Source: Thermodesulfobacteriota bacterium (GTDB taxonomy: Bacteria > Desulfobacterota > Desulfobulbia > Desulfobulbales > SURF-16). Taken from it: DNA of 32,000 nt. Of this stretch, positions 1 to 32,000 are shown one piece after another; position 1 is the stretch's first letter; each line of letters opens with the position of its first letter. The DNA lies in the NCBI GenBank assembly GCA_040755455.1, contig JBFMAY010000014.1, positions 30,308 through 62,307 on the forward strand, read 5' to 3'. Position numbers and translations under genes: made by a program. Under the pieces are notes generated by a model. The model had not been told where the DNA came from and ran no database searches. It saw only the letters and a program-made list of their open reading frames with translations.

Positions 1-1
1 G

Positions 2-166
2 GAGATTGTCCGTCCCGGCGGCCTGCTGGTGGCGGAATCGAGCTCCGGCGGACATCTGCCGGCGGAGATCTCCCCGTTCTCCCTGAAGGACCAGCGGGTA
101 TATGGCGAGGCCGGTTTCTGGTTCTACAGGAAAAAGGACAGGGAAAAAGAGAGGGACATCTTGTGA
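2..166 (+). CDS. rsmD: 16S rRNA methyltransferase RsmD-like, C-terminal end (5' partial at window edge)
   Basis: The frame is open from the window edge to TGA at 164-166. It translates EIVRPGGLLVAESSSGGHLPAEISPFSLKDQRVYGEAGFWFYRKK, which resembles the RsmD C-terminus (GGxxxxE ... YG.t.l.fY). The stop overlaps the coaD GTG start (GTGA). rsmD-coaD is a classic synteny. Confidence 0.55.
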   Translation, partial: EIVRPGGLLVAESSSGGHLPAEISPFSLKDQRVYGEAGFWFYRKKDREKERDIL

Positions 167-687
167 GTGATTACCAGCCGTTTATCGCGCCCGACGTGAC
201 AGAGCGCATAGCCGTTTATCCCGGCACCTTTGATCCGATCACCATGGGGCATCTTGATATCATCCAGCGTGCCCTGCATCTGTTTGACAAGGTGGTCATT
301 GCCGTTGCCGAAAATGTGGCGAAAAAGACCCTGTTTCCGCTGGATGCGAGGCTGGCGATGATACGCGACTGTTTTCCGCCCGATGAGCAGCGGGTTGAGG
401 TGGCGGCGGTGAAAGGCCTGCTGGTTGATTACGCCTACACCAAAGGGGCCAGGGCCATTGTCCGCGGTCTGCGGGCCGTTTCCGATTTCGACTATGAGTT
501 TCAGCTGGCCCTGATGAACCGCCGTATCGAGCGCGAGGTGGAAACGGTTTTTCTCATGACGGGATTCCGCTGGATCTATATCAGTTCCAGCATCATTAAA
601 GAGGCGGCCCGGCATGGCGGGGATGTCAGCGGCCTGGTGCCGGACCATGTCTGTGAAAAGCTGCGCCAGTGTTTTCTGGTAAAATGA
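163..687 (+). CDS. coaD: phosphopantetheine adenylyltransferase
   Basis: The 174-aa ORF carries the nucleotidyltransferase signature AVYPGTFDPITMGHLDIIQRA and the conserved ...SSSIIKE... C-terminal region. The GTG start overlaps the upstream stop; an alternative GTG lies at 196. Confidence 0.95.
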   Translation: MSDYQPFIAPDVTERIAVYPGTFDPITMGHLDIIQRALHLFDKVVIAVAENVAKKTLFPLDARLAMIRDCFPPDEQRVEVAAVKGLLVDYAYTKGARAIVRGLRAVSDFDYEFQLALMNRRIEREVETVFLMTGFRWIYISSSIIKEAARHGGDVSGLVPDHVCEKLRQCFLVK

Positions 688-924
688 TGAAGACAACTTG
701 CTGAGTTGTTATAGCGCATGCAAATAAGTTGGGTTATCCGTTTTTTTATGAAGTTTCTTTTTCTAAAGAAACCGGAATTCAGTGGTTGGGAAACAAGAAG
801 TAAGGTGAAAAAAATAAGTTATTCCGGCTTCCTCCTTCCGCCTTCCTCCTCTGTGGCGTCCACAGTCGGCCGCCGACCCGTGCCGGCAGCAGTTGTCCGT
901 GTCGTCAAGGCCAGGGGTTAGCGC

Positions 925-1335
925 ATGGCAGAGCAGCGCAGGACTTTTCTGCTCAATGGCTGGGACTGGATTCGGCTTGCCGCCACCGCCGCACTCTGTT
1001 ATCCTCTGTTGCGTTTCGTCAAATTCAAGGTGCCGAAGAAGCCGCGCCTGGTCAAGGTGGAAAAATTGATGAAGATCGGGGATGTGCATCTTGACCAGGA
1101 ATTCGTCCTTTTTCATGATGCATCCGATACCTGGGCGGTTTCCCGTATCTGCACCCACCTCGGCTGCCGGCTTCATTTCAGTGAAAAGGAACATCTGCTC
1201 ATCTGTCCGTGCCACCAGAGCATGTTCACCCCCAGAGGGGTGAGGATTTCCGGACCGGCGAAAAGGAATCTGCCGCTTTTTGCCGTGGAGAAGATGAGTG
1301 GTGAAAATGTCAAGGGTTATATCGTCTCCCTGTAG
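925..1335 (+). CDS. Rieske [2Fe-2S] protein with twin-arginine signal/anchor
   Basis: Rieske boxes CTHLGCRL and CPCHQSMF (CxHxGC...CxCH). The N-terminus has a QRRTFLL Tat motif followed by a hydrophobic helix. It sits immediately upstream of a cytochrome b gene. Confidence 0.85.
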   Translation: MAEQRRTFLLNGWDWIRLAATAALCYPLLRFVKFKVPKKPRLVKVEKLMKIGDVHLDQEFVLFHDASDTWAVSRICTHLGCRLHFSEKEHLLICPCHQSMFTPRGVRISGPAKRNLPLFAVEKMSGENVKGYIVSL

Positions 1336-1350
1336 GGCCGGACTCTGACT

Positions 1351-2181
1351 ATGAAGCGTTTTCTGCTGGAAACAAAATGGGGCGCCATGAGCCTCGTCGC
1401 CCTCTATGTCTCGATTTTGTCAGGCGTCGTCCTTGCCCTGCAGTATGACGAAGCCCACCCGTTCTACTCCGCCACCTCCCTTGATCTGCTCATTCCCTTC
1501 GGTATTTTCTGGCGCTCCCTGCATTTTTATTCAAGCCAGATTTTTTTCCTGCTCTCCGCCGTCCATCTTGTCGCCGTCCTTTATGGCCCGTCCGACCGTC
1601 TTTCCCTGCAGAAATGGATCTGGCTCATTGCCAGCATGCCGGTGGGGCTGCTGCTGCTGTTCACCGGTTATGTGCTGCGGGGTGACGCCACCGGTGAGTC
1701 CGCCGGGCTGATTGCGGAAAATATCTGTCTGTCCATTCCGGTCATCGGCAGCATGCTCAATTCGCTGCTGTTTGCCATTACCGAGGAGGGGATGAAACGG
1801 GTCTATGCCAACCATATCATCGGGCTGGTAGTCCTGTGGCTCGTTTTCGCCTGGGATCATCTGCGCCGCTATCGGGTGGCCGTTGAGGAGCACGGATGGT
1901 TTGTGCTGGGGATTTTCGCTTTTTCCCTCATCTTTCAGGCGCCGATGGAACCCATGCAAATGGGGGTGTTTCATATCTCCGGTCCCTGGTTTTTTCTCGG
2001 CCTGCAGGAACTGCTCCGTTATCTGCAGCCGTTTGTGGCCGGCGTCATGGTTCCGCTGCTGTTTCTGGTCTCCCTGGCCTTTCTGCAGACCAACCGGCAG
2101 TGGGGCAGGAGGGCCCGGTTGTTTGCCGGCGGCTGGTTGATCCTCTATGGCGGCATCACCCTTGTCGCCCTGGGCAGATGA
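1351..2181 (+). CDS. cytochrome b/b6-like membrane protein (Rieske/cyt b module)
   Basis: Polytopic 276-aa ORF with two bis-His pairs in hydrophobic helices: LHFYSSQIFFLLSAVH (H-x13-H) and NHIIGLVVLWLVFAWDH (H-x14-H, b6-like spacing). It lies 15 nt downstream of the Rieske gene. The start is uncertain; an alternative ATG lies at 1387. Confidence 0.8.
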   Translation: MKRFLLETKWGAMSLVALYVSILSGVVLALQYDEAHPFYSATSLDLLIPFGIFWRSLHFYSSQIFFLLSAVHLVAVLYGPSDRLSLQKWIWLIASMPVGLLLLFTGYVLRGDATGESAGLIAENICLSIPVIGSMLNSLLFAITEEGMKRVYANHIIGLVVLWLVFAWDHLRRYRVAVEEHGWFVLGIFAFSLIFQAPMEPMQMGVFHISGPWFFLGLQELLRYLQPFVAGVMVPLLFLVSLAFLQTNRQWGRRARLFAGGWLILYGGITLVALGR

Positions 2182-2440
2182 ACCGGCGCGTGCCGCCCGG
2201 TAAACTTTCTTTTCCGGGGGCATGATGCAAATCCCGTGAAAAGCCGATGAGAAAAAAAAGAATATACTTTTACCTGACATTGGCAAATAATAATAATGAT
2301 TCGGTAAATGAGCTGCCGGGGCCGGATCGGCCGGCAGTATCCCATAAAATGGTGCCGGCTGCCCGGATGGCGGGGGCGTATTGCCGGTAAAGACGGTGAA
2401 GTTATCTGCCGCATCCGGTTTGTCAGGAGAGGGTGAATAG

Positions 2441-3556
2441 ATGGGAAGCCTTCTTGAAGCACAGTTTAAGATTGTCAGTGCCAAGGATTGCCCTTTATAC
2501 GCGGAAGGGGAAGAGTTCCGTCTGTCCGGGGTTGCCCTGCATCCGCCGGCCGGCAAGCCGGCCTGCCTTTTTTTGGCGCGCGAGATCACGGAGATTGTGG
2601 TTGAAAGGATGGAGGCTGATTCCACCACGCCAGGCCTCGCGGAGAAAAGAGAAAAAAAGGACAAGAAGGAATTCAACTGCAGCGGCTGCAGCGGGCTGAT
2701 CAAGTTCGCCTACGTTGAGGAGAGCAAATTTTACACCCCGCAGATGCGCATGCTGGCGGCGGCGGAAAACCGTGAGCAGTCGCGGAAAATGGGTTCTCTT
2801 TTCAGTATGATGAACACCTTTTCCTTTTTTCAGACCCTGGAAGAGGACAGCCTGAAAGATATCTTTTCCTGCCTTACCATGAAGAACTTCGCGGCGGAGG
2901 AAATGGTTCTGCACCGCGGCCATTCCGGCCGCTATCTCTATTTTATCGTTTCCGGCCGGGTGGCGGTGCTTGATGAGAATAACATCACCATCGCCTTTCT
3001 CGGCCGGGGTGAAATTTTCGGCGAGATGAGCCTGTTCAGCGGTCAACCTGTCTGCGCCTCAATCAAGGCCGTCGAGCCGGTAAAAATCCTGACCCTTTCC
3101 GGCAAGGATCTGAGCCAGATTCTGATCAGGCATCCTTTCCTGCAGATGGCCTTTACCCGCCTGCTGGTGCAGCGCCTGGCCGAGACCAATATCAGTCACG
3201 CGGAAAAGATGTCCCTGGCCTTCACGGGGCAGCTCATGGAGCTGCCGCCCTCCGAGCTTTTCCAGATGCTCAATGAAAATGTCAAGACCGGCATGGTGGA
3301 GCTTGATCTCAGCGATGGACCTGCCACGGTCATCTTCAGCGAGGGCGAGGTGGTCAGGTCCCGCTATAAGGGGCTGGAGGGAGCAGAGGCCTTTTATGCG
3401 ATCCTCAAGGCGCAGAAAGGGCGTTTCAAGTTCTCCTCGTCCATCTCTCTTGAGGAGATGGGGGCGCCGCCGATTGCCAGTTTCATGAAGCTGCTGATGG
3501 ATGGCTTGCGGAAAATCGACGAGGAACACCCCCACGAAGAGGAAGAGGAAACTTGA
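2441..3556 (+). CDS. cyclic-nucleotide-binding domain protein with C-terminal DUF4388 (PATAN-like) domain and Cys-containing N-terminal region
   Basis: cNMP-binding beta-barrel signature RGEIFGEMSLFSGQPVCASIKAVEPVKILTL. The C-terminal block ELPPSELFQMLNENVKTGMVELD...VIFSEGEVV...GLEGAEAFYAILKAQKGRFKF matches the DUF4388 pattern. N-terminal Cys residues include NCSGCSG. RBS GGAGAGGG precedes the ATG. Confidence 0.8.
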   Translation: MGSLLEAQFKIVSAKDCPLYAEGEEFRLSGVALHPPAGKPACLFLAREITEIVVERMEADSTTPGLAEKREKKDKKEFNCSGCSGLIKFAYVEESKFYTPQMRMLAAAENREQSRKMGSLFSMMNTFSFFQTLEEDSLKDIFSCLTMKNFAAEEMVLHRGHSGRYLYFIVSGRVAVLDENNITIAFLGRGEIFGEMSLFSGQPVCASIKAVEPVKILTLSGKDLSQILIRHPFLQMAFTRLLVQRLAETNISHAEKMSLAFTGQLMELPPSELFQMLNENVKTGMVELDLSDGPATVIFSEGEVVRSRYKGLEGAEAFYAILKAQKGRFKFSSSISLEEMGAPPIASFMKLLMDGLRKIDEEHPHEEEEET

Positions 3557-3561
3557 CATGT

Positions 3562-3580
3562 GGGGGGGCTTTACCTCCCC
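3562..3580. terminator. short GC hairpin between convergent genes (possible bidirectional terminator)
   Basis: GGGGGGG-cttta-CCTCCCC forms a 7-bp stem with one G.U pair. It lies in the 31-nt gap between the convergent stops at 3556 and 3588. There is no clear U-tract. Confidence 0.3.
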
Positions 3581-3587
3581 TCTGCTG

Positions 3588-3977
3588 TTAATAACCGCCT
3601 TTGACCTCGATTTGGCATGGTTTGACCGCAGCGGATTTGGGCAGATGGAGATAGAGAACCCCCTGCTGGAATTCCGCCGTGGTTTTTTCCGCATCGATTC
3701 CTTTGGGCAGGGTGAACACCCGGCGGTAATCCGTGGAGTCGAATTCCTGTCGCTGGCATGTCCCGGTAAATTTGCCGGTAAAAGTACCCTCTATGGTCAG
3801 GATATTGTTTTCCAGGTTGATTGACAGATCATCCTTGGCAACACCGGGCAAATCCGCCACCAGCAGTATTTCGTCATCATTGACAAAAATATCCACATCC
3901 GGGGTGCTGCTCTTGCCGGGTTTGAAAACTTCCGCCGCCTGCTGGGCCGGTTTAACCATTTCACGTTCCGTGCTCAT
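3588..3977 (-). CDS. Hsp20/alpha-crystallin family small heat-shock protein
   Basis: The 129-aa ORF carries the alpha-crystallin core LLVADLPGVAKDDLSINLENNILTIEG ... FTLPKGIDAEKTTAEFQQGVLYLHLPK. RBS AGGAGGTGA lies upstream. Confidence 0.9.
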   Translation of the reverse strand: MSTEREMVKPAQQAAEVFKPGKSSTPDVDIFVNDDEILLVADLPGVAKDDLSINLENNILTIEGTFTGKFTGTCQRQEFDSTDYRRVFTLPKGIDAEKTTAEFQQGVLYLHLPKSAAVKPCQIEVKGGY

Positions 3978-3990
3978 TGCTCACCTCCTG

Positions 3991-4434
3991 TTACGCTGCC
4001 TGAACAACAATTTTTTTCGGTTTTGCGGCCTGGGCCTTGACCAGTGTCACCGTCAGCATGCCGTTTTTTAAACTGGCGGAGGTCTTCTCCGTGTCAATTT
4101 CCACCGGCAGAGTGAAGCTGCGCGAAAAGGGCGCCACGTTGCGTTCCTGCCGCAGGATGGCATAACCTTCCGGCGTGTTCTCTTTCCGTTCACCTTTAAT
4201 GGTGAGCAGATTGTTGTGGAGTTTGATATTGATTTCATCTTCGCTTACGCCGGGGAGTTGGCTGTAAACAAGGATATGATCGCCGTCGTCATAGAAATTG
4301 GTCGGCGGCCAGACGCCGCCCTGGGGGAAATTGGCCCGGCCGCTTTCAAAGTCTTCAAAAAGCCTGTTCATCTGGTTTTTGAAGAAATCCATTGTGCCGA
4401 AAATTCTGTCAATGTCGTTGAGTCTTCTGAACAT
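3991..4434 (-). CDS. Hsp20/alpha-crystallin family small heat-shock protein (tandem copy)
   Basis: Alpha-crystallin core ILVYSQLPGVSEDEINIKLHNNLLTIKGERK ... FTLPVEIDTEKTSASLKNGMLTVTL. I chose the ATG at 4434 (MFRRLND...) because GGAGGAG lies 5 nt upstream. The track ORF extends to 4503. Confidence 0.9.
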   Translation of the reverse strand: MFRRLNDIDRIFGTMDFFKNQMNRLFEDFESGRANFPQGGVWPPTNFYDDGDHILVYSQLPGVSEDEINIKLHNNLLTIKGERKENTPEGYAILRQERNVAPFSRSFTLPVEIDTEKTSASLKNGMLTVTLVKAQAAKPKKIVVQAA

Positions 4435-4796
4435 GATTTCTCCTCCCTCTTTCTGGTTAGTGGCTGGAAAATAGCTAAAACCTTTCGTGTGATGTGGCTG
4501 CATCAGTGATGATAATGGAGTGCAATTGGTAATTTTCTTTTTTATATCAATACGTTAAATTTTGTGTTTAAAAGATAATTGCGCTTGCCTTTAAAGTCAA
4601 GGCAGCCCCATGACAGGCATTGAGGATTTTTTGCGGTTTCACTGCCGCCCTGTTTGGGTGGCAATGTTCTGGGTGGGGAGATCTGCGGCGACAACCGGGA
4701 TATCGAAATTCGCGGATGATCCTCCTGATGGGCCGGGTTGGGGATGGCCGGGAGAAAAACCGGCTATACGGCCGGGTGCGCGGAAAAGCTAAAGGC

Positions 4797-5197
4797 TTAC
4801 GCGGGGATCATTTCTTTTTTCTTTATTTCCGCCTTGCGGATAACGGCCAGGAACTTGTCGAGCTTGAAAGGCTTGGCCAGGAAATCAAATCCTCCTCTGT
4901 TGAAGGATTGTTTGGCAGTTTCCATGGTGGCAAAACCGGTAATAACGATGTGTTCCACTTTCTGGACCCCCAGGACATCAGCATTCATCACCTCGACAAT
5001 TCGTCTGGCGATTGCGGTCGTATTTTCCTGCTTTTGGCATTAACCAGCCGTCCCATGAAGGTGCGCACCTTCCTTTCGAAGCTCCCAAAAGTCAAGGTGA
5101 TGCCGCCGGGGTCTTCACCGGGAATGGTACCGATTTCGGCCTGAAAATTATAGCGGGAAAAGAGATTGTTGAGATTAAAGGTGCCGACTCGGACCAT
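4797..5197 (-). pseudogene. chimeric, frameshifted remnant: EEP-family (endonuclease/exonuclease/phosphatase) N-terminus fused to the C-terminal third of a response-regulator receiver domain
   Basis: AGGAGG plus the ATG at 5197 gives MVRVGTFNLNNLFSRYNFQAEI..., an EEP N-terminal motif. That frame stops at 4988. The adjacent frame continues the EEP pattern (ENTTAIARRIVEVMNADVLGVQKVEH, cf. DVLxLQEVE). It then switches abruptly to IVITGFATMETAKQSFNRGGFDFLAKPFKLDKF, the receiver alpha4-beta5 region, and ends at 4797. The frame switch lies in the A-rich run near 5025-5040. Confidence 0.45.
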
Positions 5198-5320
5198 GGG
5201 TAGCCTCCTGCTGGAAAGCTGGTGGATTACTTTTTTCAGTTGTGACGATTTTATCAATTCTGCAAGATTCTTCATAATCATCGCAGATTATCCGTGCTGT
5301 CAAGCCTGGTATGCATCCGC

Positions 5321-6193
5321 CTAGTCCGGCAGGCTGGTAATCCGGAAGCGTTGCAGATCCGCCATTCCATGCCACTGCGGCAACCGTGGGGTCGGTCCGT
5401 CAATCCGCACCAGCGGAGGCTCGCGATCCGCCAGTCCGTTGATCTTGGCCCACAAGGTGATGTCGCCCCAATATTGCGGAGGCGTGTCAGCGGCTGCCAC
5501 GGCGGAGAAGATCTCGGCCGGGGTCGCGCAGCCTCCACGGATCGCCTGCAGGGCCAGGGACTCAAGCCGCCCCAATCCGCTGGCCGGATCGGGCTGTTCG
5601 CAAAGCCATCGTCTCACTGCGGCGGGAATCCAGGGCAGGGGCGCAGCAACGCTGCCTGACATTTCGGCCAGGAGTTGCAGGTCCTGGGTGGCAAAGGCCC
5701 GGTCCGCCACCACAGCGAAGCGAAACTGGTCATCGGTAACCGGACGCCGTTGGTCATACAGGGAAGCGAGTTGGGAGGGCTCAAGCTGGCCCAGTCCGTT
5801 GAACGGCGCGATGCCGGGATAGGCGTCCACACAGAGAAGTTCAACTTGCCGGATACCCTGGTACAGCATACAGGCAAGAATGTGGACGAGCATGGACTGA
5901 TCAAACAGGCAGGGGTCAAACCACAGGACAATCCGTTCATATTCTGCGGCGGTGGCGATCCTGCGGTACTGGCTTATTAACGTGTTCAGCACATGATCCC
6001 TGTCCAGCCCTCCGCCGGTTGCCTGTTCAAGAAACCAGGCCCGGGCAATAAGGGTATCATCCGTTGGCCAGCCGGGATTCCGGGGGCCATCGTAGAGGAT
6101 GTCGTGCCAGACAAAAACCTCTCCATTCAGGCCGGATTTGGCGAGATTACTGCCGGCGAGATCGCCGCTGGTGATATGGAGGGTGGTGGTCAT
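5321..6193 (-). CDS. DUF1835 (plus DUF3658-like) domain protein
   Basis: The 290-aa ORF has the N-terminus LHITSGDLAGSNLAKSG...VFVWHDILYDGP, typical of the DUF1835 pattern (lHi..GdsaggsL ... D.L..GP). Family recalled from memory, not searched. Confidence 0.6.
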   Translation of the reverse strand: MTTTLHITSGDLAGSNLAKSGLNGEVFVWHDILYDGPRNPGWPTDDTLIARAWFLEQATGGGLDRDHVLNTLISQYRRIATAAEYERIVLWFDPCLFDQSMLVHILACMLYQGIRQVELLCVDAYPGIAPFNGLGQLEPSQLASLYDQRRPVTDDQFRFAVVADRAFATQDLQLLAEMSGSVAAPLPWIPAAVRRWLCEQPDPASGLGRLESLALQAIRGGCATPAEIFSAVAAADTPPQYWGDITLWAKINGLADREPPLVRIDGPTPRLPQWHGMADLQRFRITSLPD

Positions 6194-6386
6194 GAATGTA
6201 TTTTACCTTGCAGAGAGAGCTGATCATCATTTTGGCTTTATGGGCAGCAATTAACAAGGGGGCAGAACCATTTCCCTTGCTTTCTTTGATTGTTTTTCGA
6301 TGCCCCCGTATTGTGGTTGATTGATACGAAAAAAATGACCAAGTTGAGTCAACAGTTAACGTGACTCTATTTTGAACCCATTTCGC

Positions 6387-6584
6387 TCACATCTGTTTTA
6401 AATTGATTTCGTTATGGAACTCGCCTTCCACCTCTTTCACGACCGCCTGGCCCGCGATGACATTTTTTCCGTCAAAGGTCAGGGTCGGATTGCCGTACAG
6501 CGTCCAGCCGTTGTTGAGCTTGGCGCATACTCTTTTGCAGAATGTTTCATCATCGGGTCCGGTAAGGTAGGAGTATAATTTCAT
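6387..6584 (-). CDS. DUF1737 domain protein
   Basis: The 65-aa ORF MKLYSYLTGPDDETFCKRVCAKLNNGWTLYGNPTLTFDGKNVIAGQAVVK matches my recollection of the DUF1737 consensus. Confidence 0.65.
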   Translation of the reverse strand: MKLYSYLTGPDDETFCKRVCAKLNNGWTLYGNPTLTFDGKNVIAGQAVVKEVEGEFHNEINLKQM

Positions 6585-6929
6585 TGTTCACCTCTTGCGT
6601 AATTAAATATTCCTTCTGTTGTCGACAACTGCGCGGGTTCGAGCGCGGAAGTGGTCTGGCCCTGCCGGGCGGTAGTGTTTACGCCGACCGTCGTGGAGGG
6701 GGTTCACCTTCTGCCTCCTGCCGATTTCTGGCGGAGCAGGCAATATTCCGTTGTGCGGACTTGGCGGCCAGACCGGGATGCCTTTCGATTTCTGCTGAGG
6801 CTTGCTGGATTGAACGTCCGGCATGGGCGTCAAGTCACCTTGAAGCGCAACTGTAATAGGGGTATTCCTAGCATAACTGCCATGCCGCAGGCAAGGGTGT
6901 TGGCATATTTATTTTAAAAAAATGGGCGG

Positions 6930-7220
6930 TTATTGCACGCCGTCAATGGCCAGGATTTCGCCTTCGGCTGCACCTTCACGGAGTTTTCTGACCTGCTGGT
7001 ATTCGGGCGAGTTATAGAATTTCTTGGCCTGCTCCATGCTGGGAAATTCGATCAAGACAACTCGGCGTTTTTCCTCGGGACCTTCCAGGGTCACCGTTTC
7101 TCCGCCGCGGGCAATATGTCTGCCCCCGAATTTGGCAATGACGGCAGGGGTTGCCTGCAGGTAATGGGTGAATCTGTCCCAGTCGGTGACGTTCGCCCTC
7201 ACTATAAGATATGCAGCCAT
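6930..7220 (-). CDS. DUF1330 domain protein
   Basis: The 96-aa ORF MAAYLIVRANVTDWDRF..YL...PAVIAKFGGRHIARGGE..TLEG......VVLIEFPSMEQAKKFYNSPEYQ has the typical DUF1330 (dimeric alpha-beta barrel) pattern. Confidence 0.8.
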   Translation of the reverse strand: MAAYLIVRANVTDWDRFTHYLQATPAVIAKFGGRHIARGGETVTLEGPEEKRRVVLIEFPSMEQAKKFYNSPEYQQVRKLREGAAEGEILAIDGVQ

Positions 7221-7283
7221 ATCGGTAATTCTCCTTATTGCAGATAGCCAAAAAAATAAATTTCAAAGGGCGTGCGGCCGTGT

Positions 7284-7490
7284 TTAATACTTTTTGCCGG
7301 GGCCGTATTTTTTCATGCGCCGCCACAGGGTGGTGAGGGGGATGCCGAGAATCCCGCTGCTCTGTTTGCGGTTGTTGCCGGTGATATCAAGGACCCTGGT
7401 GATATGCTGTTTCTCCATCGTCTCAAGGGAGAGCAGGTCCTCGCCCTCGGAGGTGGTGAAGGCCAGTTTTCTAAGGTCAGCCGGCCACCT
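7284..7490 (-). pseudogene. orphan Fis-type helix-turn-helix: C-terminal remnant of a sigma54-dependent (NtrC-family) activator, or a stand-alone 44-aa HTH ORF (ATG at 7418)
   Basis: This frame is not in the ORF track. The minus strand translates ...DLRKLAFTTSEGEDLLSLETMEKQHITRVLDITGNNRKQSSGILGIPLTTLWRRMKKYGPGKKY*, with the stop at 7284-7286. That is the canonical end of NtrC-type activators. An in-frame TAG lies at 7491-7493, and I found no AAA+ remnant in any frame upstream. Confidence 0.5.
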
Positions 7491-7709
7491 CTATTTTCCA
7501 TGGTTTCTCCCCTGTCCGTGCAAAAATGTCGTAACGGTCAACTTGCAATATGCGTGATATACCATGGGGCGACCGGTTGCCAACAAGAAACTTTGTGTCG
7601 GGGAAATAAGAGATCGGGAAGGATGATCTGCGGGATTTACTGGCCAGGTGGGGCGCTGCGGCGGCGAGGCATCGCTGCCGGCTGGACGGCATTGCCAGGG
7701 CGCTGGCTG

Positions 7710-8144
7710 TTATTTGGCGAATTGGTCAAGCAAATTGCCGTTGCCGAGAAACTGCAGGGTATTGATGTGCTCACCCTGGTCATTGTAAAGGGTCAAGGCA
7801 TTGGTGCCGGCCAGGGAAACCTTGCCGCATCTGGTGATATAGCTGTCATTTGCGACCGAGCGGAGAGCCCGGCGCAGACAGAGATTGTCGTTTTCATCAA
7901 TATGCCATTTCTCTGTTGCGCGGATGCTGCCGGAGGGATAGAGAATGGTGTATCTGCCGTCCTTGGCAAAGTAAATATGGCTGTTTTGCTGGTTTTCGCC
8001 GCTGTCTGCCATAATGAAGGTTCTGTCGGAGAGAATCTTGGTCAGTTCAGCGGCGGGAAGATACTGTCCCTGGGCGGAAGCGAAGGGAACCTGTGGCAGA
8101 AAGGGAACGAACAGCAGAAAAAGAAACAGGATGGTTTGGTGCAT
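7710..8144 (-). CDS. hypothetical exported protein
   Basis: The 144-aa ORF has a clear signal peptide, MHQTILFLFLLFVPFLPQVPFASA|QG. I recognised no family. Confidence 0.6.
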   Translation of the reverse strand: MHQTILFLFLLFVPFLPQVPFASAQGQYLPAAELTKILSDRTFIMADSGENQQNSHIYFAKDGRYTILYPSGSIRATEKWHIDENDNLCLRRALRSVANDSYITRCGKVSLAGTNALTLYNDQGEHINTLQFLGNGNLLDQFAK

Positions 8145-8290
8145 AATGACTCCCCGTGCAAGATGCGTTGCCGGTATGAAAAAAGGTCAAAGGCGGGCTA
8201 TTCCCTTACCTGTCAGGATAAACCCGCCCTTGCACGGGTGTCAAGAGAGAATGACGTGAGAGCAGGGTGGGATTATCCTGCCCGGTGCTG

Positions 8291-8734
8291 TCAGGCGTGC
8301 ATGGCCTTGCGCCAGCCAGCCTCTTTGAGGCGGTTGATCCTGTTGATGGCCCAGGCGTTGATTTCCCGCAGATATCTTGTGCTGTCCTCGTCTTTCCTGG
8401 CAATGATGCGTTCCCTCTCCCCGGCGATATCCTCTGACTCGCCGGGATACATTTCCCGCCAGGTGGCATAGCCCTGGTCAAAAATAAATTCCGGACTGAT
8501 CTCCGCCGCTGACAGGGAAAGTTTGGTCAGGCCATACATCCTGGCCAGGGTCATGTCGTATTCAATAATCCAGCCGTTATCCCGGAGCATGGTTTCGCCG
8601 TTGATGGGGGCGTTGGCCGAGCAAGCCGGGCAGAAAAGCCGGTCCAGCACGTTGGGGCTCATGATGTTGTCACGCAGGTGAAACTGCACCTGTCTGCTGC
8701 CGCATTCACATTTTTTTTTGACTTCAATACACAT
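8291..8734 (-). CDS. hypothetical zinc-ribbon-like protein downstream of the SNF2 helicase
   Basis: The ATG at 8734 (MCIEVKKKCECGSR...) is preceded by GGAGGA 4 nt upstream. Cys pairs CEC ... CPAC suggest a zinc ribbon. It is co-oriented with the SNF2 gene, 84 nt downstream of its stop. Confidence 0.6.
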   Translation of the reverse strand: MCIEVKKKCECGSRQVQFHLRDNIMSPNVLDRLFCPACSANAPINGETMLRDNGWIIEYDMTLARMYGLTKLSLSAAEISPEFIFDQGYATWREMYPGESEDIAGERERIIARKDEDSTRYLREINAWAINRINRLKEAGWRKAMHA

Positions 8735-8818
8735 GCTATCCTCCACTATGAATGGTTTGATGATTTTTTGCAAACAATAGCATGCGGGGAGAAAATAGTA
8801 AATAAATAATAACTATTA

Positions 8819-11800
8819 TCAAAAACCATCCAGGAGCTGCAGGAGATCTTCGGCCCGCAGCTTGTTGCTCAGGTCGCTGCCTTCAAGGAGACTGTCAGCA
8901 AGTTCGCGCTTGTCCTGATGCAGCCGGAGAATTTTTTCCTCGATGGTGTTTCTGGTGACCAGCCGGTAGACCGTGACCGGGCGGGTCTGGCCGATGCGGT
9001 GGGCCCGGTCCGAGGCCTGGTCCTCCACCGCCGGGTTCCACCAGGGATCCATGTGGATGACGAAATCGGCGGCGGTGAGATTCAGACCCAGCCCGCCTGC
9101 CTTGAGGCTGATGAGGAAGAGATCGCCGTCTCCTGCCTGGAACTCGGCCACCTGTTCCTGGCGTTTGAGCGCCGGGGTGGTGCCGTCCAGGTATTTATAG
9201 GTGATGTTGCGTTCGTCGAGAAAGGCGCGGATAATGTGAAGGTGCCGGGCAAACTGGCTGAAAACCAAGGCCTTGTGCCGGTTTTCAATAAGATCCATGA
9301 TGATGGTGCCGAAAAGCTCGAGTTTGGAGCTTTGGATAGCCGTATCCGGCTGGACCAGCCTGGGATTGCAGCATGCCTGCCGCAGCCGCATGATCTCGGC
9401 CAGAATCTGCATATGCCGGTGGGACGGCGAGGCATCGGTGTGTTCGATTTTCTCCAGGGCGCGGATGCGCAGTGCTTCATAGAAGGCGGTCTCCTCAGGG
9501 CTCATATCGACCTGGAGAACGACCTCGGTCCGCGGCGGCAGTTCCTCCAGGACCTGGCTTTTCAAGCGCCGGAGAATGAAGGGCTGGATCAGTTTTTTTA
9601 ATTTTTTGCGGGCGTTCTTGTCCTTGTCTTTTTCAATGGCCATGGCATAGCGCTGATTGAACTGCTCCAGGGAACCGAGCAGGCCCGGGTTGATGAAGTT
9701 GAAAAGGTTCCACAGTTCTCCCAGGTGGTTTTCGATGGGGGTGCCGGTGGTGATCATCTTGAAATTGCCGTCGAGTTCCATGGCGGCCCTGGAGCGCTTG
9801 GTGGCGATGTTTTTGATGGCTTGGGCCTCGTCGAGCACGATGACTCGCCATTTTTTCCCTGAAAGGAGTTTGTCCTCCTGTTGCAGCAGGCCGTAACTGC
9901 AGATCAGCACGTCAAAAGGGCCAAGGCCGTCCACCAGCTGTTCCCGTTCCTTGCCGCCGAAGATCAAAGTGTGCAGGGTGGGCGCAAAACGGCGGACTTC
10001 CTCCTGCCAGTTCATGCAGACTGAGGTGGGGGCCACCACCAGCGAAGGGCCGTGCGGAGCCTCCTGCAGAATGATGCCCAGGGTCTGTACGGTTTTTCCC
10101 AGACCCATATCGTCGGCCAGACAGGCGCCGACACCCCAGTGTTTGAGCCGGGCCAGCCATTTGAATCCCTCAATCTGGTACTCGCGCAGTTCGGCCTGCA
10201 GGGTTGTCGGCACCTCGCTCTGAAAGGCGCGTGATTCCCGGATGCGCTGCAGCTGCTCCTGCCACTGCTGGTCGGCGGTCACCTGGATGCCGCTTTCCGT
10301 GAAACCTTCCAGGGTGCAGCATGCCAGGGGATGCATGCGCCTCAGCTGCCCGTGGGCTTCGCTAAAGGAGGTCAATTCATCCAGCTGTTTCCGGAATTCC
10401 CGGGACAGGGCGAGGAACTCACCTTTGCCCAGGGGGATGAATCGGCCGGAATTTGCCTGGATCAGTTCCAGCAACGTTTTCATCTCCATCACCTTGTCTT
10501 GGTCGATGGCGAGTTGTCCGTCCAGTTCAAACCAGTTCTGTTTCCGTCTGATATGCAACTGGAAATCCTGGAAGGAGGCATGGTGGCGGATGGCAAGTTT
10601 TTCCCCTTCAGGCCATTCAATGATGACGTCATCCCCCAGGTTCTGGATTTCCGCAAGCACCTCCAGGCAATCCTGCAGATCCTCGATGAACCACTCGCCG
10701 TCCATCCCGCTCAGTCTGGCCAGGGTGGGGCATCGTTCCTCGATCTGCGCGCAGTTTTCTCTTTCCTTGTCAAGGTTGCGGCAGGTTTGCAGGCGTTTGC
10801 CGTGAATCTCGGCAATGACGTTCACCGCCCCCTCGCCGGGATAGAGATAAGGTCCGCCGACGGCAAAAGGCTTCACCAGCATGGAGACCCGGAAGCCGGT
10901 GCCCACCGGCAGCAGCTGCATGATGATCTTGTCCGCGGCCCGCACCTCTTCGATCTCTCTTGAGGTGGCGCCGATATCGGAGTGTATGGTCAGGCAGGAT
11001 GAAAGATTGCCCAGGGTTTCCAGGACCTGTTTTTTGGCGCCTTCCGGAATGCGGAGACCGTCGTCGCCGATGATTGCCGCAATTTTGCGGTGTTTTTCCG
11101 AGATCTCGATAATCCTGAAGCGGGTGGGGGTCTCCCGCACCGCCATCACCTTTTCATCGCCGATGGGTGATGAGAATTCCAGCAGCACCTTGTCCGCTGT
11201 TTGGGTGGCATGCAGTTCCGGTTCACCCCTGGTGAATTCCACCGGCACGGAGGGATGCGCGCTGGAAAAGAGCAGGGGATGGCCGACCAGGGCGGACAGG
11301 GTTTCATCCATGTCAAATTCAAAGGAGGTTTCATGGCTGAACTCCTTTTTGCGCAATGACGCCCTGATTCTCTGGTCCTGCTCGGTGAGGAAGGGGAGAT
11401 TTTCGCCGGCGTGCAAACGTTTCAGTGCCACGGAGCGTCCCTGGCTCCATTTGCCGCTGGCGGTGAGTTTTTGTTCCCTGGGGTGAATGGTGACAAAGCC
11501 GTCCTTGAAGTCCACCAGCCAGACCATTCTGTACTGGGGCGGACCAGCATCCTCATCTTCCAGGCTGACGATATTCAGGGCCTTTAAGGCGCGTTGCCAG
11601 GCTTTTTCATGGGGAAGCACGGCGAGGAGCGAGGTGATGGCCGCTTTGCGGCAGACCGCGACGCTGAAATCCTGATAGGACTCGATTTCAGTGGCCTGAT
11701 AGAGCAGGGCCGCATATTCCATGGCCAGCCAGTCGTAGCCGTTTTCCCTGGCCCGGGTGTAAAATTCATGCAGTTCATCCCGCTGGCCTGCTTCCAGCGT

Positions 11801-12964
11801 GCCGTTGAGCCAGAAGCTGCCAAGCCCCATGAACAGGGCCGTCACCGCGTCTTTCCCCCCCTGCTGCCATATCTGCGAAGTGAAATCCGGCTTGAAGTTT
11901 TCCAGTTTGGCCTTGGTCACCTGCTGGAGAATCCTGTAGGCCGGGAGCAGGGGATTATTGCTCTGCTCCGTTTCCACCGTGGCGATAAAGGAGGAGATGA
12001 CCGGATACTTCCGGTAGTCGCCTGATTTCAGCAGGGCCAGGATAAAGATGAGTCCTTCCATGCCGATGAAAAAAACGTTTTTTGCCTCTTTCTTTATGCG
12101 CAGCTCGATCAGATCTTCCTGGAAGCTGGCAATGGCTGCCGGGTTGTTGCCGAGCAGGAATTCCAGCCAGCCACGCAGGCCGAAGGAGTCAATGTGGTTG
12201 CCGGCCTCGGCAATTTTCAGGCGGGCCGCATCCATATCGGCCCGTAGCAGCTGGTTGAGAATAATCAGATAATAGATGGAGGGCCAGCCCTGCCGCGGAA
12301 TCACCTTCAGGGTGTTTTCATCGGTGAGATAAGCAAGAGGCAGGTCGAAGGATTCAAGGTCGAGGAGGCTTTTTCGGCTTATTTCATGGAGGCTGTGGAG
12401 CTGCAGGTGGGGCGGCAGGGTGCTGAACCACCGGGCCTCAAACGGGTTGTTGACGATTTCCACCAGCGGGGAGTGCAGTTCCGAGGTGTCCGGGCAGTCA
12501 TAATAGCGCAGGAGATGTTCGTTGAAATGATCGAACTTGCCCAGGTACAGACCGATGCGCATTTCCCGTAAATGGCGCAGGCTTTTCTGCAGCAGGGTAT
12601 CGTAGGCCTGCCCATTGGCGGGAAGATGTTTGCCGACGATGCGGGCCATGCGGGCAAAGTTGCCGGCGGTCAGGGCTTTCCTGCTGATGATTTCCACCAT
12701 GAGGGGGTGGCACTGGCAGCGCCAGGTCACGAGATCTTGTTCCTGCAGTTTGCGCAGCATAGCGGATTGCGGCCGCGCCGCGCCGGGCAGGTTTGCATCA
12801 TCGTGCCGGCCGGTAAATTCCTGGAAGCAGCTGATGATGGCGGCAGCGCCGGCGGGCTCGAAAATGATCGAGATGAGCTGGAGCAGTTCCTGCTCTTCCC
12901 TGGCCAGGGCTTCATACTGGGAGAGAAGATGCGTAATTTTCCGGGTGGATGAAAATTTTGCCAT
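8819..12964 (-). CDS. SNF2-family DEAD/DEAH-box helicase with large N-terminal extension
   Basis: The 1381-aa ORF has helicase motifs in its C-terminal roughly 480 aa: LADDMGLGKT (motif I), DEAQAIKN (motif II), GTPIENHLGELWNLFNF, and QASDRAHRIGQTRPVTVYRL (motif VI). The preceding roughly 900 aa are helical or of unknown fold. Part of that region may be the bacterial SNF2 helicase-associated domain. Confidence 0.9.
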   Translation of the reverse strand: MAKFSSTRKITHLLSQYEALAREEQELLQLISIIFEPAGAAAIISCFQEFTGRHDDANLPGAARPQSAMLRKLQEQDLVTWRCQCHPLMVEIISRKALTAGNFARMARIVGKHLPANGQAYDTLLQKSLRHLREMRIGLYLGKFDHFNEHLLRYYDCPDTSELHSPLVEIVNNPFEARWFSTLPPHLQLHSLHEISRKSLLDLESFDLPLAYLTDENTLKVIPRQGWPSIYYLIILNQLLRADMDAARLKIAEAGNHIDSFGLRGWLEFLLGNNPAAIASFQEDLIELRIKKEAKNVFFIGMEGLIFILALLKSGDYRKYPVISSFIATVETEQSNNPLLPAYRILQQVTKAKLENFKPDFTSQIWQQGGKDAVTALFMGLGSFWLNGTLEAGQRDELHEFYTRARENGYDWLAMEYAALLYQATEIESYQDFSVAVCRKAAITSLLAVLPHEKAWQRALKALNIVSLEDEDAGPPQYRMVWLVDFKDGFVTIHPREQKLTASGKWSQGRSVALKRLHAGENLPFLTEQDQRIRASLRKKEFSHETSFEFDMDETLSALVGHPLLFSSAHPSVPVEFTRGEPELHATQTADKVLLEFSSPIGDEKVMAVRETPTRFRIIEISEKHRKIAAIIGDDGLRIPEGAKKQVLETLGNLSSCLTIHSDIGATSREIEEVRAADKIIMQLLPVGTGFRVSMLVKPFAVGGPYLYPGEGAVNVIAEIHGKRLQTCRNLDKERENCAQIEERCPTLARLSGMDGEWFIEDLQDCLEVLAEIQNLGDDVIIEWPEGEKLAIRHHASFQDFQLHIRRKQNWFELDGQLAIDQDKVMEMKTLLELIQANSGRFIPLGKGEFLALSREFRKQLDELTSFSEAHGQLRRMHPLACCTLEGFTESGIQVTADQQWQEQLQRIRESRAFQSEVPTTLQAELREYQIEGFKWLARLKHWGVGACLADDMGLGKTVQTLGIILQEAPHGPSLVVAPTSVCMNWQEEVRRFAPTLHTLIFGGKEREQLVDGLGPFDVLICSYGLLQQEDKLLSGKKWRVIVLDEAQAIKNIATKRSRAAMELDGNFKMITTGTPIENHLGELWNLFNFINPGLLGSLEQFNQRYAMAIEKDKDKNARKKLKKLIQPFILRRLKSQVLEELPPRTEVVLQVDMSPEETAFYEALRIRALEKIEHTDASPSHRHMQILAEIMRLRQACCNPRLVQPDTAIQSSKLELFGTIIMDLIENRHKALVFSQFARHLHIIRAFLDERNITYKYLDGTTPALKRQEQVAEFQAGDGDLFLISLKAGGLGLNLTAADFVIHMDPWWNPAVEDQASDRAHRIGQTRPVTVYRLVTRNTIEEKILRLHQDKRELADSLLEGSDLSNKLRAEDLLQLLDGF

Positions 12965-13158
12965 TTTGGTAGTATACCATAAAATTGCGGTCTGACTTGT
13001 TCATTTTTAGCAGCCAGCATGGGGGAAACCAAAAAAACGAGCGCGTCGCCGCCCGCGGCATGGGCCGGCAGGCAGCAAGGGCCGCCGGTTTTGTCCTGCT
13101 ATGATGATATGTGTGTTTTTTACTGGACAAAGTTTCTTTTTTTCAGTTTGTTCATCAC

Positions 13159-13908
13159 ATGAAAATACATTTTTTGGGGGTTGGCGAGGCCTGCGATGCA
13201 CGCTGTCCCAATACATCGCTGCTTGTTACGGTAGGAAACGGCCGGCGTTTTCTGCTTGACTGCGGCTTTACCGTCCCGCATCTCTATTTTGCCGTAAGCC
13301 TCGACCCGGACGAGCTGGATGCGCTGTGGATTTCCCACTTTCATGGCGATCATTTTTTCGGTGTGCCGCTGCTGCTGCTCAGGTTCTGGGAAATGGGCCG
13401 CCGGAAAAAGCTGGTTATTGCCGGGCCCCGGGGAGTACGGGAAAAAATTGCGGCGGCCATGGAGCTTGCCTACCCGGACTTCATGGCCCGGCTCATGTAT
13501 CACCTTGAATTTGTCGAAATTGAACCGGGAGACGGCCGGGACATTGCCGGCACAGGCTGGCGCACGGCGGAAAATGTCCATTCCGAGCGTTGCCTGGCCT
13601 TGTGTATCGATGACGGCGGCCACCGCATCTTTTACAGCGGGGATGGCCGGCCGACCAGGGAGACGGCGGCTCTGGCCCGGGGCTGCGACCTGATCGTGCA
13701 TGAGGCCTTCCGGCTGGGCGAGGAAGTGGACAACCACGGCAGTGTCAGGGGCTGCCTTGAATTCGCCGGCAGGGCCGGGGTGAGGCACCTTGCCCTGGTG
13801 CATGTGCAGCGCACCTGCCGGGAGACCGCCCAACAAACGGTCGCCGGGCTGGTTCGTGACGGTCTGCATGTTTTTCTGCCGGAACCGGGGGAGCTGTTTT
13901 GTTTATAA
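13159..13908 (+). CDS. MBL-fold metallo-hydrolase (RNase Z/BN-like)
   Basis: MKIHFLGVGEA...LLDCG ... ISHFHGDHFFG (the HxHxDH motif) ... HEAF ... LVH. I chose the ATG at 13159; the track ORF starts at 13111. Confidence 0.85.
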   Translation: MKIHFLGVGEACDARCPNTSLLVTVGNGRRFLLDCGFTVPHLYFAVSLDPDELDALWISHFHGDHFFGVPLLLLRFWEMGRRKKLVIAGPRGVREKIAAAMELAYPDFMARLMYHLEFVEIEPGDGRDIAGTGWRTAENVHSERCLALCIDDGGHRIFYSGDGRPTRETAALARGCDLIVHEAFRLGEEVDNHGSVRGCLEFAGRAGVRHLALVHVQRTCRETAQQTVAGLVRDGLHVFLPEPGELFCL

Positions 13909-14001
13909 GGATCTCTGACGGGCGGCAAGATCCCCGGCCATTGGCCTGGAGGTTCCGGCATCATGGTTTTTTTTCATCTTGAAAAATAGCCCGTGCACGG
14001 C

Positions 14002-14029
14002 TTGACTCAACACCAACAGTTGCTATATT
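14002..14029 (+). promoter_or_regulatory. candidate sigma70-type promoter for the BI-1 family gene
   Basis: TTGACT (14002-14007), a 16-nt spacer, then TATATT (14024-14029), about 110 nt upstream of the ATG at 14140. Confidence 0.35.
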
Positions 14030-14139
14030 AATGAGTGCAGCATAATAAGTTGAATTGATAAAAAAATGTCGGGCGCAGCGAAAGCATCATTTGCCCGACC
14101 AGGATTTGCAAGTTCTTGTCACATTAGGGAGGATGATAA

Positions 14140-14856
14140 ATGTACGAAAATGGTTTTAATAGAACGGTTACCGTTTCCCAGGCCGAAACCCAGGCCTCAA
14201 CGATTTTCCTGGCCAAGGTTTTCAACTGGATGGCCATGGGGCTGGGACTCACCGGGCTGATGGCCTTTCTGGTGGCCAACTCGGAAACAGCGATGCAGAT
14301 TTTTATCTTTAACCCCATGATGCGCTGGGGGCTCATTTTTGCCGAGCTGGGGCTGGTTTTTTATCTGTCCGCCAGGGTGATGCGTCTTTCCCCCCAGGCG
14401 GCAACCGCCCTCTTTCTCATCTACTCGGCCTTAAACGGCATCACCCTGTCCGTGATCCTGCATGTGTATACCGCCACCTCCGTGGCCGCCACCTTCTTTA
14501 TCACCGCCGGCATGTTCGGCGCCATGGCCATTTACGGCCTGGTAACCAAGAAGGACCTGAGCGGCCTGGGCTCCTTCATGTTCATGGGGCTGATCGGCAT
14601 GATCATTGCCTCGGTGGTCAATATCTTCCTGCAGAGCTCCATGATGGCCTGGATCGTCTCCGGCCTTGGCGTGATTATCTTCACCGGGCTCACCGCCTAT
14701 GATGTGCAGAAGATTACCCAGATCGGCGCATCCGGCATCATGCGGGAGGGCGAAGCCGCCATCCGCAAGGGGGCGATCATGGGCGCCCTGGCCCTGTATC
14801 TTGATTTCATCAACCTGTTCCTGAGCCTGCTGCATTTCCTCGGCAACCGGGAATAG
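14140..14856 (+). CDS. Bax inhibitor-1/YccA family membrane protein
   Basis: The 238-aa polytopic ORF has the N-terminus ...FLAKVFNWMAMGLGLTGLMAF. The C-terminal motifs GLTAYDVQKI and ALYLDFINLF are typical of BI-1/YbhL/YccA proteins. RBS GGGAGG. Confidence 0.9.
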   Translation: MYENGFNRTVTVSQAETQASTIFLAKVFNWMAMGLGLTGLMAFLVANSETAMQIFIFNPMMRWGLIFAELGLVFYLSARVMRLSPQAATALFLIYSALNGITLSVILHVYTATSVAATFFITAGMFGAMAIYGLVTKKDLSGLGSFMFMGLIGMIIASVVNIFLQSSMMAWIVSGLGVIIFTGLTAYDVQKITQIGASGIMREGEAAIRKGAIMGALALYLDFINLFLSLLHFLGNRE

Positions 14857-14866
14857 TTCCTTGCCG

Positions 14867-14921
14867 CCCCGTGGTTTTTACCACGGGGAAATTCATTAGG
14901 GGCGGTTCGCGAACCGCCCCT
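14867..14921 (+). terminator. two consecutive GC-rich hairpins after the BI-1 gene (candidate terminator/mRNA stabiliser)
   Basis: CCCCGTGG-ttttta-CCACGGGG (14867-14888) and the perfect 24-nt palindrome AGGGGCGGTTCG/CGAACCGCCCCT (14898-14921). No U-tract follows, so intrinsic termination is uncertain. Confidence 0.35.
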
Positions 14922-15133
14922 GCTACCCCAACCTCTTGCATCCTTTTTCCCCCTTCCTTCCTGCGCATTTCCAATCAGCAGGGATTTCATTTTTTTAATC
15001 TTCCTGCCATCTGATAGCAGTTTTCTCTTGCAAATTTTTTAATTGCGGGTTTTTTTCTGAGCAGTCATTCATTTTTTGGGGAGGCTGCCATTCTCCCTGT
15101 TTCCCGCTAAACAGCCAAAACGGAAAAAAACGG

Positions 15134-17968
15134 ATGAGTAACACCAAACCCACGGTGTTTATCAGCTACAGCCACAAGGATGAGGAGTGGAAAAATCAGC
15201 TTCTCCCGCATCTCAAGGCCTTTGAGCAGCAGGGCGATCTGCTGCTCTGGCATGACCGCAGGATCGACACCGGCGCAGACTGGTTTCCGGAGATCGAGGA
15301 GGCGGTGGAAAGGTCACGGGTAGCAGTCTGTATTATCTCAGAAAATTTCCTGGCCTCGGATTTCATTATCAAGGAGGAGGTGCCGGACCTGCTGAAACGG
15401 CGGGAGGCCAAAGATCTGATCATTATGCCTTTGCTTGCTGAGCCCTGCCCGTGGCAAGCCATCCGCTGGCTCAAGGGTATCCAGATGTTTCCCTCGGACA
15501 ACAATTGCCTTGCCGCCATCAGAGGCAAAACAAAGCGGAAACAACTGCTGGCGGATTTTGCCATCAAGGTGGCGGATCAGGCAGTTCCTACGAGATTGGA
15601 TGAGTTGCTTACCGTCCGGAAGTCTTCCACGTGCATTATCAGTCTTTGCGAGACATTCCAGCCCTCTCTTGATTATAGAATTGAGATCTCCCATCTTCCC
15701 GTGACCGGGGTCGAACTCTTTGGCCGCGAGGCGGAGCTTGAACTGTTGGACAATTCCTGGAAAGAGGGCAAAACCAATGTCATCAGTTTCGTGGCCTGGG
15801 GCGGGGTGGGGAAATCCACCCTGATCAACCGTTGGCTCGCCGAGATGGCCATGGACAGCTATCGGGCCGTCGCCCGGGTCTTTGGCTGGTCCTTTTACAG
15901 CCAGGGGACCGGTGAGTGGGTCACCTCGGCGGACCGCTTCATTGCCGAGGCCCTGGCCTGGTTTGGTGATCCGGACCCTACGACAGGCTCACCCTGGGAC
16001 AAGGGCCAGCGCCTGGCAGATCTCATTCGCAAAGAGCGGACTCTTCTGGTGCTGGACGGGCTGGAGCCGCTGCAGGCCGAGCATGACTTTGAAAGAGGCC
16101 GGATCAAGGACCCTGGCCTGGCCGTCCTGATTAAAGAATTGGCAAAAGACAATCCCGGCCTCTGCCTCATCACCACCCGTGAACAGGTGGCTGATCTCAA
16201 ACGCTTCCCGCAAAACGTGCTGGAAAGAAATCTTGAGCAGATATCCGCTCAAGCCGGCCGGGCCCTGTTGCGGGTGGGCGGCGTGCGGGGCACGGACCGG
16301 GGATTGGAGGATGCCTCGCGCGCCTTCGGCAATCATGCCCTGGCCGTCAAGCTCCTGGCCGCCTATCTCCATGCGATCCCAGAACACCACATCAAACACG
16401 CGGCCGATATCCCCGACCTGGATATCCTAGATGACCAGGGGCGACAGCCCCGTCGGGTCATGGCCGCCCTGCTGCAGCATTTGGGGGACTGCCCGGAGGT
16501 GGAGTATCTGCGGATTCTTGGCCTATTTGACCGACCGGCGGACCAGGAGGCCCTGACGGCGCTGCTCACTCCGCCGCCTATCCCGGATTTGACCGGTCAG
16601 ATCATGGCAGTTGCCGAAGGAGATCGCCATGACTGCCTCACCCGCCTGCGACGCCTGGGCCTTCTGGCCCCGGCAAGCAGCCATCGCGTCGGCGATCTGG
16701 ACTGCCATCCCCTGGTGCGGGAGCATATGGCCGACCTCCTCCAAAAGCAATTCCCCCAGGCCTGGCAGCAGGGCAACCTGCGGCTTTACGAGCACTATAA
16801 GGGGATAGCCAAGGAATACCCGGACACCATCGAGGAGATGGCTCCGCTTTTTTACGCCTGCGCCCATGGCTGCCGGGCCGGTAACCAACAGGAGGCGCTG
16901 ATTGAGGTGTATTGGAAACGTATTAAAAGGGGGAATGAGCATTACTGCACGCGAAAACTCGGCGCCTTCGGTTCTGATCTGGCGGCCCTGGCCAACTTTT
17001 TCGACTCCATCTGGGACCGGCCCGCGCCAGGGCTTGCTGAAATGTGGCAGGCTTGGGTCTTGGGCAATGCCGGTTTTCGCTTAAAGGCCCTTGGCAGGCT
17101 GGCCGAGGCAAAGAGGCCAATGCGGGACTGCTTGGAAATGTGCATCCGACAGAGAAATTGGTCGGAGGCGTCAAAAATTACTTCCAACCTCAGCGAGCTC
17201 TTCCTCGACCTGGGCGAGATGGCCTGGGCTGTGGAGTATGGGCAACAAACTGTGGAATTGGCCGCGCGCAGCGGTAATCGGCATTCGCGTGTGATTGGCC
17301 TTACCACCCATGCTGTTTCCCGCCATCAGGCCGGCCAATTGGCCGAGGCCGAAGAGCTGTTTCGTCAGGCTGAAGCCATGCAGCGGGAAGAGCAGCTCGA
17401 CTACCCCATGCTCTACTCACTGCGGGGATTCCAATACTGTGACCTGCTCTTTGATCTTTACCCGCCAACCGAGGTCTGGAAACGGGTGAAGAAGACGTTG
17501 GGCTGGGCGGAAAAGGCAACGGGAGTATCCCTCCTCGACATTGGCCTGGACCACCTCACCATGGGCCGGGCCTGCCAGCGGCTAGGTGAGCCGGTCACTG
17601 CCGCCACCTATCTCGCACAAGCCATAGACTTTTTGCGTAAAGCAAATTTTCAAGAGATTCTCCCACGCGGTCTCCTAGCCCGGGCCGCCTTTTGCCGGGA
17701 GCAGGGGCAACTGAACGCCGCCCGCCGGGATCTGGAGGAGGTCCTGGAGATCGCCGAACCCTGCGGCATGCGTCTCCATCTCACCGACTATCATCTGGAG
17801 AGCTGCCGGCTGGGGCTGGCCGAAAACGAGCTGCCCACTGCCCACGAGCATCTGGACAAGGCGAAAAAACTGGTCGCCGAGACCGGCTACCACCGCCGGG
17901 ACCGGGAGGTTCAGGAACTTGAAAAATTGCTGGCCGCCGCAGATACGGCCGGCAAACAGGCACCGTAA
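15134..17968 (+). CDS. TIR - NB-ARC (STAND P-loop NTPase) - TPR protein
   Basis: TIR: TVFISYSHKDEEW...LLWHDRRIDTGADWFPEIEEAVERSRVAVCIISENFLASDFIIKEEV. NB-ARC: Walker A FVAWGGVGKSTL (K227), Walker B LLVLDGLE (D308), RNBS-B-like LCLITTRE, and a GLPL-like GNHALAV. The C-terminal roughly 400 aa are helical TPR-like repeats. Confidence 0.9.
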   Translation: MSNTKPTVFISYSHKDEEWKNQLLPHLKAFEQQGDLLLWHDRRIDTGADWFPEIEEAVERSRVAVCIISENFLASDFIIKEEVPDLLKRREAKDLIIMPLLAEPCPWQAIRWLKGIQMFPSDNNCLAAIRGKTKRKQLLADFAIKVADQAVPTRLDELLTVRKSSTCIISLCETFQPSLDYRIEISHLPVTGVELFGREAELELLDNSWKEGKTNVISFVAWGGVGKSTLINRWLAEMAMDSYRAVARVFGWSFYSQGTGEWVTSADRFIAEALAWFGDPDPTTGSPWDKGQRLADLIRKERTLLVLDGLEPLQAEHDFERGRIKDPGLAVLIKELAKDNPGLCLITTREQVADLKRFPQNVLERNLEQISAQAGRALLRVGGVRGTDRGLEDASRAFGNHALAVKLLAAYLHAIPEHHIKHAADIPDLDILDDQGRQPRRVMAALLQHLGDCPEVEYLRILGLFDRPADQEALTALLTPPPIPDLTGQIMAVAEGDRHDCLTRLRRLGLLAPASSHRVGDLDCHPLVREHMADLLQKQFPQAWQQGNLRLYEHYKGIAKEYPDTIEEMAPLFYACAHGCRAGNQQEALIEVYWKRIKRGNEHYCTRKLGAFGSDLAALANFFDSIWDRPAPGLAEMWQAWVLGNAGFRLKALGRLAEAKRPMRDCLEMCIRQRNWSEASKITSNLSELFLDLGEMAWAVEYGQQTVELAARSGNRHSRVIGLTTHAVSRHQAGQLAEAEELFRQAEAMQREEQLDYPMLYSLRGFQYCDLLFDLYPPTEVWKRVKKTLGWAEKATGVSLLDIGLDHLTMGRACQRLGEPVTAATYLAQAIDFLRKANFQEILPRGLLARAAFCREQGQLNAARRDLEEVLEIAEPCGMRLHLTDYHLESCRLGLAENELPTAHEHLDKAKKLVAETGYHRRDREVQELEKLLAAADTAGKQAP

Positions 17969-18047
17969 AGAGTGGCCGAATGAAAATTATGCCAACAATA
18001 ACCGCTATGGCCGTAACCGTGGTTGGGAAAAAGCGAGGATCGTAACT

Positions 18048-18117
18048 CCGTAGGAGCGGGCCATGCCCGCGATCCTTGTGATGCCACGGTTATCGCGGGC
18101 ATGGCCCGCTCCTACGG
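18048..18117. repeat. REP-like nested palindrome (26-bp perfect inverted repeat, 18-nt loop)
   Basis: CCGTAGGAGCGGGCCATGCCCGCGAT (18048-18073) is the exact reverse complement of ATCGCGGGCATGGCCCGCTCCTACGG (18092-18117). Each arm contains its own mini-hairpin, GCGGGC-cat-GCCCGC. The loop segment CCACGGTTA also pairs with TAACCGTGG at 18014-18022. The motif resembles the GTAGGAGCG-type REP elements known from Pseudomonas. Confidence 0.75.
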
Positions 18118-18153
18118 CAAAAATGTGTGAATTTTAAAGTATTTTTAATAAGA

Positions 18154-18184
18154 TAGATGTTTCCATGCAGCCACTAAACATCTA
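18154..18184. promoter_or_regulatory. 9-bp inverted repeat just upstream of the phosphoesterase RBS (candidate operator or 5' UTR hairpin)
   Basis: TAGATGTTT (18154-18162), a 13-nt spacer, then AAACATCTA (18176-18184). The RBS AAGGAG lies at 18189-18194 and the ATG at 18201. Confidence 0.25.
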
Positions 18185-18200
18185 GCGCAAGGAGAAAGTC

Positions 18201-19691
18201 ATGCCCTTACCCCAATACGATGAAGTTCATGTCATCTCCGACCTCCACATGGGAGGGGAGAGCGGTTTTCAGATTCTCCGGGAGACCGAAAAACTCGCGG
18301 GTTTTATCCGCTGGGTCGCGGAACAAAAGCCGGACGGCCGGGTGGCCCTGGTGTTGAACGGGGATGTCATCGACACCCTGGCCGAGGAGAGCGGCGGCTA
18401 CATCGCGGTGGACAATGCCGAGGCCGTGGTCAAGCGGATCATGGCCGACCCGGCCTTTGCACCGGTCTGGGCCAGCCTGGCGGACTTTGTCAAAATTGCC
18501 AACCGCACCCTGGTCATGGTGCTCGGCAACCATGATCTGGAGATGTCCTTCCCCGGAGTGCAGCGCCTGGTGGTGGAAAGGCTGGCCGGGGATGATCCCC
18601 TGGCCCGGGCCCGCATCGAGTTTTCCACCATGGGGGCCGGTTTTTCCTGCCTGGTGGGCGGCTCCCGGGTCTTCTGCACCCATGGCAACGAGGTGGACGC
18701 CTGGAACTATACCCGTTACGAGGATCTTGCCAGGGCGGGCCGGCGGCTCAGCAGCGGCCGGTCGCTCAAACCAAGCGAATGGGAGCCCAACGCCGGCACC
18801 ATGATGGTCAAGGACGTCATGAATACGGTAAAAAAAGACTACCCCTGGATCGACCTGTTGAAACCGGAGATGCAGGCCGCGGTGGGGGTGCTCCTGGCCC
18901 TTGACCCCGGCCAGGTGGAGAAAATCAACCGCCTCCTGCCCATCATCGGCGAGAAGGTGGTGGGCAGCATGGAGGTGGATCAACGGCTCTCGGCCGAGGG
19001 TTTCATTGCTCCGGCCAAAAAGGAGGCCCGTCCCGCCTCGGTGGATAGTCTGCTTGGCCCCAGCCTCATGGAGGGACTGCGCAGCGGCGCCGGGGCCAAC
19101 CGTCCCACGGCTGACGCCCTGCTGCTTTCGGCGGAAAGGAAATACAAAACCGGCAGCGCCGTCACCGACCCCCATGACGAAACCCTGGGCACCGGCCAGT
19201 ATCTCTGGGACCGGTTCACCGGCTGGTTCAGAGGGGTCAGCAAGGTCGAGGCCCTGCGCCGGGCACTGAAAGACTGGCTCAAGGATGACCGTACCTTTGA
19301 TATCAAGGACCGGGACGAGACCTGCAAAGAGGTGGTGGCCTCGGTGGGGCAGGGCATTCATTTCCTGGTCACCGGCCACACCCATCTGGAAAGGGCCATT
19401 GACCTGGGCGGCGGCCGTTTCTACTTTAACTGCGGCACCTGGATCCGTTTGCTGAAATTCAGCAAGGCCATGCTGGAAGACGAAACGGCCTTCACGCCGG
19501 TATATGAGCTGCTGGTCAACGGTACAATGGAGAAAATCGACAAAAAGGACTTTAACGGTCAGCCCTTTGTCATGCCCCAGCAGAGCGCGGTCAGCATCAG
19601 GGTTGAAGCGGGGAAGGTGGTGGGCAGACTGCTCCACATAGAGGGAATCGACCCAGTCTCTCCGAAGACAATCCAACAGTTCACGAGGTAA
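18201..19691 (+). CDS. calcineurin-like metallophosphoesterase with large internal insertion
   Basis: MPE motifs occur in order: VISDLHMGG (D14, H16), LNGDVID (D55), LGNHDLE (N110, H111), CTHGNE (H161), VTGHTHLE (H393, H395). About 220 aa with no recognisable motifs lie between H161 and GHTH. Confidence 0.85.
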   Translation: MPLPQYDEVHVISDLHMGGESGFQILRETEKLAGFIRWVAEQKPDGRVALVLNGDVIDTLAEESGGYIAVDNAEAVVKRIMADPAFAPVWASLADFVKIANRTLVMVLGNHDLEMSFPGVQRLVVERLAGDDPLARARIEFSTMGAGFSCLVGGSRVFCTHGNEVDAWNYTRYEDLARAGRRLSSGRSLKPSEWEPNAGTMMVKDVMNTVKKDYPWIDLLKPEMQAAVGVLLALDPGQVEKINRLLPIIGEKVVGSMEVDQRLSAEGFIAPAKKEARPASVDSLLGPSLMEGLRSGAGANRPTADALLLSAERKYKTGSAVTDPHDETLGTGQYLWDRFTGWFRGVSKVEALRRALKDWLKDDRTFDIKDRDETCKEVVASVGQGIHFLVTGHTHLERAIDLGGGRFYFNCGTWIRLLKFSKAMLEDETAFTPVYELLVNGTMEKIDKKDFNGQPFVMPQQSAVSIRVEAGKVVGRLLHIEGIDPVSPKTIQQFTR

Positions 19692-19695
19692 CCAT

Positions 19696-21648
19696 ATGTC
19701 CACGATCCACAACGTCAAACTGGAAATCCTGCGGCCCGGCCCGGCCCACAACCAGCTCCTTTCCCCGCTGACCCCTTATCTGGTCCTCTGCGGGGCGGAC
19801 GGCCCGGTGACCGTGCACCTGCCTTTTGAACAGAGGCAGCTCCTCATGCGACTGGAGCGGCTGCGCTATTCCAGCCAGGGAACAGCCATTGCCGCCGGGC
19901 AACGGGAGGCCGAGCTGCACGAACTGGGTGAGACCCTCGGCCGGATATTCGGCCAGGTTCCCGCCCTGCTGGCCGAACTCGGCAGTGTCCGGTCGCAAAC
20001 GGGAAAGCTCGTGCATCTGCGGCTGTCGCTCTCCGCCTTTGAACTGGCCCTGTTGCCATTTGAGACGGCCATTGCCGCCGACGGTTTTCCCGGCTCCGGC
20101 TCCCCCCTCTTTCTGCAATCAAACCTGCCCATCACCCTGACCAGGGAGGTGCGCCGCGGCCGGCCGCTGCCGGTGGAATGGAATCGGCCGCCCCGCATCC
20201 TCTTTATCTTCGCCTCGCCCGGGGGGCTGGCGGCGGTGCCTTACGAGCAGCATCTGCTGGCGCTGCGCCGTGCCATTGACCCGTGGGTGAAGATCCTGGA
20301 CAAAGAGGAGGAACGCCTGGCCGAGGTGAAAAATATCCTCACCGTGCTGCCCGAGGCGACTCTTGAGCAGATCCGGCAGGCCTGCATGGATACCGAATAC
20401 ACCCATGTCCATATCCTGGCCCATGGCGCCCCCTATGATCATGCCGGCGACCAGCATTACGGGCTTGCCCTGTGCAGCAGCGACAAGCCAGCGGAAATCG
20501 ATGTGGTTGACGGCGAGCGGCTCTCCATCGCCCTAACCACGGACCGGGCCTCGGCCTGCGGGGCCCGGAAGCGGCCCACCGTGGTCTCGCTGGCGACCTG
20601 TGATTCCGGTAATGTGCGCTCCGTGCTCATCCCGGGCGGCAGCATCGCCCACGAACTGCACGCAGCCGGCATCCCCTGGGTTTTTGCCTCCCAGTTTCCC
20701 CTGTGGATGCGTTCCTCCACCATCTTCACCGAGGTTCTCTATAAACGTTTGCTCAAAGGGGCCGATCCCCGCTGCGTGCTGCACGAACTGCGGCAACGGC
20801 TGCGCACCTCCTGCCAGGAGACCCACGACTGGGCGAGCATCGTGGCCTATGCCGCCGTGCCCTGGGATTTTGAAAACCAGGTAAGTGACTTTCGTGATGA
20901 GCAGACCCGCCGGCGGATCGAAACCAGATTCGCCCGCATCGATGATCTGCTCAAGGCCGGGAAGTCCGAGGGCCAGGATGAGAAAACGGTTACAGGGGAG
21001 ATGGCTGAGCTCTGTGCGGCCATTCGTGAGGAACTCAAGACATGGCGGGAAGAACCGGTCGCCCAATCTTCCGGCAAGGAGCTGGCTGAACGTCTGGGTG
21101 TGACTGCTGCCAGCGAAAAACGGATCGGTATCGCCTATGACCAGGTACCGGACAAAAAGAAAGAAAGCCTGGATGCCTACCGGAAATCCTGCGAATTCTA
21201 TAAAAAAGCCATTGAGGCCGAGCCTTCCAATCACTGGGTCATCACCCAGTATCTGTCAATGCTTGCGGTCAAAAATCGGGCGGAATACGGTGACATGACC
21301 GAACTGGTAAAGGAATACGGCCACTGGTGGTTCACAGCCCGGCAGATCAGCGGCTGGCATTTGCTCACCAAGAGTGGGGAAGACCTGGCCTGGGCCTACG
21401 GCACACTGGCCGAACTGGAAATGTTGGGTGCTCTTTATGGCGGCGAGGAATTCGACAGGCAGGAGGCTAAGGAGGAGATTACTCGCTATTGCGGCCAAAT
21501 CCTGCAAATCTGCGGTCCCCATGGGTTTCCCGTAGAATCAACCGCGCGGCAATTCCGCCGCTATGTGGAGATCTGGCAACACGAGAAATGGGATGATCTT
21601 GCCAAGACTGCCCTTGCCGCCTTCGGGGGGAGTGATGTATGCTCTTAA
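19696..21648 (+). CDS. CHAT-domain (caspase-fold) protease with helical TPR-like C-terminal region
   Basis: The catalytic dyad context is intact: THVHILAHGA (His243, nt 20422-20424) and VVSLATCDSG (Cys302, nt 20599-20601). The upstream LRLSLSAFELALLPFETA and PRILFIFASP segments are typical of CHAT. The ATG lies 4 nt after the MPE stop, with GAGG inside the end of the MPE ORF. Confidence 0.85.
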   Translation: MSTIHNVKLEILRPGPAHNQLLSPLTPYLVLCGADGPVTVHLPFEQRQLLMRLERLRYSSQGTAIAAGQREAELHELGETLGRIFGQVPALLAELGSVRSQTGKLVHLRLSLSAFELALLPFETAIAADGFPGSGSPLFLQSNLPITLTREVRRGRPLPVEWNRPPRILFIFASPGGLAAVPYEQHLLALRRAIDPWVKILDKEEERLAEVKNILTVLPEATLEQIRQACMDTEYTHVHILAHGAPYDHAGDQHYGLALCSSDKPAEIDVVDGERLSIALTTDRASACGARKRPTVVSLATCDSGNVRSVLIPGGSIAHELHAAGIPWVFASQFPLWMRSSTIFTEVLYKRLLKGADPRCVLHELRQRLRTSCQETHDWASIVAYAAVPWDFENQVSDFRDEQTRRRIETRFARIDDLLKAGKSEGQDEKTVTGEMAELCAAIREELKTWREEPVAQSSGKELAERLGVTAASEKRIGIAYDQVPDKKKESLDAYRKSCEFYKKAIEAEPSNHWVITQYLSMLAVKNRAEYGDMTELVKEYGHWWFTARQISGWHLLTKSGEDLAWAYGTLAELEMLGALYGGEEFDRQEAKEEITRYCGQILQICGPHGFPVESTARQFRRYVEIWQHEKWDDLAKTALAAFGGSDVCS

Positions 21649-21740
21649 AATAGCATCCGGCAGAACACAGGGTGAAATGTTTCCCCTGCTGCCTATGGTG
21701 CCCGCCATGCATGGCAAGTAAATAGAAAGAAGGAAATATC

Positions 21741-22058
21741 TTGAGTAAGCCGGTGACAAAGATCAACACCCCCTTCGGGGAGTATGAGCCGCGGATTGCC
21801 GGCCGCGACCAACTGGAGCGCGCGGCGGCGGTCATGGGCGAGGCGGTGGAGGCCATCGCCCGGGTCAACCATGACCGGTGGGCGGCGGAGAGGATTGCCC
21901 AGGGCTGGCGCTACGGGGAAGAGCGGGATGACGCCGGAAAACTGCATCCGGATCTAGTCCCTTACGAGCACCTGACGGAAGCGGAAAAACGAATCGATGT
22001 GGAGGGGGCCAAGGCCATCGTTGCCGAACTGCTCAGGCTTGGCATTCTTCGGCAATGA
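21741..22058 (+). CDS. stand-alone RyR-domain protein
   Basis: AIARVNHDRWAAERIAQGWRYGEERDDAGKLHPDLVPYEHLTEAEKRIDVEGAKAIV matches the RyR repeat consensus (hd.Wa......GW.yG...d...k.hP.LvPy.eL.e.eK..dr). TTG start at 21741 with AAGGA upstream; an alternative ATG lies at 21834. Confidence 0.75.
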   Translation: MSKPVTKINTPFGEYEPRIAGRDQLERAAAVMGEAVEAIARVNHDRWAAERIAQGWRYGEERDDAGKLHPDLVPYEHLTEAEKRIDVEGAKAIVAELLRLGILRQ

Positions 22059-22078
22059 TTCCCTCATCTCATCAGCTG

Positions 22079-23002
22079 TCAGTTTCCATACAGTTTCTCA
22101 TACTTTCCCTGCAGCTGCAGAAGATTGTCCAGGTATTTGTCCTTGTCCTCCAGGCCGGTGGTTGCGGTCAGCTCCTCAATCAGGCCGTTAATGGGATATC
22201 TGATATCGATGCCCAGGGGGTTGGCGTTTTTCATGTTGGCCAGATCCATGACCAGCACGCAGTAATACTTGACCAGGGTCCTGAAGGCCGGCTCGCGGCG
22301 GAACAGATAGGCCTGGCCGCCGAGGGTGTTGAGAAAGAAGGTTGAGTAGCTGTACATATCCTCCATCGGTAACTGGATTGGGTATTCCGTGTCCTGGCAT
22401 TGCTCCCGGTGGACAATCAATGAGAAGAAGTCCGCCATCACCTCTTCGTAGTGACCTTTTTCAAGGGCCATGATTTTTTTCAGGATAAAGATATTCTTTT
22501 CCCCCAGCACCCGGTAGAAGTGGGCGGCATTCTGGAGGATGGCCAGCAGATTGTCCGTCTCCCTGGTGATAGTGGGCTTGTTGGCCAGCATTTTATTGAT
22601 AATCGTGGTGAAGTAAACTTTTGATCCGCCTTCCAGGTTGAAGGCGATGATGTAATCTTCCTTGTCCAGCCGGGCAAAAAACGCATCAATTCTGTCAGCG
22701 GTCCCCTTGCAGGGATCAATGGCAACCGCTTTGTCGGCTGTCTGCTTATCGGCCTCAGCCGCAATGTCGGCAGATTCTGTCTGGCCGGCAGAGTCGGAAT
22801 CGCCCTGGGTGGCAAGTCCTCTTTCAAGAACATTCACCTTTTCCTGCAATTTCTGCTGCTTCTGCTCAAGGGAGATGGCTGCCTGCTTTTCCTCCGCTTT
22901 TCTGTTGACATTGTAAAGTAAGAAGACGGCAACGGCGGCAAGGGCGAGAAGAACAAGGATAACAATTGATTTGGTGGGGGTGGGTTTCTTGGTATTTGAC
23001 AT
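22079..23002 (-). CDS. hypothetical membrane-anchored protein with coiled-coil segment
   Basis: The 307-aa ORF has an N-terminal TM helix (SIVILVLLALAAVAVFLLY), then a Q/K/E-rich segment, then a globular C-terminus. I recognised no family. It converges on the RyR gene with a 20-nt gap. Confidence 0.6.
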   Translation of the reverse strand: MSNTKKPTPTKSIVILVLLALAAVAVFLLYNVNRKAEEKQAAISLEQKQQKLQEKVNVLERGLATQGDSDSAGQTESADIAAEADKQTADKAVAIDPCKGTADRIDAFFARLDKEDYIIAFNLEGGSKVYFTTIINKMLANKPTITRETDNLLAILQNAAHFYRVLGEKNIFILKKIMALEKGHYEEVMADFFSLIVHREQCQDTEYPIQLPMEDMYSYSTFFLNTLGGQAYLFRREPAFRTLVKYYCVLVMDLANMKNANPLGIDIRYPINGLIEELTATTGLEDKDKYLDNLLQLQGKYEKLYGN

Positions 23003-23218
23003 GATTATTCACTTATTGTCATTTTAAGAAATTTTTTGGTAAAATTTGACGAAATAGGACTTCTGCATGGCTTGGAAGGATTTTATTTGTTATGCTGCTT
23101 GTTAATGTATCGTGCTTTGTTTATTCCGTCAAACAGAAATATTTTTTCTTATCCCCTTGGCATTAATCTGTAAATCGTCAGCGGGCAACAAAAAAATGAT
23201 CAGCGCTTTCCTTGGATT

Positions 23219-23596
23219 ATGGCAAATGCTTCTGTGAAAATTCTGGTGGTGGATGACTCAAGGGTCATGAGGCGGATTATCGCCTCATTCCTGGCGAAAA
23301 TGGGTTATAATGAGGTGCTGGAGGCGTCGGACGCCGGCTGTGCCTTGAAGATTCTTGCCACCGAGCAGGTTGCTGTCGTCATCTCCGATTATTCCATGCC
23401 CGGCATAAGTGGCCTTGAGCTGCTGAAGACCATCCGTCGTGACCCGGTAAATAAGGATATGCCGTTTGTCATGGTAACTGCCGAGGCACAGCTCGGACAG
23501 ATTATCGCCGCATTCAGAGAAGGGGCGCAGCAGTACGTTACCAAGCCTTTTACCTCCGAGTATATGGAGTATGTCATAAATAAGGTTGTGCGGTGA
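23219..23596 (+). CDS. cheY: CheY-like single-domain response regulator
   Basis: KILVVDDSRVMRR..., VVISDYSMPGISGLELL (phospho-acceptor Asp), FVMVTAEA, and YVTKPF. The ORF is 125 aa. Confidence 0.88.
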   Translation: MANASVKILVVDDSRVMRRIIASFLAKMGYNEVLEASDAGCALKILATEQVAVVISDYSMPGISGLELLKTIRRDPVNKDMPFVMVTAEAQLGQIIAAFREGAQQYVTKPFTSEYMEYVINKVVR

Positions 23597-23629
23597 TGAC
23601 GGCGCGGCAACAATAAGAATTATCGAGTT

Positions 23630-24181
23630 GTGAAGATGATATCCTTGCTGAACATGAAAAAGACCAATAACTGGATTGAGAGATGTCTTCCCTTTGTCTC
23701 GAAAAGTCCGGAAATGAAGATCAGTTGGCTGACTGCTGTCTTCAGGAAGGGAGTTTTGTCTCAGGAGGAAATTACTCCTTATATCCGCCTGTTGCTGGCT
23801 GAAAAAAGCGGGGAGGAACAGGAACAGCTCAGGAAGGCATTCGGCGAACTTGATGTGGAGATGCAGTATCGTTTTCTTGAGGCGGCGGATATTTATGATA
23901 CGCCGAAATTGTTTGCCTTATGCCAGAATCCCACCTTGCGCCACGCGGAAATTGCCCTGTTGAAGCAAGTCCCTCCTTACGAGAAAAAAACACAGCTCAT
24001 TCTGGACAAGGTTTTTTATGCGGTCAGTGACCATTCCAAGGAGTTGCTTGAGCAGGCGGCTGAACTGCTGATCAAGGAAGGGAAAGCTTCGGTGAGTTTT
24101 AAGGAGAATTATGCGCGGTTTCAGGAAATTCTGGAAGATGAGGAATTTCTTCTCTCCCTTTACCCCAATGCCAGGGGTTGA
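23630..24181 (+). CDS. hypothetical protein
   Basis: The 183-aa ORF lies 34 nt after cheY on the same strand. It looks helical and I recognised no motif. The start is uncertain (GTG 23630 or ATG 23636), with no clear RBS. Confidence 0.45.
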   Translation: MKMISLLNMKKTNNWIERCLPFVSKSPEMKISWLTAVFRKGVLSQEEITPYIRLLLAEKSGEEQEQLRKAFGELDVEMQYRFLEAADIYDTPKLFALCQNPTLRHAEIALLKQVPPYEKKTQLILDKVFYAVSDHSKELLEQAAELLIKEGKASVSFKENYARFQEILEDEEFLLSLYPNARG

Positions 24182-24266
24182 AAGAACAGCATAATGTTGT
24201 AAGCCATGCTGCGGGCAACTGGATGCGGGCAATACCGGCATCCAGTTGCACAAGAATCACTGGTGA

Positions 24267-24524
24267 TTATTTCTTTTTCCCGCCGCCCGAGGCCCTCTTT
24301 GCTGCCTTAAGTGGGTTGACCTTGATGGTGCTGACGACAATCTCGGGTTTTTTGTGGGTGGCAAAGTTGCATATACCCAGACGCCATTTTGCATCGGGAA
24401 AGGCGAATGTCTGACAATATTTGTTGTTGTTTGCCTCGACGATTCTCTCGCATCCCTCGCACTTGTCGATAATGGGATTAAAAAAACCGCTGCTTTGCAG
24501 TTCACTTGCTGTCGGTGTAGCCAT
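24267..24524 (-). CDS. PxxKW family cysteine-rich protein
   Basis: The 85-aa ORF has CEGCERIV...YCQTFAFPDAKWRLGICNFATHK. The P-x-x-K-W motif followed by G.CN.A.H matches my recollection of this family, which is common in Desulfobacterota. It has a lysine-rich tail. Confidence 0.6.
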   Translation of the reverse strand: MATPTASELQSSGFFNPIIDKCEGCERIVEANNNKYCQTFAFPDAKWRLGICNFATHKKPEIVVSTIKVNPLKAAKRASGGGKKK

Positions 24525-24865
24525 GACAGGTCCTCCTTGTATGAAAAAATAAGATTTTTTGTATCAAGAGAAAAATAAATTTGTGTTTACAAAACATATC
24601 TATCTAAATGAAAGAGGTGGGTCTGTCAACAGAAAAAAGAGCAATGGAACCATGCTGCCGGTTCGTGGTCAGGTTTTTGCATCTGTTCGGAGCAAATAGA
24701 GATGAAGTCCCTAAGAAATGGAAAACATTGTCAATAAAGTTGTATTTCCGGAAATCTTGATATAAAATTTATTTCTGGATGCTGGTAATCAGCCGCTTTG
24801 CGGTGGAAAAAACATTTCACTCTCTCGAGTGTCTCATCCTGTAACGAAAATAAAAGGATCATTTC

Positions 24866-26074
24866 ATGCCTGTCTATGTCTGGAAGGGAGTTAATTCATA
24901 CGGTGAGAAAAGAAAAGGAAGAATCGAGGCGCACAGTGAAGCCGCCGCGCTTTCCCAGCTAAAAAAGATCAGAATCAAGCCGACCGTTCTGAAGGTGGCG
25001 CCAAAAGATCTTTTTGGCAATCTTGCCATGTTCCAGCCGAAGGTGACCGGCAAGGATGTGGTGATTTTCACCCGGCAGCTTTCCACCATGATTGACGCCG
25101 GTCTCCCGCTGGTGCAGAGTCTGGATATTCTCGCGGGTCAGCAGGAAAATCCTACATTCAAAAAATTGCTGACCGAGATCCGTATTGATGTTGAATCAGG
25201 CATGACCTTTGCCGATGGCATGAAAAAACACCCCAAGGTGTTTGACAATCTTTACTGCAACATGATTGACGCCGGAGAGGTCGGCGGTATTCTCGACACC
25301 ATTCTCAACCGTCTTGCCGGCTTTATGGAAAAAAGCATGGCCTTGAAGAAAAAGATCAAGGGCGCCATGACCTATCCGATCATCTGTCTCTGCATTGCTC
25401 TGGTCATCACTGCCGTTATTCTGATATTTGTCGTACCGGTTTTTGCCAAAATGTTTGCCGATTTCGGTTCGGCCCTCCCGGCTCCCACCCAGATAGTGGT
25501 CGATATCAGTAATTTCGTCAAAAGCAATTTTTTCTTCATGGCCGCCGCCCTTGCCGTTATCGTTGTTGCCATCAAGAAAATTTATAACACGGAAAAGGGG
25601 CGGAAAAAGATCGATGTGCTGCTCATTAACGCTCCTGTTTTCGGGCCGCTTATCCGCAAGGTGGCGGTGGCCAAATTCACCAGAACGCTGGGCACCATGC
25701 TGCACAGCGGTGTCCCCATTCTGGATTCGTTGACCGTGGTCGGCAAAACAGCAGGCAACAAGGTTATCGAGCAGGCCGTCTTCAGGGTGGCGGACAGCAT
25801 CACGGAAGGGCGTTCCATCGCCGAACCCCTCGAAGAGACGGGGGTTTTCCCCAGCATGGTTGTGCAGATGATCAATGTCGGCGAGGCCACGGGCGCGCTT
25901 GACACCATGCTGGAAAAGATAGCTGATTTTTACGACGAGGAGGTTGATCAGGCGGTGGAGAACATGACCGCCATGATTGAACCGTTCATGATGGTTTTCC
26001 TCGGTGGACTTATCGGCGGACTGGTCATCGCCATGTATCTGCCGATTTTCAAGATGGCCAGCGTCATCGGTTAG
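24866..26074 (+). CDS. pilC: type IV pilus assembly platform protein PilC (GspF family)
   Basis: The 402-aa ORF starts MPVYVWKGVNSYGEKRKGRIEA. It has two GspF repeats (FTRQLSTMIDAGLPLVQSL and FTRTLGTMLHSGVPILDSL) and three TM segments. Confidence 0.9.
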   Translation: MPVYVWKGVNSYGEKRKGRIEAHSEAAALSQLKKIRIKPTVLKVAPKDLFGNLAMFQPKVTGKDVVIFTRQLSTMIDAGLPLVQSLDILAGQQENPTFKKLLTEIRIDVESGMTFADGMKKHPKVFDNLYCNMIDAGEVGGILDTILNRLAGFMEKSMALKKKIKGAMTYPIICLCIALVITAVILIFVVPVFAKMFADFGSALPAPTQIVVDISNFVKSNFFFMAAALAVIVVAIKKIYNTEKGRKKIDVLLINAPVFGPLIRKVAVAKFTRTLGTMLHSGVPILDSLTVVGKTAGNKVIEQAVFRVADSITEGRSIAEPLEETGVFPSMVVQMINVGEATGALDTMLEKIADFYDEEVDQAVENMTAMIEPFMMVFLGGLIGGLVIAMYLPIFKMASVIG

Positions 26075-26157
26075 GTTGTCTTGCCCGCTTTCCCGGCCGG
26101 CTGCCGTCGTTGCCAGACCATTTGCTTGTTTTAAAAAAGAATATTCGTTAGTTATTG

Positions 26158-26186
26158 TTGACAAATGCAAAAGTAAAAATGATAAT
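26158..26186 (+). promoter_or_regulatory. candidate sigma70 promoter for eno
   Basis: TTGACA (26158-26163), a 17-nt spacer, then GATAAT (26181-26186), about 70 nt upstream of the eno ATG. Confidence 0.45.
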
Positions 26187-26246
26187 TGTGCAAGTGATTT
26201 CAGCTAGAAACATGATGATGCAGCGCTTGCGCGGCAATACAATTGA

Positions 26247-27551
<1,305 letters not shown>

Positions 27552-27607
27552 AAAAAGCAAGTCTGACCACAATACCATGCTTCTACCAAAGATGGAGGTT
27601 TAGCAAC

Positions 27608-27895
27608 ATGACCCTGACGAAGGCTGATTTGGTGCAGAAAATTTATCAGACCCATAATTTAACAAAGGCGCAGGCAACCTCGATTGTTGAAACATTCCTG
27701 AAGATCTGCAAGGATTGTCTGGCCAATGGTGATGATTTGCTGATAAGCGGTTTTGGCAAGTTCAACATCAAAGAAAAAAATGCCAGAAGGGGACGCAACC
27801 CCCAGACCGGCAAGGAGTTGATCCTGTCGGCCCGTAAGGTCGTGACCTTCAAGCCGTCAGGGATCCTGCGCGACAGGGTAAACGGCATGCAATAA
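27608..27895 (+). CDS. integration host factor / HU family DNA-binding protein
   Basis: The 95-aa ORF has MTLTKADLVQKI...GFGKFNIKEKNARRGRNPQTGKELILSARKVVTFKPS (HU/IHF arm motif R.GRNP.TGE). RBS GGAGG. Confidence 0.9.
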   Translation: MTLTKADLVQKIYQTHNLTKAQATSIVETFLKICKDCLANGDDLLISGFGKFNIKEKNARRGRNPQTGKELILSARKVVTFKPSGILRDRVNGMQ

Positions 27896-27946
27896 CCGAC
27901 TGTCCGCGTAAAGATTGCAGCAGGACGTTTGCGCTTTGTCCTGTCA

Positions 27947-27990
27947 GACGGGTGCGTTTTTTCGTAATGAAAAACTGCCCGTCTTTTTTT
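27947..27990 (+). terminator. rho-independent terminator after the IHF/HU gene
   Basis: GACGGG...GTTTTT / AAAAAC...CCCGTC forms a stem with an internal bulge, followed by T7 (27984-27990). Confidence 0.6.
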
Positions 27991-28120
27991 GTTGTTCGGA
28001 CAGGAATATCTGATAGATTAAAGACCGTGATCGGTAAGATTGATTCCGGGATCTGATTTCCTGATGCCGGCAGAGGCATTTTGGGAACCCGGACTGGAAT
28101 AATGACGCAGAGCAAAAAAA

Positions 28121-29182
28121 ATGACGCAGGAAACAAGAACGCTGGCGGAGCTTGCCGCCTTGGTGGAAGGGGAATTGCTCGGTGATCCGGGGGTGAGGAT
28201 TTCAGCTTTCAATGACGTGGCCAACGCGTCTGCCGGGGATATCACTTTTATTGCCGGAGGGAAATATTCCGACCAGCTTGCGCGAACCGGAGCCTCGGCG
28301 ATCATTGTGCCCCACGATATGCAGGAAGTAGCTCTTCCGGCGATCCGGGTGAAGAACCCCTATCTGGCTGCCGCCATTATCCATAACCTGTTTTATCAAA
28401 GGCCGCGCCCTGCGCCTGGGATCGATGGCCGTGCCGTCATCGGAGCGGATTGCCGCATCGCCCCTTCGGTGTCCGTTGCCCCGCTGGCAATGGTCGGCCG
28501 GGGGGTCACCCTTGGGGAAAGGGTGGTCATCGAGTCCGGGGCGGTTATCGGCGATGACGTGATCATCGGCGACGAGACAATTGTGGAGGCAAACGTGGTA
28601 GTGCGGGCCGGCTGCAGAATCGGCAGCCGGGTGATTCTTTACAGCGGCGCGGTGATCGGCAGTGACGGCTTCGGCTACGCCACCAATGCCCGGGGCATCC
28701 ATATCAAGCGGCCCCAAGTCGGCAATGTGGTGATTGAGGATGATGTCGAGATCGGAGCAAATACCTGCATTGACCGGGCCACCTTCGGCAGCACGCTGAT
28801 CAGAAAGGGGACGAAAATCGATAACCTGGTGCAAATCGGCCACAATGTGGAGATCGGCGAGGGATGCCTGCTGGTCTCTCAATGCGGTGTTGCCGGCAGC
28901 AGCAGGCTGGGCAATGGAGTGGTGCTGGCCGGCCAGTCAGGGGTCGGCGATCATGTGGAGGTAGGCGACGGGGTCATGGCGGCGGGCCGCAGCGGCATCA
29001 ACAGCAACGTCAAGCCGGGGGCGGTGGTGGCCGGGTTCCCGGCTATCGCCTATAAGGAATGGCTGCAGGCGGCCACGGCTTTTTCGCGGATTCCCCAGTT
29101 GGTAAAAGATGTGCGCCGTCTGCGTAAACTGATGAGCGAACCGGCGGGAGATGAAAAAAACAAGGAGACAGGAGATGAGTGA
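28121..29182 (+). CDS. lpxD: UDP-3-O-(3-hydroxyacyl)glucosamine N-acyltransferase
   Basis: The 353-aa ORF has the N-terminus LAELAALVEGELLGDPGVRISAFNDVANASAGDITFI. Long hexapeptide (LbH) repeats follow, with GFGY in the middle. It sits in an lpxD-fabZ-lpxA context. Confidence 0.92.
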   Translation: MTQETRTLAELAALVEGELLGDPGVRISAFNDVANASAGDITFIAGGKYSDQLARTGASAIIVPHDMQEVALPAIRVKNPYLAAAIIHNLFYQRPRPAPGIDGRAVIGADCRIAPSVSVAPLAMVGRGVTLGERVVIESGAVIGDDVIIGDETIVEANVVVRAGCRIGSRVILYSGAVIGSDGFGYATNARGIHIKRPQVGNVVIEDDVEIGANTCIDRATFGSTLIRKGTKIDNLVQIGHNVEIGEGCLLVSQCGVAGSSRLGNGVVLAGQSGVGDHVEVGDGVMAAGRSGINSNVKPGAVVAGFPAIAYKEWLQAATAFSRIPQLVKDVRRLRKLMSEPAGDEKNKETGDE

Positions 29183-29621
29183 AGTTGTCACGCAATATGA
29201 TATAAATGAAATCTTAAAGCTGCTTCCCCACCGCTACCCCTTTATTCTGGTGGACCGGATTCTGGCGGTGACCCCCGGTGAGGCGATCAAGGCATTGAAA
29301 AATGTCACCATTAATGAGCCCTTTTTTCAAGGCCATTTTCCCACTGAGCCGGTAATGCCTGGTGTGCTGGTGATGGAGGGGATGGCCCAGGCCGGGGCCA
29401 TTCTGGCCTATCTCACTGATAAAGATAAGATTGGTAAAAATCTGGTCTATTTTGCCGGCATGGACGGGGTGCGTTTCAGGAAAAAAATCGTGCCCGGTGA
29501 TCAGATTATCTATGAGCTGAATATCATGAAACGCAAAGCAAAACTTTTCAAGATTGCCGGCAAGGCCTTTGTCGATGGCCAGCTGGCGGCAGAGGCGGAA
29601 CTGATGGCCACCTTTTCCTGA
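29175..29621 (+). CDS. fabZ: 3-hydroxyacyl-ACP dehydratase FabZ
   Basis: LPHRYPFILVDRI, FFQGHFP..PVMPGVL..EGMAQ. I chose the ATG at 29175, preceded by GGAGACAGGAG. It overlaps the lpxD stop (ATGAGTGA). The track ORF starts at 29151. Confidence 0.92.
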   Translation: MSEVVTQYDINEILKLLPHRYPFILVDRILAVTPGEAIKALKNVTINEPFFQGHFPTEPVMPGVLVMEGMAQAGAILAYLTDKDKIGKNLVYFAGMDGVRFRKKIVPGDQIIYELNIMKRKAKLFKIAGKAFVDGQLAAEAELMATFS

Positions 29622-29781
29622 CGCCTTTTGCCGGCAGCGGGAAAGGCTGGTAATTACCGGCCTTCTGTGTTAAAAAGACTAGTTTTTCATTGCCTGTTTC
29701 CACCTTGGGTGACGAGACATGGCGGCAATCGGCATGCCTGGCATACATCCTAACATGTAACACTTAACATCTTGTGCAAAT

Positions 29782-30582
29782 ATGACTATTCACTCCACAG
29801 CTATTATTGACCCGGGCGCGGAACTGGATTCATCGGTTTCCGTCGGCCCCTATGCGGTCATCGGCAAGGGGGTCAGGATCGATGCTGACTCCCAGATAGG
29901 TCCCCATGCCTTTCTTTCCGGCCCCCTTACCATCGGCAAGGCCAATAACATCGGCGCCTTTGCCTGCGTCGGCGCCCCTCCCCAGGACATCAAATACAAG
30001 GGGGAGGAAACCTTACTCAGGATCGGTGACGCCAATATCATCCGGGAATACTGTTCCATCCATCGCGGCAGCCCGAGCGGCCATGGCGTCACCACCATCG
30101 GCAGCAACTGCATGTTCATGGCCTATTCCCATGTGGCCCATGACTGCGTGATCGGCAACCATGTCATTCTGGTCAACAATGCCACCCTGGGAGGGCACGT
30201 GGAGATCGGCGAGCGGGTCACCGTGGGCGGCATGACGGCTGTCCATCAGTTCTCCCGCATCGGTGAATATTCTTTTATCGGCGGCATGTCCGGTATCAGC
30301 ATGGATGTGCCGCCCTATGTGATTGTGGCAGGTATCCGCAATGACATGCAGGTGCGCGGCATTAACAAGATCGGGCTCAAGCGCGCCGGCTTCAGCAATG
30401 AGGATATCCGTAATCTCGGCCGGGCCTTTACCCTGATATTCAAAACCAGGGACCTGCTGCTGCAGGAAGCGCTGGAAAAGGTGAAGATGGAAATTTCCGA
30501 TTCCGCTCCGGTGGCGCGGATGGTAGAATTTTTTGCTGTATCCAACCGCAATGTGGTCCGCTTAAGCAGTGATGACGAGTAG
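29782..30582 (+). CDS. lpxA: acyl-ACP--UDP-N-acetylglucosamine O-acyltransferase
   Basis: IHSTAIIDPGAELDSSVSVGPYAVIG plus hexapeptide repeats, then the C-terminal helical domain GLKRAGFSNEDI..L..AF. The ORF is 266 aa. Confidence 0.92.
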   Translation: MTIHSTAIIDPGAELDSSVSVGPYAVIGKGVRIDADSQIGPHAFLSGPLTIGKANNIGAFACVGAPPQDIKYKGEETLLRIGDANIIREYCSIHRGSPSGHGVTTIGSNCMFMAYSHVAHDCVIGNHVILVNNATLGGHVEIGERVTVGGMTAVHQFSRIGEYSFIGGMSGISMDVPPYVIVAGIRNDMQVRGINKIGLKRAGFSNEDIRNLGRAFTLIFKTRDLLLQEALEKVKMEISDSAPVARMVEFFAVSNRNVVRLSSDDE

Positions 30583-31405
30583 GATCGGGATCATAGCCGG
30601 CGGGGGGCAATTCCCCTATCTTTTTGCCGAAGCGGCGAAAAAGGCCGGCCGGGAGGTGGTCATTATCGGCCACAAGGGAGAGAGCCATCCGGATCTGGAG
30701 GCAATAGCGGATCGTTTCTGCTGGGTGAAACTCGGCCAGCTGGGCAAGATCATCAAGTTCTTTCACATCGAGCAGGTGGAGGAGACGGTCTTTCTCGGCA
30801 CCATCACCAAAACCCGTATTTTCCGTGACGTGCTCCCAGACCTGAAAGGGCTCTCCTTGTGGAATAAAATCGATGTGCGCCAGGATGATTCCATCCTGCG
30901 TGCCTTTGCCGGTGAGCTGGAGAAGGAGGGGATCAAGGTGCTTGACTCCACCCTTTACCTGCAGCATCTTCTTTTCCCGGCCGGCATTCTCACCCGCAGA
31001 AAGCCGACGGCCGGCCAGCGGCGGGACATTGATTTTGGTTTTCAGATGGCCCGGGCCATCGGCAAACTTGATATCGGCCAGTGCGTGGTGGTGCGCGATA
31101 TGGCGGTGGTGGCGGTGGAGGCCATTGAGGGAACGGATGCCGCCATTAAACGGGGCGGAGCCCTGGCCCGGGAAAACGCGGTGGTGGTGAAGGTGAAAAA
31201 ACCTGATCAGGATTTCCGCTTTGATCTGCCGGCCATTGGCCCGACCACCATTGAATCCATGCAGGAGGCCAAGGCCGCCGTGCTGGCCGTTGAAGCAGGC
31301 CAGGCCTTGCTTTTTGATCGTGAGACCGTGATAAGCCAGGCTGAGAAGGCTGGCATCGTGGTTGTTGGCGTGGAAGAGGGAGCAGACGGCAGGCTGGAGT
31401 TCTAA
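30569..31405 (+). CDS. lpxI: UDP-2,3-diacylglucosamine diphosphatase LpxI (DUF1009 family)
   Basis: IGIIAGGGQFP, LDIGQCVVVRDMAVVAVEAIEGTDAAIKRGG, FDLPAIGPTTIE. The start is GTG 30569 or ATG 30572, overlapping the end of lpxA. Confidence 0.8.
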   Translation: MMTSRIGIIAGGGQFPYLFAEAAKKAGREVVIIGHKGESHPDLEAIADRFCWVKLGQLGKIIKFFHIEQVEETVFLGTITKTRIFRDVLPDLKGLSLWNKIDVRQDDSILRAFAGELEKEGIKVLDSTLYLQHLLFPAGILTRRKPTAGQRRDIDFGFQMARAIGKLDIGQCVVVRDMAVVAVEAIEGTDAAIKRGGALARENAVVVKVKKPDQDFRFDLPAIGPTTIESMQEAKAAVLAVEAGQALLFDRETVISQAEKAGIVVVGVEEGADGRLEF

Positions 31406-31483
31406 GGGCGGAGATCTGCCCTGGTCACCCCGGCCCGGAGCGCAACACCCCAAACGCAAAATTCTATTTTCACAGTTCCTTTC

Positions 31484-32000
31484 ATGAAAGCCATGATACT
31501 TGCAGCGGGTTTCGGCACCCGTCTGAAACCCTATTCCCTGCTCAGGCCGAAACCGCTTTTCCCGGTGCTTGACCTTCCTCTTATCCTGCGCCTTATCGCC
31601 CAACTGCGGGAGGCGGGGTTTGACGCCATTCTGGTGAACTGTCATCACTTGCGGGAACAGATCGTCGATCTGCTCGGCGGCCGTGATGGCATCTGTCTGC
31701 AGGAAGAGCTGATTGAGCTGGGAACCGGGGGCGGCATGCGCATGGCCAGGGATTTTTTCGGCGCCGAGCCGGTGCTGGTGACCAACGGCGATATCTTCCA
31801 TACCATTGATTTGGCCCGGGTCTATCAGGATCACTGCAGCTCAGGGGCTGACGCCACCCTGGTTCTCCATGACTGCGCGCGCTTTAACAATGTGGCGGTG
31901 GATGATAAACTGGATATTACCGCTTTTGGTGACAGCGGCGCCGGCCCAAAAATGGCATTTACCGGCATCCATGTCCTTGACCCCGACCTGTTGTCAATGA
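31484..32000 (+). CDS. sugar-phosphate nucleotidyltransferase (3' partial, runs off window)
   Basis: This frame is not in the ORF track. The ATG at 31484 gives MKAMILAAGFGTRLKPYSLLRPKPLFPVLDLPLI...VTNGDIFH, the G-x-G-T-R-L nucleotidyltransferase signature. My manual translation found the frame open to the window end. Confidence 0.8.
   Translation, partial: MKAMILAAGFGTRLKPYSLLRPKPLFPVLDLPLILRLIAQLREAGFDAILVNCHHLREQIVDLLGGRDGICLQEELIELGTGGGMRMARDFFGAEPVLVTNGDIFHTIDLARVYQDHCSSGADATLVLHDCARFNNVAVDDKLDITAFGDSGAGPKMAFTGIHVLDPDLLSM

Follow-up and report, generated by a model that had tools for sequence, protein, structure and literature searches.

A widespread metallophosphoesterase–CHAT protease pair with facultative TIR and RyR partners resembles an undescribed TIR-linked immune module

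Four genes lying in the same orientation on the + strand of a Thermodesulfobacteriota contig (positions 15134–22058 of the window, the 32,000-nt stretch of DNA analyzed here and the reference for all coordinates) encode a TIR-STAND-TPR protein, a metallophosphoesterase (MPE), a CHAT protease and a small RyR-domain protein. The preliminary description regarded them as a candidate four-component defence system. In homologue neighbourhoods only the order MPE→CHAT is invariant; this pair is the core, and linkage of all four genes is not conserved. The MPE is translationally coupled to CHAT and the two form a widespread module that is undescribed, with no PADLOC model and no account in the searchable literature. 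The pair looks like a TIR-linked immune module rather than a fixed four-gene system. We tentatively read the block as an operon around MPE-CHAT with Thoeris-like logic, in which the TIR protein would supply a signal, MPE–CHAT would act as effector and RyR would buffer the signal, and we place this reading a little short of an even chance. This lineage's MPE-CHAT would then have gained two accessory genes that tie the module to TIR/ADP-ribose-type nucleotide signaling.

The ORF check and Pfam agree with the reported arrangement of four same-strand genes between a BI-1 gene (14140–14856; Bax1-I 4.9e-62, Pfam) and a convergent 307-aa ORF (22079–23002). The intergenic region upstream of the TIR gene (14857..15133, + strand), read directly from the sequence, has two short GC hairpins immediately past the BI-1 stop and is T-rich thereafter; it probably contains the BI-1 terminator and the block's promoter region, and prediction on the + strand yielded no consensus sigma-70 site there. 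In the nearest relative, L006, all four genes are tightly packed: a 24-nt spacer containing an RBS separates TIR-STAND from MPE, and CHAT and RyR overlap by 4 nt. The window contains no cas or CD-NTase genes. That the block corresponds to no named system is borne out by PADLOC, which gave only generic matches to TIR/ThsB and SAVED_CHAT, none for the MPE or RyR, and no fitting model, the database used (PADLOC-DB 2.0.0) being older than ThsE of type IV Thoeris.

The first gene (15134..17968, + strand) encodes a 944-aa protein, characterized by Pfam, PADLOC, alignments and motif positions, with a TIR_2 domain (6.8e-15) at residues 8–117 (nt 15155–15484) and TPR repeats (TPR_12 1.2e-11, TPR_MalT 9e-10) at about residues 640–920 (nt 17051–17893). 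Its NTPase falls below the Pfam threshold (NACHT 2.4e-4, 21.4 bits versus a cutoff of 26.7; AAA_16 3.4e-3) and NB-ARC has no Pfam match, which upholds “STAND P-loop NTPase” but leaves “NB-ARC” unsupported; the other earlier domain calls (TIR, P-loop STAND, TPR, Metallophos, CHAT and RyR) stood. Walker A (GGVGKST, 223–229) contains the previously named K227, Walker B (LLVLDGLE) lies at 304–311, and E81, also named before, aligns with the catalytic Glu of the plant TIR 3jrn. The region from TIR to P-loop is alignable to the TNL RPP1 (7crb), and the protein matches the PADLOC ThsB-type TIR at 8.7e-20. With an N-terminal TIR effector, a Walker A/B NTPase and a C-terminal repeat sensor, it has the STAND-NLR layout of Avs/AVAST TIR receptors and plant TIR-NLRs (RPP1, ROQ1). 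No Avs/NLR PADLOC model matches it at E<=0.01, and in L006 the gene shares its operon with three others, which sets it apart from described Avs genes. A STAND-TPR gene adjoins MPE-CHAT only in syntenic close relatives (L006, L082/83, L099, L161) and the STAND module was found beside the pair in no other lineage, so the “apoptosome logic” once read into a STAND NTPase beside a caspase-fold protease is not recurrent.

The absence of the STAND module from other lineages favors the main rival explanation, namely that the block comprises two or three independent neighbours: an autonomous Avs-like, NAD+-depleting TIR-STAND-TPR receptor and a self-contained MPE-CHAT(-RyR) unit, in which the TPR-S-like domain of CHAT would sense and the protease would activate or partner the MPE, for example by cutting a flexible insert. 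The adjacency of the TIR gene would then reflect clustering of conflict genes and not signaling between them. We consider this plausible, if on the unlikely side. It accords with published work in which STAND-TPR receptors act singly, and TIR-STAND proteins (Avs) are normally autonomous NAD+-depleting receptors, which tells against the Thoeris-like reading. It is also favored by the 232-nt spacer between gene 1 and the MPE (17969..18200, + strand; sequence compared with L006 and L082/L083), which ends in an RBS (AAGGAG) 5 nt ahead of the MPE ATG. As described beforehand, this spacer holds a strong palindrome: a perfect, REP-like element (18048..18117, without strand) with arms of ~26 bp and an 18-nt loop, present as a single copy in the window, whose folding energy of -92.8 kcal/mol (z = -6.2) was equalled by no shuffle. 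The palindrome is a lineage-specific insertion, and an IS110-family transposase occupies the position of the spacer in L082/L083. That the stretch between TIR-STAND and MPE can accommodate a REP hairpin or IS element counts against the Thoeris-like reading and shows that the pair need not be tightly coupled to gene 1.

The first core gene (18201..19691, + strand; Pfam, alignment, AF2 and Foldseek) encodes a 496-aa MPE (Metallophos, PF00149, 4.5e-9, 37.5 bits versus a cutoff of 21.5) belonging to a family of 756 clusters at E<=1e-30. All of its dimetal motifs are intact (D14-x-H16, G54-D55, G109-N-H-D112, H161 and G392-H-x-H395), and the five motifs, including the D14 and H16 picked out previously, are invariant among 25 homologues. 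Between motifs IV and V lies a helical insert of ~220 aa (residues ~167–385), within which alignment and the AF2 model delimit a poorly conserved, low-pLDDT loop (residues 243–344); the low confidence of this part of the model weakens the Thoeris-like reading, and the loop could be the cleavage site that independent neighbours would call for. Foldseek searches with the AF2 model ranked LpxH (6pib, 4.6e-5) first, ahead of purple acid phosphatases and the zebrafish dimetal phosphatase 2nxf, a fold likeness that counts in favor of the Thoeris-like reading. Like LpxH, the MPE has a dimetal core interrupted between motifs IV and V by an insertion; unlike LpxH, its insert is far larger than the LpxH lid, and it is soluble and always partnered with CHAT. 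Identification as LpxH was rejected, there being no NCBIfam match and no PDB sequence match even at E<=1, and the likeness is at the level of the fold only. JGI names MPE homologues LpxH by automatic annotation. This LpxH-like MPE is a candidate nucleotide-pyrophosphatase-type enzyme, and we liken it to ADPRibase-Mn-type MPEs and to the “calcineurin-superfamily nucleotidyl phosphodiesterase” effectors of NTP-dependent conflict systems, where calcineurin-type domains are among the nucleotide-directed effectors found with TIR and PNPase (Kaur et al., eLife 2020).

Four nucleotides separate the MPE stop from the start of the second core gene (19696..21648, + strand; Pfam, alignment, AF2, Foldseek and junction), which encodes a 650-aa CHAT protease (PF12770, 1.1e-22, residues 76–385, 81.3 bits versus a cutoff of 24) with a weak TPR-S match besides. 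It consists of a conserved N-terminal region (residues 1–160), a caspase-fold core (residues ~165–390) and a C-terminal TPR-S-like helical repeat domain (residues 392–642; nt 20869–21621). The His/Cys dyad of the core (H243/C302) is intact, as had been stated, and both residues are invariant among 21 homologues. Residues 1–157 are modelled by AF2 with low confidence, which again weighs against the Thoeris-like reading, as does the finding that no ligand-binding domain was identified in either MPE or CHAT; independent neighbours draw support from the protease having a sensor-type domain of its own. The closest solved protease is SAVED-CHAT (8tl0, Foldseek 2.4e-6), with Csx29 weaker. Like SAVED-CHAT (CCaCC1, type III CRISPR/CBASS-linked) and the TPR-CHAT protein Csx29 (Craspase), the protein fuses helical repeats to the CHAT fold; unlike them, its repeats are C-terminal and TPR-S-like, not N-terminal TPR, and its MPE partner is obligate. 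Activation of the protease by a nucleotide second messenger is a feature of SAVED-CHAT itself, an assignment that we rejected because Pfam gives no SAVED domain in the protein, no CRISPR or CD-NTase genes lie nearby and the PADLOC SAVED_CHAT match (3.3e-13) covers the protease part only (residues 215–387).

In 80/80 species-level genome loci from at least 7 phyla, MPE immediately precedes CHAT and shares its strand, and the order is kept in all 74 metagenome loci with room upstream and in 3/3 distant plasmid copies (34–44% identity). Matches occur in 328 of about 185,579 species representatives, and this patchy spread over unrelated phyla at high identity implies horizontal transfer. Two features favor the alternative, improbable in our judgement, that MPE-CHAT is a non-immune regulated-proteolysis or stress module (programmed cell death, developmental control) sometimes wired to NAD/ADPR metabolism. 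At 45–80% identity between phyla, and with large blocks unchanged, the pair is more strongly conserved than is usual for a defence gene, and the flanks consist mainly of housekeeping genes (RNase E, PanB/C, LpxC, riboflavin genes), classical defence genes being sporadic. The absence of the family from IMG/VR viral contigs and the lack of a PADLOC model for the MPE point the same way. Against it stand the patchy, transferred distribution, plasmid copies of which one adjoins another conflict operon, IS fragments around the pair in L081 and L082, partners (TIR, TPR-S, SIR2) typical of conflict systems and immune SAVED-CHAT as the closest solved protease. Most homologue neighbourhoods are therefore not defence islands, and their housekeeping flanks count against the Thoeris-like reading and against clustered independent neighbours alike; the latter are favored by the defence genes that do occur at some loci (Shedu SduA, a Gabija/PARIS-like ATPase, Cas3, DarG, and an ORC-CDC6-like + calcineurin operon).

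The TIR domain is the common denominator of the pair's neighbourhood and its sole recurrent neighbour. An unbiased Pfam census of 361 non-redundant ORFs within ±5 kb of the pair, split into three random thirds, returned TIR_2 as the top family in each third (3+3+3 clusters); of the other families, mostly housekeeping, none exceeded 3 clusters in a third and only one exceeded 2. At <=1 kb from the pair the density of TIR ORFs is 5.98 per 100 kb, 7–10× that further out (0.88 and 0.60), with 9 observed versus 1.04 expected at <=1 kb (P = 1.6e-6). Nine TIR architectures lie within 600 nt of the pair and 15 within 3.5 kb, and the partners are unrelated: STAND-TPR, LRR-Roc-COR-TIR, SIR2-TIR, TIR-GGDEF, TIR-vWA, TIR-FGE-sulfatase, TIR-pterin-4a and short TIR proteins. 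Six TIR genes share the pair's orientation across gaps of at most 83 nt (24 nt in L006), TIR-linked loci are scattered across the CHAT tree, and metagenome contigs replicate the association in new lineages (e.g., TIR→MPE→CHAT→TIR in L120). Clustering in islands should sample all defence families, yet TIR alone recurs; this, together with the sharp peak at the immediate pair boundary and the tight co-orientation, argues against independent neighbours. The linkage of a TIR to a putative effector in one operon across unrelated genomes is recurrent and significant, yet facultative: some 10% of species-level loci have a TIR gene adjoining the pair and some 15% have one within 10 kb, leaving 68/80 genome loci with none at that range. 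This last figure speaks for independent neighbours and means that the pairing of signal generator and effector is not obligate as in Thoeris. A proposed co-occurrence of TIR-STAND and RyR genes with the pair accordingly holds for the TIR domain and, in three lineages, for RyR; TIR-STAND itself is confined to the syntenic relatives.

A close logical precedent is type IV Thoeris, in which N7-cADPR serves as the signal from a TIR protein to the caspase-like protease ThsE (Rousset et al., Science 2025 / bioRxiv 10.1101/2024.10.24.620036), and this validated combination supports the Thoeris-like reading by analogy. As there, a TIR gene shares an operon with the gene of a caspase-fold cysteine protease, and the logic proposed here, from TIR through an ADPR-derived signal to a protease as abortive-infection effector, would be the same. 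Type IV Thoeris comprises two genes, a short obligate TIR and a single caspase-like protease with its own C-terminal ligand domain. Here, the protease is of the CHAT/TPR-S type and always paired with an MPE; the TIR is facultative and fused to large sensor/switch modules (944 aa with STAND-TPR), and an RyR protein can be added. Assignment to the two-gene type IV layout was rejected, since the TIR is fused, an MPE always intervenes and most loci have no TIR within 10 kb.

Under the Thoeris-like reading, the TPR arm of the TIR-STAND-TPR protein would recognize an invader protein, upon which the STAND NTPase would oligomerize and gather TIR domains that convert NAD+ into an ADPR-derived signal, perhaps a cADPR isomer or a relative. 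The MPE-CHAT complex would perceive this signal. ADPRibase-Mn opens the pyrophosphate of cADPR, and the MPE may either mature the signal by such pyrophosphate opening or degrade it as an off-switch. CHAT, once switched on, would cleave cellular or phage proteins, leading to growth arrest or abortive infection. The stand-alone modules of most genomes might take their cue from a TIR or another NADase whose gene lies at a distant locus, or use their own TPR-S domain as sensor.

The small RyR protein would complete this scheme by binding or cleaving cADPR-type molecules, thereby setting the activation threshold and guarding against a leaky TIR. Its gene (21741..22058, + strand, TTG start; Pfam and PDB matches) is accessory and encodes 105 aa with a single RyR repeat (PF02026, 2.1e-19, 70 bits versus a cutoff of 27.4). 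PDB sequence matches are to RyR repeats and to the 100–103-aa “putative ryanodine receptor” chains 3nrt/6uag, a B. thetaiotaomicron protein (PMC13232231). RyR-domain proteins bind or cleave the TIR-made cADPR isomers 2'/3'cADPR, and phage RyDEP, an immune-evasion factor, does so with ligand/catalytic residues H75, W78, H100 and D117 (PMC13232231). Gene 4 shares with phage RyDEP/RyR (R12) proteins a single ~100-aa repeat, and its H44, W47, H69 and D86 are spaced identically and conserved in 43/44, 43/44, 38/44 and 44/44 sequences, respectively, from which a like activity is predicted. Such binding and cleavage (PMC13232231), with the recurring TIR genes next to the pair, lend support to the earlier suggestion that TIR plus phosphoesterase indicates nucleotide signaling.

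RyR-domain proteins characterized so far are phage immune-evasion factors and most MPE-CHAT loci lack RyR, so that gene 4 might have been acquired from a phage as a counter-defence gene (a RyDEP-type sponge or glycosidase) and be a chance neighbour, which we consider very improbable. No phage genes lie near it in the window flanks or the relatives' loci, and the MPE-CHAT family is itself missing from IMG/VR. Unlike phage RyDEP, gene 4 is chromosomal, host-encoded and in an operon with a TIR and the effector pair, which points to a host regulatory or sensing role and not immune evasion. Beyond the overlap with CHAT in L006, the RyR start in syntenic L099 and L161 precedes the last position of the CHAT match by 3 nt. 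RyR is a facultative third gene that adjoins the pair in three lineages: it is carried with MPE-CHAT into differing genomic contexts (L001–L003, L081, L093–95) and appears again, differently oriented, in two additional lineages (L028/L125, L048). This independent joining of a cADPR-binding fold to the same pair argues against unconnected neighbours. The MPE-CHAT-RyR cassette also moves without TIR-STAND (L001–L003, L081), which favors them and tells against the Thoeris-like reading; the preliminary description's alternative, TIR-STAND alone plus MPE-CHAT-RyR, comes close to this evolutionary picture, although the invariant unit is the pair. At L086, a related small RyR gene has two fusions as neighbours, TIR-PFK and RelA/SpoT-RyR, in keeping with the Thoeris-like reading.

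Four co-oriented reading frames on the forward strand encode a TIR-STAND-TPR protein of 944 residues (15134-17968), a metallophosphoesterase (MPE) of 496 residues (18201-19691), a CHAT protease of 650 residues (19696-21648) and a RyR-domain protein of 105 residues (21741-22058), at exactly the coordinates assigned to them in the preliminary description. Its domain calls are borne out by Pfam matches to TIR_2 (6.8e-15) together with TPR repeats, to Metallophos (4.5e-9), to CHAT (1.1e-22) and to RyR (2.1e-19), with the exception of the NB-ARC domain ascribed to the first gene. Since this protein has clear Walker A (GGVGKST, positions 223-229) and Walker B (LLVLDGLE, 304-311) motifs in its central NTPase, reaches NACHT and AAA_16 in Pfam with sub-threshold scores only and has no NB-ARC match there, we keep the term STAND NTPase and drop NB-ARC. 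The residues proposed earlier for mutation are well chosen: E81 of the TIR domain aligns with the catalytic glutamate of plant TIRs, D14 and H16 of the MPE are invariant along with all five dimetal motifs, and H243 and C302 of the CHAT protease are both invariant. The block lies, as described, between a BI-1 gene upstream and a convergent 307-residue reading frame downstream. Identity with a known system was rejected, as PADLOC has no model that matches the MPE or the RyR protein and NCBIfam none for genes two to four, in agreement with the earlier remark that the combination was not recognised as a named system.

The wider surroundings include a Snf2-family helicase of 1381 residues (8819-12964, minus strand), with sub-threshold matches to the 'pilus expression-regulating Snf2 helicase', to the SCO1167 family and to ZorD, and on the other side of the block a response regulator gene (23219-23596) and a PilC gene (24866-26074, plus strand); the block appears to sit inside a type IV pilus-related region. 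An MBL-fold hydrolase gene (13111-13908, plus strand), kept in synteny in L006 (one of the numbered homologous loci from genomes or metagenome contigs), shows weak sub-threshold likeness to RNase Z, to a cyclic-nucleotide-degrading phosphodiesterase model and to the anti-Pycsar protein Apyc1, and is probably a housekeeping gene. The G+C content is 60-64% at 16001-21000, 52-58% in the upstream flank and 44-52% in the downstream flank, a contrast consistent with horizontal acquisition of the block.

Full-length homologues of the CHAT protein, at 56-91% identity, occur in many taxa, and no identical sequence is on record for the window's own copy in an exact-sequence look-up. With one genome taken per GTDB species, a scan returned 328 CHAT relatives, and 80 loci were examined with 10-kb flanks. 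In every one of these 80 loci, which cover the Desulfobacterota, Alpha-, Beta- and Gammaproteobacteria, Planctomycetota, Chloroflexota, Rokubacteria and Acidobacteriota, an MPE gene lies directly upstream of the CHAT gene on the same strand; the same order holds in all 74 metagenome contigs with room upstream and in three distant copies of 34-44% identity on a Methylobacterium plasmid and Paraburkholderia megaplasmids. In the window, 4 nt separate the MPE stop codon from the CHAT start, and a GAGG lies upstream. All-against-all clustering of neighboring reading frames found no third universally conserved gene, and the next-best clusters were rejected as lineage synteny (e.g., RNase E/RluC in Nitrosomonas). 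Because the MPE-CHAT adjacency is found in every locus examined and no third gene is universal, we regard the core as a two-gene module, and the four-gene unit put forward as possibly one system is lineage-specific. The MPE family is large (at least 756 clusters at 50% identity in a profile search at E<=1e-30), and each of the 150 best MPE representatives is about 500 residues long, with no fusion among them that would serve as Rosetta-stone evidence. A phage origin of the pair was rejected, no relative having been found in IMG/VR. A role of the pair outside immunity would fit its unusual sequence conservation and housekeeping flanks, but its patchy, cross-phylum distribution, its plasmid copies and its conflict-type partners make such a role improbable.

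Several features next to the pair are of narrower occurrence. An antisense reading frame of 514 residues (18207-19751, minus strand) spans the whole MPE gene and has similar shadow frames opposite the MPE in other GC-rich loci (cluster 10); it is most likely a codon-bias artefact and no gene. Directly upstream of the pair in L020 (2837-8330) are co-oriented genes for an alpha/beta hydrolase, an acetoacetate-decarboxylase-like protein, a patatin-like phospholipase and a GMC oxidoreductase. This block recurs in L023-25, L034, L036, L041, L042 and L074, with Methylobacter, Shewanella, Rheinheimera and Azotobacter (three orders) as hosts; it was rejected as a conserved third element, being lineage synteny of some Gammaproteobacteria, and may be a co-transferred island or an extended system. 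The 38%-identical pair on the Methylobacterium plasmid NZ_CP099612 stands beside an operon (L090, 9186-14084) encoding a Dam methyltransferase, a second metallophosphoesterase with a wHTH-calcineurin-associated domain, an ORC-CDC6-like protein and a hypothetical protein, which looks like another conflict system.

A homologue of the TIR-STAND-TPR gene adjoins the pair only in L006, L082/83, L099 and L161. L006 and L099 share both the BI-1 and the 307-residue flanking genes with the window, and L161 and L082/83 keep the downstream synteny, their upstream flank ending at the contig end. These loci and the window are one locus by descent and so give no independent evidence for linkage of the TIR-STAND gene; an iterated HMM of the NTPase region likewise matched the syntenic L006 only and no other lineage. 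The arrangement was originally tight in the window's lineage: L006 has 24 nt, with an AAGGAG among them, between the TIR-STAND stop and the MPE ATG, and its CHAT and RyR genes overlap by 4 nt. The palindrome reported in the 232-nt spacer before the window's MPE gene was recovered as a single perfect, REP-like hairpin with arms of ~26 bp (18048-18117; GTAGGAGCGGGCCATGCCCGCGAT and its complement around an 18-nt loop). It is missing from the 24-nt spacer of L006, the nearest relative, and the longer spacer of the window is a REP-like insertion. L082/L083 carry an IS110-family transposase at the same intergenic site, which appears to be an insertion hotspot.

At the level of the domain, TIR turns up beside the pair in other lineages as well. 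We searched all six-frame reading frames of the 80 loci with an iterated TIR HMM and verified the matches with Pfam; TIR genes of varied architecture directly adjoin the pair in unrelated lineages, namely LRR-Roc-COR-TIR and TIR-GGDEF (L030), SIR2-TIR (L029, L031, L043), X-TIR (L049), TIR-vWA (L080), TIR-X (L051), TIR-FGE-sulfatase (L028), TIR-pterin-4a (L064) and several TIRs in L073. Six co-oriented TIR genes have gaps of 83 nt or less, and the TIR-linked loci are dispersed over the CHAT tree. The association was replicated in metagenome contigs with new lineages, including a ROCO-type TIR protein upstream of the pair (L109-117), a TIR→MPE→CHAT→TIR arrangement (L120) and further cases in L129 and L134; both samples pooled, 15 distinct TIR-protein clusters come within 3.5 kb of the pair, 9 of them within 600 nt. 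TIR is absent within 10 kb in 68 of the 80 genome loci, and the partnership is facultative.

That the neighbors are independent of one another is the main rival explanation, one we consider a serious possibility although a doubtful one: most pairs have no TIR, TIR-STAND receptors are known to act alone, and the cassette moves without TIR-STAND. Mere clustering in islands, however, sits poorly with several results. An unbiased census took in 361 non-redundant reading frames within ±5 kb of the pair and divided them randomly into thirds; in each third TIR_2 was the commonest Pfam family, and the remaining families were mostly housekeeping. TIR is the top recurrent neighbor, and the flanks are mostly no defence islands, PADLOC giving only single, scattered defence matches among the neighboring frames. 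TIR density peaks right at the boundary of the pair (5.98 per 100 kb within 1 kb versus 0.88 and 0.60 further away; 9 frames observed against 1.04 expected, P = 1.6e-6), and TIR genes are often co-operonic with the pair. Second to TIR among non-syntenic neighbors by recurrence is a MAP3K_TRAF_bd/TPR-S protein of ~500 residues (cluster c14), which is present in five unrelated loci (L005, L030, L032, L035, L073) and in L005 (6957-8468) is encoded directly upstream of the pair, co-oriented and with a gap of 25 nt.

A small RyR gene downstream of CHAT is seen in one Desulfobacterota clade (the window, L001-3, L006, L081-83, L093-95, L099, L161), several members of which carry it without TIR-STAND and within different flanks; in other orientations RyR genes adjoin the pair in L028/L125/L127 and L048. 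A 2026 preprint (PMC13232231) shows that phage RyDEP proteins (PF02026) use residues H75, W78, H100 and D117 to bind or hydrolyse two molecules made by TIR, 2'cADPR and 3'cADPR. The window's protein has H44, W47, H69 and D86 at exactly this spacing, conserved in 38-44 of its 44 relatives.

The AlphaFold2 model of the MPE (pLDDT 70.8) comprises a dimetal sandwich and a helical insert of ~220 residues, partly of low confidence. No sequence relative was matched in the PDB; by fold, Foldseek ranks LpxH best there, along with purple acid phosphatases and a dimetal phosphatase from zebrafish (2nxf), whereas viral structures gave only generic MPE or Mre11-like matches. The 2nxf protein belongs to the ADPRibase-Mn family, the rat member of which opens the pyrophosphate of cADPR. 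In the CHAT model (pLDDT 71.2) the caspase-fold core and the C-terminal helical repeat domain are both confident; among solved structures the SAVED-CHAT filament comes closest, and Csx29 matches more weakly. Residues 1-157 (19696-20166) fall below pLDDT 50, yet residues 1-~160 are among the best-conserved parts of the family, with many invariant columns (e.g., HNQLLSPLT), and may be an interface or a region that folds on binding, perhaps to the MPE. Homology of the CHAT C-terminus to the neighboring TPR-S proteins was rejected, the Pfam TPR-S match being weak and BLASTP not significant (E = 0.13).

Taken together, the data favour a modular picture in which TIR proteins with sensor and switch modules of their own are repeatedly recruited by an effector pair, MPE-CHAT, that looks autonomous, joined in some lineages by a RyR protein predicted from its sequence to bind cADPR. 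The pairing of TIR with a caspase-like protease is already established as an immune logic (type IV Thoeris; bioRxiv 10.1101/2024.10.24.620036), and calcineurin-type phosphoesterases, TIR and caspases are each listed by the Aravind group as effector domains of conflict systems. Given this logic and the modular recruitment of TIR, we rate a Thoeris-like signaling link the best explanation, at a little under even confidence: the TIR would make a signal, MPE-CHAT would execute the response to it, the MPE would process or clear it, and RyR would buffer it. A more specific reading, which we think unlikely, assigns MPE-CHAT the effector part in a new family of modular TIR-signaling immune systems, with the MPE opening the pyrophosphate of a cADPR-type signal, by analogy with pRib-AMP formation in plants, and the host RyR acting as cognate ligand buffer or sensor; if true, bacterial immune operons would be the evolutionary source of the cADPR-RyR domain connection in animal calcium signaling.

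Type IV Thoeris consists of two genes with an obligate short TIR and no phosphoesterase, whereas the candidate system here has an MPE and facultative TIR proteins with sensor and switch modules. The searched literature describes neither an MPE-CHAT pair nor a host RyR gene within a TIR operon; the entries listed in the accessible part of Yirmiya et al. include no CHAT, Metallophos or RyR effector, the type IV caspase being the sole protease effector among them. Should the Thoeris-like link be functional, the two-protein phosphoesterase/CHAT-protease module would be a new effector class whose signal generator can be swapped and need not even be present in cis, and the operon would hold the first host-side use in a TIR operon of the RyR domain, characterised until now solely as phage counter-defence against cADPR signals. 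Even if the neighbors are independent, the MPE→CHAT pair, with its strict conservation, makes a clean candidate for a caspase-like protease system, and its large, uncharacterised MPE family offers clear catalytic residues for mutation. The module and its TIR and RyR connections merit experimental follow-up, though the four-gene unit is lineage-specific.

More distantly related small RyR proteins, sampled in other genomes, are encoded in other company. In L086 (4769-10759; also L087) co-oriented genes encode a NUDIX protein (136 aa), a RelA_SpoT-RyR fusion (874 aa), a small RyR protein (94 aa) placed between the two fusions, and a TIR_2-PFK fusion (707 aa). Here RyR domains and a TIR gene come together in bacteria a further, independent time, and the cluster has the look of one more nucleotide-signaling system that is so far undescribed. 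In L084 (8001-10771; also L085), where MPE-CHAT is absent, the product of a small RyR gene is 64% identical to that of the window, and 24 nt downstream of this gene lies one for an 813-residue protein that has TPR-S at its N-terminus and matches EAL weakly, a hint that small RyR proteins may be partnered by proteins containing TPR-S. In L088 a small RyR gene follows that of a 535-residue protein with a RyR domain of its own.

Follow-up and report, generated by a model that had tools for sequence, protein, structure and literature searches.

The kind of cell-suicide immune receptor in which a TIR domain is joined to a STAND NTPase and a TPR array has been described before, in bacteria as well as in plants. 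In plants it is represented by the TNPs (TIR-NBARC-TPR, formerly XTNX; e.g., maize ZmTNP-IIa and Arabidopsis TN17 and TN21), which are the most conserved and least understood of the plant TIR proteins. ZmTNP-IIa induces cell death that depends on both the Glu and the P-loop (PMC9806590). Bacterial TIR-NB-TPR proteins have been noted before, and their NB domains retrieve TNPs by BLAST (PMC9806590). This NB affinity is reported for some of the bacterial proteins, mainly actinobacterial, and the TIRs of TNPs group apart from bacterial TIRs (PMC9806590). Among prokaryotic defense systems, Avs (AVAST) receptors are encoded by single genes and combine a swappable toxic N-terminus (TIR, nuclease, PNP and others) with a STAND NTPase and a large TPR-like sensor, and their distribution is wide and patchy (PMC13581612).

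The gene analyzed here is found in a window of 32,000 nucleotides, i.e., the whole stretch of DNA that was analyzed, from a Thermodesulfobacteriota bacterium. The closest named analogue of its product is the plant TNP, which has an identical domain order. TNPs and the family to which the gene belongs have in common a TIR with the (here predicted) catalytic Glu, an Apaf-1-type NTPase (P-loop, TTR, MHD-type) and C-terminal TPRs in place of LRRs, and both are highly conserved and of low copy number. However, the family is prokaryotic, with members in bacteria and archaea, and has no N-terminal 'X' extension. Its Walker B is of the D-G-x-E form, and the proline of GLPL, a motif that TNPs reportedly retain, is absent.

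The first-pass annotation had described the architecture as plant-TNL-like. In the predicted structure, the TIR and the NTPase do superpose on the TNL RPP1 (575-595 columns, E about 7e-7), albeit with an identity of only 16-17%. The catalytic Glu is shared with TNLs such as RPP1 and ROQ1, and so is the expected logic, in which oligomerization would switch on the TIR NADase. The sensor, on the other hand, consists of TPRs in the family and of LRRs plus C-JID in TNLs, and prokaryotes have no EDS1-type downstream pathway. As TNPs are by definition TIR-NBARC-TPR proteins (PMC9806590), the description plant-TNP-like fits better.

Gene and domain layout

The CDS at 15134..17968 on the + strand is complete (944 aa plus stop, ATG start; ORF list) and represents a real, intact bacterial gene whose product has the domain order TIR, STAND NTPase, helical arm and TPR array. 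The length and both ends of the ORF agree with a family of 920-975 aa, and its N-terminus fits the family consensus MxxPTVFISYSH. The ORF and every motif listed in the first-pass annotation were recovered where it had placed them, and all are conserved. The full-length AF2 model has a mean pLDDT of 85.1 and a pTM of 0.73.

All features are on the + strand. The TIR domain (aa 6-150, 15149..15583) was assigned by Pfam TIR_2 and TIR, by a PADLOC ThsB-type TIR model and by the family TIR profile against the PDB, and is separated from the NTPase by a flexible linker (aa 151-190, 15584..15703) with pLDDT <50 at residues 154-176. The STAND NTPase (NBD-HD-WHD, hereafter NOD) comprises about aa 191-540. 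Its nucleotide-binding domain (NBD, aa 191-370, 15704..16243) was placed by motif coordinates, invariant residues and sub-threshold Pfam AAA_16, NACHT and NB-ARC matches. It contains the motif LFGRE (aa 195-199), the Walker A GGVGKST (aa 223-229, nt 15800-15820), the Walker B LLVLDG (aa 304-309, nt 16043-16060), which continues to LLVLDGLE (aa 304-311), and the sensor-1 LITTRE (aa 345-350, nt 16166-16183), which includes R349. The helical and winged-helix domains (HD-WHD, aa 371-540, 16244..16753) were delimited from model secondary structure, column frequencies and NOD-only structural matches. They carry GNHALAV at the GxP/GLPL position (aa 399-405, nt 16328-16348) and, according to column frequencies, D-C-H525-P526-L-V-R-E at the MHD-like position.

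The WHD is connected to the repeats by a helical 'arm' (aa 541-632, 16754..17029; boundaries approximate), which is based on model helices 541-620 and on the match of NOD, arm and TPRs to PH0952. The C-terminal TPR array (aa 633-944, 17030..17965), presumed to be the ligand sensor, is matched by Pfam TPR_12 (E 1.2e-11), TPR_MalT and TPR_10, and forms 16 paired helices in the model, mostly with pLDDT >90. Foldseek matches of this region include LGN, Rap and domain III of MalT. The presumed sensor is of TPR and not LRR type, as was proposed in the first-pass annotation.

The motif strings do not owe their presence to chance. When 50 full-length relatives drawn from many phyla are aligned, S75, F77, E81, E82, G223, G224, G226 and K227 are invariant, and the same applies to D308, G309, E311, R349, A402, A404, H525 and P526. 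In the LFGRE motif, F196, G197 and R198 are likewise invariant among the relatives.

The TIR domain and the class of the NTPase

Both Pfam TIR models match above threshold, TIR_2 with 56.1 bits (cut-off 28, E 6.8e-15) and TIR with 37.9 bits (cut-off 21.3, E 2.1e-9). The family TIR profile matches AtTIR, TLR1/6/10, Roq1, RUN1, Cat1 and AbTIR in the PDB, with TLR1/6/10 among the best sequence matches. A Glu pair had been proposed to occupy the catalytic position of NADase TIRs, and the alignment bears this out. The segment FLASDFIIKEEV (aa 72-83) contains E81 and E82 (15374..15379), both invariant in 50/50 relatives, and in a residue-by-residue alignment E81 falls on the Glu of the plant SWCLDEL motif (AtTIR, 3jrn). 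The surrounding S75-x-F77-[C/I/V]78-x-K80-E81 parallels the plant S-x-W-C-x-x-E, and in the model E81 is carried by helix 76-91, which follows strand 61-68 (strand C). The placement of the Glu is based on sequence alignment together with the secondary structure of the full-length AF2 model.

The TIR is probably NAD-cleaving. The TIR alignment places the same Glu in TLR1, and we know of no report of NADase activity for TLR1 or other TLR-type TIRs. The catalytic Glu is therefore necessary but not sufficient for NADase activity. Additionally, the best PADLOC match of the TIR is of the ThsB type (E 8.7e-20), and because this is a signal-producing type, the product could also be a signal. However, ThsB proteins are small TIR proteins whose operons also encode a dedicated effector that the signal activates, while in the family the TIR and its STAND sensor form one polypeptide and no partner gene is conserved.

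The first-pass annotation had assigned the NTPase to the NB-ARC clade rather than to generic AAA+ proteins. Pfam NB-ARC (PF00931) scores 15.5 bits, below its cut-off of 23.5, and covers only profile positions 14-107 of 248. NACHT is also sub-threshold (23.6 bits, cut-off 26.7), yet scores above NB-ARC, and so does AAA_16, whose start corresponds to the LFGRE before the P-loop. In a set of 15 NODs from the family, the lowest E-values were 1.3e-8 for NACHT, 3.1e-7 for AAA_16 and 3.7e-6 for NB-ARC; these hits are weak and overlapping, and the clade is therefore not assignable by sequence. Precomputed PF00931 matches are present in only 2 of the 120 relatives listed. A 15-sequence NOD profile gave no significant match among all PDB sequences, PH0952, MalT and Apaf-1 included (best E 0.057, over the P-loop only).

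The claim of conserved NB-ARC sub-motifs stands in part. The NB-ARC-type P-loop GGVGKST, the T-T-R (LITTR349) and the WHD His (H525-P-L-V-R-E) are all conserved, but the second acidic residue of kinase-2 and the GLPL proline are missing. The Walker B reads L-D308-G309-L-E311 (D-G-x-E, with G309 and E311 invariant) and not the D-D of NB-ARC. The GLPL position reads G-N-H-A402-L-A, and is considered to lack the proline because the residue aligned to it (by eye) is the invariant A402. The P-loop, T-T-R and WHD His also fit other STAND clades, sensor-1 motifs of the form T-T-R or T-S-R, like LITTRE, are also found in NACHT proteins, and the NACHT Walker B resembles D-G-x-E.

The NTPase is of STAND type, with K227, D308, R349 and H525 invariant and structural matches of the NOD model at E 1.8e-7 to 1e-4. 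The top matches of the NOD-only model are the wheat G10 CNL, Apaf-1 (TMq 0.57-0.60), CED-4 and NRC1/2/4, and TMq values are 0.60 for MalT, 0.55-0.56 for NRC1/NRC2 and 0.51 for PH0952. PH0952 and MalT match the NOD as well as Apaf-1 and the plant NB-ARC proteins do, and ORC/Cdc6 proteins are interleaved with them. Of the 50 best NOD matches only one, at rank 35, is probably a NACHT-type chain; it is a subunit, not named, from the cytoplasmic lattice of the mouse egg. The full-length structure search contained no such chain, and the order of its matches is PH0952 (6mfv, E 1.5e-11), RPP1 over TIR and NOD, Apaf-1 and CED-4.

PH0952, MalT and Apaf-1 are thus the best structural matches of both the NOD and the NOD-arm-TPR region, and they share the NBD-HD-WHD-arm-repeat layout, but their effectors are DNA-binding or CARD domains and their roles lie in transcription or apoptosis. 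Because the nearest predicted-structure matches are Apaf-1, CED-4, plant NB-ARC proteins, PH0952 and MalT, the model places the NTPase, within STAND, with Apaf-1 and MalT and not with NACHT. Strict membership of the NB-ARC clade goes beyond the evidence, given the Pfam score below cut-off, the D-G-x-E, the Ala in place of the GLPL Pro and the equal nearness of PH0952 and MalT. We also considered PH0952 as an 'NB-ARC-TPR' protein and rejected this, as the PH0952 paper puts it in a sister clade of APAF1, with MalT at the base.

Family spread and gene neighborhood

The family has at least 551 loci in reference genomes, distributed over many bacterial phyla and the archaea (Methanosarcinales, ANME; methanogen-type). 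The distribution is patchy and HGT-like across phyla and domains, and the TPR sensor is unusually uniform, with a mean pairwise identity of 58% among 45 distant relatives. One member comes from Desulfobacter curvatus DSM 3379 (L020). Tandem paralogues are present at two loci (L016 and L024), and several copies per genome occur. Conserved neighbors were found neither in 6 sampled contigs nor in 79 reference-genome loci, which points to a single-gene unit. Scans for promoters and terminators yielded no signal beyond the shuffled expectation.

Some relatives have the same NOD-TPR chassis (about 45% identity) but another domain in the place of the TIR, namely PNP_UDP_1 in three (L063, L078, L085) and Mrr_cat in two (L070, L077), and other chassis relatives carry additional modules. 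In the family tree, the PNP and Mrr variants lie nested among branches that have the TIR, and these swaps fit a terminal toxic effector. Exchangeable N-terminal toxic domains are a signature of defense STANDs (PMC13581612). As in Avs, the family thus combines a single gene with modular, defense-type N-termini. It differs from Avs in that no PADLOC Avs model matches and the defense-island signal is modest.

The flanking ORFs (140 from 37 loci) are mostly housekeeping genes, and a minority match defense models, with 2-4 ORFs per model in raw counts. These include PtuA/AriA/AbiLi-type ATPases, mad2/3 and additional TIRs, and the defense-gene signal around the family loci is modest. Plasmid and phage collections contained no full-length relatives. 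In PADLOC v2 (2023 library), no model of Avs1-5, bNACHT or another catalogued STAND system matched, and hits were limited to the TIR level (ThsB1, SAVED_TIR, PDC-S66, bSEFIR) and one weak TPR hit.

Proposed mechanism and alternative readings

We favor, with a probability of roughly 55%, a self-contained single-protein STAND receptor of the Avs/plant-TNP type, in which a ligand sensed by the TPRs would lead to NOD oligomers, TIR cleavage of NAD+ and cell arrest. At rest, the NBD-HD-WHD module would be ADP-bound and closed, with contributions from K227 (P-loop), R349 (sensor-1) and H525 (WHD), and the arm and TPR array would keep it locked in this state, in the manner of PH0952, MalT and Apaf-1. 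Binding of a conserved ligand, which we infer to be the trigger, to the TPR array would release this autoinhibition, followed by exchange of ADP for ATP and oligomerization of the NOD. Oligomerization would gather the N-terminal TIRs into active sites around E81. The TIRs would then cleave NAD+, and the output would most likely be terminal and cell-arresting (abortive infection), presumably directed against phages, and not a signal to a dedicated partner.

The NAD+-cleaving part of the receptor model is suggested because the TIR scores above the Pfam cut-offs and its E81 is aligned to the plant Glu and invariant. The switch is suggested because all NTPase switch residues are invariant and because PH0952, RPP1, Apaf-1, CED-4, MalT, CNL and NRC proteins are structural matches. 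Also in favor of the receptor model are the maize TNP of the same architecture, which kills cells via its Glu and P-loop (PMC9806590), the tandem paralogues and multiple copies per genome, the single-gene organization and the swappable N-terminus.

Some observations count against the receptor model, namely the presence of the Glu in TLR-type TIRs, the housekeeping flanks and the lack of relatives in the plasmid and phage collections. The 58% uniformity of the sensor, the lack of a PADLOC Avs or bNACHT match and the nearness of the TIR to the ThsB signaling type count in the same direction.

Current concepts remain unchanged, since TIR-NB-TPR proteins of bacteria, and the logic they probably follow, have already been described. 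The locus adds a large, uniform TIR-output STAND family to the prokaryotic catalogue, possibly one of the roughly 90 families of a 2026 STAND survey. In domain order the family is a prokaryotic image of the plant TNPs, and a tractable bacterial homologue could therefore help to reveal what a TPR-type TIR receptor senses. As the sensor is conserved, ligand discovery by co-expression with phage genes is realistic. An independent but rather improbable reading is that the very uniform prokaryotic family is the direct counterpart of the land-plant TNPs and senses the same conserved ligand.

It is rather unlikely, though well worth weighing, that the protein is a non-immune regulatory or stress sensor for a conserved endogenous metabolite or protein, in which the TIR would serve either as a non-catalytic scaffold or as a brake on metabolism linked to NAD+. 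STAND regulators that are not immune receptors exist, as MalT and PH0952 show, and PH0952, a putative transcription factor, is the closest full-length structure; however, the present protein lacks an output domain of a regulatory kind, DNA-binding or other. Scaffold TIRs of the TLR type rank among the top sequence matches, but E81 and its S-x-F-C-x-K-E context are invariant. While the sensor is uniform over bacterial phyla and archaea and no full-length relatives occur in the plasmid and phage collections, the tandem paralogue clusters and the patchy, HGT-like spread argue against such a role. Similarly, the mostly housekeeping flanks are consistent with it, whereas some neighbors, which match PtuA/AriA/AbiLi-type ATPases, mad2/3 and extra TIRs, speak against it. 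Defense and non-defense STAND clades are intermixed (PMC13581612), yet a restriction-type nuclease or a PNP in the place of the TIR is sensible only for a toxic output.

We regard as improbable a STAND-gated TIR signaling system, in which a nucleotide messenger (e.g., a cADPR isomer) would activate an adjacent CHAT (caspase-like) protease and a metallophosphoesterase would shape or degrade the signal, giving a Thoeris-like three-gene system. Type IV Thoeris, where a TIR signal activates a caspase-like protease, is a precedent, and ThsB is the best PADLOC match of the TIR. In the window, a metallophosphoesterase-CHAT pair (CHAT protein at 19696-21648) does adjoin the TIR-STAND gene, but the two are parted by 232 bp that include a perfect palindrome of 26 nt, and no second copy of this palindrome turned up elsewhere in the window or among the 89 loci compared. 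The metallophosphoesterase begins only 25-34 bp past the TIR-STAND stop at L008, L088 and L009, a different CHAT fusion lies 73 bp downstream of the TIR-STAND gene at L001, and another is found in the L024 cluster. These associations fall on two neighboring branches of the family tree; across the reference genomes, however, a CHAT or phosphoesterase neighbor is present at only 3/79 family loci, and iterative CHAT and phosphoesterase profiles gave no further cases among the 79.

The pair also occurs on its own. In 4/4 diverse genomes (L090-L093) the phosphoesterase is followed by the CHAT gene with a gap of 1-4 bp and no TIR or STAND gene nearby, and at L087 the pair is found without a TIR-STAND gene, although a DUF4062 (TIR-like NADase) gene near it would suit the signaling reading. 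The pair is thus without any TIR in 5/5 independent loci (L087, L090-L093) and is an autonomous two-gene module. Having tested the association both ways, we rejected the pair as a general functional partner of the TIR-STAND gene. A TPR-S match in the CHAT protein of the window (E 0.0022), which would favor signaling, reaches 19 bits against a cut-off of 27.6 and has no equivalent among the precomputed Pfam matches for the four homologues of CHAT (L090-L093), and this annotation was dropped. The swaps of the TIR for PNP and Mrr also point to a terminal effector. For the lineage of the window itself, it is similarly doubtful that the TIR signal is read by the adjacent metallophosphoesterase-CHAT(-RyR) module with the caspase-like protease as executioner. 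In favor of this are the operon-like spacing of 25-34 bp at L008, L088 and L009, the two different CHAT architectures that recur immediately downstream, and the DUF4062 gene close to the pair at L087. If true, this would be a receptor-gated, Thoeris-like pathway with a caspase-like protease executing, and the STAND-controlled TIR would not be a terminal depleter of NAD+.

Far less plausible is a TIR that acts mainly on nucleic acids and not on NAD+, for example with the 2',3'-cNMP synthetase or nuclease activity that some plant TIRs are reported to have: the best PDB matches come from plant TIRs and the Mrr nuclease substituting for the TIR in some relatives makes a DNA/RNA-directed output compatible with the chassis, but the features examined do not separate nucleic-acid action from NADase activity, and to our knowledge the bacterial STAND-, CBASS- and Argonaute-linked TIRs characterized so far deplete NAD+.

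Domain layout and the predicted catalytic glutamate

The TIR-STAND gene (window 15134-17968, + strand) consists of 944 uninterrupted codons, and every motif string quoted in the first-pass annotation is found at its place in the product: FLASDFIIKEEV at residues 72-83 (E81/E82 at nt 15374-15379), GGVGKST at 223-229, LLVLDG at 304-309, LITTRE at 345-350 and GNHALAV at 399-405. Pfam assigns TIR_2 to residues 8-117 (6.8e-15, above cut-off) and several TPR families to residues 640-917. More than 4,900 relatives were recovered from a large protein collection; the 120 best matches are without exception full-length, at approximately 50-77% identity. S75, F77, E81, E82, K227 and D308 are invariant in 50 aligned relatives, as are G309, E311, R349, A402, H525 and P526. 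With thousands of relatives and invariant key residues, the motifs are not chance matches.

The full-length AlphaFold2 model built on the 50-relative alignment is confident (mean pLDDT 85.1, pTM 0.73). It contains a TIR fold (residues 6-150), a disordered linker (154-176), a P-loop NBD (~191-370), a helical domain with winged helix (371-540), a helical arm (~541-632) and a regular paired-helix array (633-944). The P-loop is preceded by LFGRE (residues 195-199), which aligns to the start of Pfam AAA_16 and which we equate with the hhGRExE motif seen in many STAND NTPases.

The TIR profile of the family matches the plant proteins AtTIR, Roq1, RPV1, SNC1, RUN1 and L6, the bacterial NADase TIRs AbTIR and Cat1, and also TLR1/2/6/10. 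Among PADLOC models, the Thoeris ThsB TIR scores best. The proposed Glu at the catalytic position of NADase TIRs holds up for E81. In HMMER alignments to solved structures E81 pairs with the Glu of the 'SWCLDEL' segment of 3jrn, an Arabidopsis TIR protein, and S75 and F77 match the plant Ser and Trp, respectively; in the model E81 falls within helix 76-91, after the central strand 61-68. Since E81 aligns with the plant Glu and is invariant in the 50 relatives, the prerequisite for TIR catalysis is present, and on sequence grounds this predicted catalytic residue is under strict selection. However, TLR1 retains the same Glu in the same alignments, and we know of no report of NADase activity for TLR TIRs; the Glu is thus necessary, but not sufficient.

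Placement of the NTPase and known architectures

The NTPase had been assigned to the NB-ARC clade of Apaf-1 and plant R proteins, which our results support only in part. Pfam NB-ARC is sub-threshold (15.5 bits vs a cut-off of 23.5) and is outscored by both NACHT (23.6 bits) and AAA_16 (24.5 bits). The best E-values for 15 family NODs (NBD-HD-WHD modules) follow the order NACHT (1.3e-8), AAA_16 (3.1e-7) and NB-ARC (3.7e-6), with all matches restricted to the NBD core, and a NOD profile gave no significant match among PDB sequences. Three NB-ARC landmarks fit, namely the P-loop, T-T-R349 and the WHD His, whereas the Walker B of the family reads D-G-[LM]-E and not D-D. GNHALAV does sit at the GLPL position and is conserved, but the Pro is replaced by an invariant Ala.

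The top structural match of the full-length model is PH0952, an archaeal NOD-arm-TPR protein (1.5e-11), followed by RPP1 across TIR plus NOD, then Apaf-1 and CED-4. Ranking with a separate NOD-only model (pLDDT 78.9) gave the wheat CNL resistosome, Apaf-1 (TMq 0.57-0.60), PH0952 (0.51) and CED-4, as well as MalT (0.60) and tomato NRC1/NRC2 (0.55-0.56), with a single, probable NACHT-type chain at rank 35. In the paper on the PH0952 structure, that protein is sister to the APAF1 clade and MalT stands at the base (PMC6468293). We read the NTPase as probably falling, within the STAND superfamily, with Apaf-1, PH0952 and MalT, and as not being a NACHT; neither sequence nor predicted structure places it in NB-ARC proper.

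The TIR-NTPase-TPR architecture is already known. Plant TIR-NBARC-TPR proteins (TNP/XTNX) form a named, ancient family, and bacterial and fungal TIR-NB-TPR proteins have been reported, with TNPs retrieved by BLAST with their NB domains (PMC9806590). A review describes TIR-NBD-TPR as common to plants and bacteria (PMC9153377), and a 2026 survey of prokaryotic STANDs distinguishes 589 clades, in which the sensors are TPR-like and the effectors modular (PMC13581612). The description as plant-TNL-like TIR-NB-ARC stands for the TIR and NOD, which match RPP1, and for the TPR sensor, and only in part for the NB-ARC label; for the layout, plant-TNP-like is the better term. No PADLOC model matches the protein beyond its TIR, and our literature search found no experimental work on the family. 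Being abundant, very uniform and archaea-spanning, the family is of moderate interest, and its study in bacteria might help to explain the plant TNPs.

Distribution, effector exchange and a proposed single-protein receptor

A scan of species-representative genomes gave at least 551 family loci. The matches listed include Acidobacteriota, Planctomycetota, Nitrospirota, Nitrospinota, Chloroflexota, Bacteroidota, Desulfobacterota (with the cultured Desulfobacter curvatus DSM 3379), Deferribacteres and Clostridia, and, among archaea, Methanosarcinales and Methanoperedens. Mean pairwise identity among 45 distant members, a set of top-scoring matches and therefore biased towards more similar ones, is 74% for the NBD, 67% for HD-WHD, 65% for the arm, 63% for the TIR and 58% for the TPR.

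The receptor is organised as a single gene whose flanking genes vary between loci. Clustering of 688 flanking ORFs revealed no common neighbour except family paralogues. Most of the 140 immediate neighbours at 37 loci are housekeeping genes, and a minority match defence-type models (PtuA/AriA/AbiLi-like ATPases, mad2/3, NsnB, additional TIRs). No full-length relative was found in plasmid and phage collections. Several genomes carry two copies, in some as tandem paralogues, such as the pair in L016 (Desulfobotulus). A Nitrospirae contig (L024:5260-21100) has three in tandem around a large CHAT gene, one with a ParA/MinD-like ATPase fused N-terminal of the TIR.

In about a dozen loci, similarity to the TIR-STAND-TPR protein begins only past the TIR. 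The N-terminus is instead a PNP_UDP_1 domain in L063, L078 and L085 and an Mrr-type restriction endonuclease domain (Mrr_cat) in L070 and L077, while L082 carries 164 N-terminal residues that match no Pfam family and might represent a new effector domain. Other members add modules to the TIR, either HATPase_c_4 (L060, L073) or ParA-like. By neighbour-joining on the NOD-TPR region (the chassis), the swapped variants are nested inside TIR-bearing branches, and the PNP variant appears at two separate places. Defence STANDs likewise swap TIR for nuclease or PNP domains on a constant sensor, and Rousset et al. reportedly found in 2023 that a PNP-type domain cleaves ATP in anti-phage systems. This effector exchange on a constant chassis is the main argument for the TIR as terminal toxic output.

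Among the models considered, a receptor made of a single protein is best supported; plant TNLs, plant TNPs and Avs proteins are precedents. The arm and TPR would hold an ADP-bound NOD closed, following the example of PH0952, MalT and Apaf-1, until the TPR array binds a presumed conserved ligand. Binding would drive nucleotide exchange and oligomerisation, and the clustered TIR domains would cleave NAD+ via E81, leading to cell arrest and presumably serving an anti-phage role. In the plant TNP ZmTNP-IIa, both the Glu and the P-loop are required for cell death (PMC9806590). Of this model, the analysis itself establishes the anatomy, the conserved residues, the structural relationships, the organisation as one gene and the swapping of effectors; catalysis, oligomerisation, the ligand and an anti-phage role are inferred.

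Upstream lie an MBL-fold hydrolase gene (window 13111-13908, +), two genes away, and a gene for a 1,381-aa SNF2-family helicase (8819-12964, -), which is syntenic in L001, L008 and L088 and has an N-terminal region of ~900 aa without Pfam match. The hydrolase matches the anti-Pycsar nuclease Apyc1 family weakly and below threshold (1.3e-5, 25 bits vs a cut-off of 50), as does its L001 orthologue in precomputed matches, and is probably an ordinary MBL hydrolase.

The downstream metallophosphoesterase-CHAT genes

Downstream of the TIR-STAND gene are genes for a 496-aa metallophosphoesterase (window 18201-19691, +) and, starting 4 bp past it, a 650-aa CHAT protease (19696-21648, +). In type IV Thoeris, TIR signals activate a caspase-like protease, and linkage was therefore tested in both directions. 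That the receptor TIR signals to this module has a low probability. The pair does lie 25-34 bp past the TIR-STAND gene in L008, L088 and L009, the TIR-STAND gene is followed by another, ~1,800-aa CHAT fusion in L001 and L024, and the CHAT-adjoining loci fall on two adjacent branches of the chassis tree. However, only 3 of 79 reference loci have such a neighbour, even with iterated profiles, and CHAT follows the phosphoesterase by 1-4 bp in four of four diverse genomes, none of which has a TIR or STAND gene nearby. Moreover, L087 carries the pair without a TIR-STAND gene, and in the window the two units are 232 bp apart, with a perfect 26-nt inverted repeat in the spacer. We regard the metallophosphoesterase-CHAT pair as a conserved, tightly coupled module of two genes that is autonomous and adjoins the receptor in one lineage. 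At E <= 1e-10 the phosphoesterase family gave 939 matches, with Methylocaldum, Nitrosomonas, Methylomicrobium and Desulfosediminicola among its cultured hosts. PADLOC lacks a model for the phosphoesterase and gives only a partial SAVED_CHAT match for the protease; the pair may constitute a conflict system of its own, so far missing from the catalogues.

The 232-bp gap looks like an insertion, as it is only 25-34 bp in relatives. The repeat arms (window 18048-18073 and 18092-18117, 18-nt spacer) each contain an inner palindrome, GCGGGC-CAT-GCCCGC, and no second copy was found in the window or in 89 related loci. Directly past the CHAT gene is a 105-aa RyR-domain protein (21741-22058, +; Pfam 2.1e-19), and an RyR ORF is also found 3' of CHAT genes in L001, L008, L088 and L089. 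In L087, a 308-aa DUF4062 protein (4103-5029, +; Pfam 1.5e-21) is encoded ~1.5 kb upstream of the pair, with a response-regulator/kinase-like gene in between; according to a 2026 preprint, DUF4062 is a TIR-like NADase. The large CHAT proteins directly downstream of the TIR-STAND gene (L001:10998-16427, L024:14186-19534) are a different route to a CHAT protease beside the receptor. The L001 copy has DUF7379, alpha/beta-hydrolase and LCAT-like domains, a faint TPR-S domain and a CHAT domain, and the L024 copy was recognised through its homology to it.

Follow-up and report, generated by a model that had tools for sequence, protein, structure and literature searches.

A conserved metallophosphoesterase–CHAT protease gene pair as a putative protease-gated module

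Protease-gated effectors are already an established kind of bacterial immune protein, with MBL nucleases, α/β-hydrolases and gasdermins among them. Described modules pair a trypsin or caspase with an MBL pro-nuclease (Hachiman/AVAST-linked, and Canu), or a caspase with an α/β-hydrolase (Tuck et al. 2025, PMC12799240; Evans et al. 2025, PMC12642450). These nucleases and hydrolases are zymogens, in which the linked protease cuts two loops (PMC12799240; PMC12642450). Metallophosphoesterases (MPEs) are one of ten protease-associated effector families and are listed as uncharacterised (Evans et al. 2025, PMC12642450). For this class, that source cites Krishnan et al. 2020, on ABC-3C systems.

The CHAT proteases characterised so far cleave after Leu. 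The Runella CHAT cuts the product of an adjacent gasdermin gene after a P1 Leu, within an essential Leu-Gly in a disordered/flexible loop, and the cut releases auto-inhibition (Johnson et al., bioRxiv 10.1101/2021.06.07.447441). Craspase (type III-E gRAMP with TPR-CHAT/Csx29) cuts Csx30 after Leu. In type IV Thoeris, where an MPE partner is lacking, a short TIR protein works with an Arg-specific, promiscuous caspase-like protease (Rousset et al., bioRxiv 10.1101/2024.10.24.620036). Here, an MPE–CHAT gene pair found in a 32,000-nucleotide stretch of bacterial DNA (the window) is compared with these systems.

The gene pair and its neighbourhood

The MPE gene (18201..19691, + strand) is an ORF of 496 aa with a Pfam Metallophos match, and the CHAT (caspase-fold) protease gene (19696..21648, + strand) is an ORF of 650 aa with a Pfam CHAT match (1.1e-22). 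All features within the two genes are on the same strand. At the coupling junction (19685..19698; ...acGAGGTAAccatATG), a GAGG in the last codons of the MPE ORF (19685-88) is followed by the TAA stop (19689-91), a spacing of 4 nt and the CHAT ATG (19696-98). Both ORFs, the gap and the internal GAGG are exactly as the earlier note had them, and the close coupling it described is kept beyond the window. The stoichiometric co-expression and physical complex that it read from this spacing remain conjectural. Gene ends could be placed at 23 loci (the window locus and 22 others) by means of the sequence, gene calls or the annotation of the record. The gap there ranges from -4 to +10 nt, and the junction is therefore no quirk of the window genome. 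An AGG, GAGG or GGAG usually lies just upstream of the MPE stop in the 14 junctions examined at sequence level.

Homologue searches with the MPE returned 939 matches at E <= 0.001, the best 120 of which are 478-515 aa long, and clustering of the family at 50% identity leaves at least 733 clusters (E <= 1e-30). Adjacency of the two genes had been set beforehand as a point on which the proposed partnership would stand or fall. CHAT lies directly downstream of MPE in 95/98 related loci (11/11 genome loci, 12/12 further look-ups and 72/75 metagenome loci with room), a set of loci with a full-length MPE or space for a downstream gene that is not de-replicated. The downstream CHAT homologues are 602-731 aa long. 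Hosts include Desulfobacterota, an anammox planctomycete, Nitrosomonas, Gallionella, Methylocaldum, Paraburkholderia, Methylobacterium and Myxococcota. MPE and CHAT distances are strongly correlated, with r = 0.95 for 43 pairs (mirror-tree; 0/2000 Mantel permutations reach this value) and r = 0.94 among 13 locus-verified pairs. The pair thus combines the adjacency and co-evolution by which protease-gated effector modules are recognised.

Besides MPE and CHAT, no neighbour gene is conserved family-wide. DNA similarity to differently flanked relatives begins 11-13 nt upstream of the MPE ATG (blastn; 18188-18190), and the common DNA starts within a short pre-MPE stretch (18188..18200, + strand) that carries the MPE Shine-Dalgarno (aaggag), as delimited by blastn against two relatives (L048 and L049) and by reading the sequence. 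Together, the lack of a family-wide third gene and the start of the shared DNA at MPE indicate an autonomous and mobile module. An accessory third gene, encoding a 105-aa RyR-domain protein (21741..22058, + strand; Pfam RyR 2.1e-19), is co-inherited with the pair in the window's subclade only, where it lies 3' of CHAT in L048-L051 and L053. DNA common to the window and L048/L049 stops at 22059-22060.

Other neighbours vary. Transposases, toxin-antitoxin, TIR, STAND and CARF-like genes occur near the pair at some loci. At many loci the pair instead sits among genes of the housekeeping type (RNase E, M16 peptidase, oxidoreductases, ABC transporters) and not in an obvious defence island, which is a counterpoint to a defence reading. 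The pair also has a decayed copy (L010) and a copy on a small plasmid, and no phage copy was found.

The two enzymes and the phosphoesterase insertion

The MPE belongs to the calcineurin-like metallophosphoesterase superfamily (PF00149), as judged from its five motifs, its MPE fold and its Pfam Metallophos match (E 4.5e-9; 37.5 bits against a cut-off of 21.5). All five metal-binding motifs reported earlier are indeed present: D14-x-H16, G54-D55, G109-N110-H111-D112, H161 and G392-H393-T394-H395. Their metal ligands (D14, H16, D55, N110, H111, H161, H393 and H395) are kept in 133-135 of 135 family sequences, whose median identity is 37%. Motifs I-IV, with the invariant ligands D14/H16, D55, N110/H111 and H161, fall in the first half of the catalytic core (residues 1-164; 18201..18692), for which AF2 gives pLDDT >85 in most 10-residue blocks. 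Motif V follows much later (19374..19385), with H393 and H395 in 134/135. Foldseek matches include LpxH, purple acid phosphatase, Mre11 and Vps29, with LpxH the closest in structure (E 2e-5).

The 650-aa partner scores 81 bits against a Pfam CHAT cut-off of 24, and its His-Gly/Cys dyad and caspase-like fold are those of a caspase-fold cysteine peptidase (PF12770, clan CD). Its catalytic domain (residues ~161-390; 20176..20865) holds the dyad His243 (20422-20424) and Cys302 (20599-20601), with H243-G244 and C302 invariant. The best Foldseek matches are SAVED-CHAT 8tl0 (E 8e-7), caspase-4 and Csx29. Judging by the conserved MPE ligands and the conserved CHAT His-Gly and Cys, both enzymes look active.

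Two further regions frame the CHAT catalytic domain. The N-terminal region (residues 1-160; 19696..20175) is strongly conserved (0.75, and ~0.9 at residues 11-40) yet has no confident fold when modelled alone (pLDDT 29-61), making it a candidate partner-binding or regulatory region. The C-terminal helical-repeat (TPR/TPR-S-like) domain (residues 392-645; 20869..21630), a proposed sensor, is all helices with pLDDT mostly 82-97 and is the least conserved part of the protein (0.56). It has a weak Pfam TPR-S match at residues 453-522 (E 0.0022, under the cut-off) and Foldseek matches to TPR and 14-3-3-like folds. In Pfam and PADLOC searches, CHAT shows no ligand domain of the SAVED, CARF or Macro type.

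Between motifs IV and V, the MPE carries an insertion (residues 165-385; 18693..19355) that consists of a helical cap and a low-confidence centre, with an all-helical secondary structure in the AF2 model. H161 and H393 are 231 residues apart, against ~80 for the corresponding histidines of LpxH, and the insertion is therefore real. The LpxH cap occupies the same position. The earlier note had described ~220 aa of unrecognised sequence; this description holds for the presence of an insertion but not for its flanks, which form a helical cap also present in shorter MPE relatives without CHAT. Likewise, the possibility that the insertion is a housekeeping-family trait applies to the cap helices, which recur in a shorter, housekeeping-looking myxococcal MPE family, but not to residues ~243-334, the only part specific to CHAT-linked MPEs. 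This central segment (residues 243-334, ~92 residues; 18927..19202) is missing in the non-CHAT relatives L014, L016, L017 and L018 (333-369 aa). It is acidic, length-variable and modelled with low confidence (pLDDT <50 at residues 248-279 and 296-334), has a column conservation of 0.03-0.47 and is proposed here as a gating pro-segment. Across the family, the stretch from L263 to L329 measures 45-90 aa, with 21% D+E against 14% elsewhere. The AF2 models (pLDDT 74-75) were built on shallow 15-sequence alignments, so the low confidence in this segment is no proof of disorder.

Near-invariant leucines mark the segment. Leu263-Ser264 (18987..18992), proposed CHAT cleavage site A, has the family consensus G-[F/L]-L then G/S; Leu263 is found in 132/135 MPE sequences, with G, S or A next in 121/135, and its column is invariant in alignment A3 (mean identity 35%). 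Leu329-Gly330 (19185..19190), proposed cleavage site C, has Leu in 132/135 and Gly in 118/135. A third Leu-Gly island, Leu285-Gly286 (LLGP; 19053..19058), is less conserved, being present in 42/43 close pairs yet in only 79/135 of the wider family. No comparable conserved Leu-Gly/Ser motif occurs elsewhere in MPE or in CHAT.

The leucines also follow the presence of the protease. Both are kept in 93/94 CHAT-linked MPEs. In the one CHAT-less sub-branch (L116, L122 and L128), where an unrelated 353-aa protein takes the place of CHAT, Leu263 is lost in 3/3 and Leu329 in 2/3. These three loci form one clade and so represent one evolutionary event, not three. The idea that the insertion is a protease-substrate loop gains support from this CHAT-specific, low-confidence segment with its two near-invariant Leu-Gly/Ser dipeptides, since L263 and L329 fit the P1 Leu preference of characterised CHAT proteases and the leucines are lost where CHAT is lost. 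Alternatively, the conserved Leu-Gly could serve as a docking or pseudo-substrate motif.

Possible functions of the pair

Given the tight, widely conserved pairing and the Leu-Gly motif in the MPE loop, the pair probably belongs, as a member so far uncharacterised, to the protease-activated immune effectors recently described in bacteria. Our main reading, with a probability of about one half, is that the two genes by themselves make up a protease/pro-enzyme module, which is most likely to be a conflict system of the anti-phage or abortive-infection type. Under this reading we infer cleavage, activation by cleavage, a sensor role for the TPR-like domain, a substrate and a defence function. CHAT, a cysteine protease with a His243/Cys302 dyad, would stay switched off until a trigger is sensed by its variable C-terminal TPR-like domain. 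Active CHAT would then cut the co-translated MPE after Leu263 and Leu329, in an acidic and putatively flexible segment (~45-90 aa) inside the helical cap that would sit over the MPE active site. Excision or opening of this segment would relieve the auto-inhibition of a competent binuclear-metal phosphodiesterase. The freed MPE may be a nuclease or a nucleotide/NDP-X pyrophosphatase, and its activity would arrest or kill the cell.

A more specific version is offered tentatively. The MPE may be a zymogen, the first phosphoesterase of this kind in bacterial immunity, with an acidic, possibly substrate-mimicking pro-segment excised at two sites by a Leu-Gly-specific CHAT and with lineage-specific accessories (RyR-domain, TIR-like/TPR-S) tuning the module. 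If true, a widespread phosphodiesterase family would be under protease gating.

The roles of the two proteins might also be reversed, with the MPE acting as sensor or regulator and its Leu-Gly loop as a pseudo-substrate or tether in the CHAT cleft, until a nucleic-acid or nucleotide cue frees CHAT as a broad executioner (type IV Thoeris- or PCaspase-like). Promiscuous executioner caspase-like proteases are known in bacteria, and the CHAT N-terminal region, conserved yet without a confident fold alone, is what a partner-bound region would look like. The Leu-Gly motifs suit either role, substrate or pseudo-substrate, and the MPE fold matches include Mre11; Mre11/SbcD-type MPEs recognise DNA ends. 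Nevertheless, we consider this arrangement unlikely: the catalytic residues kept across the 135 MPE sequences are unneeded by a pure sensor, CHAT has its own variable TPR-like domain at the usual sensor position, and two conserved Leu-Gly/Ser sites around a variable segment resemble two-cut zymogens. Less probable again is a non-immune physiological role, such as stress-triggered or developmental proteolysis tied to a phosphoesterase, in which the pairing reflects a shared pathway. This would suit the housekeeping flanks, the absence of the pair from all PADLOC models, the lack of a phage copy among the loci found and the hosts, for the most part environmental bacteria whose genomes are large. 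However, the distribution is patchy across phyla, and flanks differ even between close relatives. This spread, the mobile and defence-type neighbours, and the decayed and plasmid copies instead fit a mobile accessory conflict module.

The earlier note had also suggested that the MPE is a phosphodiesterase that tunes a nucleotide signal. Here, it would hydrolyse a messenger (e.g. a TIR-made ADP-ribose derivative) that switches CHAT on, in a ring-nuclease-like manner. TIR-domain proteins do adjoin the pair, both in the window (15134-17968, a 944-aa STAND-TPR protein) and in L003, L045 and L116, and six loci (L052, L045, L100, L103, L129 and L005) have, beside the pair, a MAP3K_TRAF_bd/TPR-S protein whose PADLOC match is TIR-effector-like. 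In type IV Thoeris, moreover, TIR signals activate a caspase-like protease. The nearest MPE folds include nucleotide-diphosphate pyrophosphatases, namely LpxH and a zebrafish dimetal phosphatase (2nxf), which we take to be an ADP-ribose/CDP-alcohol diphosphatase. We nonetheless find this logic weak and very improbable, since no signal-making gene accompanies the pair consistently: a TIR or cyclase gene is absent from ~85-90% of loci, the TIR gene of the window lies outside the shared DNA unit, and a transposase parts the TIR gene from the pair in L050. CHAT also lacks the ligand domains named above, and neither the Leu-Gly loop nor its disappearance alongside CHAT would be accounted for.

Comparison with known systems

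JGI names the MPE family LpxH (UDP-2,3-diacylglucosamine pyrophosphatase), with which it shares the MPE fold and a helical cap between motifs IV and V. This identity was rejected on the basis of 12-15% sequence identity, a length of 496 aa against about 240, the CHAT partner in 95/98 loci and the lack of any match to NCBIfam models at E <= 0.01. The MPE is twice as long as LpxH, has the extra ~92-residue low-confidence segment, lacks lipid A gene linkage and reads GNHD at motif III, where LpxH reads GNRD.

In PADLOC 2.0, the MPE is unmatched and no model covers the pair; CHAT matches only the CHAT part of the SAVED_CHAT model (profile positions 127-268 of 498). Type III-B SAVED-CHAT and Csx29 share the CHAT fold, with 8tl0 as the best structural match. 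Assignment to SAVED-CHAT or Craspase was rejected, as the PADLOC match covers the CHAT core only and there is neither a SAVED domain nor a CRISPR effector; no cas genes occur among the annotated or scanned neighbours. Relative to Craspase, substrates differ and the TPR-like domain of the pair is C-terminal to CHAT. In Csx29 it is presumably N-terminal, from our reading of the name TPR-CHAT. Type IV Thoeris resembles the window in that a TIR protein is encoded beside a caspase-fold protease, but the TIR of the window is a large STAND-TPR protein rather than a short one. Assignment to type IV Thoeris was also rejected, given that TIR is found in a minority of loci, outside the shared DNA unit, and is separated by a transposase in L050.

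As in Runella, a CHAT gene lies beside a putative substrate gene with a Leu-Gly in a loop, which in the MPE is putatively flexible; the Runella substrate, however, is a pore-former rather than an enzyme, and its protease has Roc-COR instead of a C-terminal TPR-like domain. The MPE class of Evans et al. likewise has a metallophosphoesterase-like enzyme beside a defence-associated protease, a likeness by description. Unlike the ABC-3C systems cited for that class, the present pair has no adjoining ABC ATPase in loci with Pfam-annotated or scanned neighbours. No published cleavage, toxicity or phage-defence data were found for the MPE-CHAT family.

The protease-gated pro-enzyme modules differ from this pair in several ways. 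The MPE has a calcineurin-like fold, not that of an MBL or α/β-hydrolase, and its gene comes first. Its sensor would be a constant C-terminal TPR-like domain, not STAND, Hachiman or similar. The likenesses are these: the effector gene adjoins the protease gene, the proteins co-evolve, two cleavage sites are proposed, effector insertions have conserved small residues and are disordered or, in the MPE, modelled with low confidence, and the protease is attached to repeat or putative sensor domains.

Adjacency and co-inheritance of the gene pair

The metallophosphoesterase (MPE) and CHAT protease genes lie on the + strand exactly where the earlier note had placed them, at 18201-19691 (496 aa; Pfam Metallophos, E 4.5e-9) and 19696-21648 (650 aa; Pfam CHAT, E 1.1e-22), with an additional, sub-threshold Pfam match to TPR-S in the CHAT protein. 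The junction reads acGAGG-TAA-ccat-ATG, which bears out the proposed 4-nt gap between stop and start and the GAGG within the last MPE codons. A promoter and terminator scan around the pair gave nothing better than shuffles. The G+C content of the pair (18201-21648) is 61%, against 55% for the whole window.

A survey of MPE-CHAT adjacency, suggested as a check in the earlier note, found the arrangement conserved. CHAT lies directly 3' of MPE in 95 of 98 loci overall, a count that includes near-identical loci without de-replication. In species genomes, it is seen at all 11 loci whose MPE is closely or fairly closely related (31-62% identity); the hosts are Desulfobacterota, an anammox planctomycete, Nitrosomonas, Gallionella, Noviherbaspirillum, Syntrophus and Myxococcota. 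It also holds for all 12 further locus look-ups, among them two divergent members of the family, a Methylobacterium plasmid of 37.5 kb and a Paraburkholderia megaplasmid, and for 72 of the 75 loci in a metagenome scan that had room for a downstream gene. The distance from MPE stop to CHAT start ranges from -4 to +10 nt (23 loci, with gene ends read in the sequence itself or taken from gene calls or annotated records), and AGG, GAGG or GGAG usually precedes the MPE stop among the 14 junctions inspected as nucleotide sequence. No family-wide conserved flanking gene other than CHAT was found.

Pairwise distances between MPEs correlate with those between their CHAT partners (r = 0.95, 43 pairs; 0/2000 permutations reach it), as they do for locus-verified pairs only (r = 0.94, n = 13). 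The two genes are therefore co-inherited as one unit; the distance correlation alone is no demonstration of physical contact. The family itself is large and uniform: a search returned 939 matches at E <= 0.001, of which the 120 listed are 478-515 aa long and at least 58% identical, and an exhaustive profile search (E <= 1e-30) gave 733 clusters at 50% identity, most of them full-length (480-545 aa). It is rare on plasmids, and the INPHARED phage collection holds no copy. In one related locus, from a Desulfatiglandales MAG (L010, 7001-9214), a decayed module joins MPE residues 1-249 directly to CHAT residues 91-333 and 400-649, a structure that indicates an internal deletion and, therefore, that the pair can be lost.

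Anatomy of the two proteins

The CHAT model (pLDDT 74) comprises three regions. Residues ~161-390 are modelled as a caspase-type core, which Foldseek matches to SAVED-CHAT (8tl0), caspase-4 and Csx29; His243-Gly244 and Cys302 are invariant. Residues 392-645 form a confident helical-repeat domain that has the lowest conservation of the three regions (0.56) and matches TPR and 14-3-3-like repeats in Foldseek. A PDB sequence search with the CHAT profile returned TPR repeats only. The N-terminal 160 residues are very conserved (about 0.9 at residues 11-40) yet poorly modelled (pLDDT 29-61).

All five phosphoesterase motifs that had been read as metal-binding are present in the MPE sequence (D14/H16, D55, N110/H111, H161 and H393/H395), with a spacing of 231 residues between H161 and H393. 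Neither a PDB sequence search with the MPE profile nor the PADLOC and NCBIfam models gave a match. The AlphaFold model (pLDDT 74.8), built from only 15 sequences, has a confident core and an all-helical insertion, with low-confidence stretches at 164-175, 248-279 and 296-334. Among solved structures, the LpxH enzymes come nearest (E about 2e-5; 12-15% identity); they carry a helical cap inserted at the equivalent position.

The ~220-aa insertion described in the earlier note is present but is not one piece. Shorter relatives, 333-369-aa Myxococcota MPEs in a conserved CHAT-less neighbourhood, align with the cap helices and lack window residues ~243-334. The insertion therefore combines an older cap with an addition of ~92 residues that is confined to the CHAT-linked family and coincides with the low-confidence region of the model. 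In 134 representatives that share 32-59% identity with the window MPE, conservation within the protein is lowest in this addition (0.03-0.47 by column). Within it, Leu263 occurs in 132/135 MPE sequences (followed by Gly, Ser or Ala in 121), as does Leu329 (followed by Gly in 118); in a 53-sequence alignment of 35% mean identity, the L263 column is invariant, like the catalytic residues. The stretch between the two leucines spans 45-90 residues (median 66) and is rich in Asp, Glu, Ala and Ser. A third Leu-Gly (L285) is conserved among closer relatives only. An acidic P4 position ('DxxL-G') seemed conserved in close relatives and was discarded when it failed in the wider family.

The phosphoesterase as a candidate substrate

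Two CHAT proteases with known substrates provide a point of reference. In Runella, the protease cuts the adjoining gasdermin after Leu247, within a flexible loop where a Leu-Gly dipeptide is essential (Johnson et al., bioRxiv 10.1101/2021.06.07.447441), while Craspase cuts Csx30 after L407; according to the Craspase paper, the substrate of a CHAT protease is usually the product of an adjacent gene. Both enzymes cut after Leu, and MPE therefore presents a CHAT-type motif, twice. Both motifs fall in the sole segment exclusive to CHAT-linked MPEs. By analogy, MPE is probably the substrate of its CHAT protease, with predicted cleavage sites at L263 and L329.

CHAT is missing from just three of the loci that have space for a gene 3' of MPE (L116, L122 and L128), and these three belong to one sub-branch. 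Their MPEs keep the catalytic motifs, and have lost Leu263 in 3/3 cases and Leu329 in 2/3; both leucines are retained in 93/94 CHAT-linked MPEs. The joint loss is suggestive support for a substrate role rather than statistical, because it is a single evolutionary event. In L116 (5910-6971) and L128 (2346-3416), a protein of 353-356 aa, 74% identical between the loci, is encoded 3' of MPE and may be an alternative partner; it shows no similarity to the CHAT profile, Pfam or PADLOC models. A TIR_2 protein is encoded just downstream of it in L116. In L013, where a distant MPE without CHAT has a STAND protein as its neighbour, that STAND protein was checked for a hidden protease and contains none.

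The earlier note had proposed several logics for the pair, and these were supported in part, with protease-gated activation of a phosphoesterase effector clearly favoured. Other explanations share some of the same observations. MPE could act as the sensor, with the leucine-bearing loop as a pseudo-substrate, which we regard as unlikely. A physiological role for the pair is a still more doubtful reading; genomic contexts are mixed, with some loci amid housekeeping genes and others with TIR/STAND/WD40 proteins, CARF-like genes, toxin-antitoxin pairs or transposases. Degradation of a signal by MPE is the weakest of the three and highly improbable, since no signal-producing gene travels with the pair.

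Neighbouring genes and comparison with known systems

In the window and its 73-93%-identical relatives, an RyR-domain (PF02026) gene encoding 105 aa lies 3' of CHAT, with flanks that otherwise differ (window 21741-22058, + strand; L048 11731-12048, L049 11566-11883, L050 6276-6593, L051 9556-9873, L053 7566-7877). The window has DNA in common with L048/L049 over 18188-22060 and no further, so MPE+CHAT+RyR is what this subclade inherits as a unit. The gene is missing from most MPE loci. Beside very divergent MPEs, an RyR-like gene lies upstream in L117 (3458-3661) and between MPE and its non-CHAT partner in L116 (5630-5839).

A ~450-490-aa MAP3K_TRAF_bd + TPR-S protein adjoins the pair in at least six loci (L052 4495-5976, L045 9509-10873, and tblastn matches in L100, L103, L129 and L005), only 24 nt away in L052. 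The N-terminal portion of this protein hits a PADLOC 'TIR effector' model (E 9e-8), and its C-terminal portion has a W-x-Y-[AG]-T-L-x-E-L motif in common with the CHAT tail, with a weak hhalign score. The protein may be a sibling that combines a sensor of the same type with another effector. On the 37.5-kb Methylobacterium plasmid (L046, NZ_CP099612.1), a four-gene cluster next to the pair (9186-14084) encodes a Dam methylase, a second metallophosphoesterase of 400 aa, a 634-aa protein and a 328-aa protein with a strong PADLOC CARF6 match (E 1.8e-42); the cluster resembles a further system of defence type carried by this small plasmid.

In the window, a 944-aa TIR-NACHT/STAND-TPR gene (15134-17968, + strand; ThsB-like TIR, PADLOC 8.7e-20) sits 232 nt upstream of the pair, outside the conserved unit; it is probably an Avs/bNACHT-like defence gene in its own right. 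Other TIR proteins are encoded next to the pair in L003 (LRR-Roc-COR-TIR) and L045, and next to MPE in L116. Further upstream, a 1381-aa SNF2-family helicase (8819-12964, - strand) matches PADLOC DpdE (E 2.8e-186) and ZorD models very strongly, and no further Dpd or Zorya genes were noticed in its vicinity; downstream of the pair, L049 encodes another, different protein of SNF2/DEAD type. Between the SNF2 and TIR-STAND genes are an MBL-fold hydrolase (13111-13908, + strand; its match to anti-Pycsar Apyc1 is weak and far under the cut-off, E 1.3e-5) and a Bax-inhibitor-1 family membrane protein (14140-14856, + strand).

Several known identities were rejected. Type IV Thoeris, and the TIR-STAND-TPR gene as a third component, fail on the same evidence: this gene lies outside the shared DNA, is absent from most loci, and is separated from the pair by a transposase in the closest relative (L050). 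PADLOC comparison rejected SAVED-CHAT and Craspase. The JGI name 'LpxH' does not hold either, given the absence of an NCBIfam match and the low identity to LpxH structures; genuine lipid A genes (lpxD and lpxA-like hexapeptide transferases, 28121-30582) lie ~7-9 kb downstream, unrelated to MPE.

The nearest parallel was described in late 2025. Tuck et al. (PMC12799240) and Evans et al. (PMC12642450) established as zymogens the MBL-fold nucleases and α/β-hydrolases, in which a linked protease of trypsin- or caspase-like type, itself attached to diverse sensors, cuts two loops. Evans et al. include 'MPE' among ten protease-associated effector families, uncharacterised there, and our literature search found no experimental work on any MPE-protease pair. 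The pair is likely an uncharacterised member of this recognised kind. If so, metallophosphoesterases would join MBL nucleases, α/β-hydrolases and pore-formers as proteolysis-licensed effectors, widening a caspase-like activation logic that eukaryotic cell death also uses and correcting a widespread mis-annotation. Members of this large family occur in several phyla, its two-gene architecture is simple and the predicted cleavage sites are precise (L263, L329). A Leu-Gly-specific protease/pro-enzyme switch could also become available for engineering. Like the MBL and α/β-hydrolase modules, the MPE-CHAT pair fits a protease-gated logic; it differs from them in its effector fold and, in place of diverse sensors, has a constant C-terminal TPR-like candidate sensor.
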